This document shows positions 1-64,000 of a DNA stretch of 64,000 bases, one piece after another. This stretch comes from Desulfobaccales bacterium. GTDB lineage: Bacteria > Desulfobacterota > Desulfobaccia > Desulfobaccales > 0-14-0-80-60-11. The translations under genes and the position numbers were made by a program. The stretch's first letter is position 1, and every line of letters begins with the position of its first letter. The notes under the pieces are model-generated. The model did not search any database and was not told where the DNA came from. It saw only the letters and a list, made by a program, of their open reading frames with translations. The stretch lies in the NCBI GenBank assembly GCA_049585595.1, contig JBAVAG010000023.1, positions 2,135-66,134 of the forward strand, given 5' to 3'.

Positions 1-330
1 GGTATTAACTAGAATTATGTAAGGATGAAGGAGAAATGTCGTGGCTGAAAAGGAAGCAGCATCTCAAAGTGGCCAAATGCGAACCCCAAGGGTTGCGCCT
101 TTCGTTTAACGATTTTCCTTACATTTCGCCCGCACTTTGGCCTACACGGACTTCCCCTAAAAACCCTCAAATTAAGCAACCATGCGGGTGGGCCACGTGG
201 TCCAAGTAGCCCCTACTATTCTTGGCCCAGCGTAACCAAGGCAAAGGTATGGGTTATAAAACTCATTTTTATCCCCCAACCAGAAAATGAGTCTATAATG
301 GCTTCAAGAGAGGAATAAGGAGGAACGTCC

Positions 331-1887
331 ATGTCCTCTATGAGTCGCCTTGCCTGGGTTTTCCTGGGGGTATGGCTCCTGTGCCTGGCTCCTGCCTTGG
401 CCCAGGAGAAGCCGCCGGAGCCGCCCTGGACCGGCAAATTCGCCGACGGCCGGGTGATGACCAGGACCGACCTGGACCAAATTCTCAAGGACCATAAACT
501 GTGGTTCGAAAGTGATAAAAAGGAAGGGAAGAAGGCCGACCTGAGCGGGTCCGACTTACGCTGGGCCAACATGGGAGGAGTCTTCCTATTGAGGGCCATC
601 CTGATCAAAGCACAACTGAACTTCGCGAACCTGAACGGGGCCGACCTGCGCGATGCCATCCTGACTAAAGCCGAATTGATAGATTCTAACCTAAGCAAGG
701 CCTCCCTAAGCGGGGCAGACCTGACCGGGACCAAACTGAGCGGAGCCAACCTGATCGGGGCCGACTTGAGCGCGGCCCAACTGTTTGAGGCCGACCTGAG
801 CGGTGCCGACCTGTTGGGGGCCGACCTTGAGTATGCCAGCATGATAGGGGCCAACCTCAGCGGCAAGACCAACCTGACCTTGGCCAACCTGACCGCAGTC
901 CACCTGAACGGGGCCAATCTGAAAGGCGCCGTCCTGATGCGGACCAACCTAAGCGGCGAGGCCGACCTGACCAAGGCCGACCTGAGCGGGGCCTATCTGA
1001 GCGCGGCTAACCTGAACGGGGCCCACCTAGGTGGGGCCAACCTGAGCAGCGCCTACCTGGGGATGGCCGACCTTACCAGGGCCGACCTGAGCGGGGCCGA
1101 CCTGAGCGGGGCTGAATTTATGCCCAAAGCAGGCTCACTGCCAGCGGCAAGTGGACTTCTTGGAATAAAAGGGCTTGACTCCTTGAAATTTATTGGAACA
1201 TATTCTTATGCCCTGACGGAATTACGGGAAATCTTCAAAAAGGCCGGGATGCGGTACGAAGAGCGGCAAGTAAATTATTCCCTGAACCGCAACCGCCGGG
1301 TCAATGCGTTGCAGGAAATTAGAGAGAAGGCAAAAGAGGGAAAGATAGGGTTGATTAGAAAAGAGCTTGCCCAGCTCGATATTTTATTCCAATCGGTATT
1401 CTTCGAGTGGACCTGCGATTATGGTATGACCCCGAGTAAGCCGCTAATCATCATGTTTATTGGGCTTTTTGGCTTCACCGTCCCCTATTTCCTGGCCTTG
1501 AGGAGCCGGAACCCCGAGACCGGCATCTGGCTGCTATTGCCGTCAGATCGTGTCCTGGACCAGAAGCTGAAAGATCATCCTATCAAGCTGACCTTCAGCC
1601 TTCCTTCCCCCCCCTTCCCGAAAAAGAAAGGATATAGATTCAGGGGAAGATTTTGGCGGTGCTGGCGGGTCCTCCGCCTGGCCTTCTACTTTAGCCTCCT
1701 CTCTGCATTTAATATCGGCTGGCGGGAGCTCAATGTGGGCACCTGGATTTCCCGCCTCCAGATGCGGGAGTATAATCTTCGGGCCACCGGATGGGTTCGC
1801 ATGGTCTCCGGCTTCCAGTCCCTCTTGAGTGTCTATATGCTCGCTCTATGGGTTTACACCTATTTCGGCCACCCTTTTGAGTGGTGA
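331..1887 (+). CDS. Pentapeptide-repeat protein, secreted/membrane-anchored
   Basis: 518-aa ORF. Signal-like N-terminus (LAWVFLGVWLLCLAPALAQE). Long run of A(D/N)LxG pentapeptide units (ADLSGADLSGA...). C-terminal hydrophobic helices (LIIMFIGLFGFTVPYFLAL; LLSVYMLALWVYTYF). SD AGGAGG lies upstream of the ATG. Confidence 0.8.
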   Translation: MSSMSRLAWVFLGVWLLCLAPALAQEKPPEPPWTGKFADGRVMTRTDLDQILKDHKLWFESDKKEGKKADLSGSDLRWANMGGVFLLRAILIKAQLNFANLNGADLRDAILTKAELIDSNLSKASLSGADLTGTKLSGANLIGADLSAAQLFEADLSGADLLGADLEYASMIGANLSGKTNLTLANLTAVHLNGANLKGAVLMRTNLSGEADLTKADLSGAYLSAANLNGAHLGGANLSSAYLGMADLTRADLSGADLSGAEFMPKAGSLPAASGLLGIKGLDSLKFIGTYSYALTELREIFKKAGMRYEERQVNYSLNRNRRVNALQEIREKAKEGKIGLIRKELAQLDILFQSVFFEWTCDYGMTPSKPLIIMFIGLFGFTVPYFLALRSRNPETGIWLLLPSDRVLDQKLKDHPIKLTFSLPSPPFPKKKGYRFRGRFWRCWRVLRLAFYFSLLSAFNIGWRELNVGTWISRLQMREYNLRATGWVRMVSGFQSLLSVYMLALWVYTYFGHPFEW

Positions 1888-2346
1888 AGCGGGTATCCAT
1901 GAGATGCCCCCAATATTAGAAAAACAACCAAGCAGAAGTCCCGGCTGGCAGAGGCTCAAGGCGCGGTCTGAGAGTGCCACATGAGCGCCAGCCCCGCTAG
2001 AATTGCGAGAAAAGCGGCCACGTCCCCTCAGCGCAGCCACGTCTGATAGAGTCCCAGAGCACCTCCGGGGTCTCTCCCGGCGCGGCGCCGCATGAATTTG
2101 TGAGCCAACCAGAGGACGAACCCCACGAGCGTTAGCGTCGGCCCGGCGGCAGGATTAAACCAATCGCTCATGGCAAACTCTTTCTTTTAGGCGCCCAATC
2201 GAGATCAGCGCTGGCAATTATCATTTTGATCTAGATCGATAAATTTGCAATAATGATTACGTTGAAATTTAGGTTTTACTTTATTAAGTAAAAGCATAGT
2301 TACAAATGAGACAAGTTCAAGAAGCTATTGCAAACCCGTTTCCACT

Positions 2347-2416
2347 GTCATCCTGAACGGAGTGAAGGATCTCAAGTCATTAAAAATACGAGATTCTTCG
2401 CTTCGCTCAGAATGAC
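2347..2416. repeat. Palindromic dispersed element (GTCATCCTGARCG...CGCTCAGAATGAC type)
   Basis: Imperfect inverted arms gtcatcctgaacggagtgaaggatct / agattcttcgcttcgctcagaatgac. A second full copy is at 46721-46791 and a half copy at about 18033-18057. Confidence 0.6.
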
Positions 2417-2477
2417 ATTTTTGGGCAAATCGAGGTTTTGCCATAATTTAAAGGATATGTTGAGGGGAGAATGAGCC

Positions 2478-2693
2478 ATGGCAAACATACTTAAAAACAA
2501 GCCTGCATCTTGGAGAACCTGTTTAGCATGCGAGTTTTGGGCCGGCCCGCGCCAACTTTCAAAGTTCGGAAACGCGGTCGAATACGCAAGCGACCTGGAC
2601 CAGAGCGTCTGTTTAGAACGCGGCTGGCAAAGGTCCCGGAAGAATGCCGCGAGCACGTGCCGCAAATGGAGGCAGTGGGGTGTCTTGAACTGA
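2478..2693 (+). CDS. Hypothetical small Cys-containing protein
   Basis: 71-aa ORF with a GAGGGGAG SD about 8 nt upstream of the ATG. Contains a CxxC motif (CLAC) and two further Cys. No family recognised. Confidence 0.4.
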   Translation: MANILKNKPASWRTCLACEFWAGPRQLSKFGNAVEYASDLDQSVCLERGWQRSRKNAASTCRKWRQWGVLN

Positions 2694-2813
2694 ATAAGGT
2701 CCCTCCGGCCTTGCCCTATGCTTATCAGGCATATTAGGCCCCGAAGAAACCCAAGATAATATTTTTAAACTCGTCGCCGGTGAACTTTGAGAGTTCCCTT
2801 TACCCGGGACGAC

Positions 2814-3620
2814 TCAGGCGTTCCGGATTACCAGGTGGTGCTCCGGGGGCGGGAAATGCGCCTCGCCGAAGGTTTCGCGGATGGCGCGATTCGTGTCGAA
2901 GTAAACCTGCCAGTAATGGTCGTTATGGACAAAGGGGCGGACGGCCAGGACCGGCCCGGCCAGATTGAACTCCAAGATTTCCACAACCGGGGCCGGATCG
3001 GTCAGGACATTGGGGATTTGGGGCAGGCGCTCCTTGATAAGGGTTATGGCCTGGGCATGGTCTATCACATGATTCAATTGAGCCGTGAGGTCCACCCGGC
3101 GGTAGGGATTGGCAGTGAAATTCTGAATATTACCGGAAAAGATCTTGTTGTTCCCTACGAAGGTGCGGATATTGTCCAGGGTGTCAATGGTCGTGACAAA
3201 CAGGCCGACTCCATGGACCGTGCCTAGAACCTCGCCCGCCTGGATAAAGTCTCCGGCTTTAAAAGGCTTCAAAAAGACCAGGAAGGCGCCGGCCGCCAGG
3301 TTCGTCAGCATCCCGCCCCACATGGCTCCCACGGCCAGACCGACCCCGGCCAGGAGACCGGCGATGGTGGTGGTCTGGACCCCGAAATAGCCAAAGATGG
3401 CGACTATCAGGATGACCTTTAACAAAATATTAACGGCTGAATCGATGTACTTGATGAGGGTCGTATCGACGTCTTTGGCGGTCAGCGCCCGCGTCATCAG
3501 GCTGATGGCGAACCGGATCGCCAGGGAACCGAAAATCCAGACGGCGAGGGCCCCCAGCACCGTGAGACCGATGGCTACTCCATGCGTCACGAGAGCTTGC
3601 AACAGTGCGTTATATTCCAT
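2814..3620 (-). CDS. mscS: Small-conductance mechanosensitive channel (MscS family)
   Basis: 268 aa with three N-terminal TM helices. MscS-type core ...FKPFKAGDFIQAGEVLGTVHGVGLFVTTIDTLDNIRTFVGNNKIFSGNIQNF... Confidence 0.85.
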   Translation of the reverse strand: MEYNALLQALVTHGVAIGLTVLGALAVWIFGSLAIRFAISLMTRALTAKDVDTTLIKYIDSAVNILLKVILIVAIFGYFGVQTTTIAGLLAGVGLAVGAMWGGMLTNLAAGAFLVFLKPFKAGDFIQAGEVLGTVHGVGLFVTTIDTLDNIRTFVGNNKIFSGNIQNFTANPYRRVDLTAQLNHVIDHAQAITLIKERLPQIPNVLTDPAPVVEILEFNLAGPVLAVRPFVHNDHYWQVYFDTNRAIRETFGEAHFPPPEHHLVIRNA

Positions 3621-3790
3621 GACTAACTCCTTCCATCCCGAATTTATTTATAGAAGTCCCGGCAAGCGCCTATCAGTCACCGCCAGCGCCGCCAGCCTTC
3701 CTCTATTGCCGTGCGGCAGTTCTGCTTTTTTGGGGAATTATCTATTTGCATTCCTCAATTATCTAGTTGACTCCCGATTCCATCACGGCC

Positions 3791-3895
3791 GTAGGGGCGG
3801 CGTCTTGGTAGCACAGCCTCTGGCAATCGTGGGTTTTTGAGCACAGGCCTCTGGCAATCGTGGGTTTGCCCTGGGCGGGGAAACCCCGCCCCCAC
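3791..3895. repeat. REP-like GC-rich hairpin cluster with an internal 25-bp direct repeat
   Basis: gtaggggcggcg...ggcggggaaaccccgcccccac encloses two copies of cacag(g)cctctggcaatcgtgggttt. Confidence 0.6.
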
Positions 3896-4015
3896 AAAAG
3901 ATAATCCTTTTTTTTTGATATGTGGAAAAATCGATAAAATTGTAGTATTAATTTGCCGAATGTTGATTTTTGTCAAGGGAATTATGGATAGTAATAACCC
4001 GCATCAGGAGGTTAA

Positions 4016-4282
4016 ATGAAATCGAAGATTCTTCTTTCAGAAATGGCTCTGGCAGCTTCCATGTTACTCCTCTTGGCGGGTGGCTGCGCCTCGTCATCAT
4101 CAGGAGAACCGCCGATGACCAGCCAAATGAGGGGCGCGGTGGGAACGGCCAATGAAATGTCGCCGGTGGCACCCGCTGAAGCCAGAAATGTGCGCAAAGT
4201 CGGCAATCAGTGGCTGTGCGAGGTGAACGGCCAGACTATGGTCTATAATGATGCCAGCGGCAATTGGGAGCCCAAGCCCTAA
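4016..4282 (+). CDS. Small putative lipoprotein
   Basis: 88 aa. Signal peptide with a lipobox-like LLLLAGGCASS. SD GGAGG lies upstream. Confidence 0.55.
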   Translation: MKSKILLSEMALAASMLLLLAGGCASSSSGEPPMTSQMRGAVGTANEMSPVAPAEARNVRKVGNQWLCEVNGQTMVYNDASGNWEPKP

Positions 4283-4354
4283 GGCAGAAGAAAATCTGCA
4301 ATTACCGGGGGATAGGATGTGATTTTGGCAAGAAATTCCCTACAAATTGGAAAC

Positions 4355-4394
4355 AAAAAAGGCAGAGCCGTGCCGGCCCCTGCCTCGGTTTGTT
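4355..4394. terminator. Candidate bidirectional intrinsic terminator between convergent genes
   Basis: aaaaaaGGCAGaGCCGtgcCGGCccCTGCCtcggtttg: a GC hairpin flanked by an A-run and a T-rich stretch, between 4016-4282(+) and 4468-5370(-). Confidence 0.45.
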
Positions 4395-4467
4395 GCTATG
4401 AGGTAATCCCTGATTAACTTAGCCTTAACTTCCTCCAGCCCACCAGACCCACCAGGCCGTCCTTGTC

Positions 4468-5370
4468 TTAGTATTTCTTCCTCCGCCAGCCCAGCATCCC
4501 CAGGCCCAGGATTCCGGTGCCGAACAATAGCGCCGTGGGCGGCAGGGGGACAGCAGGAATAGTTGGAACGGTCACATATCCCCCCGAGACAATCGAGGAG
4601 TTCTCGGCATCTCCTCCAAAGACCCAGCCATCAACCACCGAATGGTTAATCGTGAACATACCGTCGGGGTCCAGAAATACTCCGGTTGTGGTAGCGCCAT
4701 TGGTGTTTATCGTCATGGTGCCGCCTTCGTAGTAGTTGATCAGGACGTGGTCGGGGGTGATCCCGCCGGAAAGGGCGATACTGCCGTTGAGTCCATTGGT
4801 GGCGTCGCTGCTGGAGACATTCAAGACCACATATTGGGAGCTGGTGCCGGTGATCGTAAAGGTCCCATTGGGGAAGCTGATAGAGGTCACAGTGAAAACC
4901 CTGTTGCCGCTGCTATCCAGCACACCGCTGTTGGCATTGATCGCCCCCCCGCTGCTAATGGTAGTTGCGGTTCCGGACTCTGCGCCTAACGTAGAGGAGA
5001 GCGAGTTGAGGGCGGTGATGTCTGACGCGACATTGGGCACACTGTAATTTACCGTACCTTCAACGTCGGCCCCGGTCCCCCCCTTCTGCGTAGTAAACGG
5101 CGCAGAGAAGTTGAGGTTGCCAGTGATGACGCTGGAGGAGCCGCCGGAGAAATTGGTATCTCCTGTCCCACCAATCCCGACATCGCCGGTGAGGGTCCCG
5201 GAGTTAAATGAGAATACTGCCCCGCTCGACCCATCAAACAGCACGGCGTAATCCGCCGAATCGCCGGGCAGAAACTCGTCGGCCATGGCCGGAGACAGAC
5301 TGAACAGCACTGCCGCCAGCAGTAAGGCAGCAACCATAAAAAAGCGATTTTTGGTTCCGAGCATCTTCAT
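4468..5370 (-). CDS. PEP-CTERM sorting-domain secreted protein
   Basis: 300 aa with signal peptide MKMLGTKNRFFMVAALLLAAVLFSLSPAMA. G/S/T-rich beta-type body. C-terminus VPLPPTALLFGTGILGLGMLGWRRKKY has the PEP-CTERM architecture (PEP-like motif, TM helix, basic tail). Confidence 0.8.
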   Translation of the reverse strand: MKMLGTKNRFFMVAALLLAAVLFSLSPAMADEFLPGDSADYAVLFDGSSGAVFSFNSGTLTGDVGIGGTGDTNFSGGSSSVITGNLNFSAPFTTQKGGTGADVEGTVNYSVPNVASDITALNSLSSTLGAESGTATTISSGGAINANSGVLDSSGNRVFTVTSISFPNGTFTITGTSSQYVVLNVSSSDATNGLNGSIALSGGITPDHVLINYYEGGTMTINTNGATTTGVFLDPDGMFTINHSVVDGWVFGGDAENSSIVSGGYVTVPTIPAVPLPPTALLFGTGILGLGMLGWRRKKY

Positions 5371-5542
5371 GCTTTTTACCCCCTTGGATTTTATTTTTCT
5401 TTAAGATGTGTTTGAGGGGCTGCTTTCTAACGGAAAAAATCCGCCCCATTCCGGAAAGTTTGCCGTCCAACTATTTCGGCTGGGGCCGGCGAAGCAATCC
5501 CGCCCCCCCCCGAAAAAAACGGGAATTCTTTACAGCCAACCA

Positions 5543-5618
5543 GCCAACCCGGCTGTCTTGGCTCTAAAGAGACCCGTCACTTTCCGCCCCCGCCTCGCGA
5601 TGGGTTTGCCTTTTCCGC
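5543..5618 (-). promoter_or_regulatory. GEMM-I (cyclic-dinucleotide) riboswitch aptamer, proximal copy A
   Basis: Minus-strand RNA: aaaaGGCAAACC-CAUC-GCGA-GGCG-GGGGCGGAAAGUGACGGGUCUC...AGACAGCCGGGUUGGC. Matches the GEMM-I core (GGCAAACC, GNRA-capped P1b, GGGRCGNAAAG, GGGUCU, AGCCGGGYUGSC). Lies in the 5' leader of the PEP-CTERM gene. Confidence 0.7.
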
Positions 5619-5621
5619 TAC

Positions 5622-5650
5622 TATTTAATTACGGTCTTCAAACCTGTCAA
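5622..5650 (-). promoter_or_regulatory. Sigma70-like promoter for riboswitch copy A
   Basis: Minus strand: TTGACA (5650-5645), 17 nt spacer, TAAATA (5627-5622), immediately upstream of the aptamer. Confidence 0.5.
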
Positions 5651-5810
5651 ACTTTAGGGAATTTTTTTTGAAATATTTATTGCTCATCTAAGAGATCTGC
5701 CACTTTTTCGGTCCTCTACAAATACCATGTTGTTTAAATTTATCAAGTTTTGTTTGAGGACAAGTTTAAGTTTTTATTTTTTGAAAAATAAAATAATATG
5801 GTAATAAATT

Positions 5811-5840
5811 AAAAAGCCGGATTGCCTTCCCAGGCAACCC
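5811..5840 (-). terminator. Intrinsic terminator / expression platform of riboswitch copy B
   Basis: Minus-strand RNA GGGUUGCCugggaaGGCAAUCCGGCUUUUU. The 5' arm overlaps the 3' strand of the aptamer. Confidence 0.5.
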
Positions 5841-5907
5841 AGCTATCTCTCAGAATTTGAGACCTGTGGCTTTCCGTCCCCAGCTCACGCTGGGTTTGGC
5901 TTTTCTG
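5833..5907 (-). promoter_or_regulatory. GEMM-I (cyclic-dinucleotide) riboswitch aptamer, distal copy B
   Basis: Minus-strand RNA: cagaaaaGCCAAACC-CAGC-GUGA-GCUG-GGGACGGAAAGCCACAGGUCUCAaauucUGAGAGAUAGCUGGGUUGCC. Perfect 6-bp P1b capped by the GNRA loop GUGA, plus the conserved junction strings. Confidence 0.75.
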
Positions 5908-5915
5908 TTGAAGCA

Positions 5916-5945
5916 ACTTTAATCATTGCGTCTGGAATCTGTCAA
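5916..5945 (-). promoter_or_regulatory. Sigma70-like promoter for riboswitch copy B
   Basis: Minus strand: TTGACA (5945-5940), 18 nt spacer, TAAAGT (5921-5916), directly upstream of aptamer B. Confidence 0.5.
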
Positions 5946-6123
5946 GTCCGAATTTGAGAAATTTTTTAAAAAAATGTGTTCATTATAAAAGATTTGCCAC
6001 AGGCTTGGCGAGATAAGCGGCGAGGGTTGTGAAGGACCGGTTCGGAGTTTAAGGTGCAGGTCAAGGCCACCCGCATAATGCAGGTTTTTGGCGCGTAAGA
6101 CCCGCCCTGAGGCACCTAAAAAA

Positions 6124-6215
6124 TGGCGGAGAGAGAGGGATTCGAACCCTCGGTGGAGGTTTCCCCCCACACTCGCTTAGCAGGCGAGCACCTTCGGCCA
6201 CTCGGTCATCTCTCC
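6124..6215 (-). tRNA. tRNA-Ser (anticodon GCU)
   Basis: Reverse complement folds as a class II tRNA. Acceptor GGAGAGA/TCTCTCC + G + CCA; anticodon stem CTCGC/GCGAG with loop CT-GCT-AA; long variable arm; T-loop GGTTCGAATCC. Confidence 0.9.
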
Positions 6216-6228
6216 GGACGTGAAAAGA

Positions 6229-6509
6229 CTGTTTTCTGTTTGCTGTTTTTTGTTTTTGTTTTTAGATTTTGCTAACCCAGGTCAAGATTAAATAAGATGG
6301 CGATTTATTATTTGCTATTCTTAATAGAGCGAAAAGTGAAATTAAATTCCCCCGTAATCAGTTACCCTCGCCGGTAGGGGCGGCGTCTCGCCGCCCGGGC
6401 GGGGAAACCCCGCCCCTACAACTACAGGGGTAGATGATGATTGCTGCCTTTAATCTTTAAATATTTTCTTTGAATTTACCGAAAACCGAAAACAGAAAAC
6501 AAAAAACTG
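6229..6509. repeat. Element bounded by inverted heptamer arrays, between the two tRNA-Ser genes
   Basis: Left array CTGTTTT CTGTTTG CTGTTTT TTGTTTT... (6229-6265). Right array CCGAAAA CCGAAAA CAGAAAA CAAAAAA (6479-6509) is its inverted complement. AT-rich core plus an embedded REP (6374-6419: gtaggggcggcgtctcgccgcccgggcggggaaaccccgcccctac). Confidence 0.6.
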
Positions 6510-6519
6510 CACTCATTCC

Positions 6520-6607
6520 TGGCGGAGGGAGAGAGATTCGAACTCCCGGACCCCTAAAGGTCTGCGGTTTTCAAGACCGCCGCCTTAAGCCGCTCGGCCA
6601 TCCCTCC
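6520..6607 (-). tRNA. tRNA-Ser (anticodon UGA)
   Basis: Reverse complement: acceptor GGAGGGA/TCCCTCC + G + CCA; anticodon stem GCGGT/ACCGC with loop CT-TGA-AA; long variable arm; T-loop AGTTCGAATCT. Confidence 0.9.
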
Positions 6608-6669
6608 TGCCCCAGATTTTTACCATCCGCTCCGGGGGATGTCAACTTGGCCGTTCCGGAGGGACTCGG

Positions 6670-6780
6670 CTACGGGCGACCCAGCGGGTCGCCCCTACAC
6701 ATCCCGGGGAATTCACAAGGCAGTGTAGGGGCGGGTTTTAAACCCGCCCCTACTGGGCGGACACTTGGGTCCGCCCCTAC
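6670..6780. repeat. REP hairpin cluster
   Basis: ctacgggcgacccagcgggtcgcccctac and gtaggggcgggttttaaacccgcccctactgggcggacacttgggtccgcccctac: GTAG/CTAC-anchored GC palindromes. Confidence 0.6.
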
Positions 6781-7039
6781 GCAACCCATGCGTAGCCACC
6801 GCTCACCCGGTGTCGTCCTTTCGCCGTCAGGTGGGGAGGGCCTCTGTGCCCGCCACCCAGGGCAGGCAGGGACCCCTGCCCAACCGAAACCCCGCCTCTA
6901 CGGGGGCGGGAAAGGGGATTTAGTTACATTGATATAATATTTTGGTATCCCTGAAATTACCATAGCCTAGAGTTTTACTGGCAATGGTGAAATCTTCCCG
7001 TGCAATTTTGTTGCCGGACCCCGCTGCTCCCCTACTCCT

Positions 7040-8422
7040 CTATTTGGGACGGTTATCCACCACCCGCTGGGCCTTGCCTTCGCTGCGAGGCAGGCTGTGG
7101 GGCTCCACCAGTTCCACCCGGGGAGTCACCAGGAGCTCGCTCCTCAGGGCCTCAGTGATGCGTTTCTTCAGGCTGCCCAAGTACTTGAGGTCTTCCTGGA
7201 AAAAATTGGCCTGCACTTCCACCTTGACGTGCAGCAGGTCGCTAAAATCCTCCCGGGTCACCTCCACCACGTAGTGGCTGCCCACTTCCGGCATGGCCAT
7301 CAGCACCCGGTCGATCTGCAGGGGAAAGATATTGACCCCTTTGACGATGAGCATGTCGTCGGTGCGGCCCTGGATGCGGGAAAGACGCCTGCAGGCCCGG
7401 CCGCAGGGGCAGGGGTCCTCTTCATAGGAAGCCAGGTCCCGGGTGCGGTAACGCAGCAGAGGCATACCCTCGCGGCTGAGGTTGGTGAATACCAGCTCCC
7501 CCGTCTCCCCGGGCCCCAGGGGCTTAAGTGTCTGGGGGTCCACCACTTCCAGCAGGAAGGCGTCCTCCCAGAGGTGCATGCCGTTCTGTTCCGGGCATTC
7601 GAAGGCCACCCCCGGGCCGTTCATCTCCGAGAGGCCATAGGAGTTATAGGCCTTGAGGCCATAGGCCGTCTCGATGCGCTGCCGCATATGCTCCGAATGG
7701 GGTTCGGCCCCGATGAAGGCGATCCTCAGGGGAAGATCCCGAGGGTCCAGACCGTGCTCGGCGAAACTTTTCAAAAGATAGAGGGCGAAGCTGGGGATGA
7801 TATGGATGACGGTGGCCCCGAACTGCTGCAGGAGTTGGATCTGGCGGGCGCTGTTTCCGGCGCCGGCCGGAATGGTGAGGGCCCCCAGCCGCTCGCCGCC
7901 GTAGTGGAACCCCAAGCCCCCGGTGAAGAGGCCGTAGCCCATCATATTCTGGAAGACGTCTCCCGGCCGCACCCCGGTCATATACATGGAGCGGGCCACC
8001 AGATCGGCCCAGGTCTCGATATCCCGGCGGGTGTAATAGATCACGGTGGCCTGGCCGGTGGTGCCCGAAGAGGCGTGCAGCCTGATGATTTCCTTTTGGG
8101 GGACGCTTAGCAGGTCCCGGCCCCGGGCCCGCAGGTCCTCCTTCTCGGTGAAGGGAATCCGGCGAATATCGTTAAGGCTCTTGATCGATTCGGCGCTCAC
8201 CCCGGCCTGGGCCAAGCGTTCCCCATAGAAGGGGCTCTTGACCGCCCGGCTGACCGTCTGCCGCAGTCGCTGGAGCTGCAGTTCCTGCAAAGCGGGGCGC
8301 TTGAGGGTCTCAATGGTCCGGTCCCAATACACTGGCTTCTCTCCATCGTCGGGTTGCCGCTGCGCTGGGGCGGGCAGCGCCCACCCTTCCCATTCTGCTT
8401 GGTAAGAGTTGGCGCCCTTCAT
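7040..8422 (-). CDS. paaK: Phenylacetate-CoA ligase family adenylating enzyme (PaaK / F390-synthetase-like)
   Basis: 460 aa. Contains ...YWDRTIETLKRPALQELQLQRLRQTV...IPFTEKEDLR...HASSGTTGQATVIYYTRRDIETWADLVARS..., typical of the PaaK subfamily of ANL enzymes. Confidence 0.8.
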   Translation of the reverse strand: MKGANSYQAEWEGWALPAPAQRQPDDGEKPVYWDRTIETLKRPALQELQLQRLRQTVSRAVKSPFYGERLAQAGVSAESIKSLNDIRRIPFTEKEDLRARGRDLLSVPQKEIIRLHASSGTTGQATVIYYTRRDIETWADLVARSMYMTGVRPGDVFQNMMGYGLFTGGLGFHYGGERLGALTIPAGAGNSARQIQLLQQFGATVIHIIPSFALYLLKSFAEHGLDPRDLPLRIAFIGAEPHSEHMRQRIETAYGLKAYNSYGLSEMNGPGVAFECPEQNGMHLWEDAFLLEVVDPQTLKPLGPGETGELVFTNLSREGMPLLRYRTRDLASYEEDPCPCGRACRRLSRIQGRTDDMLIVKGVNIFPLQIDRVLMAMPEVGSHYVVEVTREDFSDLLHVKVEVQANFFQEDLKYLGSLKKRITEALRSELLVTPRVELVEPHSLPRSEGKAQRVVDNRPK

Positions 8423-8506
8423 GTTTTATGCGCAGGGAGTCTTTCTGTCAAGACGGTCCTGCCTCCGATTCCGCCTTGCCAACGCCCGGGAAACTTCCTA
8501 TCATAA

Positions 8507-10551
<2,045 letters not shown>

Positions 10552-10552
<1 letters not shown>

Positions 10553-10833
10553 TGGCGGATAAGGCGCGGCTCCATGTCCTGATAGAGGGCCGGGTCCAGG
10601 GGGTCTACTTCCGGGCCGCCACCCGGGACGAGGCCAGGGCCCTGGGTCTGGCGGGCTGGGTCAGGAACCTGGCGGATGGCCGGGTGGAGGCCCTCTTCGA
10701 GGGCGAGCGGCCAGCGCTGGAGAAGATGCTGGCCTGGTGCCGCCAGGGCCCGCAATATGCTTATGTGGTTCGCCTGGAGGAGGAGTGGCAGCCCCACCTG
10801 GGGGACCTGGCGGATTTTCTCATGGTTTATTAA
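10552..10833 (+). CDS. acyP: Acylphosphatase
   Basis: Motif [37 protein letters not shown]. The ATG overlaps the ligA TGA (TGATG), with AGGAGA SD 5 nt upstream. The ORF track starts 3 nt earlier at a GTG. Confidence 0.85.
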
Positions 10834-10970
10834 AGAGGTAAACGCAGACACAGGCGAGGGGCCTAGGCTACCATGTAGCCCAGATTCAGTTCACAGAGGC
10901 CAGAGGCCTAGGCTACCAGGCAGCCCAGGCCTCCCGTGAGCACGAAATCGGCATTAGCGGTGGAGGGAAT

Positions 10971-11438
10971 ATGCCGGAACAAGAAAAGGCGCCTGCCCCG
11001 GAGCATATCCTGGTTCCCTGCGGCCGGGCCTTTTTTGTCTATTATGTGGCTATGGTCATCTTCCTGTTGGGACCTCGGCTCAACCCCAATGTCCGCATTT
11101 TCGGGAATTTTCATTTTTCCCCGGCGGTGGGCACGCTCCTGGGACTGGCCCTCGCCGCCCTGGTGGTCTATCTGAAGTTGGGCCGGGAATACCGCATCAG
11201 CCAGCAGGGACTGGCAACGCAATGGCGCTGGCGGTCGCCCCGGCAACAGGAAATCACCTGGGAGGACCTGGGAGACATCCGGCTGCGCCGGGGGCTCACC
11301 CAATCGCTGCTGCGGGTGGGCAATCTCGTCATCGAGGACAAAACCGGCGGGCCGGAGCTGTTCTGGTACGGGCTGGCAAACCCCAAGGAAGTTCAGGAGG
11401 AAATCGAAAGGAGACGCCAGAGGCGCCAAATCAGTTAG
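10971..11438 (+). CDS. Membrane protein with bacterial PH (bPH_2 / YdbS-like) domain
   Basis: 155 aa. Two TM helices followed by ...EITWEDLGDIRLRRGLTQSLLRVGNLVIEDKTG..., typical of the DUF304/bPH_2 fold. SD GGAGGG. Confidence 0.6.
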   Translation: MPEQEKAPAPEHILVPCGRAFFVYYVAMVIFLLGPRLNPNVRIFGNFHFSPAVGTLLGLALAALVVYLKLGREYRISQQGLATQWRWRSPRQQEITWEDLGDIRLRRGLTQSLLRVGNLVIEDKTGGPELFWYGLANPKEVQEEIERRRQRRQIS

Positions 11439-11493
11439 AATATCTCCGCTAGGGCGCTTGCCCTTGACCTTGCCTTTGTTCTTCACTGATCAT

Positions 11494-12112
11494 GTAGGGT
11501 GGGCACTGCCCACCAATTCCTTTAAAAAATGCCCACTTACCTGAGATCAAAAACACCGGGCGGCACCTTTTTCTTTACGGTGGTCACCTTTCAAAGAAGG
11601 AGATTATTTGACAATCCGAAAAATCCGGAAATATTAAATAACATCATCACCGAAGTCATGAACGAATATCCATTCACCCTGGACGCCTGGGTTTTATTGC
11701 CCGACCATCTGCATTGTCTCTGGACCCTGCCGGCGAATGAGATGGATTATTCCAAACGCTGGGGGTTGATCAAGGCAAGATTCACCAAGGCAATAGTTCC
11801 AAAGGCCGGCAAGTCCGCCCTTCTCACCGGCTCTAGAATCCGCCACGGGGAGAGCACTATCTGGCAACGGCGCTTCTGGGACCACCAGATTCGCGATGAA
11901 CGGGATTTGCGGATACATCTAGACTATATTCATTACAACCCGGTGAAGCATGGATTGGTGAATGCGCCGGCGAAGTGGCCCCATTCCAGCTTCCGGGAAT
12001 TTGTCCGCCGTAATCTTTATCCAGTTAATTGGGGTGAAAATATCAATCTCAACTTTGATTCGGATTTTGGCGAATAAATTATTAAGGAATTGGTGGGCAG
12101 TGCCCACCCTAC
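11494..12112 (+). mobile_element. RAYT locus: REP-associated tyrosine transposase gene bracketed by inverted REPs
   Basis: Perfect 29-bp terminal inverted repeats GTAGGGTGGGCACTGCCCACCAATTCCTT at 11494-11522 and, reverse-complemented, at 12084-12112. They enclose a single IS200/Y1-like transposase ORF. Confidence 0.85.
11529..12077 (+). CDS. REP-associated tyrosine transposase (RAYT, IS200-like Y1 HUH transposase)
   Basis: 182 aa. HUH motif LPDHLHCLW and catalytic-Tyr region LDYIHYNPVKHGLV. N-terminus TPGGTFFFTVVTFQRR is typical of RAYTs. Confidence 0.85.
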   Translation: MPTYLRSKTPGGTFFFTVVTFQRRRLFDNPKNPEILNNIITEVMNEYPFTLDAWVLLPDHLHCLWTLPANEMDYSKRWGLIKARFTKAIVPKAGKSALLTGSRIRHGESTIWQRRFWDHQIRDERDLRIHLDYIHYNPVKHGLVNAPAKWPHSSFREFVRRNLYPVNWGENINLNFDSDFGE

Positions 12113-12196
12113 ATAAGTCTATCTGGCAGGTTTGGAGGGGGCGCTGTCTTAACAATTTCCTCACAGGAAACAGGAAACTAATAACAGAAAACCGCC

Positions 12197-12478
12197 TTAA
12201 CTCAAAGGACCCGGCATCTCCGGGCCTAGTTGGGGCGGCTCTTCCCGGTCCGGCGCCTGGGCGGCCCGGCGCCGCTTATTTCTGGCCCGGAAGGCGTGGC
12301 CCACCCAGCCCAGCACCAGCCCCACCACTACGCTGGCGTAAGCCAGGAAATAAGTGGGCGCCTGCCCCAGGGTGAATCCGAAGAGTTTCAGATCCTGGGT
12401 CGAACCGCGGTTCTCCAGGGCGAAGTCCACCACGACCGCGAGCAGGATGACGAACAGGACAGCTTTGAGTTTATTCAT
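12197..12478 (-). CDS. LapA-domain (DUF1049) small membrane protein
   Basis: 93 aa with two TM helices (AVLFVILLAVVVDFAL; TYFLAYASVVVGLVLGWV) and a basic tail. Start overlaps the response-regulator stop by 4 nt. Confidence 0.55.
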   Translation of the reverse strand: MNKLKAVLFVILLAVVVDFALENRGSTQDLKLFGFTLGQAPTYFLAYASVVVGLVLGWVGHAFRARNKRRRAAQAPDREEPPQLGPEMPGPLS

Positions 12479-12849
12479 GCGGGCCTCTCTTCGCTCTGTT
12501 CTTTCAGGTGGCGCCTAACCACCGCTTTAAGATCTTCCAGGTCCGAGGATTTTACCAGATAATCATCCGAGGCCCAGGTGGCGAAATCCTGGCGGTATTC
12601 GCCGTAGGCGGTGCTGAGCACCACCGGCAGGTCCGGCCGCTTCTCCTTGATTTGCCTGAGGGCTTCGATGCCGTCCATCTCCGGCATCTTGATATCCAGG
12701 ATCACCAGGTCCAGGGGGATCTTGTCCACCACTTCCAGGGCTTCCCTCCCATTGCTGGCCATGTAGACCTCATAGCCTTCCTCTTTCAGTTCTTCGCTGT
12801 ATAGGAGGCGAATGCTCATTTCATCGTCAGCCACCAGGATCTTTTTCAT
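12475..12849 (-). CDS. Single-domain response regulator (CheY-like receiver)
   Basis: MKKILVADDEMSIRLL...DLVILDIKMPEMDGIEAL...VVLSTAYG. Start chosen at MKK (ATGA overlap with the kinase stop); the track ORF extends 24 codons further upstream. Confidence 0.85.
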   Translation of the reverse strand: MKKILVADDEMSIRLLYSEELKEEGYEVYMASNGREALEVVDKIPLDLVILDIKMPEMDGIEALRQIKEKRPDLPVVLSTAYGEYRQDFATWASDDYLVKSSDLEDLKAVVRRHLKEQSEERPA

Positions 12850-15203
12850 CGCCGTCCTCCACTGGATGTCATCGAGTCGCCCTCCGAAACCCCCTCCTGA
12901 GCAGCCTCCTTCACCAGACAATATTTGGCCACCGGAAGGGTCAGGATGAAGGTCACCCCTTTGCCCATTTCGTTATTGACCTCTATCTGGCCGTAGTGCC
13001 GGGAAACGATGCGCTGGGCGATGGCCAGCCCCAGGCCGGTGCCGTAGTCTTTGGTGGAGAAAAACGGGTTGAAGATATTGTGGAGCACCTCCAGGGGAAT
13101 GCCGCCGCCGGTGTCGCTGATGGCCACCGCTTCGTAGAGGCCGTCGGCGCGTTCCAACTGATGGGTGCGGATGGTCAGGGTGCCGCCGTGGGGCATGGCC
13201 TGGACGGCGTTCTGCAGGAGATTATAAAAGACCGTTTTTAACTGCCGGTCATCGCAATGAAGCCGGGGCATGGGGGCGAATTCCTTGACCACATTGATCT
13301 TGCCCGCGTCCAGGTCCCGCTGCACCAGGACCAAGGTGTCTTCGATAAGCTTGGAAAGTTCGTAATCCCCGTAGTAGGAGAGGCTTTCTTCCCCGGTGAA
13401 ATCGAGTATCTCCCGCAAGAGCTTCTCCAGGCGGCTCACTTCCTCCTGGATGACCTCCACGTAGCCCCGCAGGGGGGAGTCGGGTTCCACCAGCTTGCCG
13501 ATGCGCCGGGCGAAGCCGCCGATGGACACCAGGGGATTGCGAATTTCGTGAGCCATGCCGGAGGCCAGGCTGCTCAAGGCCGCCATCCGGTCCGATTCCA
13601 GCATCCTTTCCCGGATGAGGAGCAACTCCCGATTGTTGGCTTCGATGGTGGAATAGAGGTGGGCGTTTTCCAGGACCAGGGCCACCTCGTTGGAAAACAT
13701 CTGCAACACGTGCAGGGGCTCCGCCTCCAGGGGGTGCCCGGAATCCTGGTTGTCCACCGCGATCACCCCGGTGGCCCGGTCTTTCACCACCAGAGGGACG
13801 GCGAAGAATTCTCCCGGTCCATATTTACCCGACAGGGAAGCGGGCAAGCCGGGGGCCTTGCCGCGGTAATGGAAGGGCTGTTTCCGGAGCACCGCCAGGG
13901 CCAGGGGACCCTGGTCGGGCCGCAGGGGGATCTCCCAATCATCCACCGCAACGGGTGCAGGCGGCGGCGCCAGCAGCGCCCGGAAACCCGGGGACGCCCC
14001 ATCGACCCGGCGGGCCCCTTTGATCCCTTTCAGGGTCTGGGTCTCTTCATCCACCATGAAGACGATGGCCCGGGCAAAGCCCAACCCCTGCTCCAGGGTC
14101 AGCCCCTGGAGGATGATCTCCAGCAGCCGGTCCTGCTGCACGGTGGAGAGCAAGACCTGGGAGATTTCCTGCAGGGTGGTAAGGTTCCGCACCATGCGCT
14201 CGTTTTTCTCGGCCAGGCTCTCCACCTGCTGGTAAGTGAGGGCGTTTTCGATGGCGTTGACCACCAGCCCGGCCATAGTATAGAGAAGCTGGCGGTTTTC
14301 CGGATCGAAGGAAGCGAATTGGCCGCCGGGGACCACTTTGTCATAGACGCACACGGTACCCCGAAGCGGCCCCTTGAAGGTCAGGGGCACCGCCAGGTAA
14401 TAGTGGGTGCGGCCATCGGCGTTAGGGGCCTGCCCTTCCATGTAGTCGGGCCGCCCGGCCCCGCCGCCTTCAGGCGGGTACAGGGAGAAGGGCAGGCATT
14501 CATGCGGGATGTTGCCGTAGCGCGAAGAGACCCTGATCTCCCCGCTGGCGCTGTCAATGATGTCCAGGGCCGCACCCCGGGCGGTGATCACCTTGGCGGT
14601 GGTGCTGACGATACGCTCCAACAGTTCATCCAGCTCCACCGTGGAGCTAAGGGCCTTGCCCACCTCGAAGAGCACAGACAGTTCGGCGATGCGCTTCTTG
14701 GCGTCTTCCTGGACGATGGCCTGGCGCAGGGTACCCGCCAGCATCAGGCAAACGAGTTGAATGTTCTGGCGCTCCACCGGGGTGATGGGCCGATCTTCCC
14801 GGTCCATCAGCAGTAAAACGCCATAGAGGAAATTGTCGTCGGCCACCGGGAAGGCGGCCAGGGTTTGGTAAGCGGGAGCTACCTTCTCCAGGACGGCGTT
14901 GGCCTCGGCGACCCCCGGCTGCTGGCGGCGGGCCACCCGGAGCTTGCGGCTGGCGGCCGTCTCCCCTACCAAACCTACTCCCATCGCGAATTCCAGGCGC
15001 TGCTGCGGCGCCACGGGTCCCTGGCTGCTAATATTCAGAACCAGGGTCTCCCTGGCCTTATCGAGACCAAAATAGAGGGCCAGGTCCAAATTCTGGTGGC
15101 GGGCCAGAAGATGGACCATATTGTTGAGCCGTTCCCCAAAACTGACGGTGGAAGTGAACACCTCCACCATCTGGGTCAAAAAGGCAGCGCGCTCTGAAAT
15201 CAT
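12846..15203 (-). CDS. Multi-GAF sensor histidine kinase
   Basis: 785 aa. Repeated GAF-like segments, HisKA H-box (SLASGMAHEIRNPL), and HATPase N/G boxes (LLQNAVQAM; DTGGGIP; GTGLGLAIA). Confidence 0.85.
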   Translation of the reverse strand: MISERAAFLTQMVEVFTSTVSFGERLNNMVHLLARHQNLDLALYFGLDKARETLVLNISSQGPVAPQQRLEFAMGVGLVGETAASRKLRVARRQQPGVAEANAVLEKVAPAYQTLAAFPVADDNFLYGVLLLMDREDRPITPVERQNIQLVCLMLAGTLRQAIVQEDAKKRIAELSVLFEVGKALSSTVELDELLERIVSTTAKVITARGAALDIIDSASGEIRVSSRYGNIPHECLPFSLYPPEGGGAGRPDYMEGQAPNADGRTHYYLAVPLTFKGPLRGTVCVYDKVVPGGQFASFDPENRQLLYTMAGLVVNAIENALTYQQVESLAEKNERMVRNLTTLQEISQVLLSTVQQDRLLEIILQGLTLEQGLGFARAIVFMVDEETQTLKGIKGARRVDGASPGFRALLAPPPAPVAVDDWEIPLRPDQGPLALAVLRKQPFHYRGKAPGLPASLSGKYGPGEFFAVPLVVKDRATGVIAVDNQDSGHPLEAEPLHVLQMFSNEVALVLENAHLYSTIEANNRELLLIRERMLESDRMAALSSLASGMAHEIRNPLVSIGGFARRIGKLVEPDSPLRGYVEVIQEEVSRLEKLLREILDFTGEESLSYYGDYELSKLIEDTLVLVQRDLDAGKINVVKEFAPMPRLHCDDRQLKTVFYNLLQNAVQAMPHGGTLTIRTHQLERADGLYEAVAISDTGGGIPLEVLHNIFNPFFSTKDYGTGLGLAIAQRIVSRHYGQIEVNNEMGKGVTFILTLPVAKYCLVKEAAQEGVSEGDSMTSSGGRR

Positions 15204-15209
15204 GGAAAT

Positions 15210-16682
15210 TTACCCCTTTAACAAGCGCTGCCGTTTTTCCACGGCGAGACGGTATAGCTCAACATACTTGGGGCCCGCGGTATTGATCCAGGAATAATCG
15301 ACCGCCATGACCTGCCGCATCAACGCCTCCCAGGCCGGGGTGTCCGAATAAAGGGCCAAGGCCCGTCGTACTGCAGCCATGAATTCCGACGGGGTATAGC
15401 CCGAGAACTTAAAGCCGGAGCCTTTTACGCTTTGGGGATCGTATTCCTGGATCGTCTCATCTAGCCCGCCGGTGGCCCGCACCACCGGAATGGTGCCATA
15501 GCGCAGACAGTAGAGCTGGTCCAGCCCACAGGGCTCGAAGCGGGAGGGCATGAGAAAGATGTCGGATCCCGCGATGATCTGGTGGGTCAGTTCCGCCGAG
15601 TACCCGATATCGAGGCCCATCTTCCCGGGATGGCGGTTGGCGATCTCCTGGAGCAGATATTGGTGGCGCTCCTCCCCGGTACCCTGGATAACGAAGCCCA
15701 TCGGCAGCGCCATCAAATCATCCAGGATTTGCTCCACCAGGTCGATGCCCTTGCGTTCGAAAAACCGCGTAGTCATGCCCACTAAGGGCTGTCCCGGCTT
15801 CAGGTTCAGGCCGAACCGCTTTTCCACCGCGATCTTGCAGGCCTTTTTTCCCTCCAGGTGCTCCCGGTCGTAGGGAGCCACTAAAAAGGCATCGTGGCCG
15901 GGGTCCCAGCGGAGATAGTCGACCCCTTCCAGGATGCCGTAAAGCTCCCGGGACCGTTCCCTAAAGAGGCCCTCCAGTCCAAAACCAAATTCCGAAGTCT
16001 GGATCTCTTCCCGGTACTTGTTGCTCACGGTATTGAGGAGATCGGCGAACACCAAACCGCCTTTCATAAAATTGAGGTGGCCATAAAACTCCAGGGCCTT
16101 GGGGGAGAGCAGCTCCCACCCCAGGCCGGTGAGAGGCAGGTCATAGGAAGAAAAAAGGCCCTGGTAGCCCACGTTATGGACCGTGTAAACCGTGGCCAGC
16201 CGCGAGAGCCGCGGCCGGTCGGCATAAAGGGTTCGCAGATAGACGGGCACCAGGCCGGTCTGCCATTCATGGCAATGGCAGACGTCGCTATCCATCTTCA
16301 GCTCTTCTACCATTTCCACCACCGCCCGGCTGAAGAAGATGAAGCGCTCCGCATTATCCTCGAAATTGCCGTAAGGGGTGCCGTAGAGGCCATCCCGATT
16401 AAACAGGGCGTCCTGGGCGATGAAGTAGAACTTAAGATGGGGCTCCGTCTCTGCGGTAAAGATCTGGGCCGGCAAAGTTTTCCAGGAGAGCGGAATTGAG
16501 AGGGTGTGGCCCGTGTCGGTGAGAACGCGGCCCGATTCCTGAACCTGGCGGTAGAGGGGCAGCACCACATCAACCTCGTGTCCCAGGGTCACCAGGGACT
16601 GGGCCAGGGCATGGATCACTTCCGCCAAGCCGCCGCTGTGGGCGAAGGGATTGGCTTCCGGGGTAACCATCAGGATACGCAT
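15210..16682 (-). CDS. glgA: Glycogen synthase (ADP-glucose type)
   Basis: 490 aa. N-terminus MRILMVTPEANPFAHSGGLAEV (KxGGL-type motif variant). GT5 core and C-terminal ...PSRFEPCGLDQLYCLRYGTIPVVRATGGL. Confidence 0.9.
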   Translation of the reverse strand: MRILMVTPEANPFAHSGGLAEVIHALAQSLVTLGHEVDVVLPLYRQVQESGRVLTDTGHTLSIPLSWKTLPAQIFTAETEPHLKFYFIAQDALFNRDGLYGTPYGNFEDNAERFIFFSRAVVEMVEELKMDSDVCHCHEWQTGLVPVYLRTLYADRPRLSRLATVYTVHNVGYQGLFSSYDLPLTGLGWELLSPKALEFYGHLNFMKGGLVFADLLNTVSNKYREEIQTSEFGFGLEGLFRERSRELYGILEGVDYLRWDPGHDAFLVAPYDREHLEGKKACKIAVEKRFGLNLKPGQPLVGMTTRFFERKGIDLVEQILDDLMALPMGFVIQGTGEERHQYLLQEIANRHPGKMGLDIGYSAELTHQIIAGSDIFLMPSRFEPCGLDQLYCLRYGTIPVVRATGGLDETIQEYDPQSVKGSGFKFSGYTPSEFMAAVRRALALYSDTPAWEALMRQVMAVDYSWINTAGPKYVELYRLAVEKRQRLLKG

Positions 16683-16699
16683 CTGTTATCCCTCTCAGG

Positions 16700-17698
16700 T
16701 CACAGCTTCAGCTCGCGGAGATACTGGGCTGCATCTTCCGGAGGCGTAGGATTGATGTAAAACCCCGAGCCCCACTCGAAACCGGCGATCAGAGTAAGCT
16801 TGGGCACGATCTCGAAATGCCAGTGGTAATGGGCCAATTCCGGCTCGCCGATGGGCGAGGTGTGCAGAATAAAATTGTAAGGAACCTTCCCCAGTGCCTT
16901 TTCCAGGCCTTTCAGAGTCTTGGAAAAGACCTCGGCCAGCAGGCGGCAGGAGCCTTCCTGCAAATCGACGTAAGAGGACTGATGAGCCTTGGGCAGGATC
17001 CAGATCTCAAAGGGAGAGCGGGGAGCAAATGGACAGATCGCCACAAATTCGCTGTTTTCCAGGACCACCCGCACCTCCTGGCCCAATTCCTGGCGGACCA
17101 TGTCGCAAAAGACGCAGCGCTCTTTGTAGTTATAATAGAATTTGCCGCCGCTCAGCTCCTCCATTACCAATTCCGGGACGATGGGGAGGCCGATGAGCTG
17201 GCTGTGGCTGTGTTCCAGAGAGGCCCCGGCGGCTCGCCCCTGGTTCTTGAAGATCAGGACATATTTGAAGCGGGGGTCCTCACTCAGGGAAGCGATCCGG
17301 TCCCGGTAGGCGGTGAGCACCCGGATGAAACCTTCCAGGGGAATGGTGGCCAGGGTTACCAAATGATCAGGGCTTTCGATGATGACTTCGTGGGTCCCGA
17401 CCCCGCTCATCTTGTCGAACATGCCTTCGCCTCGCCGTTCCAATATCGACTCCATGGATAGGGCCGGGAATTTGTTGTTCACCACCCTCAGCAGCCAGCC
17501 CGGGGTGTTGGGCGCACTGCCATCTTCACGATATGACAGGATTTCCGGAGGAGTGGTGTGTTCATTGCCCGGATCGAAGGGGCAAAAACCGCCCTTGGTC
17601 ACCTCCGGTTCCACCACAAAGTCGTGGGGGCGCTTGCCGCGTTCGGTGGAGATGATCACCCAGCGGCCGATTATGGGGTCTTTACGGAGTTCCGGCAT
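16700..17698 (-). CDS. galT: Galactose-1-phosphate uridylyltransferase-family (HIT superfamily) nucleotidyltransferase
   Basis: 332 aa. N-terminus LRKDPIIGRWVIISTERGKRPHDF, Zn-site CPFDPGNEH, active-site HSHSQL. Confidence 0.8.
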   Translation of the reverse strand: MPELRKDPIIGRWVIISTERGKRPHDFVVEPEVTKGGFCPFDPGNEHTTPPEILSYREDGSAPNTPGWLLRVVNNKFPALSMESILERRGEGMFDKMSGVGTHEVIIESPDHLVTLATIPLEGFIRVLTAYRDRIASLSEDPRFKYVLIFKNQGRAAGASLEHSHSQLIGLPIVPELVMEELSGGKFYYNYKERCVFCDMVRQELGQEVRVVLENSEFVAICPFAPRSPFEIWILPKAHQSSYVDLQEGSCRLLAEVFSKTLKGLEKALGKVPYNFILHTSPIGEPELAHYHWHFEIVPKLTLIAGFEWGSGFYINPTPPEDAAQYLRELKL

Positions 17699-17888
17699 CT
17701 AGTATTGTGTCCCACGAAAAAGTTGCATAAATGCTTTTCCTTTTTCCCTCCCCCTTGAGGGGGGAGGGTCAGGGTGGGGGTGGCAATTTATCTTTCATTT
17801 ACCTGTTGCCACCCTCCCACCCCCCCCTCTCAGGGAGGGGGGTTTATCTCAAATCTTTTGTTAAGATAATTGTGGGACATAACACTAG
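17699..17888. repeat. MITE-like 190-bp element with 17-bp terminal inverted repeats
   Basis: CTAGTATTGTGTCCCAC (17699-17715) versus the reverse complement of gtgggacataacactag (17872-17888), with 15/17 identity. Interior carries CCCTCCCCC..GGGGGGAGGG hairpins. Confidence 0.5.
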
Positions 17889-18063
17889 TTCACCTGCAAA
17901 ATCCCGCGTTTTAGCCCAAGGGACCTCCCACCTATTCTGGCGTCAAAGTCCGGCAGCAAATGCCCCCCAGTATACTTCCCAGCGGGAATTTTGCAAACGC
18001 ATTCGTCTCACGTGCGTCACCTGTCGCCAATCTTTCACTTCGTTCAGGATGACACCTTTTCTG

Positions 18064-18124
18064 GTAGCCGCAGGCGTAGGGGCGGGGTTTCCCCGCCCTG
18101 GGCGGCGAGACGCGGCCCCCACAG
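18064..18124. repeat. REP (GTAGCCGCAGGC-GTAGGGGCGGGGTTTCCCCGCCC-TGGGCGGCGAGACGCGGCC type)
   Basis: Double-hairpin GC palindrome. Near-identical copies at 18474-18544 and 35730-35776. Confidence 0.65.
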
Positions 18125-18227
18125 GCATCCGTTCTTTAGAAGATAAAGTCTCCGGCCGCCCTTGTCCAGGGGATTGGGGATTGTGAAGCCGCGGCCGCGG
18201 CTACGGGGAAAATCGGGGCCGGCAAGA

Positions 18228-18440
18228 TTAGCGCCGCCAGAGCCAGAAGATCAGGCTCAGAATGAGACTTGCCAGTATGCAGGTTCCCAGGGGGAAGTAA
18301 AAGGTAAAATGCTCCCGTTTGATGACAATATCCCCAGGTAGCCTCCCCAGCCAGCCCATCTTAGGGAGGACCAGCAACGCCAACCCTAGCGCTACCAGGA
18401 TGACGCCCGCGAAAATAAGATAACGGGCCAAATCGGACAT
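18228..18440 (-). CDS. DUF2905-family small membrane protein
   Basis: 70 aa. ...LGRLPGDIVIKREHFTFYFPLGTCILASLILSLIFWL is characteristic of DUF2905. Confidence 0.7.
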   Translation of the reverse strand: MSDLARYLIFAGVILVALGLALLVLPKMGWLGRLPGDIVIKREHFTFYFPLGTCILASLILSLIFWLWRR

Positions 18441-18473
18441 TCCCTTACCCTTTATCCGAATCTGGTAGCCGCA

Positions 18474-18716
18474 GGCGTAGGGGCGGGGTTTACCCGCCCT
18501 GGGCGGCGAGACGCCGCCCCTACAGGCCTGCGCTCGTTTGATCTTTTTTCCGGTAGCCTAGGCGTCCCGCCTGTGGGCGTGATAAAGAATTCACGTCACA
18601 CAGGCCCGAGGCTTTTGCCACTTATACCTAACGTTGCCGCTTCCCTGACACGATGGTGCGCAGTGCGCACTCTACAGGAACTTTTGCCCTGGTAGCCGCA
18701 GGCTTTAGCCTGCGCT
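18474..18716. repeat. Cluster of three REP variants
   Basis: ggtagccgcaggcgtaggggcggggtttacccgccctgggcggcgagacgccgcccctacaggcctgcgc; ggtagcctaggcgtcccgcctgtgggcg; ggtagccgcaggctttagcctgcgc. Confidence 0.65.
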
Positions 18717-18903
18717 CTTCTTATTAAGGGTTTTGCCAGCGCGCCCGGCGCTCACTCTTGCGAAGAGGTTAGTATGATTTTCCCAAATTTTCAAGGTGAT
18801 TGCCGGTCCCTCACCATGGGACAGCTCCAATGGTTCCGGCAGCCCCAGGCTTTGTCCTGCGCTACGCTTGTAAGTCAGGTTTCAATTGGGTTAAAATTTC
18901 CAT

Positions 18904-19653
18904 ATGCTGATTATTCCGGCCATCGACTTGAAGGGGGGCAAGTGCGTGCGCCTGCGCCAGGGCCGGGCCGAAGAGATGACGGTATTCTCCGACGACCCGG
19001 TGGCCACCGGCCTCAAGTGGCAGGCGGCGGGGGCCCGTTGGCTCCACGTAGTGGACCTGGACGGAGCCTTTTCCGGCAGTCCCCAAAACCTGGAGGCTAT
19101 CCGGCGCCTGCGTGAAAATCTCACTATCCCCATGGAGCTGGGGGGCGGCATCCGCACCCTGGAGACCATCACCTTCTACCTGGACCTGGGGCTGGACCGG
19201 TTGATCCTGGGCACAGCCTGCCTCAAAGACCCGGACCTAACGGCCCGCGCCTGCGAACGCTTTGCCGGGCGCATCGCCATTGGCCTCGATGCCCGGGACG
19301 GCTGGCTGGCGATCGAGGGCTGGACCGAGGCGAGCCGCCGCACCGCCCTGGAAGTGGCAAAAACGCTCGAGCCCTTGCGGCCCGCAGCCCTTATTTATAC
19401 AGACATCTCCCGGGACGGGGTGAAACGGGGGGTCAATATCGAAGCCACCCGGGCCCTGGCCCAGGCAGTGGACCTGCCGGTCATCGCCTCGGGTGGGGTT
19501 AGTTCCTTGGCGGACATCGAAGCCCTCCTGCCCCTGGAGCCCCTGGGGGTAGTGGGGGTCATCACCGGCCGGGCCCTTTACGATGGCAGCCTCGATCTCA
19601 AGGAAGCCATCTCGCGGGCGCAGCAAGACGGCCACGCGGGTAATATGTTATAA
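18904..19653 (+). CDS. hisA: ProFAR isomerase (histidine biosynthesis)
   Basis: 249 aa. MLIIPAIDLKGGKCVRLRQG...WLHVVDLDGA...IASGGVSSLADI. Confidence 0.9.
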   Translation: MLIIPAIDLKGGKCVRLRQGRAEEMTVFSDDPVATGLKWQAAGARWLHVVDLDGAFSGSPQNLEAIRRLRENLTIPMELGGGIRTLETITFYLDLGLDRLILGTACLKDPDLTARACERFAGRIAIGLDARDGWLAIEGWTEASRRTALEVAKTLEPLRPAALIYTDISRDGVKRGVNIEATRALAQAVDLPVIASGGVSSLADIEALLPLEPLGVVGVITGRALYDGSLDLKEAISRAQQDGHAGNML

Positions 19654-19762
19654 TTGAAGGATAAAGTCCGGCGACCCTGAGGGTCGCCCCAAGATGCCAA
19701 AGGAAATCCCCCTCATCCCCCATTTGCACAAGGGCGGGGCGGGGGGATTTATGATTTAGAAC

Positions 19763-22306
19763 TTGACCGAGCCCGCCTACTTAAACCGCGTCCGGCGTCC
19801 CTCCCGTTATTTGGGCGGGGAGATCAACGCGGTCCACAAGGACCCGCGCTCCGTTTCCCTGAGGGTGGCCCTGCTCTTTCCCGACCTCTACGAAGTGGGC
19901 ATGTCCCACTTGGGGCTGGGTCTGCTTTACGGCATCCTCAACCGGGAAGAGACTATCTGGGCGGAGCGGGCCTATGCCCCGGCTCCGGACCTGGAAGCCG
20001 AACTCAGGCTTAGCCGCCGGCCCCTCACCAGTCTCGAGTCCGGCACCCCTTTGGGCTCCTTCGACCTGTTGGGGGTTAGCCTCCAATACGAACTGGGTTA
20101 CACCAACTTCATCAACTTGCTGGACCTGAGCGGGGTGCCCCTTAAAGCATCCGAGCGCGGGACGGGCGATCCGGTGGTGATTGCCGGCGGCCCCGCCTGT
20201 TTCAATCCCGAGCCGCTGGCCCCTTTCCTGGACGCCGTTTTACTGGGCGACGGAGAAGAGGCGCTGCTGGAGGTGGCAGCTGCGGTTTCGGCCTGGAAGG
20301 TCGGCCACGGCAGCCGCCTCGAGCTCTGGCGGGCCCTGGAAGAGATAGAGGGCGTCTATGTGCCCGCCTTTTTCTCCATGGAGTTCGATGAACAGGGGCG
20401 ATTGCGGGAGATTCTCCCCCGGGGGCGGCGCCGGCTCATCCACAAGCGAGTGCTGGACGACCTCAACCGCATAGCCGTTTCTCCTCAGGCGTTGGTGCCT
20501 TTTTGCCAGATCATCCATGACCGCCTTAACCTGGAGATCGCCCGGGGCTGCACCCGGGGCTGCCGCTACTGCCAGGCGGGTATGATCTACCGGCCGGTGC
20601 GGGAGCGCCGGGCCCCCGACCTTCTGGGCTGGGCCGAAACGGCCCTGGCCGCCACCGGCTACGAAGAGATTTCCTTGCTGACCCTGAGCGCCGGAGATTA
20701 CCAGCCCCTCACCTGGCTGCTCACCGGACTGATGGATCAGGTCTCCCCAAGACAGGTGGCCATTTCGCTTCCTTCCCTGCGGGCCGATACCCTGGCGCCG
20801 GAAATCATGGAGCAGATTAAGCGGGTTCGCCGCACCGGCTTGACCCTGGCCCCGGAGGCAGGGAGCGAGGGCCTGCGCCGGGTAATCAACAAGAACTTGC
20901 CCGATGCGGAGATCCTGGCCTCGGCCCGGCAGGCCTTCGCCGCGGGCTGGGGACTGCTAAAGGTCTATTTCATGCTGGGACTGCCCCTGGAAGGCGATGC
21001 GGATCGGGAGGCCATCCCCCGGCTGGCGGGGCAAATCCTCAGGACCGGCAACCGCCGCTCCCGGCTCAACGCCAGCCTGGGGTGCTTCATTCCCAAGGCC
21101 CACACCCCCTTCCAATGGGAGCGGCAACTGGGTCTGGAAGAATACCTCGATTACCTGCACCGGGTCAAGGACGGGCTGCGCCATCATCAGGTTCAGGTGA
21201 AATGGAACGCTCCCTCCCAGGCCTGGCTGGAAGGCGTCTTTTCCCGGGGAGACCGGCGCCTGGCCCCGGTGCTGCTGGCGGCCCACCGCCTCGGCTGTCG
21301 TCTGGACGCCTGGAGCGAGCACCTGTCCCTGGAACACTGGCGCCAGGCCTTTAAGGAGAGCGAGGTGGACCCGGACTTTTATCTGCGGGAACGGGACCCC
21401 AATGAGGTCCTGCCCTGGGACCATCTCTCCTGTGGCGTCAACCGGGAATTTCTGCTGGAGGAGCGCGCCCGGGCCCACCTGGGGCTGGAGACCCCCGACT
21501 GCCGCCGGGAGGGCTGCCAGGACTGCGGAGTCTGCGACCAGGAAAGGATCACCCTGCGGTTGCAGCAGCCGCCCGGCCCCCGGCCCCTAGCTTCCGCAAC
21601 CCCCGCCGCTGCCGCGGCTGGCTCGTCCCCTGAGCCCCCGTCCAGGTACCGGCTCACTTATAGCAAGCTGGGCCAGGCCCGCTGGCTGAGCCATTTGGAG
21701 CTGGTGGCGACCCTCTATCGGACCCTACGCCGCTCCGGGCTGCCTTTGGTCTACACCGCCGGCTTTCACCCCCTCCCCCGCGTCTCTTTCCATGGCGCCC
21801 TGCCCGTGGGGGTGGAGTCCCTGGAGGAGACATTGGACTTGCAACTGGCGGCCATTCTCACGCCCCCGCTCCTTCAGGAAACGCTCAACCGGGCCTTGCC
21901 GCCGGGCCTCCGGATTGTGGACGCGGCTTTCTTGCCCCAGCGGCTGCCTCCGCCCCGCCGGGAAATGGCGGTTTACTCGGTGGAGATCCCTGAAGACGCC
22001 TTTTCCCGGCAAATTGCCGAAGAATTTCTGGCCCGGAAGGAATTCCCGGCGGTCCGGCGGCGCCCCAACCGGGAAGAGCGCGCCTACGACCTGCGCCCCC
22101 TGGTGGCCGCGCTTACGGTGGCCAACCCCCGCCGCCTGGTACTACACCTGCGTCTCCGGGAGAAGGACAACCCCACGGTTACCGAGGCCCTGTCCCAGAT
22201 CTTCCAGCTAACCGAGGATCAGAGCCGGGACCTGCGCATTTTGAAAATGGCGGGCGCGGAGCCGGAGCCAGGGTCCGGCGATTGCCGTTCACCGGCCAGT
22301 GGTTAG
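19763..22306 (+). CDS. B12-binding-domain radical SAM protein fused to a radical-SAM-associated (DUF2344-like) C-terminal domain
   Basis: 847 aa. N-terminus RPSRYLGGEINAV and radical SAM cluster ARGCTRGCRYCQAGMIYRPVRER. C-terminal half starts RYRLTYSKLGQARWLSHLEL (TIGR03936-like). TTG start. Confidence 0.8.
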   Translation: MTEPAYLNRVRRPSRYLGGEINAVHKDPRSVSLRVALLFPDLYEVGMSHLGLGLLYGILNREETIWAERAYAPAPDLEAELRLSRRPLTSLESGTPLGSFDLLGVSLQYELGYTNFINLLDLSGVPLKASERGTGDPVVIAGGPACFNPEPLAPFLDAVLLGDGEEALLEVAAAVSAWKVGHGSRLELWRALEEIEGVYVPAFFSMEFDEQGRLREILPRGRRRLIHKRVLDDLNRIAVSPQALVPFCQIIHDRLNLEIARGCTRGCRYCQAGMIYRPVRERRAPDLLGWAETALAATGYEEISLLTLSAGDYQPLTWLLTGLMDQVSPRQVAISLPSLRADTLAPEIMEQIKRVRRTGLTLAPEAGSEGLRRVINKNLPDAEILASARQAFAAGWGLLKVYFMLGLPLEGDADREAIPRLAGQILRTGNRRSRLNASLGCFIPKAHTPFQWERQLGLEEYLDYLHRVKDGLRHHQVQVKWNAPSQAWLEGVFSRGDRRLAPVLLAAHRLGCRLDAWSEHLSLEHWRQAFKESEVDPDFYLRERDPNEVLPWDHLSCGVNREFLLEERARAHLGLETPDCRREGCQDCGVCDQERITLRLQQPPGPRPLASATPAAAAAGSSPEPPSRYRLTYSKLGQARWLSHLELVATLYRTLRRSGLPLVYTAGFHPLPRVSFHGALPVGVESLEETLDLQLAAILTPPLLQETLNRALPPGLRIVDAAFLPQRLPPPRREMAVYSVEIPEDAFSRQIAEEFLARKEFPAVRRRPNREERAYDLRPLVAALTVANPRRLVLHLRLREKDNPTVTEALSQIFQLTEDQSRDLRILKMAGAEPEPGSGDCRSPASG

Positions 22307-22424
22307 GACAAAGATTTTCTCCTGCATTTATGCTATGGTGGAAAGGCGTAATCTTGACCACTATCCCACTGATGGACGGAACCTTTTCTGAAATAACAGC
22401 CATGCCCCCTTCCGGGAATTAACC

Positions 22425-24344
22425 ATGTCCACAGCTCCCATCATCCTGGGCACCGCCGGCCACATCGACCACGGCAAGAGTTCCCTCATCAAGGCCCTCA
22501 CCGGGGTGGACCCGGACCGCCTCAAAGAGGAAAAGCTGCGGGGCATCACCATTGAACTGGGATTTGCGGACCTCGCCCTGCCCAATGGCCGGCACCTGGG
22601 GATCGTCGATGTCCCCGGCCACGAACGCTTCGTGCGCCACATGGTGGCCGGCGCCACCGGCATGGACCTGGTGGCCCTGGTCATCGCCGCGGATGAGGGG
22701 GTCATGCCCCAGACCAGGGAACACCTGGAGATCTGCCAGTTGCTCAAGGTAAAGCTTGGCCTGGTGGTCCTCACCAAGGTCGACCTGGTGGAGGAAGACT
22801 GGCTGGAACTGGTGGCGGAAGAGGTGCGGGAGGCCCTCAAAGGCACCTTCCTGGAGGGGGCGCCCCTGGTGCGCTTCTCCGCGGTCACCGGGGCGGGCGC
22901 CCCGGAGCTCCTGGCCACCCTGGCGGAGCTCTCCGAGCGCGTGCCGCCCAAACCGCTCAAGGGGATCTTCCGCCTGCCCATCGACCGGGTCTTCACCATC
23001 CGGGGCTTCGGCACCGTGGTCACCGGCACCGCTATCTCGGGCCGGCTGGGGGTGGGAGAGGCGGTAGCCGTCTATCCCCCGGGATTCAAGGCCAAGGTGC
23101 GGGGTCTCCAGGTTCACGGCCAAACCGTTGCAGAGGCCCAGGCCGGCAACCGCACCGCCGTCAATCTCCAGGGACTGGAAAAGGAAGAATTGCAGCGAGG
23201 CATGGTGCTGGCGCCGCCGGATGCCCTCCTGCCATCCCGGCGCCTGGACGCCTTTCTGGAAATCCTGGCCAGCGCCCCGCGGCCCCTGAAACATCGCCGG
23301 GCGGTGCGCCTCCATACCGGCACCAGCGAGCGCCTGGCCATGCCGCTCCTCCTGGACGCCGATGACCTGCCCCCGGGGTCCTCCGGCTACGTGCAGTTTT
23401 TCCTGCGGGAGCCCCTGGCTCTGAAGCCGGGCGACCGCCTGGTGATCCGCAGCTTCTCCCCGGCCTTCACCTGGGGGGGCGGCCAGATCCTCCACGTGCA
23501 TCCGCCCCGCCACCGCCGGCGCCAGGCGGAGTTGCTGGCCAGATTGGAAGTCCTGGAGAAGGGCGCCCCTGACGAGGTCCTGCCCCTCTATCTGGAAGAG
23601 GCCGGAGCCGCCGGCCTCAGCCGCAGCGAGCTTGCAGCTCTGCTCCCCTGGGACCCCGGCGACCTGTCGGCCCTGCTCTCCCGCTTCAGCAAACAGGGGC
23701 AAGCCCTCAATTACGACCCGGAGAAGGAGAGGTATATCCTCGCGGCCACGGCCGACAAACTGAAGGGAGAGATCACCGGCACCCTGGCCGCCTACCACCG
23801 CCAAAACCCCTTAAAACCCGGGCTTTCCAAGGAAGAGCTGCGCCGCCAGCTGCCTCCCCAGATGGAGGTGCGCCTCTTCAACCAGTTGCTCAACGACCTG
23901 GCGCAACAAGGTAAGATCGCCATGGAAAAAGACCTGGTGCGTCTGGCGGGGCACCGGGTCACCCTGGCCGGCGATCAGGAAGAGCACGTCAACCGCCTGG
24001 CCGCCCTCTACCGCGGAGGCGGCCTCTCGCCTCCCACCCTCAAGGAAGCCGCCGCCTCCCTTAACGTTCCTCCGGAAAAGCTCAAGCAGCTCCTGACCCT
24101 GCTGGTGAACCAGGGCGGCCTGGTCAAGGTCAAAGAGGACCTCTATTTTCACCGGGAGGCCATCGATCAGATCAAGGTCCAATTGGTGGATTTCCTCAAA
24201 AACAACCAGGAGATCACCGTCCCCCAGTTCAAGGATCTTACCCAGACCTCCCGAAAATTTACCATCCCTCTTCTCGAATACTTCGATTCGGCCCGCACCA
24301 CCGTGCGGGTGGGAGAGACCCGGCGCCTGCGCCAGGGGGGCTAG
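22425..24344 (+). CDS. selB: Selenocysteine-specific translation elongation factor
   Basis: 639 aa. G-domain [36 protein letters not shown]. Long C-terminal winged-helix extension ending ...[28 protein letters not shown], typical of SelB. Confidence 0.9.
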
Positions 24345-24422
24345 GGGTGGCGCAACTTTTCGGGACAGGTCGAGACCCTAAAATACCATTTACACGGTTC
24401 TCCGGTTCAATCTTACCAGCCC

Positions 24423-25529
24423 ATGACCGAAATTAATCCCGCACATATGAAACTGGCCCTGCGCCTGGCGGCCAAAGGGGCTGGTTGGGTCTCGCCCAAT
24501 CCCATGGTGGGCGCGCTGGTGGTCCAGGAGGGCCGCGTGGTGGGGCGAGGCTTTCACCGCCGGGCGGGGGCGGACCACGCCGAGGTGGCGGCCCTGCAAC
24601 AGGCCGGCGCCGCGGCCAGGGGAGCCGACCTTTACGTCACCCTGGAGCCCTGCAACCACCAGGGCCGCACCCCGCCGTGCACCGAGGCCATCCTGGCGGC
24701 TGGCGTGGCCCGGGTAATCATCGCCACCCCGGACCCCAACCCCCGGGTCGCCGGGGCCGGGGCCCAATTCCTCCAATCCCGGGGGATAACGGTGGAGGTG
24801 GGACTGCTGGCCCAGGAAGCCCAAGGTCTGAACCAGGCCTGGTTTCATTGGCTGGAAAGCGGTCGCCCCTGGGTCATCGCCAAGGCCGCCTGTTCCCTGG
24901 ACGGCAAGATCGCCACTGCCGGCGGCCAGAGCCAGTGGCTTACCGGTGAGCCGGCCCGGGTCTGGGGGCACCGTCTGCGCCACCAGGTGGACGCCATCCT
25001 GGTGGGAATCGAGACCGTCCTCTCTGACGACCCCGAGCTCACCACCAGGCTCCCCCGGGGGGGCAAGGACCCCATCCGTATCGTCCTGGACAGCAATTTG
25101 CGGATTCCGCTCACCTCCCGCGTCCTGAACCTGGAGTCGCCGGCGCCCACCTGGGTGGCCTGCACCGATGCGGCACCCGCTGAAAAGATCGAGGCCCTGA
25201 AGCAACTGGGAGCGGAAGTCCTGGTCTTCCCTGGTCATTCCCGGGATGCGGGAAGAGTGCCTTTACCTTCCCTGTTGAGACTGCTGGGCCGCCGGCAGGT
25301 GCAAAACCTGCTGGTGGAAGGTGGCGCTGAGGTCCTGGGCGCCTTCTTCGAGCAGAAACTGGTGAACCAGTTCTACTTCTTTTTCGCCCCTAAATTCCTG
25401 GGCGGCCGCCAGGCCCCAGGCGTGCTGGGGGGTGAAGGCATCGTTCATCTTGAGGATGCCGCCCGGGCCCGTGATTTGATAATTCGGCGAGTCGGAGCGG
25501 ATTTATTGATTAAAGGTTACCTCGAATGA
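24423..25529 (+). CDS. ribD: Bifunctional riboflavin biosynthesis deaminase/reductase
   Basis: 368 aa. Deaminase zinc motif HAEVAAL...TLEPCNHQGRTPPC, followed by the reductase domain (KAACSLDGKIAT...). Confidence 0.9.
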   Translation: MTEINPAHMKLALRLAAKGAGWVSPNPMVGALVVQEGRVVGRGFHRRAGADHAEVAALQQAGAAARGADLYVTLEPCNHQGRTPPCTEAILAAGVARVIIATPDPNPRVAGAGAQFLQSRGITVEVGLLAQEAQGLNQAWFHWLESGRPWVIAKAACSLDGKIATAGGQSQWLTGEPARVWGHRLRHQVDAILVGIETVLSDDPELTTRLPRGGKDPIRIVLDSNLRIPLTSRVLNLESPAPTWVACTDAAPAEKIEALKQLGAEVLVFPGHSRDAGRVPLPSLLRLLGRRQVQNLLVEGGAEVLGAFFEQKLVNQFYFFFAPKFLGGRQAPGVLGGEGIVHLEDAARARDLIIRRVGADLLIKGYLE

Positions 25530-25702
25530 TCCACTAGGCAATTTCAGGGGGTCCAAGATGCTCACCAATGGTGAATGCCGGAAAGAGATGGTTCGGCCAG
25601 TGCTGGCCTGGAGTCCATAAGGTCCATCGCATTCAGGTATCCATGGTTTGAGGGGCAGGTATGCCCAACTTATCGGAAAAATTACTAATCCCGGCTTGTC
25701 GG

Positions 25703-25733
25703 TTGACAAATTCCTTGAAATTTATGATATCAT
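25703..25733 (+). promoter_or_regulatory. Candidate promoter (TTGACA plus extended -10 TGATATCAT) for the CBS gene pair
   Basis: TTGACA at 25703-25708; TG-n-TATCAT at 25725-25733. This would give a leader of about 135 nt before the ATG at 25876. Confidence 0.35.
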
Positions 25734-25875
25734 GCATCGTACGAGACAATTTAGCTACAAAAGAGGAAGCTTTCCGGGGTAAAACTCTGTGCGAGGGCTC
25801 CCCAAAACCATTTTTGCAATGCGGTGCCCAAGCCTGTCGCATAATCTCGGATAATCTCAGTTTAAGGGAACCAAG

Positions 25876-26262
25876 ATGGAAGAAAAAGTGATGAATCTGA
25901 TGCGCCGGGGAGTCATCACCTGCTCGGAGGAGACCACCCTCCAGGAAGTGGCACAAATCATGGTGGCCAATTCCATCCGCTATTGCGTGGTCACCAACCA
26001 AAATAATGAGGTCAAGGGGTTAATTTCCGCCCGGCTCATGCTGAAGGGTTATAAGAAAAATCTGGAGCAGGGCAGAGCCAAGGACATCCTTATGCCCTAT
26101 ACCATAACCATTACCCCCAACTCTTCCTTGAAGGAGGCCGTGGGGGTAATGAGCCAAAAAAGGATCGAGCATCTCATCGTGGTCTCGGACCGTCCCGGCA
26201 GCAAAGCCATCCTGGGATTGGTCCATGCGGAAGATATCATCAGCAAGATGGCAAGGGATTGA
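25876..26262 (+). CDS. CBS-domain pair protein
   Basis: 128 aa. Two CBS motifs (VMNLMRRGVITCSEETTLQEVAQIM...; ILMPYTITITPNSSLKEAVGVMSQKRIEHLIVV). Confidence 0.75.
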   Translation: MEEKVMNLMRRGVITCSEETTLQEVAQIMVANSIRYCVVTNQNNEVKGLISARLMLKGYKKNLEQGRAKDILMPYTITITPNSSLKEAVGVMSQKRIEHLIVVSDRPGSKAILGLVHAEDIISKMARD

Positions 26263-26714
26263 GAAAGATGGAAGAAGGGGTGAAAATTTGCGACCTGATG
26301 CATAGAGGGGTTATCTTTTGTTACCCAGACGACAACTTGAAAGAAATAGCCAAGATGATGCATCTGAACCATTTCCGCTCGGTGGTGGTCCTCCATGAAA
26401 GCGGGGAAGTCTGGGGTCTGGTCTCCATCATGGAGATGATTCACTTTTTTGGCGAGAATTTAGAGCAGCATTGTGCTGAAGATGCCATGCGGCCCTACCG
26501 GATGAGAGTCGACCCCCAATGGCCCATTGAGAAGGCCATCGACCTGATGGTCAAGAATAAGATCGAGCACCTGGTCATCATAGACCCCCATGCCGGCATG
26601 AAGCAACCCATCGGAATTTTGACCAGTTCAGATATTGTGCGTTACATGTCCAGGATCAAAATGGGCCACATTGAGCACCTGCTCAAGCTGGCCCCCAACC
26701 AGGAGTCTTTTTGA
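26259..26714 (+). CDS. CBS-domain pair protein (paralog, 4-nt overlap with the previous gene)
   Basis: 151 aa. Two CBS motifs (ICDLMHRGVIFCYPDDNLKEIAKMM...; AMRPYRMRVDPQWPIEKAIDLMVKNKIEHLVII). Confidence 0.75.
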   Translation: MRKMEEGVKICDLMHRGVIFCYPDDNLKEIAKMMHLNHFRSVVVLHESGEVWGLVSIMEMIHFFGENLEQHCAEDAMRPYRMRVDPQWPIEKAIDLMVKNKIEHLVIIDPHAGMKQPIGILTSSDIVRYMSRIKMGHIEHLLKLAPNQESF

Positions 26715-26802
26715 TGAGTGGAGTTTCCCGCGTTAGGTTAGTTTCCATCAATTCTTGTTGCATAATCCAGATTGAAACCCCTCCTGACCGTGTTGCCTCG
26801 AT

Positions 26803-27600
26803 TCATGGCCTCCGCAGCGGCTCCTTCAGCGCCGCGATAAAATCACCCACCTCTTTGATGAGTTCCTGCCCCTTAAGCCTGGCCACCCGCTGGACGATGG
26901 CGCTGCCCACCACCACGCCGTCCACGTAAGGAGCCAGCCACGCCACCTGCTCCGGGCTGGAGATGCCGAAGCCCACTGCCAGTGGGCATTTCACCAGACT
27001 GCGGACTTCCCGCAAGGCCGCGATCAGCTCAGGCGGCAGCTCCTGCCGCGCCCCGGTGATTCCGGTCACCGAAACATAGTAGAGAAACCCCCGGGTAAGC
27101 CGGCCTATCCTGTGAATGCGCCGCTCCCCGCTGGTGGGTGAGGCCAAAAAGATCGCCGCCACCCCGGCCTGGGCCGCGGCCTGCCGCCAGGGTTCCGCCT
27201 CCTCCGGCGGCAGGTCCGGGATGATGAAGCCGTCCACTCCCAGGGCCGCGGCCTCCCGGGCGGTGCGCTCCAGTCCGTATTGCAGGATGGGATTGTAATA
27301 TCCCATCAGGATCAGAGGTATTTCCGTTTCCCGGCGCAAGGCCCCCGCCGTCTCCAAGACCTCTTTAAGGTGCACCCCCGCTTGCACCGCCCGATTGCTG
27401 GCCGCCTGGATGACGGGGCCGTCCGCCAGAGGGTCGGAAAAGGGAACCCCCAACTCCAGCAGGTCTGCGCCCCTGGCCGCCATCTCCAGGGCCAGGGCCC
27501 GGGTTGTGGCCAAATCCGGGTCGCCGGCGGTGATGAAGGGAATGAGGGCGCCCTCGCCCCTGGCCTTAAGCCTCTTGAACACCCGATCAATCCGCGTCAC
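26803..27600 (-). CDS. trpA: Tryptophan synthase alpha chain
   Basis: [27 protein letters not shown]...[21 protein letters not shown] start chosen at 27600, a 14-nt overlap with the trpB end. The track ORF extends to 27636. Confidence 0.9.
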
Positions 27601-28780
27601 CGGACACCTCCAGGGCCTGGGCCACGGCCTCGACATCCTTGTCGCCGCGGCCCGAGAGATTGACGATAATCAGGTCATCCGGGGAATATTCGGGCGCCAG
27701 CCGCTCAAGATAGGCCACCGCGTGGGAGCTCTCCAGGGCCGGGAGTATCCCCTCGGTCCGGGACAGCAGTCGAAAACCCGCCAGGGCCTCGCTATCGCTC
27801 ACCGCTACATATTCGGCCCTTCCTGAATCCTTGAAATAGGAGTGCTCCGGGCCGACTCCGGGGTAATCGAGCCCCGGCGCCAGCGAATGGGCTTCCTGGA
27901 TGTTGCCCCAGGGATCCTGCAGGAGGTAACTGAAGGCGCCGTGCAGCACCCCCCGGCTCCCGGCCACCAGGGTGGCGGAGTGCTGTCCGCTGCCCAGGCC
28001 GTGGCCCGCAGCCTCCACCCCCACAAAGCGCACCACGTCGTCCTCAAAGGCGTGAAACAGCCCCATGGCGTTGCTGCCGCCGCCCACGCAGGCCACCAGG
28101 CATTGGGGCAGGCGGCCGGTGAGCCGGTGCAACTGGGCCTTGGCCTCCCGGCCGATGACCGCCTGGAAGTCCCGGACGATCATGGGATAAGGGTGCGGCC
28201 CGCCCACGGAGCCCAGGACATAGTGGGTGTGGCGCACGTTGGTGACCCAATCCCGGATGGCGTCGTTCATGGCATCCTTCAGGGTGCGGCTGCCGGACTC
28301 CACCGGGATCACCCGGGAGCCCAGGAGTCGCATGCGGATCACGTTGAGCCGCTGGCGCCGGATATCCTCCGTGCCCATGTAGATGTCGCACTCCAGCCCC
28401 AGCAGGGCGGCCACCGTGGCGGTGGCCACCCCGTGCTGGCCGGCCCCGGTTTCGGCAATAATCCTTTTCTTACCCATGCGGCGGGCCAGCAGCCCTTGGC
28501 CCAGGGTGTTGTTGATCTTGTGGGCCCCGGTATGGGCCAGGTCCTCCCGCTTGAGGTAAATCTGGGGGCCTCCCAGGGCTTCGGTCAGATGCCGGGCGTG
28601 GTATAAGGGCGTGGGCCGGCCCACGTAATCCTTAAGATACCAGGATAACTCCTCCCGAAATTGCCGTTCCCTGCTAATCCGATGATAGGCCGCCTCCAAC
28701 TCCAAAAGGGCCGGCATCAGGGTCTCCGGGACAAACCGGCCCCCATACCGCCCATATCTGCCATGCCGATCCGGTAACAA
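27587..28780 (-). CDS. trpB: Tryptophan synthase beta chain
   Basis: 397 aa. [16 protein letters not shown]..., PLP-lysine region [24 protein letters not shown]. Confidence 0.95.
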
Positions 28781-28801
28781 TTAAACCTCCTTTGTTCGCA
28801 C

Positions 28802-28900
28802 CAGTAATCAGTAATCAGTAATCAGTGGCCAGTGTCTTTATTAAGAATAAATGTGCTTTCTCGGCGATAAACCACCGCTCACTGCTTACTGCTCACTATC
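28802..28900. repeat. Heptamer-array element (inverted arrays around a 40-bp AT-rich core)
   Basis: (CAGTAAT)x3 CAGTGGC CAGTG ... core ... CG CTCACTG CTTACTG CTCACTA. Located just upstream of the trpB start. Confidence 0.7.
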
Positions 28901-29011
28901 GACCCTCCACCAGTGTCACCACCGCGCCGGCGCAGGCTTTGTTTGACGGACGATCATTATTCCTCTCGGCGCAGGCTAAAGCCTGCGGCTACATTGAATG
29001 CCGCCACCAAA

Positions 29012-29115
29012 CCCTGACCCCTGATCCCTGACCCTTCACCCCTGCCTTGTCTGCTCACTGCTCACTGCTCACTGACCACTGACTACTGGCTACTGACTAC
29101 TGGCTACTGGCTACT
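29012..29115. repeat. Two adjacent heptamer arrays
   Basis: CCCTGAC CCCTGAT CCCTGAC CCTTCAC CCCTGCC (29012-29046), then (CTCACTG)x3 ACCACTG ACTACTG GCTACTG ACTACTG GCTACTG GCTAC (29051-29115). The last units overlap the trpF 3' end. Confidence 0.75.
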
Positions 29116-29717
29116 TCGTCAAAAAAGTCCCTCAGCTTTTCCGGGTCCTTCTTCCCCGGGGCGGCCTCCACCCCGCTGGCCACGTCCACCGCCTGGGGCC
29201 GGGCCACCTCGATGGCCTGGGCCACGTTAGCCGGGGTCAGACCGCCGGCCAGGACGATGGGGCCGAATTCCTGCGCCCGCCGGGCCAGTCTCCAGTCGAA
29301 GGTCTCCCCGGTGCCTCCCGCCTGCCCGGATTTGTAGGTGTCCAGGAGAAAGGCCTGCACCGCGTCCCGGTACGCTGCCAGGGCCCCCAGGGAGCTTTCG
29401 TTTTCGATCCGGAATCCCTTCAGCACCCGTCGTCCCAGGCTCAAGCAGTACTCCGGCGATTCCCGGCCATGAAGCTGGACCCAATCCAGGCCCAACCGGG
29501 CGGCCAGTTCCCGCACTACTGCCGCCTCTTCATCGACGAAGACCCCGACACTCAGGACCAGGGGCGGCAGTTGCCGGATGATCTCCCGGGCCGCCCCCGG
29601 CGCCACCCGGCGCGGGCTGGCGGGATGAAAGATGAACCCCAGGGCGTCCGCTCCCAACTCCGACGCCAGCCGGGCGTCTTCAGGATTGGTGATGCCGCAG
29701 ATTTTGATGCGAACCAT
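29097..29717 (-). CDS. trpF: Phosphoribosylanthranilate isomerase
   Basis: 206 aa. MVRIKICGITNPEDARLASELGADALGFIF... Confidence 0.9.
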   Translation of the reverse strand: MVRIKICGITNPEDARLASELGADALGFIFHPASPRRVAPGAAREIIRQLPPLVLSVGVFVDEEAAVVRELAARLGLDWVQLHGRESPEYCLSLGRRVLKGFRIENESSLGALAAYRDAVQAFLLDTYKSGQAGGTGETFDWRLARRAQEFGPIVLAGGLTPANVAQAIEVARPQAVDVASGVEAAPGKKDPEKLRDFFDEVASSQ

Positions 29718-29734
29718 GCTTTTAGGACCCGGCG

Positions 29735-29798
29735 GCCACAGGCCGCCCTAGAGAATCAGCTCCGCCGCTTATACCTCATAGGGCGGGCTGTGCCCGCC
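29735..29798. repeat. Composite REP (GGCGGCCACAGGYCGCCCTAGA...CATAGGGCGGGCTGTGCCCGCC)
   Basis: Second copy at 45789-45857 has the same two hairpin modules in the same order. Confidence 0.65.
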
Positions 29799-29806
29799 GC
29801 CCTGTT

Positions 29807-30592
29807 TTAGCCGGCGTTCCCCAGGAACTCCCTCAACTTGGCCCCGGGGTCGCTCTCAGTCACCAGCGCCTCCCCGATGAGAAAGGCGTGGATGCCCGCG
29901 GCCTGGTATCTTTCGACCTCGGCCCGGGTCTTCAGACCCGAAGCGGCCACCAGGGTCACCCCCGGCGGGGCCAAGCGCGCCAGCTCCAACGCCCGGTCCG
30001 GGAATACCTTAAGGGTGTGCAGGTCCCGGGAATTGATCCCGATAACCCTGGCCCCCACGTTCAGGGCCGCGGCCATCTCCCCGGCGGTGTGCACCTCCAC
30101 CAGAGCCTCCAACCCGAGGGAACGGGTCAAGGACAGCAAGGCCCGGAGCCTCTCGGGGCTCAGAAGGCTGACGATCAGCAGCAGGGCGTCGGCCCCCAGG
30201 GCGGCGCTCTGGTAAACCTGAATCTCCTCCAAAATAAAATCCTTGCGCAGAATGGGAAGCCGGATCAGGGGTCGCAATCTCGGGATGAATTCGGGATCGC
30301 CTTTAAAAAAAGAGACCTCGGTGAGCACGGAGATGGCCGCCGCCCCGTTCTCCTGATAGCGTAGGGCCAGCTCCCCCAGGTCCCAGTGCATGGCAAACTC
30401 CCCTTTGCCAGGCGATGCCCGCTTTACTTCGGCGATGATAGCCGGACCGGGTCGGCCCGCAAGGGCTGCTTGCAGGCTGAAACACGCCGGCCGCCGGCCA
30501 ATCGCCGCCCGGAATTGCTCCATCAGCCCCGCCTCCCGCAAGCGCTGGCTCTCGGCCTCCTTCATCTCGACGATTTTTGCCAGAAAATCCAT
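29807..30592 (-). CDS. trpC: Indole-3-glycerol-phosphate synthase
   Basis: 261 aa. ...IIAEVKRASPGKG...ISVLTEVSFFKGD...LPILRKDFILEEIQVYQS... Confidence 0.9.
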   Translation of the reverse strand: MDFLAKIVEMKEAESQRLREAGLMEQFRAAIGRRPACFSLQAALAGRPGPAIIAEVKRASPGKGEFAMHWDLGELALRYQENGAAAISVLTEVSFFKGDPEFIPRLRPLIRLPILRKDFILEEIQVYQSAALGADALLLIVSLLSPERLRALLSLTRSLGLEALVEVHTAGEMAAALNVGARVIGINSRDLHTLKVFPDRALELARLAPPGVTLVAASGLKTRAEVERYQAAGIHAFLIGEALVTESDPGAKLREFLGNAG

Positions 30593-30600
30593 ATTTTTAA

Positions 30601-30684
30601 GCCATCAGCCTTCAGCAGTCAGCCTTCAGCCTGAAAATCGAGGTACTTTACTGATCACTGATCGCTGGTCACTGATTACTGATC
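30601..30684. repeat. Two heptamer arrays between trpD and trpC
   Basis: GCCATCA GCCTTCA GCAGTCA GCCTTCA GCCTGAA (30601-30636) and ACTGATC ACTGATC GCTGGTC ACTGATT ACTGATC (30649-30684). The second overlaps the trpD stop. Confidence 0.7.
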
Positions 30685-31748
30685 GCCGCCTCAAAGCTCC
30701 TGCTCTTGGCAATCAAGTCCTCCAGTTTCTGCAGGGCCTTCCCGGAGCGAATAGTCTGCCGGGCGAGTTCGAGACCCTGGGGAAAATCCGGGCTCAACCC
30801 CGCGGCTATGTATGCCGCGGCCGCGTTCAATGCCACCATATCTTCCCGGGCCCCCCCCTCCCCTGCCAGCACGGCGCGCACAATGCGGGCGTTTTCAAAG
30901 ACGTCGCCGCCCTTGATCTCCGCCAGGGTGGCCCGTTTAAGGCCGAAATCCTCCGGCGCGATGTCATAGGTGCGCACCTTGCCCTCCCGGAGTTGGCTCA
31001 CCCGGGTGGGGCCGACGATGCTGATTTCGTCATAGGAGCCTTCGCCATAGACCACAAAGGCGCTCTTGCCCCCCAGCTTCCCCAGGACGCAAGCCAGGGG
31101 CTCGGTGAGCCGGGCCTCGTAAACCCCCAGCACCTGGACGTTGGCGTCGGCCGGATTGGTGAGCGGCCCCAGGATATTGAAGATGGTGCGGATGCCGATC
31201 TCCCGCCGGGGACCGATGGCGTAGCGCATGCTCCCATGGAGTTGCGGGGCGAAGAGAAAGCCGATGCCCACTTCCAGGATGCACCAGGCCACCTGCTCCG
31301 AGGTGAGGGAGAGATTGATCCCCAGGGCCTCGATGACGTCCGCGGATCCGCAGCGGGAGGAGACTGCCCGGTTGCCGTGTTTGGCTACCTTGAGCCCGGC
31401 CCCGGCCACTACGAAGGCGGTGGTGGTGGAGACATTGAAGGTGGAAGTGGCGTCGCCGCCGGTGCCGCAGGTATCCACCACCGTCTCCCGATCCACGTTG
31501 ATTTCGTCCCGGTCCAGGCCGATGAGGCCACCGGAAATGGGAATGCGCGTGGCCTGGGTCCGCATCACCCGGGCCGCCGCGGTGATCTCCGCCACCGTCT
31601 CCCCCTTCATCCTAAGCGCGGTGATGAAGGAGCCGATCTGGGCCTCGGTGGCCTCGCCGCTCATGATAATCTCCATGGCCCGGGTCATCTCCGCTTCATT
31701 CAAGTCGTGCCCGTGAACCACCCGATAAATGGCTTCTTTCAGCATCAT
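30669..31748 (-). CDS. trpD: Anthranilate phosphoribosyltransferase
   Basis: Start set at [51 protein letters not shown] (360 codons). Motifs DTCGTGGD and KHGNRAVSS. The 523-aa track ORF is an upstream over-extension into the neighbouring gene. Confidence 0.9.
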
Positions 31749-31765
31749 TATAGTCCTGTAAGGGG

Positions 31766-33793
31766 CTATTTTATCCTGGTATAAATGGCCGCCAGGGCGA
31801 TGGGCGCCAGGACCCAACCCATGATTTTTTCCAGGTGCCAGTAAGCCCAGATATAGTTCGAGGGGGTCCCCGGCTGGAAAGCCCTGGCCGCCCCTAAATT
31901 GACTCCGGGCAGGAAGCGGTCCAGACTTACGGCCAACCCATTCCAAAAGGGCTGGCCGGAGGCGTGGAAGGCCAGCCAGCCCAGCAGCACCAGGGCCAGG
32001 GCTGGCCACAAGGTGCGGGCGGGTTTGCGGCCAAAGCCCGCCGGCCAATCCCAAAAAATCTTGGTAAGCCACCTGCCCGGGTGCCACCAGGGGAACTTTG
32101 CCAATTCCCGGCGCTTGCCGGTGATAAAGGCCTGGTCGGCCCATTTCCTGAGGCCGCCGCGCTGAAAAAAGGCGTCCAATTGCGAGTAATTCTGGGCGTT
32201 GAAGCGGCTGCGCCCCAGCCAATCCAGCAATTCCTGCCATTTTTCCGCTTTATGGGGCTCTCTTTTGGTGGTGAGGCTCTTATAGGTCAGCCCATCGAGA
32301 TAGAGTTTCAGATCGCGGTCTTGCGGGGCCGGCCATTCAGGTTCTACGAGTTGGAGATGGTAAAGCGAGGCGTCGCGCCAATCGGCCTCATCCTTGATGG
32401 CCAATCTCACCAACTCAACCGGGCCTTTAACCTCCAAACTCCTCGCCTCAAATCTTTTTACCTCAATATTTCTAATGGTTAATCGATGGGCGATCCTGGT
32501 GCGGTTCAGGACAATCTCATTTAGCGGCAGACCGCCAACGGAAAGGGGGTGCAGGCCTCGAATTACCAGGTCGGTTAGCTGCCCCTCCTTCAACACCAGG
32601 CCGCCGAAGAAAATGGTGCCGATGAAGAAGGCCCCCCGGCCTACCTTGAGGCCGGAGAAAATCGTGCTTTCACTCTTGAAGATGGCCTGGTCGGCATTGA
32701 AGACCCCGCCAACTTCGAGCCGGGAAAAATCGGCCGGACCCATAAACAAGGTCTTGAAGGTTTTAAGCCTGCCGAAAGGATCGAGGTAGAAATTGTCCTT
32801 CACCGCCATTCCGGTGAAATACGCCGACCCGGCGAAGATGGCGCCATTGGCGTGGAAACCGTGGCCCACCTGCACGGCCTCGAAATCACTGATGTGGCCT
32901 AAAAATTGTGCCTTATCCGCCGAAAACTCCCCACCAATCTGGGCGCCGCGAAAATTGACGCCGCTGCGAAAGGTGGCAGCCAGTTGGTGGCCGGATTTTT
33001 CCAAGGGATCCAGGTACAAATCCCCCGCTATCCCGACCAGGACAAAGCTCACCAGCCCGTGGAAATCGCAGCCCTGAAACGAGGCGTCCCGGCCCACCTG
33101 CATCCGCTGAAAATTGGCTTTATGATTGGGCGCCAGAAACCTAGCCCCCTGTGCCCCGAAGTCGCCTTTGATGACGGCGCTGCCAAAATCCGCCGGCCCG
33201 TGAAATTCCGCCCCATCGAAAAAAGCACCTTCACCCACATGCAGCCCGCTAAAGTTGGCCACCTGATCTTCTGCCAGGAACTTGGCCCCTTCCGCAGCGA
33301 ATTGGCCGTCGATGTCCGCGGCAGTGAGATTTACCATTCCGCTAAACACCGTGTCTCTACAAAACAGGCTTACCGCCAGTTTTAAGCGGTGAAAATCTAC
33401 CCCGTTCAAAAAATGTGAACCGTTTAATGATAAATATTCATCAAAACGAGCATCTCTAATGCTAAACCATTCTTTGAAGATACAAGCGTGTAAAGCCACC
33501 GCGACGGTAACCTCGCCATTCTCCAGGTCCAGCGGCTCCGCGATAACCGCACTGCTAATCCGCACCCCCAGGCGGTGCACCCGAACCCCCGGCAAATCCC
33601 CGGTCAACATCTCTTCCAGAAACCCGGCCCGCAGGCGCCGCTCTGCGGCCGCGTCCCCGAACTCCTGCTTCAGGTCGGCGATCTCCCCGGCGGCCGCCTG
33701 CTTCAGGACAAACTGCTCCTGCGGGCTGAGGGGCGAACCGTCACTTAGGGCAATTTCCTTTTTCGGGTCCATGGGGATTTTCGCTTTTTCCAA
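31766..33793 (-). CDS. Large membrane protein with degenerate pentapeptide-type repeats
   Basis: 675 aa. Central region of repeated F/L-x-G-A-x-F units ([46 protein letters not shown]...). C-terminal TM segments ([15 protein letters not shown]; [15 protein letters not shown]). Stop lies 17 nt upstream of the trpD ATG. Confidence 0.75.
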
Positions 33794-33872
33794 ATTCTCG
33801 ATCTTTAATATGGCAACGTTTCTTTCCGCCCCCCCTCACCCCACCCCTCTCCCGCGGTAGAGGCCTAGTTTC

Positions 33873-33932
33873 GGTGGGGCAGGCGTCCCTGCCTGCCTGC
33901 CTTGGTTGGCGGGCACGGAGGCCCGCCCCACC
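33873..33932. repeat. REP variant (GGTGGGGCAGGCGTCCCTGCC...GGCGGGCACGGAGGCCCGCCCCACC)
   Basis: GC palindromes with outer GGTGGGGC/GCCCCACC arms. Flanked by CCCCTCTCCC..GGGGAGAGGG hairpins (33826-33850, 33958-34005). Confidence 0.55.
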
Positions 33933-34087
33933 GATGGGAGTATTGCGGGAGATCCTTCCCTATCCCCTCTCCCCTAATGGGGGAGAGGGTTAGAGTGAGG
34001 GGAAATTAATCACTCACGCGTTTAAATGAATACGCTACCGGATTTACGAAATCGAGTGCTCACCAACTCACGTCCGGCGCCTAACCG

Positions 34088-34672
34088 TTACTCGCGATCT
34101 TCCCTGCCGATTTCGAAGGGCGCCGCGGCTCGCTCGGCCAAGACCCTGGCGCCCGCGGCCAGTCCGGCCTCCAGGGCCCGCTCGTTCATTTCCCGGCTGG
34201 CGGCCGGCACCCGGGCCAGGACCGCGGCTTTCAAACCTTCCCGGGAAACCGCGCCGGTGATGGCCGCCAGGGCCCCCAAGGCCACGATGTTGGCCATCAA
34301 TTCCCTGCCGGCCTCCCGGGCCATGCGGGTAAAGGGAATGGCCAGCGCCCCCGACTCCGGCACCTCTCGCACCAGGTCGGCGTCCACCAGCAGCACCCCT
34401 CCCTCTTTCAGGTCACCCAGAAAAACGTCCAGAGACTTCTGGTTCAGGGCGAGCAGCACGTCGGGCTGGATGGCCTTGGGGTAATCGATCTCCGCATCAC
34501 TGATGACCACCTCCGCCTTGGAGGCGCCCCCCCGGGCCTCGGGGCCATAACTCTGGGTCTGGCAGACAAACTTGCCGTCATAAATCCCGGCGGCCTCCGC
34601 CAGGATCACCCCTGCCAGCACCAACCCCTGGCCACCGGAGCCGGCCAGGCGAATCTCAAAGCGCATTGCCAT
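34088..34672 (-). CDS. 2-oxoacid:ferredoxin oxidoreductase, gamma subunit
   Basis: 194 aa. EIRLAGSGGQGLVLAGVILAEAA...QSYGPEARGGASKAEVVIS. Confidence 0.85.
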   Translation of the reverse strand: MAMRFEIRLAGSGGQGLVLAGVILAEAAGIYDGKFVCQTQSYGPEARGGASKAEVVISDAEIDYPKAIQPDVLLALNQKSLDVFLGDLKEGGVLLVDADLVREVPESGALAIPFTRMAREAGRELMANIVALGALAAITGAVSREGLKAAVLARVPAASREMNERALEAGLAAGARVLAERAAAPFEIGREDRE

Positions 34673-34682
34673 AATTTGGGCT

Positions 34683-34752
34683 CAAAGGTCGAGGTTATCA
34701 GTTCAAGGTTCAAAGGTTTGAGGTTTGAGTTTAGAGGGTTGCGGTTTAGGCT
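34683..34752. repeat. Heptamer array (NNAGGTT)n spanning the gamma/beta junction
   Basis: CAAAGGT CGAGGTT ATCAGTT CAAGGTT CAAAGGTT TGAGGTT TGAGTTT AGAGGGT TGCGGTT TAGGC. Covers the last ~16 codons and the stop of the beta-subunit gene. Confidence 0.65.
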
Positions 34753-35590
34753 TCGCTCCCAAGGCCGCCCGGGCCGCGACCTGGATGCGCCGGTATTCCT
34801 CGGTATAGATGGGCAGCTCGCGGTCCACCAGGACGCCGATGGTGATCTTGCCCGCCAGTTCCTCCGGGCTCATGGTGGCGGCCTTCTCCACCCGCACCGC
34901 CATCTCCTTCTGAGCCCGCATCATCTCCACCGGGCCGCCCTTCTTGTTCTTCGAGCCGAACTGGGTGTGGCAATGGCTGATGACCTCCACCACGGCAAAG
35001 CCCCCCTTCCTGAGGGCCTGTTCCATCAACCGGTCCAACAGGGTGACGTGGTACACCGTGCCCCGGCCCACCATGGCGGCGCCCGCCGTCACCGCCATCT
35101 CGCTGATGGAGAAGGCGTGTTCGATATGCCCGTATTGAGCAGTGGCCGCCCAGGCCCCGTAAGGGGTGGTGGGAGAAAATTGCCCGCCGGTCATGCCATA
35201 GATATTGTTGTTGATGATAATGGCCGTCAGGTCCAGATTGCGCCGGGCCGCATGGATGAAATGATTGCCGCCGATGGCGGTGGCGTCGCCGTCCCCCATG
35301 ACTACGATGACCTTGAGCTTGGGGTTGGCCAGCTTGACGCCGGTGGCAAAGGTGAGGGCCCGGCCGTGCGTGGTGTGCAGGGTATTGAAATCGACGTACA
35401 CGCTTATGCGCCCGGAACAGCCGATGCCCGAAACCAGGACGATCTCATCCTTGGTGTAGCCAATAGCGTCGATGGCCCGGATCATGGATCCCAGGACGAT
35501 GCCGTTGCCGCAGCCCGGACACCAGACGTGGGGGAACCTCTTCTCGTGGCGCAGGTATTTGTGAATCAGTTTGGTGACATCTTCGGCCAT
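34703..35590 (-). CDS. 2-oxoacid:ferredoxin oxidoreductase, beta (TPP-binding) subunit
   Basis: 295 aa. WCPGCGNGIVLG..., GIGCSGR, TPP motif VVMGDGDATAIGGNHFIHAARRN. Confidence 0.9.
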   Translation of the reverse strand: MAEDVTKLIHKYLRHEKRFPHVWCPGCGNGIVLGSMIRAIDAIGYTKDEIVLVSGIGCSGRISVYVDFNTLHTTHGRALTFATGVKLANPKLKVIVVMGDGDATAIGGNHFIHAARRNLDLTAIIINNNIYGMTGGQFSPTTPYGAWAATAQYGHIEHAFSISEMAVTAGAAMVGRGTVYHVTLLDRLMEQALRKGGFAVVEVISHCHTQFGSKNKKGGPVEMMRAQKEMAVRVEKAATMSPEELAGKITIGVLVDRELPIYTEEYRRIQVAARAALGAKPKPQPSKLKPQTFEP

Positions 35591-35660
35591 TTTCAGCTCT
35601 CCGCGAAGGCGAGGGTAGCACAGTTGGTGTAGCCCAAAATTTCCTTTTTTCCCGCTACCC

Positions 35661-35856
35661 TAATTTTGCCCTTTAATTTTTGCCTTTTTACTTTTTACTT
35701 TTGCCTTTTTGGGCATTGCGCACCATTTCGTAGGGGCGGGGTTTCCCCGCCCAGGGCGGCGAGACGCCGCCCTTACAACACAGGCTTCCAGCCTGTGATC
35801 GGGTCGCCCGGGCGCTCAGCTTTTTTTCTGGTGGCCGCAGGCTTTAGCCTGCGCTG
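35661..35856. repeat. Repeat-filled spacer between the alpha and beta subunit genes (T-rich heptamers plus three REP modules)
   Basis: TTTTGCC CTTTAAT TTTTGCC TTTTTAC TTTTTAC TTTTGCC TTTTTGG, followed by gtaggggcggggtttccccgcccagggcggcgagacgccgcccttac, cacaggcttccagcctgtgatcgggtcgccc and ggtggccgcaggctttagcctgcgc. Confidence 0.7.
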
Positions 35857-35868
35857 TAAGCAGTCCTC

Positions 35869-37011
35869 TTACATTTTCATGAGTCTATCCATAATCTCAT
35901 CCGGCGTAATCAAATTGCCGTCGATCCGATTCAAGGCCTCCACCCGGGTCAGGCCCTGGTTGATTCTTTTTACCTCCCGGGACATCTGGCCCATATTGAG
36001 CTCTGGCACCAGGGCGGCCCGCACCTGGCGCAGCAGCGGCTCCAACTGCCGCCGGGGAAAGGGCCAGAGGGTGATGAGTTGCAGCAGTCCGGCCTTGATC
36101 CCCCGCTCCCGGGCCTCGGCCACCGCCCGCCGGGCGCTGCGAGCCACCGAGCCGTAGGCCACCACCAGGATCTCGGCGTCCGCCGTCTGCACCTCTTTCA
36201 CCATCTGGATGTCATGGAAGTGTTGGGTGATCTTGCGGAACAGGCGGTTCAAAAAAGGCACGATCTCGTCGGGGCGTTCTGTGGGAAAACCCCGCACGTC
36301 ATGGATCAGACCGGTAACGTGGTAACGGTAGCCGTCCCCGAAGATGCCCATGGGGGGCACCCCGCTGGCGGTGTCGGCATACGGAAGGTACCATTCCGGC
36401 GGCATGTCCGGGCGCACCCGGTCCACTACCTCCAGGGGCGTCTCCGGCGGCAGCAGGAGCTTCTCCCGGGTGTGCCCAACCACTTCATCGCTCAAAATGA
36501 TCACCGGGGTCCGGTATTTTTCCGCCAGCGAGAAGGCCTTCACCGTGAGCTCGAAGCATTCCTGGGTGGTGGAGACCGCCAGGACGATGATGGGGTGGTC
36601 CCCGTGGGTCCCCCAGCGGGCCTGCTGCACGTCCCCCTGGCTGACGTGGGTGGCGAGACCCGTGGAAGGCCCGCCCCTCATAACGTTGACGATAACCGCG
36701 GGCACCTCGGCCACGCAGGCGAACCCCAGGTTCTCCTGCATCAGGGAAAACCCCGGGCCGCTGGTGGCGGTCATGGCCTTGGCCCCGGCCAGGGAGGCGC
36801 CGATAACCGCTCCCATGGAGGCGATTTCATCCTCCATCTGAATAAAGGTGCCGTCCACCGCGGGCAGGCGGTAGGACATGACTTCGCTGATCTCCGTGGC
36901 CGGGGTGATGGGATAGCCGGCAAAAAAACGGCAACCGGCATAGAGGGCGCCCTCCACCATGGCTTCGTTGCCTTGGAGCAGTCTGGCTTTCCCGGGGGTC
37001 CCGCCATTCAT
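35869..37011 (-). CDS. 2-oxoacid:ferredoxin oxidoreductase, alpha subunit
   Basis: Start set at MNGGTPGKARLLQGNEAMVEGALYAGCRFFAGYPITPATE (381 codons, SD GGAGAG), after the stop of the delta gene. Contains ...TATSGPGFSLMQE... The track ORF over-extends by 29 codons. Confidence 0.9.
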   Translation of the reverse strand: MNGGTPGKARLLQGNEAMVEGALYAGCRFFAGYPITPATEISEVMSYRLPAVDGTFIQMEDEIASMGAVIGASLAGAKAMTATSGPGFSLMQENLGFACVAEVPAVIVNVMRGGPSTGLATHVSQGDVQQARWGTHGDHPIIVLAVSTTQECFELTVKAFSLAEKYRTPVIILSDEVVGHTREKLLLPPETPLEVVDRVRPDMPPEWYLPYADTASGVPPMGIFGDGYRYHVTGLIHDVRGFPTERPDEIVPFLNRLFRKITQHFHDIQMVKEVQTADAEILVVAYGSVARSARRAVAEARERGIKAGLLQLITLWPFPRRQLEPLLRQVRAALVPELNMGQMSREVKRINQGLTRVEALNRIDGNLITPDEIMDRLMKM

Positions 37012-37039
37012 GGTTTCTCTCCCATCCAGTTTGCCAATG

Positions 37040-37351
37040 TCATTCCGTCTCCTCCGCTGCCGGTTCTTTGGCAACCACCTCCTTGACGCAGATGGCAAAG
37101 TCCGGACAATGCAGTTCGCACCAGCGGCAGCCGTTGCAGCGCTCAGGGCTCTTCACCCGCGGCGCCCCCTGGGCGTCCATCTCCAGGCACTGCCGGGGGC
37201 AAAAGGCGGCGCAGATGCCGCAGGACTTGCACCAGTCCCGAAAGATGTCGATTTCAAACTGCGGCTGGGGCTTTTCGGAAGGTTCCGGTCCGGCCGGCCC
37301 CTTCTTAGACTCTAAGGTCTGATTTGCCTCGAATTTCGTATCCTTATCCAT
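37040..37351 (-). CDS. 2-oxoacid:ferredoxin oxidoreductase, delta (2x[4Fe-4S] ferredoxin) subunit
   Basis: 103 aa. CKSCGICAAFCP ... CNGCRWCELHCP dicluster motifs. Confidence 0.85.
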   Translation of the reverse strand: MDKDTKFEANQTLESKKGPAGPEPSEKPQPQFEIDIFRDWCKSCGICAAFCPRQCLEMDAQGAPRVKSPERCNGCRWCELHCPDFAICVKEVVAKEPAAEETE

Positions 37352-37547
37352 AGTCAGTAGCCAGTAGTCAGTAATCAGTGAGCAGTGAGCAGTGAGCAGT
37401 AAAACCTAACTTCTGTCAGTAATCGCAAAATGATTAGACATTTGGATCATTTTCATTAATTATCACATTCACTCAGGCAAAGAAAAAAACGATTGAGTTG
37501 AAAAGCCTACCGATCACCGACTACTGGCTACTGACTACTGGCTACTG
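37352..37547. repeat. Heptamer-bounded element E1 (downstream flank of trpG)
   Basis: Seven CAGT-type heptamers (AGTCAGT AGCCAGT AGTCAGT AATCAGT GAGCAGT x3; 37352-37400), a core, then the inverted array ACTACTG GCTACTG ACTACTG GCTACTG (to 37547). Core 37433-37504 is homologous to 38177-38249. Confidence 0.75.
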
Positions 37548-37549
37548 CT

Positions 37550-38122
37550 TCAGCCCCGGCTGCGCTTCCTGAAATTGCGCAGCAGATTGATGCCTTCGGC
37601 GGTCATGATGGACTCGGGATGAAACTGCACTCCGAAGATGGCGTATTCCCGGTGGCGCAGCCCCATGATCTCCCCCACCGCAGTCTGGGCCGAAACTTCG
37701 AGACAGGCGGGCAAAGTCTCCCGCTCCACGATGAGGGAATGGTAACGGGTGGCCTCAAAGGGAGAGGGAACGCCCTGGAAGAGATCCCGTCCGTCATGAT
37801 AAATGAGGGAGGTCTTGCCGTGCATCAGCCGGGTGGAGCGGATGACCCGGCCCCCGAAGGCCGCGCCCAGGGCCTGGTGTCCCAGGCACACTCCCAGGAT
37901 GGGAATCTGTCCGGCAAAATGGAGGATGGCCGCCATGGAAATCCCCGCTTCGGTGGGAGAGCAAGGTCCTGGAGAGATTACCAGCCGGTCCGGCTGGACC
38001 GCCTCAATTCCCTTAAGGTCTATCTGGTCATTGCGAAAGACCCGGACCTCCTCTCCCAACTGGCCGAAATACTGCACCAGATTATAGGTGAAAGAATCAT
38101 AGTTATCTATCATTACTAACAT
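37550..38122 (-). CDS. trpG: Anthranilate synthase component II (glutamine amidotransferase)
   Basis: 190 aa. [19 protein letters not shown]..., catalytic GVCLGHQ, ...FGVQFHPES. Confidence 0.9.
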
Positions 38123-38130
38123 ATCTGCCT

Positions 38131-38284
38131 CAGTGAGCAGTGAGCAGTGAGCAGTGAGCAGAAAAATCTAAAACCAATTAGACATTGAGATCATTTTGAT
38201 TACTTATCACATTCCCTTAAGCAATGAATAGTAACGATTGAGCTGAAAACCATACTGCTCACTGCTTACTGCTTACTGCTCACT
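38131..38284. repeat. Heptamer-bounded element E2 (upstream flank of trpG)
   Basis: (CAGTGAG)x4 at 38131-38158, a core, then CTGCTCA CTGCTTA CTGCTTA CTGCTCACT at 38255-38284 (the inverted complement). Same orientation and core as E1. Confidence 0.75.
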
Positions 38285-38289
38285 CCCCG

Positions 38290-39771
<1,482 letters not shown>

Positions 39772-39896
39772 GTCTGCTCCGTCTATTGATCTAAAATTTA
39801 ATCCAGATAACCGCCTTTAACCACAATTAAAATAATTATTTTTGTGTTTTGCCTGACGGTGCTCAATGAACGTTGCCAGCGGCGGTTGGCCGCGGT

Positions 39897-39928
39897 AAAA
39901 AAAAACCGCGTCCCTAATGGGCCACGGC
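39897..39928 (-). terminator. Second hairpin + U9 tract in the trpE leader (possible second terminator)
   Basis: Minus-strand RNA GCCGUGGCCCauuaGGGACGCGG followed by UUUUUUUUU. The alternative hairpin CGCGGU-U(n)-ACCGCG uses the same 3' arm. Confidence 0.4.
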
Positions 39929-39940
39929 TTTTATAAAGCG

Positions 39941-39974
39941 CCAAAAAACGGGGCCCCTCTCGCGAGGGGCCCCC
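39941..39974 (-). terminator. trp attenuator (intrinsic terminator)
   Basis: Minus-strand RNA GGGGCCCCUC-GCGA-GAGGGGCCCC followed by GUUUUUUGG. A perfect 10-bp GC stem about 30 nt after the leader-peptide stop. Confidence 0.8.
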
Positions 39975-40003
39975 AAATATCTCTCACTGGCTGGAGACGC
40001 ACC

Positions 40004-40060
40004 TCACGAAACCGCCATCACCCGCCACCAGCACCAGTTTTTTGAATCGAAATTTTTCAT
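40004..40060 (-). CDS. trpL: trp operon leader peptide (18 aa, MKNFDSKNWCWWRVMAVS)
   Basis: ATG at 40060 and TGA at 40006-40004. Three Trp codons within four positions (W9-C10-W11-W12). Sits between the promoter and the attenuator, upstream of trpE. Below the 60-aa cutoff of the ORF track. Confidence 0.8.
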   Translation of the reverse strand: MKNFDSKNWCWWRVMAVS

Positions 40061-40078
40061 CTTCTTTTCTCTGAAAAG

Positions 40079-40107
40079 TGTATATTCAAATCACTGATTG
40101 TTGTCAA
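40079..40107 (-). promoter_or_regulatory. Sigma70-type promoter of the trp operon
   Basis: Minus strand: TTGACA (40107-40102), 17 nt spacer, TATACA (40084-40079). The leader ATG lies 19 nt downstream of the -10. Confidence 0.6.
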
Positions 40108-40158
40108 TAGGTTTCCTGAAACGGAATCGAATTACCTTCAATAATCGGGAGAATCAGA

Positions 40159-40386
40159 TTGAAATTTCTCATTACCATATCCCAGGATGAAGACGGCATG
40201 TATATCGCCGAATGCCCTGCCATCCCGGGCTGCGTCAGCCAGGGACGGACAGAAGTTGAGGCGGAAAGAAACATTAATGAGGCGATCAAGGAATGCCTGG
40301 CCGTGCGCGCTGAAAAAGGATTACCGTTGACGGTCCCTACCCGCCAGATCGAGGTTGAGGTGGAATGGGGTCAATCCCCTTACTGA
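40159..40386 (+). CDS. hicB: HicB-family antitoxin (UPF0150 / RNase H-like fold)
   Basis: 75 aa. MKFLITISQDEDGMYIAECPAIPGCVSQGRTEVEAERNINEAIKECL is the typical HicB N-domain. TTG start with GGGAGA SD. Confidence 0.75.
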   Translation: MKFLITISQDEDGMYIAECPAIPGCVSQGRTEVEAERNINEAIKECLAVRAEKGLPLTVPTRQIEVEVEWGQSPY

Positions 40387-40590
40387 GGCCCAGGGAAGTT
40401 GTCAAAGTCTTTGAACGACTCGGCTGGGAAATAGCCCGCCTGCGCGGCAGCCACATCATCCTGATCAAGCCCGGCCATCTCGCCACCCCTTTCCATCCCC
40501 GATCATCAATTTGTCGCCCGGGGCACCTTGCGCAGCCTCCTGGCCAAGAGCGGAGTATCTTTGGAAGAACTTTTGAATAATTTAGATTGA
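40365..40590 (+). pseudogene. hicA: HicA-family mRNA-interferase toxin, disrupted by a +1 frame change in a C-run
   Basis: Frame 0 gives ...REVVKVFERLGWEIARLRGSHIILIKPGHLAT, then nonsense. Frame +1 from about 40489 gives LSIPDHQFVARGTLRSLLAKSGVSLEELLNNLD* (canonical HicA C-terminus, stop at 40588-40590). The junction is at CCACCCC (40484-40490). Confidence 0.65.
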
Positions 40591-40624
40591 ACCAGTTCGA
40601 CTCCGGCCAGCGTTCCCCGCATTG

Positions 40625-41527
40625 TTAACCTTTCTTTAGACAAGATAATAAAGGGTCATGCAAAATCCCATTGCTTGCCAAAATATTAGGCGAGTAGAGG
40701 TCGTAAGGCCCGCCGCTGAAGTTGCTGAGGCGGCCGCCGGCTTCACTGATGAGCAGCAGGCCGGCCGCGGTGTCCCAGGGTTTGAGGTTTTCTTCATAGA
40801 AGGCGTCTAATCGGCCGCAGGCCAGATAACTCATGTCCAGGGCGGCGGCGCCGGCCCGCCGCAACCCCTGGACCGTCCCCAGGATGCGCGAGAGCCGGGC
40901 TATGGTCTCCGGCAGCCTCTCCCGGATGTCGTAGGGAAAGCCCGTGGCCACCAACGCCCGGTCCAGGCGGTCAATCCCGGATACCTGGATGGCCTGGCCG
41001 TTCAGCAGGGCGCCCTGGCCACGTCTCCCCTCAAAGAGCTCATCCCGCATGGGGTCGTAGACCACCCCATATTCCAGTCGTCCCTCGACCTCCAGGGCGA
41101 TGGACACGCAGAAGGCCGGAAAGCCGTGGGCGAAGTTGACCGTGCCGTCCAGGGGGTCGATGATCCAGCGGCAGGGCCGCGGCTCCGAGTCCGGGTGCAG
41201 GGTCGCCTGGGGCCCAAGTCCATCGGCCCCTCCTGCGGCTGCCGTTTCCTCCGCCAGGAAGCCATGATCCGGAAAATTCCGGCGGATCAGGGCCACGATC
41301 AGTTCCTGGGATTGCAGATCGCTTTCGGTGACCGGGTCGATGGCCCCCTTGTAGGTTATCCGGTGGGGTTTGGAGAAGTTCAGCCGCAATAGAGCGCCGG
41401 CCGCCAGGGCCGCCTGCCGCCCGGTCTGGACCAGCCCCTCCCACATATCTTTATTCAATTCCACCCGAACACCCTTTTCTGCGAGGCCAGAAAGCCTGCC
41501 CATCGCCGTATTAATTTCCGTTCTCAA
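40625..41527 (-). CDS. suhB: Inositol monophosphatase family protein
   Basis: 300 aa. ...HGFLAEE..., ...WIIDPLDGTVNFAHGFP..., ...AAALDMSYLACGRLDAFYE... Confidence 0.8.
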   Translation of the reverse strand: MRTEINTAMGRLSGLAEKGVRVELNKDMWEGLVQTGRQAALAAGALLRLNFSKPHRITYKGAIDPVTESDLQSQELIVALIRRNFPDHGFLAEETAAAGGADGLGPQATLHPDSEPRPCRWIIDPLDGTVNFAHGFPAFCVSIALEVEGRLEYGVVYDPMRDELFEGRRGQGALLNGQAIQVSGIDRLDRALVATGFPYDIRERLPETIARLSRILGTVQGLRRAGAAALDMSYLACGRLDAFYEENLKPWDTAAGLLLISEAGGRLSNFSGGPYDLYSPNILASNGILHDPLLSCLKKG

Positions 41528-41534
41528 GAGAAAT

Positions 41535-41554
41535 GGTGGGCAGTGCCCACCTAC
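41535..41554. repeat. Solo copy of the RAYT-associated REP
   Basis: GGTGGGCAGTGCCCACCTAC. Same hairpin as the RAYT flanks at 11494 and 12112, with one C fewer. Confidence 0.7.
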
Positions 41555-41613
41555 ACTTTAATAAGCCGTAACCGGGTTTTGCATTTGCTGATAGCTGATA
41601 GCTGAACGCTTTT

Positions 41614-42057
41614 TCAATCGATCTTAAGCAACTGAAACCCGGCCTTCGGGTCCTTTTTCCGGGAGGCGGCGGCTCCCAGGATCTCCAGGAGCACCACCTC
41701 CCCCACCAGCCATACCGCTACCCCGGCCCGGGTACAGCCCACCGTGCCCTGCCCCTCACGTCCCGCGGCGGCGTGCATATGCAGCACCGGCTCCCCCGCC
41801 TCATTGGGGATCAGGGTTCCCAGGGCCAAAACCTCCTGGGCGCCACTTAGGGTATGGATCATGGGAACGATGTCTTCCCGGTTGGCAACTGGTCCCACCA
41901 CCAACCGGCTGCCATCCCCGGCCCCTCCCAGGTAAAATGCCAGTCCATGGTCGATCTTGTGCTCCCGGGCAAATTTCTCGATGCTGTCATTAAGCTGCTC
42001 GCCCTCTTCCAACCGCAAAACGAAGATGCGTCCCAGCCGCCCTTCACTGAATTGCAT
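41614..42057 (-). CDS. PPC-domain (DUF296) protein
   Basis: 147 aa. GRIFVLRLEEGEQLNDSIEKFAREHKIDHGLAFYLGGA...HMHAA..., typical of the DUF296/PCC fold. Confidence 0.6.
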   Translation of the reverse strand: MQFSEGRLGRIFVLRLEEGEQLNDSIEKFAREHKIDHGLAFYLGGAGDGSRLVVGPVANREDIVPMIHTLSGAQEVLALGTLIPNEAGEPVLHMHAAAGREGQGTVGCTRAGVAVWLVGEVVLLEILGAAASRKKDPKAGFQLLKID

Positions 42058-42179
42058 ATTAACTCCTTATTCGTGATGTTCCCTGGCACCCTCAGACCGG
42101 CCCGCAGATCGGCCCCTGGCCGGCGCCCTCTTACCCGCGCTGCCCAGATATAAGAACACCCGGCTTGGCCCCAAATTCT

Positions 42180-42908
42180 TCAAGCTCGCTTCTTGACCGG
42201 TTTCCTGATTTTAGCCTTCCGGCTCGATTTCCGGGCCGGTTTCCCCACCGAAGCCTGCACCGGGGTAAAATAGTTGACCGTGACCAGGCCGATGAAAAAG
42301 CCCCCCAGGTGGGCCAACCAGGCCACCGGCCCCCCTTGCCGCAGGCCGTAAAATTGCAAAACCAGCCACAGCCCCAACAAGGCATAGGCCGGGATGGGCA
42401 CCATCTCCGGCCGCAGTCGGAATAGTATCAGCGTGTGGATGGGGGATTGAGGCAATCGCCTCAGATAGCCGCCCAACACCCCGGCGATGGCGCCGCTGGC
42501 CCCGATCAAGGGGGCGCGCAGTTGCGACCACCCCAGCACGTGGAAGATCCCGGCAAAGAACCCGCAAAACAGATAAAAGGCCAGAAAGCGCCCGTGGCCC
42601 AGGTCATCCTCCAGGGCCTCCCCGAAGATCCAGAGGAACCACATATTACCTATGAGGTGGACCCAGCCCCCGTGGAGGAAAAGGGAACTGAACATGGTGG
42701 GCAGGGCGCTCAGGCCCTGGTGCGAAAATAGCAAATGGGGCTGGCTCAGGTGGGACGCCACCGCCCCTTTGTGCTGAACGAGGGCCGCGGCGCCCTGCGG
42801 TCCCAGGCGCAATTCATAGAGAAAAACCGCCACGTTGACGGCGATCAGACCCAGGGTGACCCATGGCTGGCGCCGCAGTGACGGCGCGCCGCGGATGGGG
42901 AATAACAT
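42180..42908 (-). CDS. Rhomboid-family intramembrane serine protease
   Basis: 242 aa, multi-TM. HGGWVHLIGNMWFLWIFG and catalytic GASGAIAGVLG; a His lies in a later TM (AWLAHLGGF). Confidence 0.8.
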   Translation of the reverse strand: MLFPIRGAPSLRRQPWVTLGLIAVNVAVFLYELRLGPQGAAALVQHKGAVASHLSQPHLLFSHQGLSALPTMFSSLFLHGGWVHLIGNMWFLWIFGEALEDDLGHGRFLAFYLFCGFFAGIFHVLGWSQLRAPLIGASGAIAGVLGGYLRRLPQSPIHTLILFRLRPEMVPIPAYALLGLWLVLQFYGLRQGGPVAWLAHLGGFFIGLVTVNYFTPVQASVGKPARKSSRKAKIRKPVKKRA

Positions 42909-43113
42909 AAAGGCTCCGGGGCTCTATTTTTTTGGGCAGAGGGGCGGGGGAGTCAAAAGGCCTCCCGCCCTTGCCAAAAACCGAAAATGCAAATATCGGT
43001 AGTGTCCAGCAAGGTTTTGGCTAGGAGCCGGGCAAAATCTCTATGCCCGAACTTAAAGCACGCCCCATTCTACTCCAGCGAGAAGGGCCTGTCCAGGGGC
43101 CGCGGCCGCGTAG

Positions 43114-43142
43114 TTGACAAGGGCCGGGGTTTCTAATAAACA
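43114..43142 (+). promoter_or_regulatory. Candidate promoter of miaB
   Basis: TTGACA (43114-43119), 17 nt spacer, TAAACA (43137-43142). The ATG is at 43150, only 7 nt after the -10. Confidence 0.35.
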
Positions 43143-43149
43143 TTAAGGT

Positions 43150-44541
43150 ATGTCGGTCTCGAAAAAGAAGCTATACATCCGCACCTTCGGCTGTCAGATG
43201 AACCACGCCGACTCCCAGCAGATGGCCCGGTATCTGGCGCCGGAATACGAGGTCACCTGCCGGGCCGAAGAAGCGGATCTCTATCTTATCAATACCTGCG
43301 CCATTCGGCGCAAATCCGAGGAAAAGCTTTATAGCCTGCTGGGGAGTTTAAAATTCCTGAAAGCCAGGAACCCCCGGCTCATCTTAGGGGTGGGAGGCTG
43401 CGTGGCCCAACAGGAAGGGGAACGCCTGCTGGCCGGGGCGCCGCACCTGAACCTGGTCTTCGGCACCCAGGCGAGCCGGCGTCTGCCGGAGCTGGTGCGC
43501 CGGGCCACCCTGGGCCAGCGTCCCGCGGCGCTGGAGCTGGAGCAGTGCCTTCCTGAGCCGCCTGCCCGGATCTGGTCCCGGGGGCCGGCCCAGACCTTCG
43601 TCACCATCATGCAGGGTTGCGATAACTTCTGCACCTATTGCGTGGTTCCCTATGTCCGGGGCCGGGAGGCCAGCCGGAACCCCGAGGCCATCGTGGCGGA
43701 AGTCTCCGGATTCTTAGCCGCCGGCGGCCTGGAAGTCACCCTTTTGGGGCAAAACGTCAACTCTTACGGCCGCGGCCTCGACACTCCCATCACCTTTACC
43801 GGGTTGCTGCGCCGCCTCGCCCAACTTCCGGGGCTGGCCCGGCTGCGCTTTGCCACCTCCCACCCCCGGGACCTGTCCGATGAATTGCTGGCCGCCCTGG
43901 CCTCCCTCCCACCGCTCTGCGAGCATCTGCACCTGCCGGTGCAGTCCGGGTCCAACCGCATCCTTCAGGCTATGAACCGCGGTTATACCAGGGAGGATTA
44001 CCTGGCAAAAGTGTCCCGCTTGCGTCGCGCCTGCCCCGGCATTGCCGTCTCCACCGATCTGATCGTGGGCTTCCCCGGGGAGACCGAGGCCGACTTTGCC
44101 CAGACTCTGGACCTGATGCGGCAGGCGGCCTTTGAACAGGCCTTCTCCTTTAAGTTCTCCCCCCGGCCCCAAACCCGGGCCGCGGACCTTCCGGACCAGG
44201 TGCCGGAAGAGACCAAGGCGGAGCGCCTGGCCCGCTTGCAGGCCCTGCAGGATGAACTCACCCTGGCGGCCAACGCCCGCCTGCTGGGGCTCCTTCAGGA
44301 GGTCCTGGTGGAGGGCGCCAGCAAACGGAGCCCGGAGCAGCAGCTCTGCGGCCGCCTCAGGACCAATCAGGTGGTAAATTTTAGCGGACCCCGGCGCCTT
44401 ACGGGGCAACTGACCCGGGTTGCCATCACCGCAGCCCACCCCCATTCCTTGACAGGCTCTTGGACCCAGGGCCGTTCTGGGGAGCAGAGGCGGATGCCTG
44501 AGGCATACCCATCGCAGGAGGCAACATGTTTAGGGAAATGA
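43150..44541 (+). CDS. miaB: tRNA-i6A37 methylthiotransferase
   Basis: 463 aa. UPF0004 N-domain (YIRTFGCQMNHADS), radical SAM CDNFCTYC, C-terminal TRAM domain. Confidence 0.9.
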   Translation: MSVSKKKLYIRTFGCQMNHADSQQMARYLAPEYEVTCRAEEADLYLINTCAIRRKSEEKLYSLLGSLKFLKARNPRLILGVGGCVAQQEGERLLAGAPHLNLVFGTQASRRLPELVRRATLGQRPAALELEQCLPEPPARIWSRGPAQTFVTIMQGCDNFCTYCVVPYVRGREASRNPEAIVAEVSGFLAAGGLEVTLLGQNVNSYGRGLDTPITFTGLLRRLAQLPGLARLRFATSHPRDLSDELLAALASLPPLCEHLHLPVQSGSNRILQAMNRGYTREDYLAKVSRLRRACPGIAVSTDLIVGFPGETEADFAQTLDLMRQAAFEQAFSFKFSPRPQTRAADLPDQVPEETKAERLARLQALQDELTLAANARLLGLLQEVLVEGASKRSPEQQLCGRLRTNQVVNFSGPRRLTGQLTRVAITAAHPHSLTGSWTQGRSGEQRRMPEAYPSQEATCLGK

Positions 44542-45023
44542 CCGTTTCCGGATTGACCATTGACCCCTTCACCAATAGCCCCATCATGATCCTCAAGGAT
44601 GTGGCGTCGGACAAGGCGGTCCCCATCTGGATCGGACTACTGGAGGCCACGGCCATCGCCAGCGAGCTGGAGAACATTAAATTCTCCCGCCCCATGACCC
44701 ATGACCTGCTGAAAAACATCATGGAACTCATGGAGACCCAGGTGAGCAAGGTGGAGGTCTGTGACCTTCGGGACAATACCTATTTTGCCCTCATCTACCT
44801 TTCCCGGGGGGGGAGCGTTGTGACCATAGACGCCCGCCCCAGCGACGCCATCGCCATAGCGCTGCGCACCAAGGCCCCCATCTTCGTGGCGGAGGTGGTG
44901 ATTCAAAAGGCCCGCCGGGTCGACCTTTCGGCCAAAGAGGCCATTACCAGCGACGACGCTAAAAAATGGACTGAGATCCTGGAGAGCCTCGATCCCGAAG
45001 ATTTCGGCAAGTACAAGATGTAG
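44526..45023 (+). CDS. Bifunctional nuclease (BFN / DUF151) family protein
   Basis: 165 aa. VSGLTIDPFTNSPIMILKDVASDKAVPIWIGLLEATAIA...RPMTHDLL...RPSDAIAIALR. Confidence 0.75.
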   Translation: MFREMTVSGLTIDPFTNSPIMILKDVASDKAVPIWIGLLEATAIASELENIKFSRPMTHDLLKNIMELMETQVSKVEVCDLRDNTYFALIYLSRGGSVVTIDARPSDAIAIALRTKAPIFVAEVVIQKARRVDLSAKEAITSDDAKKWTEILESLDPEDFGKYKM

Positions 45024-45066
45024 GGGCGACAGTGGCACAGGCTTCCAGCCTGTGATCGGGTCTCCC
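45020..45066. repeat. REP variant (GTAGGGGCGAC-GTGGCACAGGCTTCCAGCCTGTGA-GGGTC)
   Basis: Near-identical copy at 55460-55509. The hairpin CACAGGC-TTCCA-GCCTGTG also occurs at 35781-35800. Confidence 0.65.
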
Positions 45067-45110
45067 GGCCCTGACATTTACCGATAACTGAAAACCGAAA
45101 ACCGTTCTCC

Positions 45111-45764
45111 ATGATTGACCTGCACACCCACACCCTGAACAGCGACGGCGAACTTTTGCCCGCGGAATTATGGCGCCGGGCCCAGGTCAGGGGCTACCGC
45201 TACCTGGGAATCACCGACCACGTGGACGCCTCCAACTTCGAGGCGGTTTTCGCCGTGCTCCGGGCTGCGGCCCGGAGCCTCAACCGGGGGGAGGCGCCCA
45301 TCCTCATTCCCGGCCTGGAATTCACCCACCTGCCCCCTGCCCTCATCGGCCCCCTGACCGCCCAGGCTCGCGCCCTGGGGGTCCCGCTCATCGTGGTGCA
45401 CGGCGAGACCCTGGCAGAGCCGGTGGCCCCGGGGACCAACCGGGCCGCCCTGGAGGCCGACATCGACATTTTGGCCCACCCAGGCCTCATCACCCCGGAG
45501 GAGGCGGCCCTGGCCCGGGAACGCTCCGTTTTCCTGGAGATCTCAGCCCGCAAAGGCCACTGCCTGGCCAACGGCCACGTGGCCCGCATTGCCCTGGAGG
45601 TCGGCGCTTCCCTGATCCTCAATACCGACGCCCACGCCCCCGGAGATCTCATCAGCCGCCAGCAGGCGGAACGGCTGGCCCGGGGCGCCGGCCTTACCGA
45701 GACCGCGGTCCGCAACCTCTTCGCCGACGCCCAGGACCTGGCTCAACGCCTGGCGGCGGAGTAG
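45111..45764 (+). CDS. PHP-domain metal-dependent phosphoesterase
   Basis: 217 aa. MIDLHTHTLNSDGELLPAEL... with further His/Asp ligand motifs (ITDHVD; VVHGE; NTDAHAPGD). Confidence 0.7.
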   Translation: MIDLHTHTLNSDGELLPAELWRRAQVRGYRYLGITDHVDASNFEAVFAVLRAAARSLNRGEAPILIPGLEFTHLPPALIGPLTAQARALGVPLIVVHGETLAEPVAPGTNRAALEADIDILAHPGLITPEEAALARERSVFLEISARKGHCLANGHVARIALEVGASLILNTDAHAPGDLISRQQAERLARGAGLTETAVRNLFADAQDLAQRLAAE

Positions 45765-45788
45765 TTAATCGCCAAATCCCCGATAATC

Positions 45789-45857
45789 GGCGGCCACAGG
45801 TCGCCCTAGAAGATCCCCCCTTCGCATTTGCCCATCATAGGGCGGGCTGTGCCCGCC
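45789..45857. repeat. Composite REP, second copy
   Basis: ggcggccacaggtcgccctagaagatc...catagggcgggctgtgcccgcc. Matches 29735-29798. Confidence 0.65.
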
Positions 45858-45948
45858 TCCCTAACCGCGTTCCCTAAAAACTTCATATAAACCCTTGATA
45901 TGGCAATAGGCGGCGTAATTAGATAAAATCTTTCCAGGAGAACATCCG

Positions 45949-46689
45949 GTGACGCCTCTTGCCCTGGCCAATCTCAAGCGCTTCAGTTTAAACGTGCTGG
46001 GATTCTTTCTGCCCCGCTTTTGCCTCTTCTGCGGGGCCGCGGTGGGGGAGGCCGCGGCGCAGGCGGTCTGCCCGGAGTGCGAGGCGCAGATCGAATGGGT
46101 GCAGAGCCCTTTGTGTATCTGCTGCGGCCGGGTCTTTGCGGCCCGGGAGGGCGATGACCGCCTCTGTGGAGAATGCGCCACAGAGACGCCCCCCTATGAC
46201 CGGGCCCGGGCCGCCGCTCTCTATGAGGGTCCGGTGGCGGAGGCCATCAAGCGCTTCAAGTTCTCCGCCCGGATGTCCTATCTGCCGGTTCTGCAAAGCT
46301 GGCTGCACCGCCCCCAATGCCTGGCGATGGCGGCCGCCGCCGACCTCCTGGTGCCGGTGCCGCTGCACCCCCGCCGCCTCAAGGCCCGCGGCTTCAACCA
46401 GTCCTGGCTTTTGGCCCGGGGATTCAAAGGCGCGTCTCTGGGCCGGGAGGTCCTCACCCGGGTGCGTTACACCGTGCCCCAGGTGGGGCTCAAGCCCAAA
46501 GAACGCCGGGCCAACGTCCGGGCCGCCTTCAGCGTCCCTCACCCCGAAAAGGTCCAGGGAAAGAACGTTCTCCTCATTGACGATCTTTACACCACCGGTT
46601 CCACGGTTAAGGAATGCGCCCTGGCGCTGCGCCGGGCCGGGGCCGCCAGGGTGGAGGTCCTCACGGTGGCCCGGGTAAAGCAGGAATAA
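45949..46689 (+). CDS. comF: ComF-family protein (phosphoribosyltransferase domain with N-terminal Zn-ribbon)
   Basis: 246 aa. CLFCG...CPEC...CICCG...CGEC cysteine pairs. PRTase motif VLLIDDLYTTGSTV. GTG start. Confidence 0.75.
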   Translation: MTPLALANLKRFSLNVLGFFLPRFCLFCGAAVGEAAAQAVCPECEAQIEWVQSPLCICCGRVFAAREGDDRLCGECATETPPYDRARAAALYEGPVAEAIKRFKFSARMSYLPVLQSWLHRPQCLAMAAAADLLVPVPLHPRRLKARGFNQSWLLARGFKGASLGREVLTRVRYTVPQVGLKPKERRANVRAAFSVPHPEKVQGKNVLLIDDLYTTGSTVKECALALRRAGAARVEVLTVARVKQE

Positions 46690-46720
46690 GGTCCAGGGGT
46701 GGCGCCCGGCCCACATTTTT

Positions 46721-46791
46721 GTCATGCTGAGCGCAGCGAAGCATCTCCTATTCGGAGATTCTTCGGTCGCCTGCGGCTCCCTCAGAATGAC
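46721..46791. repeat. Palindromic dispersed element, second copy
   Basis: gtcatgctgagcgcagcgaagcatctc...gagattcttcggtcgcctgcggctccctcagaatgac. Same family as 2347-2416. Confidence 0.6.
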
Positions 46792-46870
46792 GAGAGAGAT
46801 GACTGCGCACCGGGGCCTGGTGCTTGAATGAACAACATTATCGCGGTGGTCTTTTTATTCGGAGGACTTT

Positions 46871-47365
46871 TTGCCTAACTGCGACACCGCCCAAAAGATA
46901 GTAAACCGGGAGGAGGCGGCCCGCTGGGTTCAGGAGCAGCAAGAGCAGGGACAGCGGGTGGTCTTCACCAACGGGGTCTTCGAACTCCTACATCCCGGCC
47001 ACGTTGCCTACCTGGAGCAGGCCCGTTCACTGGGGGAGGCGCTAATCATCGGGGTGAATACCGATGCCTCGGCGCGCCGCCTGGACAAAGGCCAGGGGCG
47101 GCCCCTCACCCCGGAGCGCGACCGGGCCCGGGTCCTGGCAGCCCTGGCGTGTGTGGACCGGGTGATGCTCTTCGATGAGGACACCCCCCTGCAGCTGATC
47201 ACCCTTCTTAAGCCGCACATCCTGGTAAAGGGCGGGGACTATCAATTAACCCAAATCGTGGGCCGGGAGGTCGTCCTGGCCGGGGGCGGCCAGGTCTTAA
47301 CCCTCCCCTTCGTCCCGGGCTATTCCACCACGGCATTGCTGCAACGCCTCCGGCGGGGCTCATAA
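46871..47365 (+). CDS. rfaE2: D-glycero-beta-D-manno-heptose-1-phosphate adenylyltransferase (RfaE domain II)
   Basis: 164 aa. VVFTNGVFELLHPGHVAYLEQARSLGEALIIGVNTDAS...ILVKGGDY. TTG start after GGAGGA. Confidence 0.85.
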   Translation: MPNCDTAQKIVNREEAARWVQEQQEQGQRVVFTNGVFELLHPGHVAYLEQARSLGEALIIGVNTDASARRLDKGQGRPLTPERDRARVLAALACVDRVMLFDEDTPLQLITLLKPHILVKGGDYQLTQIVGREVVLAGGGQVLTLPFVPGYSTTALLQRLRRGS

Positions 47366-47421
47366 CCGGGAACCTGGTAATCTCTGATTAATGAAAATAC
47401 CCCGAACTGGAGGTGGACATT

Positions 47422-48261
47422 TTGAGTACCGAAAAGATATCCCAAATAGTCAAGGGTAGATACGGTAAATTTGCCGAGACCGGGGGCGGACAGGAGTCTT
47501 GTTGACCCAGCAAAGGAGAGCCCGGTTCGGGCTTTGCGGTGGATCAGCATCTCTATAGCCAGGCGGATCTGGCCCAGGTGCCGGCGGTGGCGCGCAACCT
47601 TTCCCGCGGTTGTGGCAACCCCACCGGTTTCGTGGCTATTCAGTCAGGGGAGGTGGTGGTGGATTTCGGCTGCGGCGCTGGCCTGGATGTCATCTTGGCA
47701 GCTCGCAAGGTAGGCCCGCAAGGGAGGGTAATAGGAATAGACTTTGCTCCGGAGATGGTCGAGCGGGCCAAGCAGGCCATCGAGGCGGCGCGCTTGCCAG
47801 AAGGGAATATTGAGCTTCGCGTCGCGGATATGGCTAGCACCGAACTCCCTGATGGCTGCGTGGATGTAATAATCTCCAACTGCGTCATTAATCTGATCCC
47901 TGATAAAGCCGCGGTGTACCAAGAAGCCTTGCGCATCCTGAAACCCGGTGGCCGGGTCGCCATTTCGGATATCGTCCTTACCGAGAAAATCGGTTCCGAG
48001 CTCAAAGAGCGGTTCCAAATAACGTGGTCCGGATGTTTGGGAGGGGCGATTCCTGAAGATGAATACATTAACATGATAAGGGAAGCGGGCTTTGCCGAGA
48101 TCCAGATTGTGGCCCGGCATCTCCTAAAGCCAGTGGAATTGGAAGCCATGGCCTGTTGTCCCGGCGCAGAATTTACGCCTCCTCCCGCCAAGGATGATCT
48201 TTTCGTGGTGCAGGGCAAAGTGAGCAGCATCAAGTTCAGAGCCATTAAACATCTTCACTAG
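47422..48261 (+). CDS. arsM: ArsM-like SAM-dependent methyltransferase, probable selenoprotein (in-frame UGA at 47503-47505)
   Basis: The track ORF (47539-48261, GTG) has the SAM motif VVDFGCGAGLDV and ArsM-type DVIISNCVINL and GCLGGA. The same frame continues upstream through a single TGA to a TTG at 47422 (SD GGAGG 8 nt upstream), giving STEKISQIVKGRYGKFAETGGGQESC-U-PSKGEP. This matches the ArsM N-terminal pattern (..V.E.Y...A..GG.SCC..) with Sec in place of the second Cys. Confidence 0.75.
47510..47537 (+). promoter_or_regulatory. Candidate bacterial SECIS hairpin
   Basis: GCAAA-ggaga-GCCCG-guu-CGGGC-UUUGC starts 4 nt after the UGA. The apical loop contains G and U and sits about 19 nt from the UGA. 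Confidence 0.6.
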
Positions 48262-48426
48262 ATCTATTATGGCGCGAAACTGTTTAGGGAACCAGAAGTA
48301 CTGGGGGAGGAAGTGGTTTGCTCCAAGCCTGCGGGCGATTTTTTTGTCCCTGTTGTCCTGGTTGTCTCCGTGGTCCATTTTCGGGGCAGGCCCGGCCCGG
48401 CCTTCGACCCGGGATTATTGCCGGCC

Positions 48427-51015
48427 TCAAGGCTCTTTTTTCTCGCCTTCCAATAATCGATTATACCGGGTCTGGTCGGCAGCGGCCATTTGCTTGGACG
48501 GCGGCGTCGGTTCGTAGGGCGTGTAGTCCGGGTGTTCGCTGAATATGCTGAACATCGGCACCGCCAGGGCGTCGTTTTGGTTCATGGGGTCAATTCCGAG
48601 CAGCATCTCGATCGTGCGCAGCATGCTGAGCTGGTCGTAGCGGTCGCTCACCACCGCACCCCTCTTGACATAGGGGCCTACCGCCAAACCCACGGTCCTC
48701 GTGGCATCCACGTGATCCGGCCCGTTTTGGGCGTCGTCTTCCGTTATCAGGATGAGGCTTTCTTTCCATATGGGGCTGTGCGAGATGGTGTTGATGATAA
48801 CACCCAGGGCCGCATCGTTTTGGGCCACAAACTGATCAGGCGGAGAGGAGTGCGGATCGGTCCCGGCCGTATGGTCGTTGGGAAGCCAGATATACTGAAA
48901 TTGCGCCACCGAGTGCTGGTTGACCTGATTTTCGAAATCGGCTCTCCATACTTTAACCCTATCGAGGTCCGAAATGTTGAGGTCCCAGGAGGGGTAGTCG
49001 ATGGGGTAATGGAAGAGATATTCGGCAACTCCGTCCCGCAGTTTCTCATTGGTTCCTAACTGCGGGACCAGGCTGCTATCCCCCAGCAGGTAGAACGAGA
49101 GCACCTGGGCCACCTCAGGTCTAGTTTTCAGGAGTTCCTCAGCCTTAGCCACCGAGTCCGGCTGCGGCTCGAACAGAGCGACATGGGCATACAACCCCTC
49201 GCCGCGGTCCGTCGCCGAGGCAAGCACCATCATGCGGGCGTAGAATTTGTCATAAAATTCCTTGGCCAGGCGGGGGGTCGCCTCAAAGCTCTCCTTGAGG
49301 AGGCGCTGAGCCCTGGTATAGAGAAAATAATTCTCCCCGTAGATACGATAATCGATATTCTTCTTCTCCAGCACATCCCACAGGTACTTCGGCGAATACA
49401 GCGCCGGAACACATCCGAACGGGTAGCCTGCGTATCGGTTCGAATACGACAGGTTGCCGAGCGACTCCAGAAAGGGGCTCGCATAGCCGCTGGTGGTGAA
49501 ACTGTGGCCGAGAACGCTGATCTCGCCGTCGGCATAATAATTGTCCAGGGTCACGAACTGTTTGGCCAGTTTATGGGCGTTCGGGGTGATTCTATCCCCG
49601 AAAAGCGTCAGATACGGATCGCCATTTCCCCGTCCCAGGTCGCCCAGCACCTGGTCATAAGTGCGGTTCTCCCTGATGATGAAAAAAACGTACCGGACGG
49701 CAGGCATGTTACCCTTTTGGAAACCGTATATCGGCGCTCCCTCCTCCACCTGCCGCGTCCAGGCAGGCAGGTTCGCCTCAATCTGATCCTGGGGAATAAC
49801 CCCCAGCGTCCCTTTCAATAGAGTCAATACGTACTCATTCCTGACATTGGGTCTGCGGGCCCGGATTCCCTTGGCGCTCAGAACGGCCAGCCAATCCTTC
49901 CCGGTGATCACCTTGGTCGGATACCAGCCGGTTGGAATGAAGCCGAGAGGCTTGCCCGCCTTTTTATCGAATATCCCCACCGCGTTTCTATAAGCCAGGG
50001 TCACGAAGAGGCGGTCGCCGGCGACGGCGCACGAGGTGGGAGCGTAGCCGAACCCCTCCCCGGGGCTGCCAACGCCGATCTCGGATACGACTTCATCTTT
50101 CTGGGCATCGACCACTGATAGATTATCCGAGCCGGTGTTCACCACGTAGAGGCGGTTGGCTTGCGAGTCCGGGCAGAGATCCTGCGGGGTCTTTCCCACA
50201 GCCAGGGATTTCTGAAAATGGCCTTGGGAATCGAAGACCTTCAGTTTGTCCTCGCCCAGGATAGTGACGTATAATTTTTTGTTAAAATAGCAGACCGTGT
50301 GCGGAAAGTACCCCGCCTCTTCCTCATGTTCGATACGCCCGGTCTTCGTATTGAGAATTGCCAGTTTACCCTTTCCGTAGGTGACGCTATTTTCGGCTTT
50401 CGGCTCGCTGCCCACCACCAGGTAGACGACGGCCAGGTGGTCCGGATCGATGGGCGCCAGTCCCGCGGCATACCCTCTCACCGGATATTTCTGCACGAGT
50501 TTGAAATTGGAGTTGTAACGATAGACCGCCTGGTCGTAGCCTCCACTCACATAAAGGTCTCCGTCTAAACCGGCCGCGGCGCCCACAAACAAGGAGCCGG
50601 GGCTAAGTACCTTTACCTCCCCGGAGACCGGGTCCACGATGGAAATCTCTTGCGGCTCCTTGGAATAATACCCCGTATTGAGCACTACAATGTGCTTCCC
50701 ATAGAAGACGGCCTCTTCAGGCAACCGTCCCACCGGGAACTGCCGGCCTGCCGGGGCGATCTTCCAACCCGTCGGCAGGACAACCTCCGCAGGCGGCGCC
50801 GGCTCCGTTTTCCGCATCTTCTCAACGTGGCGTTCGGCTTCTTCGTATGGGGTCCCCTTGGCAAACCGCCAAAGCTCGCGGTTTAGGACATCCTCCTCTC
50901 CCGGCTGGTCCGGCTCCGCTAATCGTGAGTCCTGCTCCTGCTCTGCCATTGCGATCCGACAGATGAGGATCAACAAAACTGCTGCGAAAACCATCGCCAG
51001 TTTAAGCCGCTTCAT
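48427..51015 (-). CDS. Secreted fusion protein: YVTN/YncE-type beta-propeller plus phosphoesterase (PLC/AcpA-like) domain
   Basis: 862 aa with a signal peptide (LAMVFAAVLLILICRIAMA). N-half has propeller repeats (LYVVNTGSDNLSVVD...). C-half has FIIRENRTYDQVLGDL...HSFTTSG...WLPNDHTAG...ITEDDAQNGPDHVDATRT. Confidence 0.75.
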   Translation of the reverse strand: MKRLKLAMVFAAVLLILICRIAMAEQEQDSRLAEPDQPGEEDVLNRELWRFAKGTPYEEAERHVEKMRKTEPAPPAEVVLPTGWKIAPAGRQFPVGRLPEEAVFYGKHIVVLNTGYYSKEPQEISIVDPVSGEVKVLSPGSLFVGAAAGLDGDLYVSGGYDQAVYRYNSNFKLVQKYPVRGYAAGLAPIDPDHLAVVYLVVGSEPKAENSVTYGKGKLAILNTKTGRIEHEEEAGYFPHTVCYFNKKLYVTILGEDKLKVFDSQGHFQKSLAVGKTPQDLCPDSQANRLYVVNTGSDNLSVVDAQKDEVVSEIGVGSPGEGFGYAPTSCAVAGDRLFVTLAYRNAVGIFDKKAGKPLGFIPTGWYPTKVITGKDWLAVLSAKGIRARRPNVRNEYVLTLLKGTLGVIPQDQIEANLPAWTRQVEEGAPIYGFQKGNMPAVRYVFFIIRENRTYDQVLGDLGRGNGDPYLTLFGDRITPNAHKLAKQFVTLDNYYADGEISVLGHSFTTSGYASPFLESLGNLSYSNRYAGYPFGCVPALYSPKYLWDVLEKKNIDYRIYGENYFLYTRAQRLLKESFEATPRLAKEFYDKFYARMMVLASATDRGEGLYAHVALFEPQPDSVAKAEELLKTRPEVAQVLSFYLLGDSSLVPQLGTNEKLRDGVAEYLFHYPIDYPSWDLNISDLDRVKVWRADFENQVNQHSVAQFQYIWLPNDHTAGTDPHSSPPDQFVAQNDAALGVIINTISHSPIWKESLILITEDDAQNGPDHVDATRTVGLAVGPYVKRGAVVSDRYDQLSMLRTIEMLLGIDPMNQNDALAVPMFSIFSEHPDYTPYEPTPPSKQMAAADQTRYNRLLEGEKKEP

Positions 51016-51298
51016 GGCTTTAAGCTTCCCGGCCAGGATTATTTTAAATGGCTGACTCTCTTACTACCCTGATGATAGCATAGGTATTGTTTCATTAGTG
51101 TTAACGGCGCCGGCCATCTATTAATTTATTAGAAAAAATGGGCGCGGCGGTTGCCAGCCGGGCCAGGCAGGCCGGTTTGGCCGCCGCTAATTGAGGTTGC
51201 CCCGCCAAGAAAGGGAGCAACAAGAGGTCCAGGGAGGAGACGACCGCGGCGCCACCCTTGCAAAAATCAGGGGGGACGCCTGCCGCCGCACTTTTTGG

Positions 51299-51721
51299 TT
51301 AGAGGGCGCTGCGGTCCAGTTCCACTTCCATGGCCCGGGCCGGGCAAACCGGGCAACAGAGCTCACAGGCGCTGCATTTACCGGCGTCGAACAGCACCGC
51401 CATCTCCGGCCGCTCCATGTAGAGGGCGCCGGTGGGGCAGACCGCGGTACAGGTTCCGCACTGGTAGCAGCGCTCCTCATTGCGCCGCACTTCCTTGGCC
51501 ACCCGTTTCACCTGGACTCCCGCATCCCGGAGAAACTTGAGGCCCCGGCGGAAGTTCTGGGGATGGCCCCGCAGCTCCATGACCATCACCCCCTCTTGTT
51601 GGGGGTAGATGGTGGCCTTCAGCAAGTTGAATTCCAGATCGAATTCTTTAACCAGCCGGTAGATAATGGGCTGATCTACCACCTCCCGGTTGAACCGTAG
51701 GACCAACATCTCGGCGTGCAT
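51299..51721 (-). CDS. NIL-domain protein fused to a 2x[4Fe-4S] ferredoxin
   Basis: 140 aa. N-terminal NIL-like region (LVLRFNREVVDQPIIYRLVKEFDLEFNLLKATI), then CYQCGTCTAVCP and CSACELCCPVCP. Confidence 0.75.
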   Translation of the reverse strand: MHAEMLVLRFNREVVDQPIIYRLVKEFDLEFNLLKATIYPQQEGVMVMELRGHPQNFRRGLKFLRDAGVQVKRVAKEVRRNEERCYQCGTCTAVCPTGALYMERPEMAVLFDAGKCSACELCCPVCPARAMEVELDRSAL

Positions 51722-51845
51722 GGTTCCTTCCTGTTAATGGGGCGGAGGCGCCAGACAGGACAGCCGCCCGCGACTGTCAAACCCGCGCCCGTCCCACCCT
51801 GGGTAGGTGAAATCCCTGAATTTTCGCAGAGTCCTCAAGTGGCCA

Positions 51846-52262
51846 TCAATAGATCGAGCGAACCGAGCCGGTCTGCTTGTTCACCTCGATTTTGTCCACC
51901 AGGGAGCCGTCCTTGGTGACCACATCCAACTCATAATTGCCGCCTTTCTCAATAACTTTACCCGTCTTCAAGTTCGGGTTGCGGCCAATTTCCTGCTCAA
52001 CCAGGGCCTTAGCCTGATCCGCCGTCAGTGGCTGTCCTGGTTTAGCCATCGGGGAGCCTGCCTGCGGATTCATCCCCGGGCAAACCCCGCCTCCCTGTCC
52101 TCCTGGCGAGCCCGGCCCCGGTTTACCGCCCATCGCAGGGCACAAAGAGCCGCCGCCATTACCCGGGCCGGCAGGCTTTGCGACCGGCTGGGCCGAGAGG
52201 GTGCCCACGACCAATATGATCCCCAGAAAGGCTAATAATCCCATGATAGCCAATCTTTTCAC
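51846..52262 (-). CDS. Secreted PepSY-domain protein
   Basis: 138 aa. Signal peptide, G/P-rich linker, and a C-terminal PepSY-like region LTADQAKALVEQEIGRNPNLKTGKVIEKGGNYELDVVTKDGSLVDKIEVNKQTGSV. Confidence 0.6.
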   Translation of the reverse strand: MKRLAIMGLLAFLGIILVVGTLSAQPVAKPAGPGNGGGSLCPAMGGKPGPGSPGGQGGGVCPGMNPQAGSPMAKPGQPLTADQAKALVEQEIGRNPNLKTGKVIEKGGNYELDVVTKDGSLVDKIEVNKQTGSVRSIY

Positions 52263-52381
52263 GCTGCTTCCTCCTTTTTGCTGCCAATTTTCCCTTCGGA
52301 ATTCGAATTAAGCCTCGGCTTCAAAGTTTCATTGACCCTGAAACCAGCTCTTGGGAAATTATATCAGAAAACCCCTTCTCC

Positions 52382-55363
52382 TCAAATCAAGTTGCCGAAG
52401 CGCGCCTTCCAGGCGATGCTGAGGTCTTCCAGAGAGACCTCCAACATGCGGGCGCCGCGGTCTACTTTGAGCAGCCCCTCTGGCCGCACCTCCCCCAGCA
52501 GGAATACGGGCTGGCCCTTAAACAGCTCCTCAAAGCGGCCTCGCCGGGACTGATCGATGCTCACCAGAAAACGCCCGGCGGATTCGCTATAAGCGGCGGC
52601 GAAATCCGGGGCCTCCGGAGCCACGGCCTTCAGGTCCACCTGCACCCCCAGGCCCGCAGCCATGGAGGCCAGGGCCAGGTGCACCAAGAGGCCGCCTCGA
52701 TAGACCCCGTGGGTTGAAGCCAGCAGTTCCTCCCGTCCGGCCTGCTCCAGCAGACGGTAATAAGCCAAAAACTCCTCTGGCCGGGCCTCCGGCACGCTCA
52801 GTCCCACATACCCCATGAGTTCGTAGAACTCTGACCCGCCCAACTCCGGCCGCGTGTGTCCCAGGAGGTAGATGAGGTCGCCCGGTTTCTTCCACTCCAG
52901 GGTCATGGCCCGGCGAATCTCCGGAAGGACGCTCACCCCGGTGAAAAACAGGGTGGGCAGCCCCGAAACCCGGTGCGTCTCCCCGAAGGGCCCGGGCACC
53001 AAGCCGTCCACGTACATGCTGTCCTTGCCGGAGAGGAGCGGTATCCCGTAAGCCAGGCACAGGTCCCTAAGGGCCCAGCAGGCTCGCACCAATTGGGCCG
53101 CCTTGTACTTGCCGTCGGGGTTTTCGTGGGGGTGATACTCCACGTTGGGCCAGCAGAAGTTGTCCACCCCGCCGATATGCTCCAGAACGCCCCCCACTGC
53201 CAGCAGCCGCCGCAGCGCTTCATCGATGGTGACCGCGGTCATGTGGTAGGTGTCGATTTGCGAGTAGGCCGGATTGACGGCCAGGCTCACGGCCAGGCCC
53301 CGCGGGGATTGGGGCCTGGGGCGGATCAGCGCCGCGTCCCCCGGCACCTGGATCAGGCGTCCCACCAGGGGTTTGAGCACGCTGCCCCCTTGCACCTCGT
53401 GATCATACTGGCGAATGATCCACTCCCGGGAGCAGATATTGGGCCGCGCCATCATGCCCAGCAGCAGCCCCCGCTGGTCCCCGACGTCGCCCAACACCGG
53501 CTCGCTGAGGCGGTCGGCAGGGGCCTGCCACTCGCAGTCAAACTCCCAGGGGGGAAACTCCTCTTCCAGAAGCGAGAGGTCCATATAGGCGCAGACCCGG
53601 CCCTGGTGCTTCACCGATAGGACTCCCCGGTCGGTATAGACGCCGATGACGGATGCCTCCACCGCGTGCTTCCGGGCCAGCTCCTGAAATTGGGCCTCGT
53701 TTTCCGGGCGCACCGCCACCACCATGCGCTCCTGGGATTCGGAAATCCAGATCTCCCAGGGATCGAGACCCTCATATTTCAGCGGCACCTTGGAGAGGTC
53801 CACTTCGCAGCCGCCGGCCATCATGGCCGATTCGCCCACCGCCGAGGAGAGGCCGCCACCGCCGCAATCGGTGATGAAGCCGATGAGACCCTGGTCCCGG
53901 GCCTCTAGCAGAAAATCCTGCATGTTCTTCTGGGTGTAAGGGTCGCCGATCTGGACGTGACCCGCCGGGGTGCCCGGGGAGGCCACCTCCGAGGAGGCCG
54001 TGACCCCGTGGATCCCGTCCTTGCCCACCCGGCCGCCGCACATAAAGATGAGATCGCCGGGCTGAGCCGCCTTCTTGGCCGCCGGCTCCCCGTTGACCAA
54101 TTTGGGCAACAGGCCCACGGCCCCCACGAATACCAGGCATTTGCCCAGGTAGCTTTCATCGAAATAGAGGGTGCCGTTGAGGGTGGGCACGCCGCTCTTG
54201 TTGCCGCCGTCCTTGACCCCTGCGATTACCCCGTCCAGCAGGCGCCGGGGATGGAGCCGGGGCCTGAGCGGGCCGGGATAATCCCGCGGGCCCACGCAAA
54301 AGCCGTACATCCCCCCGATGAGCCGGGCGCCTTTGCCGGTGCCCATGGGGTCCCGGTAAACTCCGACGATCCCGGTGAGGGAGCCGCCGTAAGCCTCCAG
54401 GTTGGATGGAGAGTTGTGGGTCTCCCCTTTGATGACATAGGAGAAATCTTCGTCGAGCTGTCCCACCCCGGCGTTGTCCCACAACACCGAAACCACCCAC
54501 GACTTCTTCCAGGCGATCTCCCGGGTGGGCGCCTCGATGCAGGTCTTGAACAGGTTGTCCACCACCTGGTGCTCACCGCTGTCTGGGTCGCGGAAGTGGA
54601 ACAGGCCCCGGAAGGTGTTGTGATTACAATGGTCGCTGCGGGCCTGGGCCAGGTACTCCAGCTCCACGTCGGTGGGAGGTCCCAATCCCACCGCGGCCCG
54701 GCGCTCCTGGACTTCGGGGCGCCGGAAGTAATCCCTGATGATGGGCAGGTCCGCGTCCCGGAGCGCCAGGTAGCGCTGGCGGCTCAACTCTCGCAAGGCC
54801 GTAAGCGAACTGAGGTCGAAGACCTCCACCTGCGGGGAGTGCGCCAGCTCTACCCGGGGCAGTATGAGGCCCACCCCGACCTCCGGGTCCCAATCCTGCC
54901 GGGAGAAGAGGCGGAATTCCTGGATCATGTCGTTGGCCAGCAGTTCCCGGGCCACCTTGGCCATGCGCTCCCGATCCAGGCTCTCTCCGGAAAAGAGAAA
55001 AAGTTTGGAGGTATAGACCGCCTCCGCCGGCGCCAGGGAACGTCCCAGATAGGCCTCGATGGCCTCCCGGGCCACGGCCCCGGCATTATCCCGCACCCCG
55101 GGCTTGAAGCCCACCCACACCGCCCAGTCGAAGGCCTGGGCCAGGGGCCGGAATCCGGAGGTTTGGGTAATGGGGTGCGTGAAGATCTCCCGGCGCACCT
55201 CCTCCAGTTCCCCGGCAGGCAAGTCCAGGTCCAGCATCAGGACCCTCAGCACCCGAACCCGGTCGATTTCCAGGCCGCAATACTCCTGCGCCTGGCGGCG
55301 CACCCCCTCCCCTTCTGCATCCGGCAGCTCCGGCCGCCAGCCTATTTCCAAGCGAACCGCCAT
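52382..55363 (-). CDS. purL: Phosphoribosylformylglycinamidine synthase, large (PurS-like N-terminus + PurL) form
   Basis: 993 aa. ...CNHNTFRG..., ...IKGETHNSPSNLEAYGGSLTGIVGVYRD..., and duplicated AIR-synthase-like PurM folds. Confidence 0.9.
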   Translation of the reverse strand: MAVRLEIGWRPELPDAEGEGVRRQAQEYCGLEIDRVRVLRVLMLDLDLPAGELEEVRREIFTHPITQTSGFRPLAQAFDWAVWVGFKPGVRDNAGAVAREAIEAYLGRSLAPAEAVYTSKLFLFSGESLDRERMAKVARELLANDMIQEFRLFSRQDWDPEVGVGLILPRVELAHSPQVEVFDLSSLTALRELSRQRYLALRDADLPIIRDYFRRPEVQERRAAVGLGPPTDVELEYLAQARSDHCNHNTFRGLFHFRDPDSGEHQVVDNLFKTCIEAPTREIAWKKSWVVSVLWDNAGVGQLDEDFSYVIKGETHNSPSNLEAYGGSLTGIVGVYRDPMGTGKGARLIGGMYGFCVGPRDYPGPLRPRLHPRRLLDGVIAGVKDGGNKSGVPTLNGTLYFDESYLGKCLVFVGAVGLLPKLVNGEPAAKKAAQPGDLIFMCGGRVGKDGIHGVTASSEVASPGTPAGHVQIGDPYTQKNMQDFLLEARDQGLIGFITDCGGGGLSSAVGESAMMAGGCEVDLSKVPLKYEGLDPWEIWISESQERMVVAVRPENEAQFQELARKHAVEASVIGVYTDRGVLSVKHQGRVCAYMDLSLLEEEFPPWEFDCEWQAPADRLSEPVLGDVGDQRGLLLGMMARPNICSREWIIRQYDHEVQGGSVLKPLVGRLIQVPGDAALIRPRPQSPRGLAVSLAVNPAYSQIDTYHMTAVTIDEALRRLLAVGGVLEHIGGVDNFCWPNVEYHPHENPDGKYKAAQLVRACWALRDLCLAYGIPLLSGKDSMYVDGLVPGPFGETHRVSGLPTLFFTGVSVLPEIRRAMTLEWKKPGDLIYLLGHTRPELGGSEFYELMGYVGLSVPEARPEEFLAYYRLLEQAGREELLASTHGVYRGGLLVHLALASMAAGLGVQVDLKAVAPEAPDFAAAYSESAGRFLVSIDQSRRGRFEELFKGQPVFLLGEVRPEGLLKVDRGARMLEVSLEDLSIAWKARFGNLI

Positions 55364-55459
55364 TTTGTCTCCCCATCAACCGCGCGTATTGAAGCGAATA
55401 TACCTTAAGGGAAGCCCGAGAAAAAGTCTTATGATGCCCCTGCCCCCTGGAAAATTTAA

Positions 55460-55616
55460 GTAGGGGCGACGGTGGCACAGGCTTCCAGCCTGTGACTGGG
55501 TCGCCCTACCCGCTGGGTCACCCTCGCCTGAAATAGGGCGGCCTGTGGCCGCCAGGTCCGGCGGGCCCAGCCAGACCTATCAGGTCGCGTTGGGCAGCCG
55601 CAGGCTTTAGCCTGCG
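55460..55616. repeat. Cluster of three REP variants
   Basis: gtaggggcgacggtggcacaggcttccagcctgtgactgggtcgccctac; aatagggcggcctgtggccgcc; gcagccgcaggctttagcctgcg. Confidence 0.65.
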
Positions 55617-55620
55617 ATTA

Positions 55621-56994
55621 CTAGTGTTTGATGAGCAAGGCCGCGAAAAAGCCATCCAGATCGCCGGCGCCACTGGAGGAGAACCATCCCGGCGGCTCCA
55701 CCAGGTGGCGGGCGGCAGCCGGCAGCAGCCGGGGGTCGGTCCCCAGGCGAAACTCCCGGTGGGCCCCCAGGAAGGACTCGATCAACTCCTGGTTTTCGGC
55801 AGGCTCCCCGGTGCAGGTGATATAGAGGAGCCTGCCGCCGGGTCTCAGGGCCGCGGCCGCGGCGGCAAGCCAGGCCTGCTGCCGCGGCGGAAAGGTGGCC
55901 AGATCGGCTTCCCTGAGGCGGGTCTTGATTTCCGGATGGCGCCTGAGGATGCCCAGGGCGGAGCACGGGGCGTCCAGGACCGCGGCGTCCATGACCCCAT
56001 TTTTCACGGGCAGGTCCCGGGCGGCATCGGCCCGGATGGGTTGGACGGCGTTCGCCCCCCAACGTGAAAGCGAGCCCCGCAGCTCCCGGAGCCTCCCCTG
56101 GTGCAGCTCCATCGCCAGGATGAGTTCGTGATTGCCGGACAATTCGGCCAGATGGGTGGTCTTGCCTCCCCGGCCGGATCCCAATTCCAGCAGCCGCCCG
56201 GACGCCCGCGGCAGCAGCAAACTGACGAGCTGGGCCGCCTCATCTTGAAACAGCCACAGCCCCTCTCGATAAGAGGGGAGCTCCAGCGGCGGCGCCTTCA
56301 GCCCGGATAAATGCAGCCCCACCGGAGACAATAGGCAGGACCTGGCTTCCACCCCTTCCCGGCTAAACCGGGCCACGAGGGCCGCGCGGTCGGTCTTCAG
56401 GGTGTTAACCCGCACGGTCAGGGGAGGGAGGCGGTTATTGGCGGCGAGCGTGGCTTCGGTCTGCACCGGGCCCCAGCGCTCCAGCCAGCGTCGCACCAGC
56501 CAGGCGGGGTGGGAATATTCGACGCTCAGGGCGAACGCCAGATCGGCCTGGCGCTCCGGCAGCGGGGGCAGGTCGCCCGCGGCCAAACGGCGCAGCACCG
56601 CGTTGATGAAGCCCCCGTAGGCGGCCGGCAAATGCCGGGCCTTGGCCTCGGCGACGGCCTGGTGGACCGCGGCCCGGGCCGGCACCCGGTCCAGCATCAG
56701 GATTTGATAGGCGGCCAGGCGCAGGATCAACAGGACCAGGGGGTGCAGCTTCTTAAGCGGCATGGCCGCAAGCTGGGAAAGGAAATAGTCGAGTTTCAGT
56801 TCAAGCCGCTTAACGCCCTGCACCAATTCCAGCAGCAAGGCCCTTTCCGGCCGCGGCAGTTGGGGGTGCCGTTTGAGGGTGGCGGCCAGCAGCTCCTCCA
56901 CCGACTTCCCCTGCGGCCGCGAGGCCGCGGCCAGGACGTCCAGGGCCAGGGCGCGGGCGCCGCGGCCCTCCTCGGATTGGGGCCTCTTGCTCAA
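55621..56994 (-). CDS. rsmB: 16S rRNA (cytosine967-C5)-methyltransferase
   Basis: 457 aa. NusB-like N-domain. SAM-MTase core (LELGSGRGGKTTHLA; VLDAPCSALGILRRHPEIK; LLYITCT). Confidence 0.85.
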   Translation of the reverse strand: MSKRPQSEEGRGARALALDVLAAASRPQGKSVEELLAATLKRHPQLPRPERALLLELVQGVKRLELKLDYFLSQLAAMPLKKLHPLVLLILRLAAYQILMLDRVPARAAVHQAVAEAKARHLPAAYGGFINAVLRRLAAGDLPPLPERQADLAFALSVEYSHPAWLVRRWLERWGPVQTEATLAANNRLPPLTVRVNTLKTDRAALVARFSREGVEARSCLLSPVGLHLSGLKAPPLELPSYREGLWLFQDEAAQLVSLLLPRASGRLLELGSGRGGKTTHLAELSGNHELILAMELHQGRLRELRGSLSRWGANAVQPIRADAARDLPVKNGVMDAAVLDAPCSALGILRRHPEIKTRLREADLATFPPRQQAWLAAAAAALRPGGRLLYITCTGEPAENQELIESFLGAHREFRLGTDPRLLPAAARHLVEPPGWFSSSGAGDLDGFFAALLIKH

Positions 56995-57106
56995 AATTTC
57001 CTCAAATCGGCACGTTGTTGTTACTATGGGGCGAATAATTGATCAACCCGGGACGAGAATCGCAGTATCTTCTGGAAAAATAGGTATAAGGAGATATGGG
57101 CAGCGC

Positions 57107-58033
57107 TTACCTGGCGGCCTCCTTTGCCAGATCATCCCGGACGAATTCCGTCCCCACTCCTTCATCCGTCAAAATCTCATCGATAAAAGAGTGAGTGCTG
57201 CCTTTGACAATATGACATTTTTGGACGCCGCCTTTTAAGGCCTTTAGACAGGTTTCCACCTTGGGAATCATGCCTCCATGGATGATCTTCCTGGCGATCA
57301 AGGCCTCAACCTGACTGACGCTCAAGGTCGAGAGCAGCGAGCCGTTTTCATCCAGAACCCCTTCCACGTCGGTCATCAGGATCAGTTTCTCGGCGCCGAG
57401 GCTCGAGGCCAGGATACCGGCCACGTCGTCCGCGTTGACATTAAAGCCCGCCTCACCTGGCCTGGTCCCGGCGGTCACCGCGGGCACTATGGGGATGACC
57501 TTAGCCGCCAGGTTATCTAACAACGAAACCTCAACGGCCCGGGGAACCCCCACAAAGCCCAACTCCGGAATATCTATTCGCTCCGATTTTACCAGGCCGG
57601 TCTCCCGCCCAAAGATAATCGAATGATAGCCAAGCCTTTCGATCTCGGTCTTGATTTCCCGGCTAACTGCAGAGAAGACCTGGGCTGCCAATTCCAGCAC
57701 TTCCGCGGAAGTTACCCTGAGTCCCCGAATCTTGCTAATTTTTAGATTTTTCTCCTTCATGGCCTGGTTAAGATGGCAGCCGCCGCCATTAACCAGGACC
57801 ACATCTATCCCAACTTTTTTCAAAAAAATCACATCTTCAACCAGGGCCGGTAACAGCCTAAAGTCATCCAGGATGGAACCGCCAACCTTTAAGACAAAGC
57901 GCTTTCCGGAAAAGGCATTTATGTAGTTGATAGCAGCCCGCAGTTCGGAAAGCTCATGCCTCTGCAAAAGCTTCCGGGCGGTTTTTATGTTGCCCATCTT
58001 GGACATCGCGACTATTCCCGTACTGGCGGACAC
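57107..58033 (-). CDS. argB: Acetylglutamate kinase
   Basis: 308 aa. ...GKRFVLKVGGSIL..., VVLVNGGG, ...NVNADDVAGILA... The start could be one of three nearby Met codons. Confidence 0.9.
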   Translation of the reverse strand: MSASTGIVAMSKMGNIKTARKLLQRHELSELRAAINYINAFSGKRFVLKVGGSILDDFRLLPALVEDVIFLKKVGIDVVLVNGGGCHLNQAMKEKNLKISKIRGLRVTSAEVLELAAQVFSAVSREIKTEIERLGYHSIIFGRETGLVKSERIDIPELGFVGVPRAVEVSLLDNLAAKVIPIVPAVTAGTRPGEAGFNVNADDVAGILASSLGAEKLILMTDVEGVLDENGSLLSTLSVSQVEALIARKIIHGGMIPKVETCLKALKGGVQKCHIVKGSTHSFIDEILTDEGVGTEFVRDDLAKEAAR

Positions 58034-58065
58034 AGCCCGCCCTATAATTTGGGGAGAGGAGATTT

Positions 58066-58087
58066 AATAGGGCGGCCTGTGGCCGCC
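58066..58087. repeat. REP variant AATAGGGCGGCCTGTGGCCGCC
   Basis: Identical to 55532-55553. Confidence 0.65.
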
Positions 58088-58124
58088 GAGTTCATCAGAT
58101 TGAATATTGCCTGTCACCTGCCTC

Positions 58125-58985
58125 TCAAATTTTTACCCCGTTAAGAGTCCCTTTCTCATCCCTGGCGAACTCCTCCGGGCTGCCGGCCAGCCCCGGGGTA
58201 GGCAGCAGGAAGGTCTTCAGGGCCTGTTCGACCCTCTCCAGGTCCACCAGGGTGTCATAGCAGGGGCCATTGGGCCGGGAGTTGAGCACCCCGAAGACCG
58301 GCAGCGGGTAGCTGTCCTGGATGCCGCTGCTCAGGTCCCGCTCACAGGCCACCGCGATGATCAGCCGCGGCCGCCGCTCCACGATGATGCGCCGGGCCAG
58401 GGTGCCGCCGGTGGCCACCGCCAGCCCTACCCCGTACTTCTCCGAGAGTTCCACCAGCCCCTTGATGGGGCATTGGCCGCAGCGTTTGCAGTGCACGCTG
58501 TTGCCGGTGATGCGGAACTGGCATTCATGAAACTGCAGGCAGTGGGGCATGAGCAAGAGCATCTTTTCCGGGGTGGCGCGGGAGTGCTGGGCCAGCACCA
58601 GTTGGTTGTTGATCTCGATGAAGGAGCGGCGCACCTGGTCCTCGGAGACGCCGCAAAGTTTGCCCACCGCGCTCATCAAGGGCAGCAGCAGCTTGATGAC
58701 CGCGCCCCGGAGTTTCCGGGAAAAGAACAGGTCCCGGCCCAGCATCACCGTCAAGGCCAGGAGCAGCAGGCCGCCCAGCAGGAGGAACAGCAGCGCCGCG
58801 AACAAGACCCCCAGGATCAAGGGCAGATGGGGGTTGAGGTTGCTGAGCCCCACGTAGGGCACGTACCACAGCACCCCCAAGAGGATGGTGAACAAGAGGC
58901 AGGTGACCGCCAGCAATCCCAGGAAGATACGTTTCTGGGGGCGGAGGGAATTGCCGCCGTTCAGAATTTTGCCCGGTTCCTCCAT
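58125..58985 (-). CDS. DUF116-family membrane protein
   Basis: 286 aa. N-terminal TM helices, then a Cys-rich cytoplasmic domain (LLLMPHCLQFHECQFRITGNSVHCKRCGQCPI). Its position next to fmt is typical for DUF116. Confidence 0.65.
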   Translation of the reverse strand: MEEPGKILNGGNSLRPQKRIFLGLLAVTCLLFTILLGVLWYVPYVGLSNLNPHLPLILGVLFAALLFLLLGGLLLLALTVMLGRDLFFSRKLRGAVIKLLLPLMSAVGKLCGVSEDQVRRSFIEINNQLVLAQHSRATPEKMLLLMPHCLQFHECQFRITGNSVHCKRCGQCPIKGLVELSEKYGVGLAVATGGTLARRIIVERRPRLIIAVACERDLSSGIQDSYPLPVFGVLNSRPNGPCYDTLVDLERVEQALKTFLLPTPGLAGSPEEFARDEKGTLNGVKI

Positions 58986-58998
58986 GTCGGCGCGCCTT

Positions 58999-59943
58999 TT
59001 AAGCCAAGACCTCTTTGAGCAGACTATGGCCCCGTAGAAAATCAGGAGCCGTCAAGCGTTTATGCCCGGCCAGTTGCAGTTCCTGCACCAGGACGCTACC
59101 CTGGCCGCAGGCGATTTCCAGCCCCCGGGAGCCAAGCCCCAAAACTGTGCCCGGAACCACGGCTCCCCCTTCCGATTTCTTTACCCTGGCGGCAAACAGT
59201 TTCAAGACCTCTCCCCGCCACAAGGCATAGGCCCCGGGAGACGGATCGAGCCCTCGAATCCAACCGGCCACTTCCCGGGCTGGCAATTGCCAGTTGAGGC
59301 GGCGCATCTCCCGGGAAATGGGCGGGGCATAAGTAACCCCTTCCTGGGGCTGGGGCACCCTTACGGCCTCGCCCCGGCGCAGCCTCTCCAGGGCCTCCAC
59401 CAGCAGGACTGCGCCCCTCTCCGCCAGCCTCCCGGACAGGGCGCCTAAATTGTCCTCCTCCAGGACCGGAACCCGTTCCTGGAGAAAGGTGGGCCCCGCA
59501 TCCAATTCGTGAACCACCCACTGAATGGTCACCCCGGTCTCCCGTTCTCCCCGGATCAAGGCCCAATTGATGGGGGCGGCCCCCCGATAGGCGGGCAGCA
59601 GGGAGGCGTGAACGTTGAGAAAACCCAAAGCCGGCACGGCCAGAAGCTCATGGGTCAACAGACGCCCGTAAGCCACCACGATTGCCAGCTCCGGCCCCAA
59701 AGCCTTAAGCTCTCGCGCCAGGGCGGGGTCCTTGAGACTCCGGGGCTGCAGCACCGGCAGCTTCCAGGAGAGGGCCAACTCCTTCACTGGCGACGGGGAA
59801 ACCCGCTGCCCCCGTCCCCGGGGCCGGTCCGGTTGGGTAACGACCGCCAGCACCTCCTCCCCGTGGGAGATCAAGGCTTCCAGGGAAGGCAGGGCAAACT
59901 TGGGGGTGCCCATGAAGATTAAACGCCAGGGGCCGTGCGTCAC
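58999..59943 (-). CDS. fmt: Methionyl-tRNA formyltransferase
   Basis: 314 aa. RLIFMGTPKFALPSLEAL..., ...NVHASLLPAYRGAAPINWALI... Confidence 0.9.
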   Translation of the reverse strand: MTHGPWRLIFMGTPKFALPSLEALISHGEEVLAVVTQPDRPRGRGQRVSPSPVKELALSWKLPVLQPRSLKDPALARELKALGPELAIVVAYGRLLTHELLAVPALGFLNVHASLLPAYRGAAPINWALIRGERETGVTIQWVVHELDAGPTFLQERVPVLEEDNLGALSGRLAERGAVLLVEALERLRRGEAVRVPQPQEGVTYAPPISREMRRLNWQLPAREVAGWIRGLDPSPGAYALWRGEVLKLFAARVKKSEGGAVVPGTVLGLGSRGLEIACGQGSVLVQELQLAGHKRLTAPDFLRGHSLLKEVLA

Positions 59944-60449
59944 TTGGCCGCCGCCTGTTTCTTAAGCCGCCTTAAATAGATGCTCCGCTTCAGCCGGCTG
60001 ATGCGGTCAATGAAGAGGACACCGTCCAGGTGGTCGACTTCGTGCTGGAGCACCACTGCCAGCAATCCCTCCCCGGTAATGGTTACGGGTTTCCCTTCCC
60101 GGTCCAGGCCCTGGACGCTCACCCGGGCGTGGCGCCGCACCTCGGCGCTAAAGTCCGCCACCGAGAGGCAGCCTTCCTCGTGGGTGAACTCTCCCTCGGC
60201 GTGGGTAATGCAGGGATTGATGATCACCCTGAAGTCCCTGGCCGCCCCCTCACGGTGGGCCACGTCGAAGACGATGAGGCGGTGCAGGACCCCCACCTGG
60301 TTGGCGGCCAGCCCCAGGCCCGGCGCGGCGTACATGGTTTCGGCCATATCATCGATGAGACCCTGCAGCTCGTCGTTGATCCCGTTGATCTCCCGCGCCG
60401 GCTGCCGCAGCACCGCATCGGGTAATTTACGTATAGGCAGGACTGCCAT
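59940..60449 (-). CDS. def: Peptide deformylase
   Basis: 169 aa. GLGLAANQVG, EGCLS, HEVDHLDG motifs. Confidence 0.95.
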   Translation of the reverse strand: MAVLPIRKLPDAVLRQPAREINGINDELQGLIDDMAETMYAAPGLGLAANQVGVLHRLIVFDVAHREGAARDFRVIINPCITHAEGEFTHEEGCLSVADFSAEVRRHARVSVQGLDREGKPVTITGEGLLAVVLQHEVDHLDGVLFIDRISRLKRSIYLRRLKKQAAAK

Positions 60450-60633
60450 GGCCCTCAGTTTTTCACTAATCCTTCCTTAATTTCTTAATTTAACTTTACG
60501 GCAATTCCGGCAAATTTTCAAGGGTTTGAGGAAGCGGCTGGACTAAATTGTCAGGCGGGATAATGGGCGAGGGCGGCAGCCAGGAATCGGGCAGCCTGCA
60601 GCCCAAGTAATTGGAGTGCGGCGGAGGGCGTTG

Positions 60634-60658
60634 CTGAAGGGCCGGTCCGGCCCTTCAG
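60634..60658. terminator. Perfect 12-bp palindrome downstream of the Spy-like gene (terminator candidate, no U-tract)
   Basis: CTGAAGGGCCGG-t-CCGGCCCTTCAG. Confidence 0.35.
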
Positions 60659-60681
60659 CGCTCAGGGGTTGACTGGTCCTG

Positions 60682-61185
60682 CTATTTTTCAGCGGCAGGC
60701 GCCATTGGCTCCATTCCGGGTCCACCCGGACCGCCGTGGCCCCAACCGTGACCTCTACCCCACATACCTTGCATGAAGGCGTGGGGGGCGATCTTGCGAA
60801 TCTCGAAGTGGAGAGCCAATTTCTGTACCATTAACTGGGCTCTCAGGTCCATCAATTCCTTGAGCTTACCCTCGATGGCCTTCTCATCGGGATTCTCAGC
60901 CTTCCACAAGGCCGCCATTTCCGCCCTCCCCACAACCAACTGCTTGCGCAGCGCCGCGGTGTCGTTGCGGAATTTTTCTTTGGCGTCGAAGATTTTACCT
61001 GCCTGATCCGGGGTCAGATTCATGAATCCATGATGGCCATGCCACATCATCCCCTGGGGAGCCCCTTGGGGACCACCCTTGGCAGGACCCTTGGGAGCCG
61101 CCTGGGCCCATACGAATGCCGCCAGGCCTACGGTCAACACCAGGGTCAAGAACAGCAGCAGCGTCCTCTTGCCCACAACTTTCAT
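60682..61185 (-). CDS. Periplasmic Spy/CpxP-family (LTxxQ) protein
   Basis: 167 aa. Signal peptide, an LTPDQ motif, coiled helical repeats, and His/Gly/Met-rich termini (MMWHGHHG; WGRGHGWGHGG). Confidence 0.65.
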   Translation of the reverse strand: MKVVGKRTLLLFLTLVLTVGLAAFVWAQAAPKGPAKGGPQGAPQGMMWHGHHGFMNLTPDQAGKIFDAKEKFRNDTAALRKQLVVGRAEMAALWKAENPDEKAIEGKLKELMDLRAQLMVQKLALHFEIRKIAPHAFMQGMWGRGHGWGHGGPGGPGMEPMAPAAEK

Positions 61186-61456
61186 ACTTCCATCTCCTCT
61201 TTATTTTTTGGCATTGCGAGTCACCTTCTGGGGACTTCATAGAATAAAACCCGGTTGGCTGGGGATTCCGGCGCGGCATTGTTTGGCCAAACCAAAAAGG
61301 GTGGGGGAATATTGGCTGGAAAGAAAACTGGACACCCTTGACGTTACTTCGCGGGGGCGGGGTTGCCCCAACCCGGGTAGGCTCCCATTAAAAATCAGGG
61401 CAGGAACATGGCTGCTCCTGCCCCGGGGTGGTTCTAAATGTGCTTAAAATGTGGCG

Positions 61457-62881
61457 CTAAAAGCGGCAGTAATCGTCTTCATGCCGCCGGATATCATCTT
61501 CGCCGAGATAGGAGCCGGTCTGCACTTCGATGAGGCGCAGAGGGACGCTCTCCCGGTTTTCCAGGCGGTGCGCGGTTTGGGCGGGTATGAAAACACTCTG
61601 GTTGCTGGCGACCGCTGTGGTCTCCGCGTCAATGGTCACCCGGGCGATGCCCTGCACCACCACCCAATGTTCCGCCCGGTGCTGGTGGCTTTGCAGGCTG
61701 AGGCGGCCGCCCGGCGCCACCTCGATCTGCTTGACTTTATACCCCGGGCCCTCGACCATCACGGTGTAATGCCCCCAAGGCCGTTGCACCGTGGGGTGCT
61801 GCACCGACTCCGCCATCTCCCGGCGGTGCAACTCCGCCACCAGGTCTTTCACTTCCTGGACCCGTTCCTTATGGCATACCAGGGTGGCGTCCTCAGTATC
61901 CACCACGATGGTGTCCTCCAGGCCGATGGTGGCCACCAGCCGATCCTGGGTGAAAAAGGTGCAGCCCTTGCTGCCTCGGTCCAGGACCCGCCCCAGGAGG
62001 ACGTTCCCCTGGGCGTCCCGGGGAAAGATCTCTTGCAAGGCCCCCCAGGTGCCCACGTCGTTCCAGCCCATCTCCACCGGCACCACGGCTACCCGGGCGG
62101 AATGCTCCATAATACCGTGATCGAGCGAAATGTTGGGAAAGTCCCGGTAAACCTTGGCCAGATAATCAGGGGTCGCCTTTCCCTGCTGGATTGCGGCCAA
62201 GCCCTGGTAAACTTCCGGCAGGTACTGCTTAAATGCCTCCAACAAGGAATCCCGGCGAAACAGGAAGATGCCGCTGTTCCAGTAATAGCCGCCTTCGTCC
62301 AGAAAGGCCCGGGCCTGGGAGGCATTCGGTTTTTCAATGAAGCGGGCGGCCTGAAACCCGCCTCCGGCGGGGTCGAGGGGTGGCCCTTGTTTTATATAGC
62401 CATAGCCGGTTTCCGGGCGGCTGGGGGGTATCCCGAAGGTCACCAGATAGCCGGCCGCGGCCCAGACCGCCCCCCGGTCCAAAGCCGCCAGCAGGCTCGC
62501 CTGATCGGCAATAAAATGGTCCGCCGGAAAGACCGCCAGCAGACCGTTGGGGTCGGCGGCCCCCAGCAAGACCGCAGCCAGGCCCACCGCGGGCGCAGTG
62601 TTTTTCCCCTCCGGCTCCAGGATGATCCTGATGTCTTGCCAACCTTTCTGGCGCAGCTCCAGGCTGATAACCTCAGCCTGGGCGCTATTGGTCACCACCG
62701 CCAGGCGCTCCATGGGAATACGAGGCAGCAGGCGCCCGATGGTCGCCTGAATCATGGACTCCGAACCCAGCAGGCGCAGCACCTGCTTGGGATATTGGGA
62801 GCGGCTCAGGGGCCAGAAACGGGTGCCCAGGCCCCCCGCCAGGATCAGGCCGGTTATCGGCACACGGTTTTCAGCAGTCAT
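61457..62881 (-). CDS. manC: Mannose-1-phosphate guanylyltransferase / mannose-6-phosphate isomerase
   Basis: 474 aa. ILAGGLGTRFWPLSR N-domain and a C-terminal cupin (...LSLQSHQHRAEHWVVVQG...). Confidence 0.9.
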   Translation of the reverse strand: MTAENRVPITGLILAGGLGTRFWPLSRSQYPKQVLRLLGSESMIQATIGRLLPRIPMERLAVVTNSAQAEVISLELRQKGWQDIRIILEPEGKNTAPAVGLAAVLLGAADPNGLLAVFPADHFIADQASLLAALDRGAVWAAAGYLVTFGIPPSRPETGYGYIKQGPPLDPAGGGFQAARFIEKPNASQARAFLDEGGYYWNSGIFLFRRDSLLEAFKQYLPEVYQGLAAIQQGKATPDYLAKVYRDFPNISLDHGIMEHSARVAVVPVEMGWNDVGTWGALQEIFPRDAQGNVLLGRVLDRGSKGCTFFTQDRLVATIGLEDTIVVDTEDATLVCHKERVQEVKDLVAELHRREMAESVQHPTVQRPWGHYTVMVEGPGYKVKQIEVAPGGRLSLQSHQHRAEHWVVVQGIARVTIDAETTAVASNQSVFIPAQTAHRLENRESVPLRLIEVQTGSYLGEDDIRRHEDDYCRF

Positions 62882-62894
62882 CTTTTCCCCAATA

Positions 62895-63824
62895 TTAAAT
62901 GGGCTGATTCAGCACACTTAATAAGTACTTACCATAACTGTTCTTGGACCCCGGCCGGGCCAGGATCCGCAGTTGCTTTTCATCTATATATCCCATCCGG
63001 TAGGCGATCTCTTCGATGCAGGCAATCTTCAGGCCCTGCCGTTTCTCGATGGTTTCGATGAAGGTGGACGCCTCCAGTAGCGATTCGTGGGTGCCGGTAT
63101 CCAACCAGGCAAAGCCTCTTCCCAGAATCTCCACCCGCAGTGACCCTCTCCTCAGATATTCCTTATTGATATCGGTGATCTCCAGTTCCCCCCGGGCTGA
63201 GGGCTTGAGGCCGGCCGCGATCTCCACGACGCTATTATCGTAAAAATAGAGACCGGGAACCACAAAGTTAGACCTGGGTTTCGCAGGCTTCTCCACCAAC
63301 CCGATGACGCGGTGGTCCTCATCAAACTCCACCACCCCGTATCTTTCCGGGTCCTTCACCCAGTAACCGAAGATGACCCCGCCCGACGCCTGGTTGATGG
63401 CCCTTTTGATGATCTCCTGAAAACCGTGCCCATAAAAAATATTATCCCCCAGGACCAGGCAGACCCGGTCCCGGCCGATAAAGTCCCGGCCGATGGTGAA
63501 GGCCTGGGCCAGGCCTTCGGGCCGGGGCTGCTCGGCATAGGTGAATTGCAACCCCAGTTGGGAGCCATCTCCCAAGAGGTTTCGGAACTTGGGGAGATCC
63601 TCCGGGGTGGAAATGACCAGAATCCGGCGAATGCCTGCCAGCATCAAGACTGACAGGGGATAGTAAATCATGGGCTTGTCAAAGACCGGCAGGAGCTGTT
63701 TACTCACCACCTGGGTGATGGGATAGAGCCGTGTTCCGGCCCCGCCGGCCAAAATTATGCCCTTCCAGCCTGTGGCCCCGGTCCCCTTCCGGGCCGCGGC
63801 CCCCTTGCCTGCCGAATCTCGCAT
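62895..63824 (-). CDS. rfbA: Glucose-1-phosphate thymidylyltransferase
   Basis: 309 aa. [35 protein letters not shown]... Has a 20-aa N-terminal extension relative to typical RfbA; no alternative start codon is visible. Confidence 0.9.
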
Positions 63825-63916
63825 CTTAAGGCCTCATCTGCTATTCAGATCTTGTGGGCAGTTATCGTCTCCGGAGCACCCGTTCATGGTCTTTGGCCCA
63901 CCCACTAAATATGACC

Positions 63917-63975
63917 GGTGGGGCGGGCGTCTCGCCCGCCACTCAGTCCGCACAGGCGAGACGCCTGTGCCACCA
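63917..63975. repeat. REP variant at the window edge
   Basis: ggtggggcgggcgtctcgcccgccac...cacaggcgagacgcctgtgccacc: two GC hairpins. Confidence 0.55.
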
Positions 63976-64000
63976 TCGCTTCAAAATTTTTCAGGCCAGT

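Follow-up and report, generated by a model that had tools for sequence, protein, structure and literature searches.

Heptanucleotide arrays as candidate stop-to-start hairpin clamps in the operons of a Desulfobaccales lineage

Why are the gaps of a bacterial operon occupied by tandem repeats whose unit differs from gap to gap while its length stays at 7 nt? The question is posed by a 64,000-nt stretch of DNA (hereafter the window, GC 0.60) from a metagenome-assembled genome of Desulfobaccales (Desulfobacterota), an uncultured sulfate-reducer relative. An earlier note on it had reported at least 16 heptamer arrays in the spacers, constant in period, variable in unit and densest in the trp operon, and these observations were reproduced. 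All 16 arrays were recovered with Tandem Repeats Finder, at or a few bases from their listed positions, and a lag-match scan found 14 strong period-7 arrays in the window, compared with 0.28 on average, and at most 2, in third-order Markov simulations of it. No strong arrays were seen in the window at periods of 3-6, 8-11 or 13. When the threshold was lowered, 24 period-7 arrays were found, 19 of them in the non-coding part, which makes up 17 % of the window. The period-7 excess over controls and the intergenic enrichment, both of which the note had proposed as checks, were present when these checks were run within the window. Arrays occupied 6 of the 8 gaps of the trp operon and 2 of 34 gaps elsewhere in the window (Fisher p = 1.4e-4). 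At least eight unrelated unit families occur in the 64 kb, among them CAGTGAG, AACCTNN, GGCAAAA, TTTTCNG, GGCTGAA and CAGGGRT.

The heptamer arrays are found across this whole Desulfobaccales lineage. Four related species (L087-L090) had 0.24-0.44 arrays per kb, compared with a background of 0.022 per kb in 79 unrelated loci, and the orthologous loci that carry arrays in related species lie on contigs ranging from 64 kb to 2.07 Mb. The same arrays, with unchanged copy numbers, are present in six contigs that were assembled independently from different samples and are 99.4-100 % identical to the window.

To the following reading of the arrays we give an even chance: they are heptanucleotide simple-sequence arrays of the STRR or 'long SSR' class, which serve in operons as stop-to-start hairpin clamps. 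A CAGT-type array, in the sense direction, starts a few bases from the stop codon, sometimes supplying the stop itself, and a complementary ACTG-type array ends just ahead of the Shine-Dalgarno or start codon of the next gene. The gap presumably lies on the operon transcript, where these arrays would form a stem of about 30-38 bp, looping out the spacer and putting the stop beside the start. Operon gaps may tolerate self-folding inserts only, and the hairpin would hold termination and re-initiation adjacent and keep the long untranslated RNA structured.

The features described below lie on the minus strand, for which sense units are given, except where the plus strand is named. In the trpE-trpG gap, the post-stop arm (38254..38284, AGTGAGC/AGTAAGC) begins 5 nt beyond the trpE stop codon (38290-38292), and the pre-start arm (38131..38161, (CTGCTCA)4) ends 8 nt ahead of the trpG ATG (38120-38122), with the Shine-Dalgarno GAGG of trpG directly at the foot of the predicted stem. 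This stem would loop out an AT-rich core (38162..38253, GC 0.29), which has homologues in the core at 37401-37510 and in the trpE-trpG core of the relative L087. In the trpG-fdx gap the post-stop arm (37511..37547, CAGTAGC/CAGTAGT) begins 2 nt beyond the trpG stop codon (37550-37552) and the AT-rich core (37401..37510, GC 0.32) is a copy of the trpE-trpG core. The pre-start arm (37352..37400, ACTGCTC/ACTGATT/ACTGACT/ACTGGCT) adjoins the fdx ATG (37349-37351), which is not preceded by a Shine-Dalgarno sequence and lies within the predicted stem foot. Sequence comparison within the window showed that the array-core-array module of trpE-trpG had been copied into the trpG-fdx gap; the corresponding gap of L087 is only 53 nt long and is without the entire element.

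The trpF-trpB gap contains four arrays. The trpF post-stop arm (29051..29115, (AGTAGCC/AGTAGTC/AGTGAGC)9) holds the last five codons of trpF and its TAG stop (29097-29099), and has stop codons in all three frames. It is followed by inner arrays at 29012..29044 (CAGGGGT/CAGGGAT) and 28873..28897 (AGTGAGC/AGTAAGC) and by the trpB pre-start arm (28802..28834, CACTGGC/CACTGAT/TACTGAT), 10 nt past which is the trpB Shine-Dalgarno AAGGAGG. A predicted stem of about 34 bp, in which 28802-28834 pairs with 29071-29115, would enclose the whole gap. Between trpD and trpC, the trpD post-stop array (30650..30684, (GATCAGT/AATCAGT)5) supplies the last four codons of trpD and its TGA stop (30669-30671). It is new relative to L087, which has unrelated GC-rich sequence in its place. 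The trpC pre-start array (30600..30636, (CTGAAGG/CTGACTG)5) is common to L087, and is predicted to pair with the trpD array via UCAG:CUGA blocks into a bulged stem with 7-nt periodicity (z = -2.7).

Outside the trp operon, the 5' leader of tRNA-Ser(gct) has an AAAACAG-type array (6229..6270, 13 nt from the tRNA) and the 3' trailer of tRNA-Ser(tga) has (GTTTTCN)4 (6478..6507, 12 nt from the tRNA); the two are complementary across a core of 207 nt. Inverted pairs, as claimed earlier, are present in the tRNA-tRNA, trpF-trpB, trpG-fdx and trpE-trpG gaps, and in part in trpD-trpC. The accompanying claim of an AT-rich core is right for both gaps flanking trpG and wrong for trpF-trpB, the core of which has a GC content of 0.55. 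Across the window the arrays lie -19 to +8 nt from the stop codon and 0-21 nt from the start codon, and the bulged stems predicted from CAGT-type post-stop and ACTG-type pre-start arrays (about 30-38 bp) fall within the 25-50 bp expected earlier. Folding predictions gave the three large clamps of the window z-scores of -5.7, -7.2 and -4.7; in four phage gaps and in a gap of the relative L090 the range was -2.6 to -7.6. Imperfect arms have mismatches that recur every 7 nt. Arms of the same gap were more complementary to each other than arms of different gaps (Mann-Whitney p = 8e-9), and matched complements were found in at least six different unit families.

The korB-korG gap has a single direct array of about 10 NNAACCT units (34683..34752), which begins in the final korB codons, spans the stop (34703-34705) and reaches the korG start. 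At this place L087 has exactly one 7-nt unit more, a clean indel. A single post-stop array, (ATCAGCT)2.7 (41587..41606), lies 8 nt beyond the stop codon of the gene at 41614-42057 and is followed by a REP hairpin. On the plus strand, opposite to trp, a single pre-start array (45080..45104, AAAACCG/AAACTGA) ends 6 nt before the start of a PHP-domain gene (45111), for which no Shine-Dalgarno sequence is present; L087, L088, L089 and L090 also hold arrays before this gene, with different units. These three single arrays have no inverted partner and no significant structure, so pairing cannot be the whole story. An A-rich array in the korA-korB gap (35661..35713, AGGCAAA/AGTAAAA) adjoins REP-like GC hairpins and is absent from L087. 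The window carries REP families separate from the heptamer arrays, and its only transposase, a RAYT-like Y1 enzyme, has different REP hairpins of its own.

The same unit repertoire was found in phage contigs, and an unrelated AT-rich contig carries these units too. Arrays were present in 77 of 130 co-directional phage gaps (59 %), an occupancy which is inflated because the contigs had been selected for the presence of (CAGTGAG)3; in L133, L146 and L151 nearly every gap has a pair. CAGT-sense phage arrays were post-stop in 43 cases and pre-start in 12, and ACTG-sense arrays in 2 and 29 cases, respectively (Fisher p = 3.5e-11), with medians of 2 nt from stop to array and 12 nt from array to start. 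In L090 this orientation rule tracks the direction of transcription for opposite-strand genes of one locus. The phage contigs also contain AACTGGG (= CCCAGTT) arrays, and the A-rich loops of their clamps resemble the korA-korB array.

From stem length, a role as RNase III site or as stabiliser appears plausible: the stems would be intercistronic mRNA structures acting as RNase III substrates, as expected for their length, or as barriers to exonucleases. Starts buried without a Shine-Dalgarno sequence, as in fdx and the PHP gene of L090, might be translated via the upstream ribosome or after stem-opening cleavage. A Shine-Dalgarno sequence was absent before 4 of 6 array-preceded genes, which does not differ significantly from the frequency roughly estimated elsewhere in the window. 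There was no G:U excess in the sense RNA (22 sense-strand G:U pairs against 35 A:C mismatches in 23 oriented stems) to mark selection at that level, and folding energies did not differ consistently between the sense and antisense strands. Cleavage by RNase III, coupled translation and shielding from Rho are candidate effects of the stems. Stop codons in post-stop units are not universal, since CAGTTCC/CAGTTGC arrays have none, and TGG made up 8 % of T-R-R units. The hairpin reading also leaves the number 7 unaccounted for.

In a rival reading, the arrays would be recognised by a protein that contacts nucleic acid in a 7-nt or 7-bp register, with the hairpin secondary to, or competing with, protein binding. 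This could be an RNA-binding factor (cold-shock-domain, S1 or similar) controlling translation at starts, as has been proposed for the TAACTGA repeats (PMC4679880), or a protein that binds or bends DNA, an idea put forward for the Geobacter sites. The 7-nt period is strict, and the units vary only within limits: among 567 CAGTNNN units tallied, variation was limited to the last three positions. The strongly non-random orientation to stop and start codons, the ACTGA-type units directly before starts lacking a Shine-Dalgarno sequence, the single unpaired arrays and the one repertoire of host chromosome and phage contigs are all consistent with a bound protein, as is the likeness to the forward pre-start TAACTGA arrays of Beggiatoaceae (PMC4679880) and the MTYCTGA arrays of Geobacter (PMC2700814). 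However, at least eight unrelated unit families in 64 kb would not be read by one sequence-specific factor, complementarity of the arms within a gap over many unit families is needless for protein binding, and no candidate factor was identified in this analysis. Protein binding as the main explanation is considered unlikely.

As to origin, the hairpin clamp reading supposes, and the data partly show, that arrays lengthen and shorten by whole 7-nt units and that complementary arms and array-core-array modules are made or copied locally, possibly by template switching or by recombination between neighbouring gaps. The earlier note had suggested both a recombination-generated origin, as opposed to simple microsatellites, and 'MITE-like' elements, and had proposed looking for presence/absence polymorphism among relatives. 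Such polymorphism was seen as a 7-nt indel, as block gain or loss and as whole-spacer replacement. In the gaps concerned L088 and L089 carry a different long hairpin, so position and structure are kept and sequence is not. The trpG-fdx and trpF-trpB elements are present or absent between species 93 % identical, the latter as a block of about 280 nt with heptamer arms at both bounds that distinguishes the window and L087. Together with the copied module, this favours recombination. The same observations would suit non-autonomous elements with the arrays as terminal inverted repeats, mobilised by a transposase or recombinase encoded elsewhere and possibly spread by phages, as would the units shared by host, phage contigs and the unrelated AT-rich contig, and the breaking of short-read contigs at arrays, expected of multi-copy sequence. 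Against this, no target-site duplication was visible at any junction examined, and in trpG-fdx the whole native spacer had been replaced, not interrupted. The window has the core at just two sites, which are adjacent, and a metagenome scan yielded no related locus; as none of the 41 matches from the scan is similar to the core outside the 22-nt pattern, they are consistent with chance. Between species the cores are gap-specific and conserved while the arms change. Many arrays are single, arrays change in 7-nt steps, and the sole transposase of the window has REP hairpins of another kind. Lacking target-site duplications and a dispersed core, the term 'MITE' is not supported, and a mobile-element origin is judged improbable.

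Placed after it, and improbable too, is neutral replication slippage favouring 7-nt units, without function, for which a polymerase-contact idea has been published (Mrazek et al., as quoted in PMC4679880 and PMC4692102); arrays would then simply lie where indels of lengths not divisible by three are tolerated. The clean unit indel between close species, the rapid turnover of spacer content and the missing wobble-pair signature of RNA selection agree with slippage, and 7 was the commonest non-multiple-of-three period in the 79 unrelated loci. Slippage alone, however, does not make a complementary array across the gap (p = 8e-9) or account for the orientation rule (p = 3.5e-11). The same gaps are filled with differing units in five species, arrays occur in most gaps of compact phage operons, and they are stable over six near-identical assemblies. 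That the arrays are assembly or sequencing artefacts, which the earlier note had considered and to which their frequent position at the ends of short-read contigs in this clade might point, is already refuted by the identical copy numbers in independent assemblies from different samples and by the orthologous loci of related species.

Among known systems, the polycistronic mRNAs of phage T7 have intercistronic RNase III hairpins of unique sequence with defined internal loops, at which cleavage has been demonstrated. The phage contigs, with arrays in 59 % of co-directional gaps, likewise have predicted stem-loops between genes of long operons, but theirs are repeat arrays. REP/BIME elements (associated with RAYT transposases), ERIC and Correia elements are co-transcribed palindromic intercistronic elements, tolerated in operons, that can alter the stability of mRNA or serve as RNase III targets. 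We infer similar behaviour for the heptamer clamps, which consist of tandem 7-mers in place of unit palindromes of conserved sequence.

Heptanucleotide excess, inverted pairs and pre-start arrays have already been published for cyanobacterial STRR, Xanthomonas, Beggiatoaceae and Geobacter. The STRR (short tandemly repeated repetitive) sequences of heterocystous cyanobacteria consist of tandem 7-nt units such as CCCCAGT and CAACAGT, in several variants per genome, densely placed in intergenic regions within operons. The analogy to STRR drawn earlier is apt: the window arrays share the tandem 7-nt units, the variants, the location in operon gaps, the high density and the CAGT/ACTG core, and differ in phylum (Desulfobacterota) and GC content (0.60). 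Their inverted pairs run from stop to start and obey a strict rule of orientation, the comparison with STRR being one of unit and location. STRR of heterocystous cyanobacteria were first described in Calothrix PCC 7601, according to the account in PMC4692102.

Heptameric SSRs of Xanthomonas (GGGAATC) and Nostoc (GGGGAYT) were described by Rehm et al. (2015, PMC4692102). In Xanthomonas they are over-represented intergenically, and each genome has 70-75 convergent inverted pairs that could form stem-loops; related species fill the same gaps with arrays varying in length and sequence, and most arrays are transcribed. The intergenic excess, inverted pairs and occupation of the same gaps in relatives are thus shared. 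In contrast to the window units, those of Xanthomonas and Nostoc are G-rich and form G-quadruplexes, and no rule tying arrays to stop or start codons is reported for them (PMC4692102).

TAACTGA direct repeats occur in marine Beggiatoaceae, some cyanobacteria and Bacteroidetes (MacGregor 2015, PMC4679880). These too are ACTGA-containing heptamers placed forward a few nt upstream of start codons, with strain indels in 7-nt steps and a patchy phylogenetic distribution. They comprise essentially one unit, almost always direct (one inverted case among 170, PMC4679880), whereas the clade of the window has many units and commonly a pairing post-stop complement. In Geobacter metallireducens, a class 3 element has five tandem MTYCTGA units on opposite strands, for example in the proB/proA gap, and there are 49 GGGACCG x4 elements (Aklujkar et al. 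2009, PMC2700814). These opposite-strand pairs in biosynthetic operon gaps, with a CTGA core and in the same phylum under current taxonomy, narrow the earlier statement that no description was known in this kind of organism. They are far fewer (8 pairs), were read as binding sites of IHF/HU or a global regulator, and are described there without a relation to stop or start codons (PMC2700814). The window arrays are a well-organised case of this class of repeats, which cyanobacteria, Xanthomonas and Geobacter are already known to carry.

All 16 heptanucleotide arrays listed in the earlier note were recovered with Tandem Repeats Finder to within a few bases, and they are plain in the sequence. 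A lag-match scan of the window identified 14 strong period-7 arrays; periods 3-6, 8-11 and 13 gave none, and the remaining signals were multiples of 7 and a period of 15 arising from a pentapeptide-repeat gene. Third-order Markov simulations of the window (50 runs) gave a mean of 0.28 and a maximum of 2 period-7 arrays, and the excess of period-7 repeats over simulated controls (14 vs 0.28) bears out the earlier description, which is accurate: the arrays are real. At a lower scan threshold, 19 of 24 period-7 arrays lay in non-coding DNA, which makes up 17 % of the window, and at least eight unit families were present in the window. The tandem head-to-tail arrangement of three or more copies, the excess over chance and over other periods, and the strong non-coding bias are properties of the heptanucleotide long-SSR/STRR class, which includes the heptamer repeats of heterocystous cyanobacteria.

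An assembly artefact is ruled out, since contigs from six other assemblies, which encode the exact TrpG protein of the window and are 99.4-100 % identical to it, carry the same arrays in unchanged copy number. The few differences among these assemblies were located at contig ends or in korA, one of them being a single base within an array. The arrays do not behave as contingency repeats of phase variation, since copy number was constant in this small sample of six assemblies and the arrays lie between housekeeping genes. Dozens of close TrpG homologues are encoded on contigs of approximately 0.7-1.2 kb, that is, the gene and its flanks, and two contigs (L002 and L004) end inside arrays. The heptamer arrays appear to break short-read assemblies of this clade, the practical consequence being fragmented assemblies of these organisms.

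The arrays cluster in a presumably co-transcribed minus-strand operon, which begins with trpE (38290-39771, -), trpG (37550-38122, -) and a ferredoxin gene, fdx (37040-37351, -), and continues with korA, korB and korG, encoding 2-oxoacid:ferredoxin oxidoreductase subunits, a gene for a 675-amino-acid pentapeptide-repeat protein, and trpD, trpC, trpF, trpB and trpA. Arrays occupy six of the eight trp-kor gaps vs 2 of 34 gaps elsewhere in the window (Fisher p = 1.4e-4), in agreement with the claim that their density is highest in the trp operon. The genes from ferredoxin to the pentapeptide-repeat protein split the trp operon between trpG and trpD (31766-37351; 10627-16241 in the related locus L087), an arrangement conserved in the relatives L003, L087 and L090. 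A second pentapeptide-repeat gene is found at 331-1887; like heptamer arrays, pentapeptide repeats are a typical cyanobacterial feature. In a species-level genome collection the closest TrpE (73 % identity) came from a Desulfobaccales MAG and the next from Desulfobulbia (approximately 55 %), and TrpG homologues with 79-96 % identity carried the source names Desulfobaccales or Thermodesulfobacteriota. On these matches the window is assigned to a Desulfobaccales (Desulfobacterota) MAG; its GC content is 0.60.

When the large gaps are read in mRNA sense, CAGT-type units (AGTGAGC, AGTAAGC, CAGTAGC) directly follow the stop codon and ACTG-type units (CTCACTG, ACTGATT, ACTGACT, ACTGGCT) directly precede the next gene. 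The array starts 5 nt after the stop codon of trpE and 2 nt after that of trpG, and in trpF and trpD the stop codon and the final four or five codons lie inside the genes' own arrays. Between the end of the trpG pre-start arm and the ATG there are 8 nt, and the Shine-Dalgarno sequence GAGG is at the stem foot; in the ferredoxin gene, which has no Shine-Dalgarno sequence, the arm abuts the ATG. RNA folding predicted that the two arms would pair into stems of approximately 30-38 bp enclosing the whole spacer, with minimum free energies of -66.4 kcal/mol for the trpE-trpG gap (z = -5.7 vs shuffles), -79.4 kcal/mol for trpG-fdx (z = -7.2) and -126.4 kcal/mol for trpF-trpB (z = -4.7). The stem predicted for the trpD-trpC gap was weaker, consisting of 4-6-bp blocks with internal loops at a 7-nt period (z = -2.7), and the spacer between two tRNA-Ser genes follows the same plan with other units, (GUUUUCN)n with (CNGAAAA)n. 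No significant structure was predicted by RNA folding at the single arrays in the korB-korG gap, at 41587 and at 45080; the korB-korG array consists of approximately ten NNAACCT units, which fill the stretch between the korB stop codon and the korG start. The predicted 30-38-bp stems would be long enough for RNase III, which requires about two turns or more of double-stranded RNA in the transcript.

An exact scan of IMG/VR for (CAGTGAG)3 returned 40 stretches, and in several contigs the sites were numerous and lay on both strands. The GC content is 0.58-0.65 and the array density 1-1.8 per kb in many of these contigs, and a lower-GC contig (L140) has 3.0 arrays per kb. Their units match those of the window (ACTGCTC, ACTGATC, AAAACCG, AGCTATC, AACCTTG, AGGGATC), and AACTGGG units are also present. 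Nearly every gap is occupied by an array pair in contigs L133, L146 and L151, whose genes include those for portal, head-tail connector, tail and baseplate proteins. Of 130 co-directional gaps of the phage contigs, as delimited with a crude GC3-weighted ORF picker, 77 contained an array, a proportion inflated by the choice of contigs for containing an array. The orientation of the arrays is unaffected by that selection: on the sense strand, 43 CAGT-type arrays were nearer the stop codon and 12 nearer the start codon, whereas the corresponding numbers for ACTG-type arrays were 2 and 29 (Fisher p = 3.5e-11). The median distance was 2 nt from stop codon to array and 12 nt from array to start codon. 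The rule tracks transcription for opposite-strand genes within the single 20-kb locus L090, from a related species, and such strict orientation ties the arrays to stop and start codons.

Arms within the same gap were more complementary to each other than arms from different gaps (86 adjacent array pairs, Mann-Whitney p = 8e-9), and matching complementary units were identified for at least six families, among them GTTCAAG/CTTGAAC, GTTTTCC/GGAAAAC and TTTCGGT/ACCGGAA. For each of five compact gaps, one from L090 (rhomboid-PCC) and the other four from phage contigs, RNA folding predicted the order stop codon, stem, Shine-Dalgarno sequence, start codon (z from -2.6 to -7.6). Single mismatches at 7-nt intervals were seen in most of them, and the loops of the four phage gaps are A-rich, of the (AAAGGCA)n type. 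Shine-Dalgarno-like AAGG motifs were also seen in the loops of clamps, as we call a post-stop CAGT-type array and a complementary pre-start ACTG-type array enclosing a gap, in phage or prophage modules (L133, L146, L151 and others in L132-L171).

Orthologous loci from four related species (L087, L088, L089 and L090, with TrpG identities to the window of 96, 90, 87 and 86 %, respectively, and a DNA identity of approximately 93 % for L087) each contained 5-9 period-7 arrays per 20 kb and essentially none at other periods. Array density was 0.24-0.44 per kb in these species vs 0.022 per kb in 79 unrelated bacterial loci, in which, multiples of 3 aside, period 7 was again the commonest. The variety of units and the lineage-wide density, seen in the window and in the four loci, are again as in the STRR class, and so is change in length by whole units between relatives, the korB-korG arrays of the window and L087 differing by exactly one 7-nt unit.

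Other orthologous gaps differ by whole blocks. The trpF-trpB gap of L087 is 107 nt long and contains a single array, the post-stop one, with the Shine-Dalgarno sequence immediately behind it, whereas the window has an additional block of approximately 280 nt with heptamer arrays at both ends; both flanks are preserved, the difference being either an insertion or a deletion. Between trpD and trpC the window and L087 have in common a pre-start (GGCTGAA)n array, and a new post-stop (ATCAGTR)5 array in the window replaces 130 nt of GC-rich sequence. The trpG-fdx spacer of L087, 53 nt long and including a Shine-Dalgarno sequence, is unrelated to that of the window, where no trace of it is left and a 198-nt element composed of array, core (the spacer between the arms) and array is present. 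Over 167 nt this element matches the trpE-trpG element of the window at 72 % identity, and the trpE-trpG core of L087 is homologous to both window cores; a whole module has therefore been copied from one gap to the next, in a local, recombination-like manner. The one-unit indel, the gain or loss of a block and the replacement of a spacer at orthologous gaps of species approximately 7 % apart constitute a clean natural experiment.

The trpE-trpG gap of L090 combines the arms seen in the window with a different core. In the gap before a PHP-domain gene an array lies within a few nt of the start codon in five of five species, with differing units, and the AT-rich core of this gap is conserved between L088 and L090 although the arms differ. 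On these comparisons, position and predicted foldability persist while the sequence turns over. A different long hairpin, not composed of heptamer arrays, is found in trp gaps of L088 (9906-10001 and 10591-10738) and L089 (9902-10001), with the sequence TTTGGGGGAACCCCGC...GCGGGGTTCCCCCAAA, also given as TTTGGGGGAACCCCGCTTTTT...AAAAGCGGGGTTCCCCCAAACCCCCTCCTGG.

The existence, position, orientation, complementarity and mode of change of the arrays are shown by the present data; their co-transcription, their folding in vivo and any influence on processing or translation are inferred. The arrays probably act as intercistronic mRNA structures. As slippage-prone heptamer repeats, they would persist in operon gaps as self-folding palindromes extending from the stop codon to the Shine-Dalgarno sequence. 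Judged by their length, the stems would be expected substrates of RNase III or barriers to exonucleases, and where the start codon is buried the arrays may be coupling devices. If the stems are processing or coupling devices, they would illustrate a general rule by which intergenic insertions are tolerated and used in long operons, including phage structural operons.

Stems maintained in the sense RNA should have more G:U pairs than A:C mismatches on the sense strand; 22 G:U and 35 A:C were counted in 23 oriented stems, and selection on the sense RNA is thus unsupported by this count. Folding energies showed no consistent asymmetry between sense and antisense strands, the results being mixed. 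Substitution of arrays for Shine-Dalgarno sequences was rejected: four of six array-preceded genes had none vs a rough estimate of approximately 47 % for the rest of the window, which is not significant. Post-stop CAGT[GA][AG] units provide stop codons in all three frames; an all-frame stop function was nevertheless rejected, as CAGTTCC/CAGTTGC arrays contain no stop codons and 8 % of the T-R-R units read TGG.

A wider reading, which we regard as improbable, is that the clamps, rather than being passive repeats, are a cross-phylum, phage-spread post-transcriptional device. Its arms would be the post-stop (CAGURRN)n and pre-start (NNNACUG)n arrays, the stem foot would set the stop codon against the next start, and the downstream gene, sometimes without a Shine-Dalgarno sequence, would need the hairpin to be opened for its expression. 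The opening could be brought about by the terminating ribosome, in a shunt-like termination-reinitiation, by RNase III, or by a factor reading RNA in 7-nt steps, and the arrays would be the regulon of such a factor if it exists. On this reading, a single conserved mechanism of recognition would underlie the ACTG/CTGA core shared by cyanobacteria, Beggiatoaceae, Geobacter, Desulfobaccales and their phages.

The term MITE-like used in the earlier note fails on two defining features, target-site duplication and a dispersed conserved core. Inverted terminal arms are present, formed by inverted arrays of 25-50 nt, although many arrays are unpaired. Visual comparison of the trpE-trpG, trpG-fdx and trpF-trpB junctions with the element-free sites of L087 revealed no target-site duplication. 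The cores are gap-specific, and no dispersed multi-copy family was found in the 64 kb, in which one core occurred at two adjacent gaps only. Metagenome contigs scanned for GAATGTGATAANTNATNAAAAT gave 41 matches, none resembling the core beyond the 22-nt pattern and together consistent with chance. Longer BLAST matches were obtained only in a contig of an unrelated AT-rich organism (L104) and came from its own CAGTGAG/CTCACTG arrays. In this contig a CAGTGAG/CTCACTG inverted pair and a second hairpin of GTGATGAAT-type repeats are found at 1295-1387 and 520-690; CAGTGAG is thus found again in AT-rich DNA that is unrelated to the window.

Identity with REP/REPIN elements, imperfect palindromes of approximately 20-40 nt with a conserved GTAG end and a REP-associated tyrosine transposase (RAYT, Y1) gene flanked by REPs, was rejected, as the heptamer units are not palindromes and the RAYT-like gene of the window is flanked by a different hairpin, GGTGGGCAGTGCCCACC. 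This IS200-like Y1 transposase ORF (11529-12077; PF01797, E = 2.8e-6) lies between 36-nt inverted arms, 94 % complementary, which contain the hairpin (11492-12114), and the ORF with its arms has the layout of a RAYT. The same hairpin recurs at 41521-41551, adjoining a heptamer array. At least three further GC-rich intergenic hairpin families have a REP-like look and often share gaps with heptamer arrays: GTAGGGGCGGGGTTTCCCCGCCC..GGGCGGCGAGACGCCGCCC (3868-3899, 6370-6421, 18060-18140, 18461-18541 and 35714-35794), GCAGGCTTTAGCCTGCG (18681-18716, 35820-35855 and 55583-55618) and ATAGGGCGGGCTGTGCCCGCC (29776-29803, 45835-45862 and 58065-58092).

No known RNA family was identified in the gaps, either with Rfam at its gathering thresholds or when the operon was scanned permissively, the only match in 28700-40200 being a chance-level miRNA precursor model (E = 0.33). 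The cores contained no convincing internal promoter or intrinsic terminator on the sense strand, and their short ORFs, read directly from the sequences, lack a conserved start codon and Trp codons, as opposed to a small peptide or trp leader. TRAP-like (G/U)AG spacing was considered and dismissed since the same arrays occur outside trp operons. Elsewhere in the window, two tandem c-di-GMP-I-type riboswitch aptamers (5540-5620 and 5829-5908, -; RF01051, 39.6 bits, and RF03167, 64.5 bits) lie upstream of a gene (4468-5370) with a putative ice-binding-like adhesive domain.

To our knowledge, heptanucleotide arrays have been without an accepted explanation since 1990, and those described here are a very orderly example of this known, unexplained class. 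The cyanobacterial STRR units CCCCAGT and CAACAGT have the CAGT core in common with the arrays of the window. Period-7 clusters also occur in unrelated TrpE-bearing genomes (L086, Chthoniobacter; L072, Gemmatimonadales; L054, Kofleriaceae; L009, Desulfobulbaceae; L028 and L084, Xanthomonadales), some as inverted pairs such as TTGGATG/AACATCC and GGGCTTT/GCCCAAA. The TTCCCGA unit of L028 and L084 is obtained when GGGAATC, the unit published for Xanthomonas, is reverse-complemented and rotated. GGGAATC-type units form approximately 185 arrays per Xanthomonas genome, including 70-75 cases of convergent inverted pairs with stem-loop potential; related species have the same gaps occupied by arrays of differing length and sequence, and most arrays are transcribed (PMC4692102). 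A 2007 study, as summarised in PMC4679880, reported that, among long simple repeats, the heptanucleotide class is the most abundant in most bacterial genomes and suggested polymerase slippage over a 7-nt contact as the cause. TAACTGA arrays of marine Beggiatoaceae, some cyanobacteria and Bacteroidetes lie in forward orientation just upstream of start codons lacking a ribosome-binding site and differ between strains by 7-nt indels (PMC4679880). In Geobacter metallireducens there are eight opposite-strand pairs of five-unit MTYCTGA arrays, one of them in the proB/proA gap, and 49 elements of four GGGACCG units (PMC2700814). In Nostoc, heptamer repeats close to the recF and recO start codons alter reporter expression (bioRxiv 10.1101/2022.06.06.494920). 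These Xanthomonas, TAACTGA, Geobacter and Nostoc accounts give no mechanism, and no relevant bacterial report of the exact CAGTGAG array emerged from a literature search. The present analysis adds to them the stop/start orientation rule, the stop-stem-start geometry, and the finding that, in phage contigs with the same set of units, most gaps contain arrays.

Follow-up and report, generated by a model that had tools for sequence, protein, structure and literature searches.

The best characterised structural relative of the 2-oxoacid:ferredoxin oxidoreductase (OFOR) described here is H. pylori OorDABC, biochemically shown to be a 2-oxoglutarate:acceptor oxidoreductase (PDB 8YS5; PMC12307629), with four separate subunits in the gene order D-A-B-C, two [4Fe-4S] motifs in delta, and a TPP site and proximal-cluster Cys ligands in beta; its genes form a free-standing TCA-cycle operon, outside any trp operon. 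The four-subunit KGOR/KOR enzymes of archaea (Thermococcales, Methanothermobacter) share the alpha-beta-gamma-delta architecture. In anaerobes without 2-oxoglutarate dehydrogenase, archaeal-type KGOR/KOR serves anabolic glutamate synthesis via the reductive branch. IorAB and HpdDEFG (PMC13285125) belong to the same TPP/[4Fe-4S] OFOR superfamily; IOR has a fused two-subunit architecture, and the VOR-like HpdDEFG, likewise four-subunit, demonstrates that such enzymes can evolve arylpyruvate specificity. Genes of the trp pathway are known to be co-transcribed with unrelated genes in shared transcription units, with a trpL-type attenuator before trpE, which in E. coli consists of a small leader ORF whose Trp codons are adjacent, a 1:2 hairpin covering these codons, and a G+C-rich terminator with a U-run. 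In Sinorhizobium the trp regulon is split, and attenuation acts on trpE(G) only (PMC6614838).

We analyzed a 64,000-nucleotide stretch of DNA from a Desulfobaccales bacterium (GCA_049585595.1 JBAVAG010000023.1:2135-66134), referred to as the window. Its minus strand carries, in order, a Trp leader/attenuator, trpE, trpG, the OFOR delta-alpha-beta-gamma genes (korDABC), a gene for a beta-helix membrane protein (PRP), trpD, trpC, trpF, trpB and trpA (Table 1). The gene order, strand and coordinates of the initial annotation agree with the ORFs and family matches, and the 17-nt gap it reported between the PRP stop codon (31768-31766) and the trpD ATG (31748) is exact. Its statement that no gene lies on the opposite strand fits the position of the plus-strand ORFs, which appear to be long shadow ORFs opposite Pfam-supported minus-strand genes. 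The DNA of the interval with these shadow ORFs is ~62% G+C. The true start of the alpha gene is ATG 37011, rather than TTG 37098, and trpA probably starts at GTG ~27600, overlapping the end of trpB. Unlike known units that combine trp and unrelated genes, the cluster holds a whole four-gene central-metabolism operon within an otherwise canonical trpEGDCFBA, downstream of the attenuator, and in this lineage almost all junctions carry additional passengers that vary.

Table 1. Features of the trp-kor cluster, in order of transcription (positions counted from the first letter of the window)
Feature	Coordinates	Strand	Supporting evidence
trp promoter, TTGACA-17-TATACA	40079..40107	-	sole sigma-70-like match (9/12 or better) in the non-coding parts of the cluster
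Leader peptide ORF, MKNFDSKNWCWWRVMAVS and stop codon, three Trp codons	about 40060-40004	-	
Attenuator terminator 1, GGGGCCCCTC-GCGA-GAGGGGCCCC, GC-rich with T-run	hairpin 39973-39950, to 39940	-	terminator scan
Attenuator hairpin 2 with T9	about 39931-39896	-	terminator scan
trpE, anthranilate synthase component I	38290..39771	-	TIGR00564 558 bits (cut-off 518); Pfam Chorismate_bind, Anth_synt_I_N
trpE-trpG spacer: heptamer array, AT-rich core, inverted heptamer array	38123..38289	-	
trpG, glutamine amidotransferase component II	37550..38122	-	TIGR00566 261 bits (cut-off 121); Pfam GATase
trpG-korD spacer: second copy of the heptamer-flanked element	37352..37549	-	82% identical to 38123-38289
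OFOR delta (KorD/OorD-like)	37040..37351	-	Fer4 families; two CxxCxxCxxxCP ([4Fe-4S]) motifs
OFOR alpha (KorA-like), 380 aa	35869..37011	-	PRK08659 582.6 bits (cut-off 411); Pfam POR_N, PFOR_II
korA-korB spacer: hairpin and heptamer repeats	35591..35868	-	
OFOR beta (KorB-like)	34703..35590	-	Pfam TPP_enzyme_C; GDGD...GGNH TPP motif; Cys ligands for proximal cluster
OFOR gamma (KorC-like)	34088..34672	-	Pfam POR; top NCBIfam PRK08537 197.5 bits (under cut-off 235)
korC-PRP spacer: G+C-rich hairpin repeats	33773..34087	-	
PRP, beta-helix with C-terminal helical/transmembrane domain	31766..33793	-	Pfam Pentapeptide_3 54 bits
trpD, anthranilate phosphoribosyltransferase	30669..31748	-	TIGR01245 403 bits (cut-off 199)
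trpC, indole-3-glycerol-phosphate synthase	29807..30592	-	ORF, translation; tblastn orthologues in L001, L002; equivalent in relatives Pfam IGPS
trpF, phosphoribosylanthranilate isomerase	29097..29717	-	ORF; equivalent in relatives Pfam PRAI
trpB, tryptophan synthase beta	27587..28780	-	ORF; equivalent in relatives Pfam PALP
trpA, tryptophan synthase alpha	26803..27636	-	ORF; equivalent in relatives Pfam Trp_syntA

The four-subunit delta-alpha-beta-gamma architecture proposed earlier is present, with the TPP motif in beta and two [4Fe-4S] motifs in delta, and resembles OorDABC in subunit number, gene order and cofactor motifs. Judged by sequence, the enzyme is most likely a KorDABC/OorDABC-type 2-oxoglutarate:ferredoxin oxidoreductase. 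The best NCBIfam models are of the KOR/Oor type (PRK08659, PRK09627, PRK09628, OorC and OorD); only the generic alpha model PRK08659 passes its NCBI curated cut-off, and the equivalog models specific to KOR, for each of the four subunits, are best or near-best matches yet sub-threshold. The top model for beta, PRK09628 (KOR beta), reaches 315.7 bits, under its cut-off of 364, and the top models for delta, OorD and OGOR_delta, both remain under theirs. Among solved structures, alpha matched best the alpha subunit of P. furiosus 2-keto acid:ferredoxin oxidoreductase (PDB 1YD7/4WBX; 1yd7 1e-118, full length), with OorA (8ys5) at 4e-81, and beta matched OorB (8ys5_C) at 2.5e-78. The predicted substrate is 2-oxoglutarate. 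Unlike the archaeal KGOR/KOR, the window OFOR falls in a bacterial orthologue group and has another genomic context.

A neighbourhood survey covered 80 species loci, 77 of them non-Desulfobaccales with alpha subunits 54-81% identical. A stand-alone DABC OFOR that is widespread in Thermodesulfobacteriota has the window OFOR as its orthologue, the alpha subunits being 65-81% identical. OFOR subunit genes were found in all 77 non-Desulfobaccales loci (four in most; truncated contigs miss one), none of which has trp genes within 10 kb of the OFOR, and the sole recurrent functional neighbour is succinyl-CoA synthetase, sucC/sucD, present in 7 loci and immediately adjacent in 5. In the OFOR tree, Syntrophobacter sequences form the sister group of the trp-linked clade, the branches of the two being comparable in length, and no long branch or rate acceleration was seen. 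When columns at least 95% conserved across 60 outgroup sequences were compared, the trp-linked clade had changes in 0/112 for alpha and 0/77 for beta (189 in total); by this measure of sequence, there is no sign of a functional shift. The survey covered loci around OFOR genes; a second KOR may exist elsewhere in the genome, in which case the trp-linked OFOR could be a specialised paralogue.

Ten Desulfobaccales loci were compared: the window, L001, L002, L003, L081, L082, L086, L087, L088 and L089, among whose proteins OFOR alpha is 83-100% identical. The trpEG-korDABC-trpD core is present in all but L003, where trpE-trpG-korDABC is visible and the contig then ends. The recurrence of OFOR genes within trp operons, which the initial annotation proposed to check, is common to the loci examined (n=10) and not genome-specific. 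A Na_Ca_ex gene begins 2-13 nt past trpG in L081, L086 and L087, and the korA-korB junction holds inserted ORFs in these three and in L088. At the gene junctions, passengers range from the beta-helix membrane protein and a Na/Ca exchanger to a CBS pair, an acyltransferase, a bAvd-like gene and repeat elements; those supported by Pfam represent ~9 independent insertions and are all co-directional. Conservation of order inside one bacterial order may reflect plain inheritance, which alone explains the pattern because flanking synteny in Desulfobaccales is conserved as much as the trp-kor order.

PRP had been described as a 675-aa pentapeptide-repeat membrane protein. The ORF is real, but it likely begins at ATG 33772 and encodes 668 aa, matching the length of homologues P0003 and P0004. 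The repeat, which matches Pentapeptide_3, is a ~23-residue beta-helix coil and not the classical A(D/N)LXX pentapeptide, and the membrane part, about two predicted hydrophobic helices, is confined to the C-terminal helical domain. The AlphaFold2 model has a pLDDT of 89; no sequence match was found in NCBIfam, PADLOC or PDB. Distant homologues sharing 30-32% identity occur in unrelated genomic settings, and a genome with a 99%-identical KorA encodes a PRP of 833 aa versus 668 aa here. Because its copy number is 0 (L081, L086 and L087), 2 (L001 and L082) or otherwise 1 where present, PRP does not belong to the constant part of the cluster, and we regard it as a dispensable, tail-anchored beta-helix passenger of variable length, with no specific role in tryptophan synthesis.

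Upstream of trpE, reading of the sequences revealed canonical promoters, TTGAC(A/T)-17/18-TATAnT, at the equivalent position in L001-L003, and similar TTGAC(C/A)-17/18-TATA(A/T)(A/T) sites in L082, L088 and L089. The NWCWW leader motif is kept in 9/10 Desulfobaccales loci, L087 having no leader ORF within the 520 nt scanned, and all 10 retain the first terminator hairpin. The consensus fold of four leaders contains a 1:2 hairpin over the Trp codons and two terminators, and inspection by eye suggests an anti-terminator pairing. The leader is thus like the E. coli trpL type in its general plan; unlike it, the W-C-W-W leader has an invariant Cys codon, and two terminator-like hairpins stand in tandem.

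Within the window cluster, the terminator scan detected only the attenuator terminators and none internally, and no internal gap contains a sigma-70-like site of at least 9/12, a threshold that weak or other-sigma promoters would escape. The same scan, applied to the window and 7 relatives, found none upstream of korD as far as trpG or, where it intervenes, the Na/Ca-exchanger gene, and the korC-PRP spacer has no Trp-rich leader ORF, sigma-70-like site or terminator. The trp promoter and attenuator terminators are the only recognisable ones, no korD promoter was found, and the passengers are co-directional; the OFOR is therefore probably transcribed together with trpEG, without an apparent metabolic rationale. 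The co-transcription suggested by the initial annotation fits these data, as the cluster, with 17 nt between PRP and trpD, looks like one operon. In the PRP-less relatives L081, L086 and L087, a promoter-like TTGCCA-17-GATAAT lies 116-117 nt before trpD, so the downstream half is not purely read-through-dependent, at least in this subclade. The trpE-trpG spacer folds into a ~30-bp stem that begins at the stop codon and extends to the following start codon (z = -5.1); the trpG-korD spacer also forms a ~30-bp stem (z = -6.0). The first element also occurs in L089, a 99%-identical relative with a trpG-korD gap of 47 nt and a korA-korB gap of 65 nt; the second is absent from that 47-nt spacer and is therefore a recent insertion.

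We consider it reasonably probable that an ordinary KOR was inserted in an ancestral trp operon, giving a composite operon with PRP as passenger. The korDABC genes would encode the lineage's ordinary enzyme (succinyl-CoA + CO2 + reduced ferredoxin <-> 2-oxoglutarate + CoA), whose operon would have entered between trpG and trpD in the ancestor of the sampled Desulfobaccales and been inherited since. Ahead of trpE there would be a single canonical promoter and a Trp attenuator of the ribosome-mediated kind (..NWCWW..), transcription most likely reading through trpEG to korDABC, in this genome PRP, and trpDCFBA; every junction would be a 'slot' repeatedly accepting co-directional passengers, of which PRP is one. 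The initial annotation had instead proposed an arylpyruvate-type OFOR, performing reductive carboxylation of indoleacetyl-CoA or oxidation of indolepyruvate in a branch of Trp salvage or degradation under attenuation. Its genes do lie inside an attenuator-controlled trp operon conserved order-wide, beta, gamma and delta miss the curated KOR equivalog cut-offs, and VOR-related four-subunit OFORs can be arylpyruvate-specific, as HpdDEFG is (PMC13285125). We nevertheless hold this proposal to be very unlikely: KOR/Oor-type models far outscore those for IOR (43-76 bits, cut-off 651), POR and VOR (VorB 320 bits versus 583 and 406 for KOR-type), and the window OFOR is nearer the KOR than the VOR cluster, grouping with 2-oxoglutarate-type OFORs, which by the initial annotation's own test speaks against its proposal. 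Its 65-81%-identity orthologues are never trp-linked and repeatedly sucCD-linked, and the unaltered conserved columns and unaccelerated rate argue against the proposal as well. Unlike in the HpdDEFG/IorAB context, genes for an arylacetate ligase, a kinase or HPAD are missing around the window OFOR; aminotransferase, arylacetate-CoA ligase and Pta/Ack genes are absent from all 10 Desulfobaccales clusters, and the PaaK-like gene at 7040-8422 is, as previously noted, not linked to the cluster and has no IOR partner beside it.

The placement of an ordinary KOR might itself be adaptive, with Trp-tRNA-sensing attenuation co-regulating 2-oxoglutarate supply (glutamate/glutamine, the TrpEG amide donor) or ferredoxin turnover with anthranilate synthase. 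This would suit the constant position of korDABC directly after trpEG or after the closely spaced Na/Ca exchanger, the lack of a recognisable promoter or terminator between trpG and korD in the scanned loci, and the persistence of the trpEG-kor junction while adjoining slots turned over; the apparent separate trpD promoter of PRP-less genomes would leave trpEG and kor as the attenuated unit. However, TrpEG regenerates glutamate stoichiometrically and so creates no net 2-oxoglutarate demand, the linkage occurs in 0/77 sampled loci of other lineages, and inheritance suffices where flanking synteny is equally conserved; we think an adaptive placement unlikely. It also appears improbable that the operon is only apparent, korDABC and PRP-trpDCFBA having their own unrecognised promoters, the heptamer stems acting in processing or insulation, and trpEG alone being Trp-regulated. 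Such a layout has a precedent in Sinorhizobium and would accommodate the window gaps of 198, 278 and 294 nt, the stems over both trpG-flanking spacers, and the conserved site before trpD in PRP-less relatives. Yet the window gaps have no site of at least 9/12 although the lineage's trp promoters are canonical, the spacers are unconserved among relatives and nearly missing in L089, and internal intrinsic terminators were not detected by the scan.

An ordinary KOR in a composite operon, the explanation we favour, has points against it, among them that a housekeeping OFOR behind a Trp attenuator would, if true, be an odd placement. The OFOR does not appear to be a Trp-pathway enzyme and presumably has no metabolic link to tryptophan. 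The locus would represent, rather than a new tryptophan salvage pathway, a curious operon arrangement across a whole order of sulfate-reducing bacteria.

The gene map, with assignments backed by Pfam and NCBIfam profiles, revealed a co-directional cluster on the minus strand in which a leader is followed by trpE, trpG, the delta, alpha, beta and gamma genes (korD, korA, korB and korC) of a 2-oxoacid:ferredoxin oxidoreductase (OFOR), the gene for a beta-helix repeat protein (PRP), and trpD, trpC, trpF, trpB and trpA. The gene order reported in the initial annotation, the assignments and the 17-nt distance from the PRP stop codon to the trpD ATG all hold, so that observation was correct; the start of the alpha subunit was revised. 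For PRP the start is most likely an ATG that is nearly invariant among homologues and would give 668 aa in place of 675, the length of the homologues P0003 and P0004 being 668 aa too. The cluster is a lineage-specific composite operon, and what is unusual about it is a complete four-gene central-metabolism operon downstream of a tryptophan attenuator, with passengers at nearly every junction.

Protein searches assign the window to Desulfobaccales, among relatives of Desulfobacca acetoxidans. The OFOR loci were sampled by an alpha-subunit scan of one genome per species; the best 80 loci were retained with 10-kb flanks, and twelve window proteins were mapped onto them. Genes of the trp pathway surround the OFOR in only three of these best 80 loci (L001, L002 and L003), all from Desulfobaccales. 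None lies within 10 kb of the OFOR in the remaining 77, which include Syntrophobacter (alpha 78-81% identity), Desulfobulbales, Desulfovibrionales, Chloroflexota and Clostridia and which carry OFOR subunit genes, four in most and with one missing on truncated contigs. Six more Desulfobaccales contigs, with alpha subunits 84-99% identical, keep the core trpE-trpG-..-korD-korA-..-korB-korC-..-trpD-C-F-B-A. Because this core is kept in Desulfobaccales and absent from the 77 other loci, the kor insertion is confined to the sampled order and was already present in its ancestor, rather than being unique to this genome. Flanking synteny is equally kept (MiaB-like, rhomboid, PCC and inositol phosphatase genes upstream, RibD downstream), so simple inheritance accounts for the persistence of kor inside trp. 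Literature searches returned no account of an OFOR within a trp operon, nor of such an arrangement in Desulfobacca.

Coordinates of the features discussed, in the window unless a related Desulfobaccales locus (L number) is named
Feature	Position	Strand	Remark
Co-directional cluster	~40107 to 26803	-	
trp promoter TTGACA-17-TATACA	40107-40079	-	canonical
Leader ORF MKNFDSKNWCWWRVMAVS-stop	40004-40060	-	18 codons, between promoter and trpE
Strong terminator hairpin	39973-39950	-	second hairpin with T-run downstream
korA start	37011	-	corrected
PRP gene	31766-33772	-	from the most likely start
PRP homologue P0001, L089	12946-15447		
Heptamer arrays	28781-29115, 30593-30690, 34714-34747, 35664-35710, 37352-37402, 37509-37547, 38125-38161, 38254-38298		
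AT-rich core, two copies	38123-38289, 37352-37549		
AT-rich core, L089	8790-9034		diverged copy
korA-korB junction, window	35591-35868		
korA-korB junction, L081	11262-12365		
korA-korB junction, L086	11194-13975		
korA-korB junction, L087	11155-11544		
korA-korB junction, L088	11325-11705		
TTGCCA-17-GATAAT, L081	~14020		
TTGCCA-17-GATAAT, L086	~15752		
TTGCCA-17-GATAAT, L087	~13574		
Two tRNA genes	6127-6607		
Arms CTGTTTT / GAAAACA	6230-6270, 6482-6511		in tRNA spacer
Palindromes GTAGGGGCGG...CCGCCCCTAC	18477-18523		recurrence of tRNA-spacer palindromes
Related palindrome form	35740-35800		
c-di-GMP-I-type aptamers	5540-5620, 5829-5908	-	tandem
Adhesive-domain gene	4468-5370		
Second pentapeptide-repeat gene	331-1887	+	
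PaaK-like ligase gene	7040-8422		

By its domain content, the enzyme is assigned to the four-subunit type of the 2-oxoacid:ferredoxin oxidoreductase superfamily. The alpha subunit contains PF01855 (POR_N, 232 bits) and PF17147 (PFOR_II, 91 bits). The beta subunit contains PF02775 (108 bits) and, in translation, the TPP-binding motif GDGDATAIGGNH...NNNIYGMTGGQ, and its cysteine motifs WCPGCG, GIGCSGR and SHCHT, which supply the ligands of the proximal [4Fe-4S] cluster, parallel Cys19, 22, 53 and 202 of OorB. Separate genes encode gamma (PF01558, POR domain, 129 bits) and delta, which has Fer4 family matches and two CxxCxxCxxxCP motifs (CKSCGICAAFCP and CNGCRWCELHCP). Models of 2-oxoglutarate:ferredoxin oxidoreductase (KOR/Oor) were the best or second-best match for each of the four subunits, each below its equivalog cut-off: alpha scored 406 bits (PRK09627, cut-off 579), beta 316 (PRK09628, cut-off 364), gamma 100 (PRK08441, OorC, cut-off 216; PRK08537 was also among the best) and delta 44 (OorD, cut-off 93; OGOR_delta was also among the best). 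The sole curated cut-off passed by alpha was that of the generic NCBIfam model PRK08659 (582.6 bits, cut-off 411). Indolepyruvate (IOR), pyruvate (POR), 2-oxoisovalerate (VOR), oxalate and phenylglyoxylate models scored far below the KOR/Oor models; VorB PRK07119, for example, reached 320 bits (cut-off 399), lower than the KOR-type models. Neither the IorA model TIGR03336 (alpha 76 and beta 43 bits, cut-off 651) nor the IorB model TIGR03334 (46 bits, cut-off 206) was matched, and the four separate subunits found here differ from the fused IorA subunit of about 600 aa. The closest solved relative of alpha was the Pyrococcus 2-keto acid:ferredoxin oxidoreductase alpha subunit (1e-118), and OorA and OorB of H. 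pylori matched at 4e-81 and 2.5e-78; the latter are part of the four-subunit complex encoded by oorDABC, which converts 2-oxoglutarate to succinyl-CoA (PMC12307629).

When all flanking ORFs of the 80 OFOR loci were clustered, no widely conserved neighbour was found among them. Succinyl-CoA synthetase (sucC/sucD) was the sole recurrent metabolic neighbour, occurring in seven loci (L012, L024, L025, L056, L062, L072 and L073) scattered across the tree around the trp-linked clade, adjacent and co-directional in five. A neighbour-joining tree of alpha and beta grouped the trp-linked sequences with Syntrophobacter as their sister, on branches of ordinary length. Furthermore, 112 alpha columns and 77 beta columns are conserved to at least 95% among 60 orthologues without trp linkage, and the nine trp-linked sequences show no change at any of them. 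Taken together, the models, solved relatives, sucC/sucD neighbours, tree and conserved columns point to an enzyme that is orthologous to a widespread stand-alone OFOR and unmodified relative to it, a group for which the best-supported substrate pair appears, on sequence grounds, to be 2-oxoglutarate/succinyl-CoA.

The initial annotation had raised, as one hypothesis, an arylpyruvate-type activity in a tryptophan salvage or degradative branch. Members of the VOR cluster with four subunits can indeed be arylpyruvate-specific, as HpdDEFG is (PMC13285125), so the four-subunit architecture by itself decides nothing on the substrate. HpdDEFG-type enzymes are recognized by VOR-cluster membership together with neighbouring acyl-CoA-handling genes (PMC13285125); in contrast, the enzyme described here falls outside that cluster by model score, and Pta/Ack, ligase or HPAD neighbours are absent from all 10 loci. 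Genes for an aminotransferase or an arylacetate-CoA ligase are likewise missing from the ten clusters. A PaaK-like ligase gene elsewhere in the window was rejected as evidence of an aryl-acid route; it lies next to a DNA ligase gene and no iorAB adjoins it. The arylpyruvate/salvage reading is unsupported and, by the criterion set in the initial annotation, grouping with 2-oxoglutarate-type OFORs, it is refuted in silico, pending enzymology.

The region upstream of trpE has the layout of a ribosome-mediated trp attenuator, with a short leader ORF containing successive Trp codons and, past it, an intrinsic terminator. An NWCWW leader was found in nine of the ten loci (the exception is L087, where a 520-nt scan gave no leader ORF), and the terminator, GGGGCCCC...GGGGCCCC followed by a T run, is conserved in all ten. 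The consensus fold comprises a 1:2 hairpin over the Trp codons and two terminators; a candidate anti-terminator (2:3) pairing between the terminator 5' arm and GUGAGGUGCG, which lies at the leader stop codon, was noted by eye and is absent from that fold. Within the Trp run (W-C-W-W), an invariant Cys codon (UGC) occurs in the leaders of the window, L001-L003, L081, L082, L086, L088 and L089. The stretch TGGTGCTGGTGG is nucleotide-identical in four aligned leaders, with the W-C-W-W peptide recurring in five others, and this identity may have more to do with RNA pairing than with coding. No Rfam family was detected at gathering or E ≤ 1 thresholds in 26000-40400, which rules out a T-box, riboswitch or second regulatory leader there, and no second Trp-rich leader ORF precedes korD, PRP or trpD in the window or its relatives. 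Elsewhere in the window, a 300-aa gene whose product has an ice-binding-like adhesive domain is preceded by tandem riboswitch aptamers of the c-di-GMP-I type (RF01051, 39.6 bits; RF03167, 64.5 bits).

In the window, L001-L003, L082, L088 and L089 the trp promoters read TTGAC(A/C/T)-17/18-TATAnn, which is canonical or close to it, so a sigma-70 scan is meaningful for this lineage; it covers sigma-70-like sites only, and other sigma factors and weak promoters would escape it. Across 14.4 kb of the operon strand of the window, sites of at least 10/12 were limited to the trp promoter and one 13 nt inside trpG, the latter encoded by a conserved 11-residue codon stretch. Internal gaps of the window held no sigma-70-like site of at least 9/12, and seven relatives had none between trpG, or an inserted Na/Ca-exchanger gene, and korD. 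Inspection by eye of the trpG-korD spacers of six genomes revealed no shared internal promoter; these spacers consist of lineage-specific repeats with nothing in common. The attenuator is the sole convincing intrinsic terminator in the cluster. Junctions are tight in L089 (trpG to korD 47 nt, korA to korB 65 nt, PRP to trpD 17 nt), and the Na/Ca-exchanger gene begins 2-13 nt past trpG in L081, L086 and L087. The Pfam-supported passengers (Na/Ca exchanger, CBS pair, DUF7225, PRP, acyltransferase-3 and a bAvd-like gene), which represent roughly nine independent insertions, are all co-directional with the trp/kor genes, the pattern expected if downstream genes depend on upstream transcription. 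The promoter and terminator scans, tight junctions and co-directional passengers make it likely that transcription from the attenuated trp promoter reads through into korDABC. The co-transcription suggested in the initial annotation is plausible. The downstream half is less clear. Three PRP-less genomes (L081, L086 and L087) carry TTGCCA-17-GATAAT 116-117 nt upstream of trpD, a probable internal trpDCFBA promoter of that subclade, and no recognisable equivalent precedes the PRP gene in the window.

The korA-korB junction, within the OFOR operon, is an insertion hot-spot whose contents vary by genome (repeats, small ORFs without assignment, DUF7225 or a CBS-domain gene pair). Other co-directional junction inserts are the Na/Ca exchanger after trpG, acyltransferase-3 between trpC and trpF in L002, and a bAvd/23S-rRNA-IVP-like gene between trpF and trpB in L082. 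Spacers of the cluster are made of tandem 7-nt arrays (CAGTGAG, CAGTAGC, ACTGATT and similar) that start at or inside the stop codon, with inverted copies just 5' of the next start codon, and the majority of such arrays in the 64-kb window fall in the trp/kor cluster. They are alike in form to cyanobacterial STRR repeats. Folding of two of the spacers (trpE-trpG and trpG-korD) gave stems of roughly 30 bp (z = -5 to -6). The stems could be RNase III-type processing sites, and the arrays could be RNA-processing or insulation elements. An AT-rich core of about 100 nt with inverted heptamer flanks occurs twice in the window (82% identity). L089 carries it at trpE-trpG only, so the trpG-korD copy of the window is a recent, MITE-like duplication or transposition; the other 88 loci, collected earlier than L089, gave no exact match to it. 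The same inverted-heptamer flank architecture was observed in a spacer of about 300 nt between two tRNA genes.

PRP matched a single Pfam family, PF13576 Pentapeptide_3 (54.3 bits, gathering score 27), and gave no sequence or profile match in NCBIfam, PADLOC or PDB. Its AlphaFold2 model (37 homologues, pLDDT 89, pTM 0.79) is confident and begins with a small helical domain at the N-terminus, followed by a long beta-helix (~77-410) and a beta-rich region (405-508); the helical domain at the C-terminus (519-674) includes a single clearly hydrophobic stretch (595-613) and ends in a long amphipathic/hydrophobic helix. No signal peptide was found, so PRP looks like a tail-anchored cytoplasmic beta-helix. 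The coils have about 23 residues, with no evident A(D/N)LXX register of the classical kind. A Foldseek search against PDB returned generic beta-helices only; a weak match to HalA (E 4e-3, TM 0.19/0.34) was distrusted. The Trp content of PRP (2.5%), mostly in the C-terminal membrane domain, was judged a membrane-interface feature and set aside as a regulatory clue. An unrelated 518-aa pentapeptide-repeat protein of the classical type (PF00805, 166 bits) is encoded elsewhere in the window by a 15/30-nt tandem-repeat region.

PRP is not a fixed member of the trp operon: L081, L086 and L087 have no copy, the window, L002, L088 and L089 have one, and L001 and L082 have two. Between the window and L089, with KorA 99% identical, PRP differs in length (668 vs 833 aa) by ~165 residues, about seven extra coils, and the C-terminal 420 residues are ~97% identical; the coil number evidently changes quickly. 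Homologues at 30-32% identity sit in unrelated neighbourhoods. Copy number, length and distant contexts together argue for PRP as a variable passenger with no specific tryptophan link. P0038, a 691-aa protein called in a close relative, carries Pentapeptide_3 together with the two TrpD domains and shows 95% identity to the window PRP over 47% of its length. The call probably arose by read-through or a frameshift at the 17-nt junction between PRP and trpD, or is possibly a real fusion.

Anthranilate synthase gives back one glutamate per glutamine consumed, and the steps of the tryptophan pathway need neither ferredoxin, succinyl-CoA nor 2-oxoglutarate. Since TrpEG returns glutamate and no step uses the KOR substrates or ferredoxin, no metabolic logic is apparent for the KOR position in the trp operon. 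It is conceivable, although we consider it rather unlikely, that in the whole order KOR sits, physically and transcriptionally, behind a Trp-sensing attenuator, and that charged tRNA-Trp would gate 2-oxoglutarate/succinyl-CoA interconversion jointly with anthranilate synthase. As a related point, the heptamer-stem spacers and gene slots would be a capture site for passenger genes.

Both the OFOR and PRP are passengers, the former fixed and ancient, the latter variable, and a tryptophan-related function assigned to them by gene-neighbourhood methods would be wrong. The trp-kor arrangement does not open a new tryptophan pathway. If the read-through is true, Desulfobaccales would be a natural example of expression of an essential central-metabolism operon from an amino-acid attenuator, useful for the study of mismatched regulation in composite operons and of gene capture at their junctions.

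Follow-up and report, generated by a model that had tools for sequence, protein, structure and literature searches.

The trpE locus and its leader

The window analysed here is a stretch of 64,000 nucleotides from an uncultured member of the Desulfobaccales (Thermodesulfobacteriota), and it carries a tryptophan biosynthesis locus on its minus strand. The first regulated gene, trpE (39771..38290), encodes anthranilate synthase component I. Its 493-aa product has the Pfam domains Anth_synt_I_N and Chorismate_bind and passes the NCBIfam TIGR00564 cut-off. The gene starts with the ATG at 39771, as in the initial annotation, and the ribosome binding site is GGAG (39780-39777, minus strand). Next comes trpG (38122..37550, minus strand), the glutamine amidotransferase component of anthranilate synthase, which follows trpE in every relative retrieved through its TrpE. 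The operon had been described as atypical, and its composition can now be resolved: trpE-trpG are followed by a 2-oxoacid:ferredoxin oxidoreductase, a pentapeptide-repeat protein, and trpDCFBA.

Upstream of trpE, and on the same strand, lie a -35 box TTGACA (40107-40102) and a -10 box TATACA (40084-40079) with a 17-nt spacer, as initially annotated. This promoter is absent from the output of our promoter scan because its -10 box ends in A. An 18-codon leader ORF (40060-40004, minus strand; MKNFDSKNWCWWRVMAVS, closed by UGA at 40006-40004) starts after a gap of 18 nt, which predicts a purine-rich 5' UTR of ~11 nt (AGAGAAAAGAAG) whose Shine-Dalgarno-like stretch is weak. The sequence of this trpL-like ORF is the one given before, and its three regulatory Trp codons could be placed at 40036-40034, 40030-40028, and 40027-40025, in the motif W-C-W-W.

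Taken alone in the window, the element is not more than expected by chance. The window is G-rich and has 24 clusters with at least 3 TGG in 4 triplets, so that a cluster of Trp codons is not rare by itself, and the terminator-like matches of the region are at chance level (3 found, 2.6 expected from shuffled sequences). These figures would suit a fortuitous co-occurrence of promoter-like hexamers, Trp codons, and a hairpin in an intergenic region. However, 63 distinct leaders share the whole arrangement in the same register, always before trpE, and we regard the fortuitous reading as refuted, with a negligible probability. It is the conservation in relatives that makes the element significant.

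Two samples were used for this comparison. The first consists of 8 distinct homologues with 75-95% TrpE identity, fetched by protein identity only. All 8 relatives with upstream DNA have the promoter, the leader ORF, the stop context (U/C)CGUGAGGUGCGUCC, a first terminator (T1), and a second one (T2), and their leader motif is N-W-C-W-W, with one exception (W-C-G-W). The second sample comes from metagenomes, which were searched with a pattern that specified only T1 and T2 and excluded sequence variants of the T2 5' arm; the invariance of T1 and T2 in this set is therefore imposed by the pattern. The search gave 110 matches, of which 65 have the leader. All 48 matches with a detectable trpE downstream have the leader (48/48), whereas trpE was detected in none of the 45 leaderless matches (0/45). 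A lack of conservation of the W-rich mini-ORF had been named beforehand as a refuting result; the ORF is kept in 8/8 relatives and in the 65 metagenome loci. Across the 8 relatives and 63 unique leaders overall, five features are kept: promoter, ORF, UGA, terminator, and antiterminator. Among these 63 leaders, the element is linked exclusively to trpE. A TrpE search of a genome collection returned at least 600 matches; those listed are distant TrpE (45-57% identity) except for a single close locus, L001, which has 78 nt of upstream DNA. Loci of Desulfobulbia (L002-L008) were considered as members of the family and rejected, their conserved hairpin 5' of trpE being the terminator of the upstream gene. 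Among the Desulfobulbia loci compared, a Trp-rich leader is found only in L040.

The promoter fits TTGACN-17/18-TAnnnn in 63/63 genuine leaders, with TTGACN always at the same position and the leader ATG 5-25 nt 3' of the -10 box. The four regulatory codons are W in 61 leaders, C in 56, W in 59, and W in 62, respectively; at these fixed codons most leaders (56/63) have three TGG, one (1/63) has four, and 6/63 have two. The stop codon is UGA in 63/63 leaders and lies 28-33 nt upstream of T1. The N-termini of the peptides are unrelated in sequence and length, and the C-terminal half is semi-conserved (R-V-M/I-A-G/D-S). The Cys codon is replaced by W, G, R or L in 7/63 leaders and sits within a helix described below (P1); a sensing of Cys through this UGC codon was rejected on both grounds. 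Since it can be replaced in this way, the Cys codon is probably structural and not a sensor.

The promoter-to-ATG geometry and the conservation of the frame suggest that the leader ORF is translated. The weak Shine-Dalgarno of the window and the double use of the UGGUGCUGGUGG segment as a strand of an RNA helix would also suit an untranslated mini-ORF, in which the UGG-rich segment and the hairpins bind a protein, a tRNA or a ligand, as in TRAP, T-box or riboswitch systems. Yet an in-frame ATG follows just past the -10 box, with no stop in between, in 63/63 leaders despite their unrelated N-termini, and the fixed stop codon lies within the antiterminator strand, which a ribosome finishing translation there would mask. 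The element is also short and has no conserved unpaired pocket. No Rfam family, neither T-box nor RF00513 (Trp_leader), matches the region 39600-40300 at E<=10 with permissive filters, apart from weak matches to mmgR, mir-329, and CRISPR-DR63 that reflect hairpins only; a search of the whole window at the gathering threshold gave no family at the leader. We thus consider an untranslated element very improbable.

Competing hairpins in the leader RNA

The first terminator, T1 (3:4; 39973-39943, minus strand), is made of GGGGCCCCUC-GCGA-GAGGGGCCCC (39973-39950) followed by G and U6 (39949-39943). It was called by our terminator scan with 10 pairs, 9 of them G-C, in agreement with the 10-bp GC terminator noticed initially. 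Folded alone it reaches -26.0 kcal/mol (z -4.0; family mean -25.1), and its helix is 99.5% paired in the 63 leaders.

The antiterminator (2:3; 40011..39958, minus strand; -24.6 kcal/mol, z -2.6; family mean -24.2) pairs the strand UUUCGUGAGG(U)G(C)GUCUCCAG (40011-39991), which includes the stop codon and the sense codon just before it, with UUGGGGGCCCCUCGCGAGA (39976-39958). Its core, UUUCGUGAGG (40011-40002) paired with CCUCGCGAGA (39967-39958), forms part of the minimum-energy structure of the nascent leader. A candidate antiterminator had been proposed here; the pairing exists and is longer than claimed, as it spans in the window the entire T1 5' arm. The core helix (columns 60-68:106-115) is 97.9% paired across the 63 leaders, against 39-60% for helices slid along the alignment as controls. 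At pair 61-114, 46 leaders have U-A and 11 have C-G, the latter probably from one clade, and pair 63-111 is G-C in 61, A-U in 1, and G-U in 1; the compensatory events appear to include at least two independent ones, not eleven. Cells changed on both sides number 12, against 2.6 +/- 1.2 after shuffling, and 0/500 shuffles reach 12. T1 and T2 are almost invariant and therefore contribute little covariation. The antiterminator is mutually exclusive with T1, and this is backed by the comparative data.

A third hairpin, P1 (1:2; 40038..39986, minus strand; -21.6 kcal/mol, z -1.8), pairs the Trp/Cys codons with a conserved block after the stop codon, GCGUC..CCAGCCAG. A pause hairpin between the Trp codons and downstream sequence had been suggested, and the pairing is indeed present in the minimum-energy fold. 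The consensus helix is 87% paired in the 63 leaders, with a family mean of -24.6 kcal/mol and a mean z of -1.7, only marginally better than shuffles.

We folded the 63 leaders with in-silico ribosome masks covering -15/+12 nt around the A site. The free RNA forms T1 in 63/63 leaders. With a ribosome at the stop codon, T1 forms in 63/63 and the antiterminator in 0/63, in line with the masking postulated before. When the ribosome is at the last Trp codon and the transcript ends in the T1 loop, the antiterminator forms in 60/63; when the transcript of the stalled complex ends past the T2 5' arm, the antiterminator and a hairpin between the two terminators (4:5, see below) form in 42/63. The geometry hence fits: in these simulations the antiterminator strand is left accessible by a ribosome stalled at Trp and occluded by one at the stop. 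At equilibrium, the antiterminator had been expected with a stalled ribosome, but T1 still wins in 59/63. Since the terminator is favoured at equilibrium despite the stall, kinetic, co-transcriptional control would be needed. The terminator of the E. coli trp system is also thermodynamically favoured, and its control is kinetic. Without a ribosome, the nascent transcript folds preferentially into the antiterminator in 42/63 leaders, so the branch in which no translation means termination is not well supported.

The element is best explained as a transcription attenuator of the ribosome-mediated (leader-peptide) type, which would sense charged tRNA-Trp and control trpE-trpG, possibly with genes downstream; on the basis of sequence comparison and folding models, we give this explanation a probability of about 0.82. 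Trp-dependent read-through and its kinetic, co-transcriptional control are predictions of these models. A sigma-70-type promoter (40107-40079) would produce a transcript that opens with the 18-codon W-C-W-W ORF. When Trp-tRNA is plentiful, the ribosome would reach the UGA (40006-40004) and its footprint would cover the strand CUCGUGAGG; with the stop-codon strand masked, T1 (39973-39950, U6) and then T2 (39928-39906, U9) would form and halt transcription before trpE. When Trp-tRNA is scarce, the ribosome would stall at the UGG codons and melt 1:2, and the stop-codon strand would stay free and pair with the T1 5' arm and loop upon their transcription, giving the antiterminator. Once released, the T1 3' arm and U-tract could base-pair with T2 at its A-tract and 5' arm (4:5), so that neither terminator would form and trpE would be transcribed.

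A second terminator and its possible coupling to the first

The hairpin and U9 at 39928-39897 were absent from the initial annotation and are part of the element. This second terminator, T2 (5:6; 39932-39897, minus strand), consists of AAAAGCCGUGGCCC-AUUA-GGGACGCGG followed by U9, with the hairpin at 39928-39906. It reaches -17.4 kcal/mol in the window (z -4.4; family mean -19.0), is present in 9/9 TrpE-anchored leaders and in 63/63 leaders, with U-runs of 5-9, and its helix is 90% paired in the latter. The possibility that T2 is the terminator of a neighbouring gene was rejected, as a convergent gene is absent and T2 and the leader are conserved together. The stretch between T2 and trpE varies in content and length among leaders, and a scan of the leader strand between the two found no promoter. 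A second promoter at this place was rejected, since the scan is empty and the gap is too short in two leaders (L154 and L109), where the U-run of T2 ends ~31-41 nt upstream of the trpE ATG. Because these leaders have no space for a promoter after T2, T2 must be bypassed for expression.

How this could happen is suggested by a candidate hairpin 4:5 (39956..39919, minus strand; GGGCC.CG.UUUUU / AAAAG.CG.GGCCC), which would join the 3' arm and U-tract of T1 to the A-tract and 5' arm of T2. It is weak in the window (-15.1 kcal/mol, z -0.8 to -0.9). Across the family it has a mean of -21.4 kcal/mol and a mean z of -3.07, below -2 in 54/63 leaders, values that are partly due to the automatic complementarity between U-tract and A-tract of any two adjacent terminators. 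The five alternative hairpins (P1, 2:3, T1, 4:5, and T2) are similar in mean energy across the family. The complementarity between the 5' arm of T2 and the 3' arm of T1 suggests a six-segment chain, and we put the chances that T1 and T2 are coupled through 4:5, as the models predict, at about even.

The alternative is a classical four-segment attenuator, with T2 as an uncoupled fail-safe or as the 3' end of a longer leader RNA, leaky and not switched by the leader. This arrangement would account for the greater stability of T2 over 4:5 in the window, for the lack of covariation in the 4:5 helix among the 63 leaders, and for the outcome at full length with the antiterminator forced, where 31/63 leaders form T2 and 28/63 form 4:5. 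However, an unconditional terminator with a U-run of 5-9 would cap trpE expression even in starvation, in a family whose members L154 and L109 have no promoter space past T2. Several sequence constraints also point to coupling: the T2 5' arm is invariant in 9/9 unbiased loci, whereas its own 3' partner is variable and often mismatched (the upper stem of T2 is 65-84% paired), and the GG between the T1 stem and the U-tract, which lies outside the search pattern, is kept in 60-63/63 leaders and pairs with C150/C151 of T2. Across the family, 4:5 (mean z -3.07) is, moreover, stronger than T2. Complementarity between terminators recurs in two other Desulfobacterota with unrelated Trp-rich leaders (L046 and L052), which have two terminators each and inter-terminator hairpins of -20.2 kcal/mol (z -3.6) and -23.0 kcal/mol (z -6.1); judging from their sequences, these loci would be independent support for the coupling. 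We therefore regard an uncoupled T2 as possible but lean against it.

If the terminators are coupled, the element could be a six-segment 'domino' attenuator, with both terminators switched together by a single Trp-rich leader peptide. Such a design would be present in at least three unrelated Desulfobacterota Trp leaders, namely this family, L046, and L052; we hold this to be an open bet, with equal weight on either side. In the off-state, 1:2, 3:4, and 5:6 would form and transcription would be halted twice. In the on-state, 2:3 and 4:5 would form and allow read-through of both terminators, the T1 3' arm and U-tract acting as the antiterminator of T2.

Relation to known attenuators and significance

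In the E. coli trpL region, a short ORF with adjacent Trp codons near its end precedes a GC-rich terminator with its U-run. The leader RNA can form the alternative hairpins 1:2, 2:3, and 3:4, and segment 2 is masked once a ribosome has reached the stop codon. The element described here resembles it in the leader ORF with Trp codons, the 1:2/2:3/3:4 alternatives, the terminator with its U-run, and the predicted masking at the stop codon and kinetic control. It differs in its motif (W-C-W-W, and W-W in E. coli), in the lack of a match to RF00513, in its second conserved terminator, in a unit that opens with trpE-trpG and continues with non-trp genes, and perhaps in lacking a TrpR-type operator, none being evident at the promoter. 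In its predicted mode of action it is akin to Trp_leader, but it falls outside the RF00513 sequence family.

The closest characterised analogue is the trpL-trpE(G) of Sinorhizobium, where the attenuator likewise stands before anthranilate synthase alone, with the remaining trp genes not immediately following. The trpL of S. meliloti is leaderless (PMC7298713, PMC6614838), and the ORFs of the present family are likewise at or near the 5' end of the transcript, with a gap of 5-10 nt between -10 box and ATG in 38/62 leaders measured here. The two systems belong to different clades (Alphaproteobacteria and Thermodesulfobacteriota) and have no sequence similarity, and the S. meliloti leader has three stem-loops and one terminator whereas the element in the window has two terminators. 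Trans functions have been demonstrated in S. meliloti and are hypothetical here. By analogy with its rnTrpL/peTrpL, the terminated leader RNA or the peptide could also act in trans: the layout is the same, with a short or leaderless trpL before trpE(G) only and trpD onwards separate (PMC6614838, PMC7298713), the leader RNA is unusually invariant across TrpE identities of 70-96%, and the C-terminal half of the peptide is semi-conserved. But the invariance of the RNA is already explained by alternative pairing, with every segment taking part in two or three competing helices, and the codons for the conserved half of the peptide lie in the RNA of P1 and the antiterminator. An additional function in trans thus seems unlikely.

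Other systems share single aspects with the attenuator. The trp attenuators predicted in Corynebacterium and Streptomyces have double or triple UGG and GC-rich terminators (Seliverstov et al. 2005, PMC1262725). Like the present one, they occur outside Proteobacteria and have UGG repeats, and conserved GGCC-type triples are common to antiterminator and terminator; the high sequence conservation seen here is explained in the same way, by segments shared between the two structures (PMC1262725). They differ by unrelated sequences, a single terminator, and another operon composition. Mycobacteria have leaderless polycysteine sORFs that attenuate the downstream genes of their operon (bioRxiv 10.1101/834739), also a case of a leaderless short ORF as an amino-acid-sensing attenuator, although their signal is cysteine and mycobacteria form part of another phylum. 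Several conditional termination elements are also combined in the mgtCBR leader of Salmonella, with two separate short ORFs responding to different signals (PMC3641672), and in the gammaproteobacterial rimP-leader, with two terminators and no leader peptide (PMC2965389). In contrast, the leader described here has a single Trp-rich ORF before two mutually complementary terminators.

Our literature search yielded no description of a trp attenuator from Desulfobaccales or Thermodesulfobacteriota, for which an earlier prediction may exist under 'delta-proteobacteria', and no description of two terminators after one leader peptide. The initial annotation had stressed the novelty of leader-peptide attenuation outside gamma-proteobacteria. 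The system is undescribed in this lineage, but Trp leader peptides are already known elsewhere, and the novelty is therefore smaller than implied. The attenuator is ordinary in kind; what is unusual is the linkage of two terminators, whose coupling we infer.

These results extend a textbook mechanism, with solid comparative support, to uncultured Desulfobaccales (Thermodesulfobacteriota). No Rfam model covers the element, and the alignment of 63 leaders can be used for annotation. They mark trpE-trpG as probably Trp-regulated in these genomes, and possibly also the embedded 2-oxoacid:ferredoxin oxidoreductase. The leader family further offers a natural comparison between leaderless and short-UTR leader ORFs in one homologous element. 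The more interesting part is the second terminator and its complementarity to the first. If the coupling is true, one sensing event would be relayed through a chain of hairpins of equal energy that control tandem terminators, which would be a design principle for RNA regulation and for synthetic attenuators; the domino arrangement would then lower the basal level of expression while keeping induction.

A tryptophan leader before a split trp cluster

Reading the minus strand over 39700-40300 confirmed the promoter, mini-ORF, terminator and trpE start of the initial annotation. The -35 box TTGACA (40107-40102) lies 17 nt before the -10 box TATACA (40084-40079). The leader ORF (40060-40004; ATG AAA AAT TTC GAT TCA AAA AAC TGG TGC TGG TGG CGG GTG ATG GCG GTT TCG TGA) encodes MKNFDSKNWCWWRVMAVS. 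The first terminator, T1 (GGGGCCCCTC-GCGA-GAGGGGCCCC at 39973-39950, then GTTTTTT), has 10 pairs in the terminator scan, 9 of them G-C, and folds alone at -26.0 kcal/mol (z -4.0); the trpE ATG is downstream, at 39771. Taken singly, these features are statistically unremarkable: the G-rich window holds 24 clusters of at least three TGG in four triplets, terminator-like hits in the leader region show no excess over the shuffled expectation, and the leader promoter is absent from the promoter-scan list, its -10 hexamer having A as the last base. Context and comparison with relatives must therefore carry the case.

By its domains (Pfam PF04715 and PF00425; NCBIfam TIGR00564 above cut-off), the product of trpE (39771-38290) is anthranilate synthase component I. 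It matches a Desulfobaccales MAG protein at NCBI with 100% identity and has hundreds of relatives at 74-95% identity; trpG follows (38122-37550). All trp genes are on the minus strand, yet the cluster is split by ~5.6 kb (31766-37351) between trpG and trpD. The split contains, on the same strand, a four-subunit 2-oxoacid:acceptor oxidoreductase (OFOR; delta, Fer4, 37351-37040; alpha, ending at 35869 and passing NCBIfam NF006412; beta, 35590-34703; gamma, 34672-34088) and a 675-aa pentapeptide-repeat protein (33793-31766). Between OFOR alpha and beta lies a 126-aa ORF without a Pfam hit in relatives. The genes trpD, trpC, trpF, trpB and trpA occupy about 31700-26803. The longest trpD ORF (523 aa, 30669-32240, minus strand) shares about 470 nt with the 3' end of the pentapeptide-repeat gene; its Pfam TrpD domains begin only at residue 168, which puts the probable true start near 31700. 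The order trpE-trpG-OFOR is preserved in every relative examined, and the window has no convincing intrinsic terminator between leader-trpE-trpG, OFOR, the pentapeptide gene and trpDCFBA. The OFOR could be linked to aromatic or indole 2-oxoacid metabolism and is possibly co-regulated by the Trp attenuator.

Divergent from the leader promoter, on the plus strand (40159-40580), are ORFs for a 75-aa HicB-like antitoxin and a 71-aa HicA-like toxin, the C-terminus of the toxin being apparently aberrant. This pair is present, partial or absent at the same spot among relatives, and its insertion site is directly upstream of the leader promoter. Elsewhere on the minus strand, two tandem c-di-GMP-I-type riboswitch aptamers (5540-5620 and 5829-5908), with a match to the GGC variant RF03167 (64.5 bits) in one and to RF01051 (39.6 bits) in the other, adjoin two tRNA genes (6127-6215 and 6523-6607).

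Conservation of the leader peptide and its start

Contigs of relatives were fetched by exact TrpE homologue (P0004, P0005, P0010, P0020, P0029, P0041, P0088 and P0111; 95% down to 75% identity), a procedure blind to the leader. The Trp-rich mini-ORF is kept in all eight, as a short ORF whose core is N-W-C-W-W (one has W-C-G-W), at 210-450 nt upstream of trpE. At their N-termini the peptides are unrelated: MKNFGSKNWCWWRLMAVS (locus L081), MKNFGSKNWCWWRVIADS (L084), MLNSSTNNWCWWCVIADS (L085), MNQLVELKNNWCGWRAILDS (L088), MIIRVNNWCWWREMAGS (L091), MANRQNWCWWRVSSSP (L092), MKIFIGDIWCWWPVSVP (L093) and MTNLVNNWCWWRVMAGS (L097). The same loci have in common the stop context (T/C)CGTGAGGTGCGTCC, T1 and, beyond it, a second hairpin with a U-run.

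Metagenome contigs were scanned with a pattern of two terminators only, the ORF being unspecified. Among 110 hits, 65 have the GTGAGG stop context, and in every one of these a Trp-rich ORF stops 28-33 nt short of T1. The leader is present in 48/48 hits with a detectable downstream trpE, the remaining leader-bearing contigs being too short downstream to show this gene, and trpE was found in 0/45 hits without the leader. Deduplication gave 63 distinct leaders, which form the alignment A1. Their regulatory codons are W (61), C (56), W (59) and W (62), with three TGG in 56 leaders, four in one and two in six, and the stop codon is always UGA. Seven leaders have W, G, R or L in place of the Cys codon, so this codon, which falls within helix 1:2, is probably not a second sensor.

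All 63 genuine leaders have TTGACN-17/18-TAnnnn at the same position. Within this one homologous family, the spacing between the -10 hexamer and the leader ATG has two modes: 5-10 nt in 38 leaders, placing the AUG at or beside the expected transcript start, with an effectively leaderless mRNA, and, in 24 others, 15-25 nt together with a purine-rich stretch. The window falls in the longer class (18 nt, AGAGAAAAGAAG). Since Sinorhizobium meliloti is known to have a leaderless trpL (PMC7298713, PMC6614838), this feature is not new in kind; the family lets leaderless and SD-type starts of a regulatory ORF be compared in a natural setting.

Alternative helices and ribosome position

The RNAalifold consensus of A1 contains both terminators and, as first proposed from the window, pairs the Trp codons with the block after the stop codon. 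Counting explicit helices cell by cell on A1, we found 99.5% of cells paired in T1, 90% in the second terminator (T2), 87% in hairpin 1:2 (P1) and 97.9% in the antiterminator (2:3). T1 and T2 are almost invariant, which in the metagenome set is partly imposed by the search pattern.

The antiterminator proposed in the initial annotation joins the final sense codon, the stop codon and GG to the distal T1 5' arm and loop, and it bears genuine double-sided changes. Pair 61-114 is U-A in 46 leaders (TCG-TGA with loop ..CACGA) and C-G in 11 (CCG-TGA with ..CACGG); at pair 63-111, 61 leaders have G-C and L137 has A-U (CCA-TGA with ..CATGG). The C-G variants probably share ancestry, so we count at least two independent compensatory events, not eleven. 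The number of double-sided cells was reached by 0/500 shuffles, and slid controls were 39-60% paired. The nascent-transcript fold of the window stretches it over the entire T1 5' arm (UUUCGUGAGG.U.G.CGUCUCCAG with UUGGGGGCCCCUCGCGAGA; -24.6 kcal/mol, z -2.6), hence the conservation of the block after the stop codon.

Ribosomes were simulated on the 63 leaders as a mask of -15/+12 nt around the A site. Without a ribosome, the full transcript forms T1 in 63/63 and T2 in 61/63. A ribosome at the stop codon gives T1 in 63/63 and the antiterminator in 0/63, the masking anticipated by the initial annotation. With the ribosome at the last Trp codon, the antiterminator forms in 60/63 when the transcript ends in the T1 loop; the full transcript at equilibrium returns to T1 in 59/63 despite the stall, so under this model the switch must be kinetic. 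The classical E. coli attenuator is likewise kinetic. The ribosome-free branch of the classical model appears weak here, since in 42/63 leaders the ribosome-free nascent fold favors the antiterminator at the expense of hairpin 1:2, and the mean z of hairpin 1:2 is only -1.7.

Tandem terminators and relation to known attenuators

T2 (AAAAGCCGUGGCCC-AUUA-GGGACGCGG-U9; 39932-39897, minus strand; -17.4 kcal/mol, z -4.4), a second hairpin and U-run about 20 nt past T1, had been overlooked. It occurs in 63/63 leaders, 17-23 nt after the T1 stem, with U-runs of 5-9. T2 is not an unconditional stop, because the end of its U-run in L154 and L109 is separated from the trpE ATG by about 31-41 nt, too little for another promoter. 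The only conserved candidate for its bypass is hairpin 4:5, in which the T1 3' arm and U-tract would pair with the T2 A-tract and 5' arm.

Several observations favor 4:5. The T2 5' arm is invariant in 9/9 unbiased loci, while its 3' partner is variable and often mismatched (upper stem 65-84% paired). Between the T1 stem and U-tract, 60-63 of 63 leaders keep a GG that was outside the search pattern and is unexplained by T1; it pairs with the T2 5' arm. When the ribosome is stalled and the transcript ends after the T2 5' arm, antiterminator plus 4:5 is the minimum-energy fold in 42/63. The family mean of 4:5 is -21.4 kcal/mol (mean z -3.07; 54/63 below -2) versus -19.0 for T2, and all five alternative hairpins of the family lie between -19 and -25 kcal/mol. 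Against it, the window's own 4:5 is weak (-15.1 kcal/mol, z -0.8), the 4:5 helix has no covariation across A1, and its stability is partly the automatic U-tract/A-tract complementarity of adjacent terminators. Given this mixed evidence, we put the six-segment "domino", i.e., coupling of the tandem terminators, at about even odds.

Two other Desulfobacterota among the matches listed (TrpE about 50% identity) have unrelated Trp-rich leader ORFs, ..CSWWWRANPTG about 240 nt (L046) and ..NWRWRWSGPN.. about 250 nt (L052) upstream of trpE. Each ORF is followed by two strong terminators with mutually complementary adjacent arms; the strong inter-terminator hairpin (L046, -20.2 kcal/mol, z -3.6; L052, -23.0 kcal/mol, z -6.1) also speaks for 4:5. 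A Trp leader with tandem terminators may be a design that recurs in Desulfobacterota.

Between T2 and the trpE RBS, about 30/50 family members (including L084, L088, L097, L100 and L144, just upstream of trpE) carry an AU-rich long inverted repeat of roughly 10-nt units (ACGCCGAT... facing ...ATCGGCGT; TTTATCTGTG / TTTATCGGCG / TTCATCTGCG), degenerate in the window (about 39858-39800, minus strand). Possible roles are those of a hairpin that stabilises the mRNA, an operator or a small mobile repeat; the remaining members have GC-rich REP-like palindromes at this place. In the Desulfobulbia-type loci L002-L008, a hairpin GCCAUGG...CCAUGGC + U8, conserved 30-80 nt upstream of trpE, seems to terminate a conserved small basic-protein gene upstream; no Trp-rich ORF was found upstream of trpE there, so trpE is probably under different control.

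Candidate Trp-rich leaders upstream of trpE were also found at other loci among the matches listed, including Desulfobulbia L040 (NWWWC), Bacteroidota L027 and L053; leader-peptide control of trpE is therefore widespread. Trp attenuators have been predicted outside Proteobacteria in Corynebacterium and Streptomyces, with highly conserved GGCC-type motifs shared by alternative helices (PMC1262725). Such attenuation may be best known in gamma-proteobacteria, as initially remarked, but in view of these cases the surprise at finding it here was overstated. The Desulfobaccales leader has this motif sharing in common with the Corynebacterium and Streptomyces attenuators, and its near-invariance is likely due to it. 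Rfam gave no family match at the leader, with neither Trp_leader (RF00513) nor T-box hit: the element is predicted to act in the manner of the E. coli attenuator but falls outside that sequence family. Among characterised systems, S. meliloti trpL-trpE(G) comes closest, with a leaderless leader ORF and an attenuator before anthranilate synthase only, the other trp genes being elsewhere (PMC6614838). Our literature search found no paper on a trp attenuator in this lineage and no description of two terminators after a single leader peptide; earlier predictions in comparative surveys are possible for both.

Conservation, compensatory changes and mask simulations together support the ribosome-mediated reading of the initial annotation, and we give the core mechanism, a predicted classical Trp leader-peptide attenuator, a probability of about 0.8-0.85. 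The distinctive feature of this Desulfobaccales attenuator, otherwise of a known kind, is its tandem terminators, which may well be coupled.
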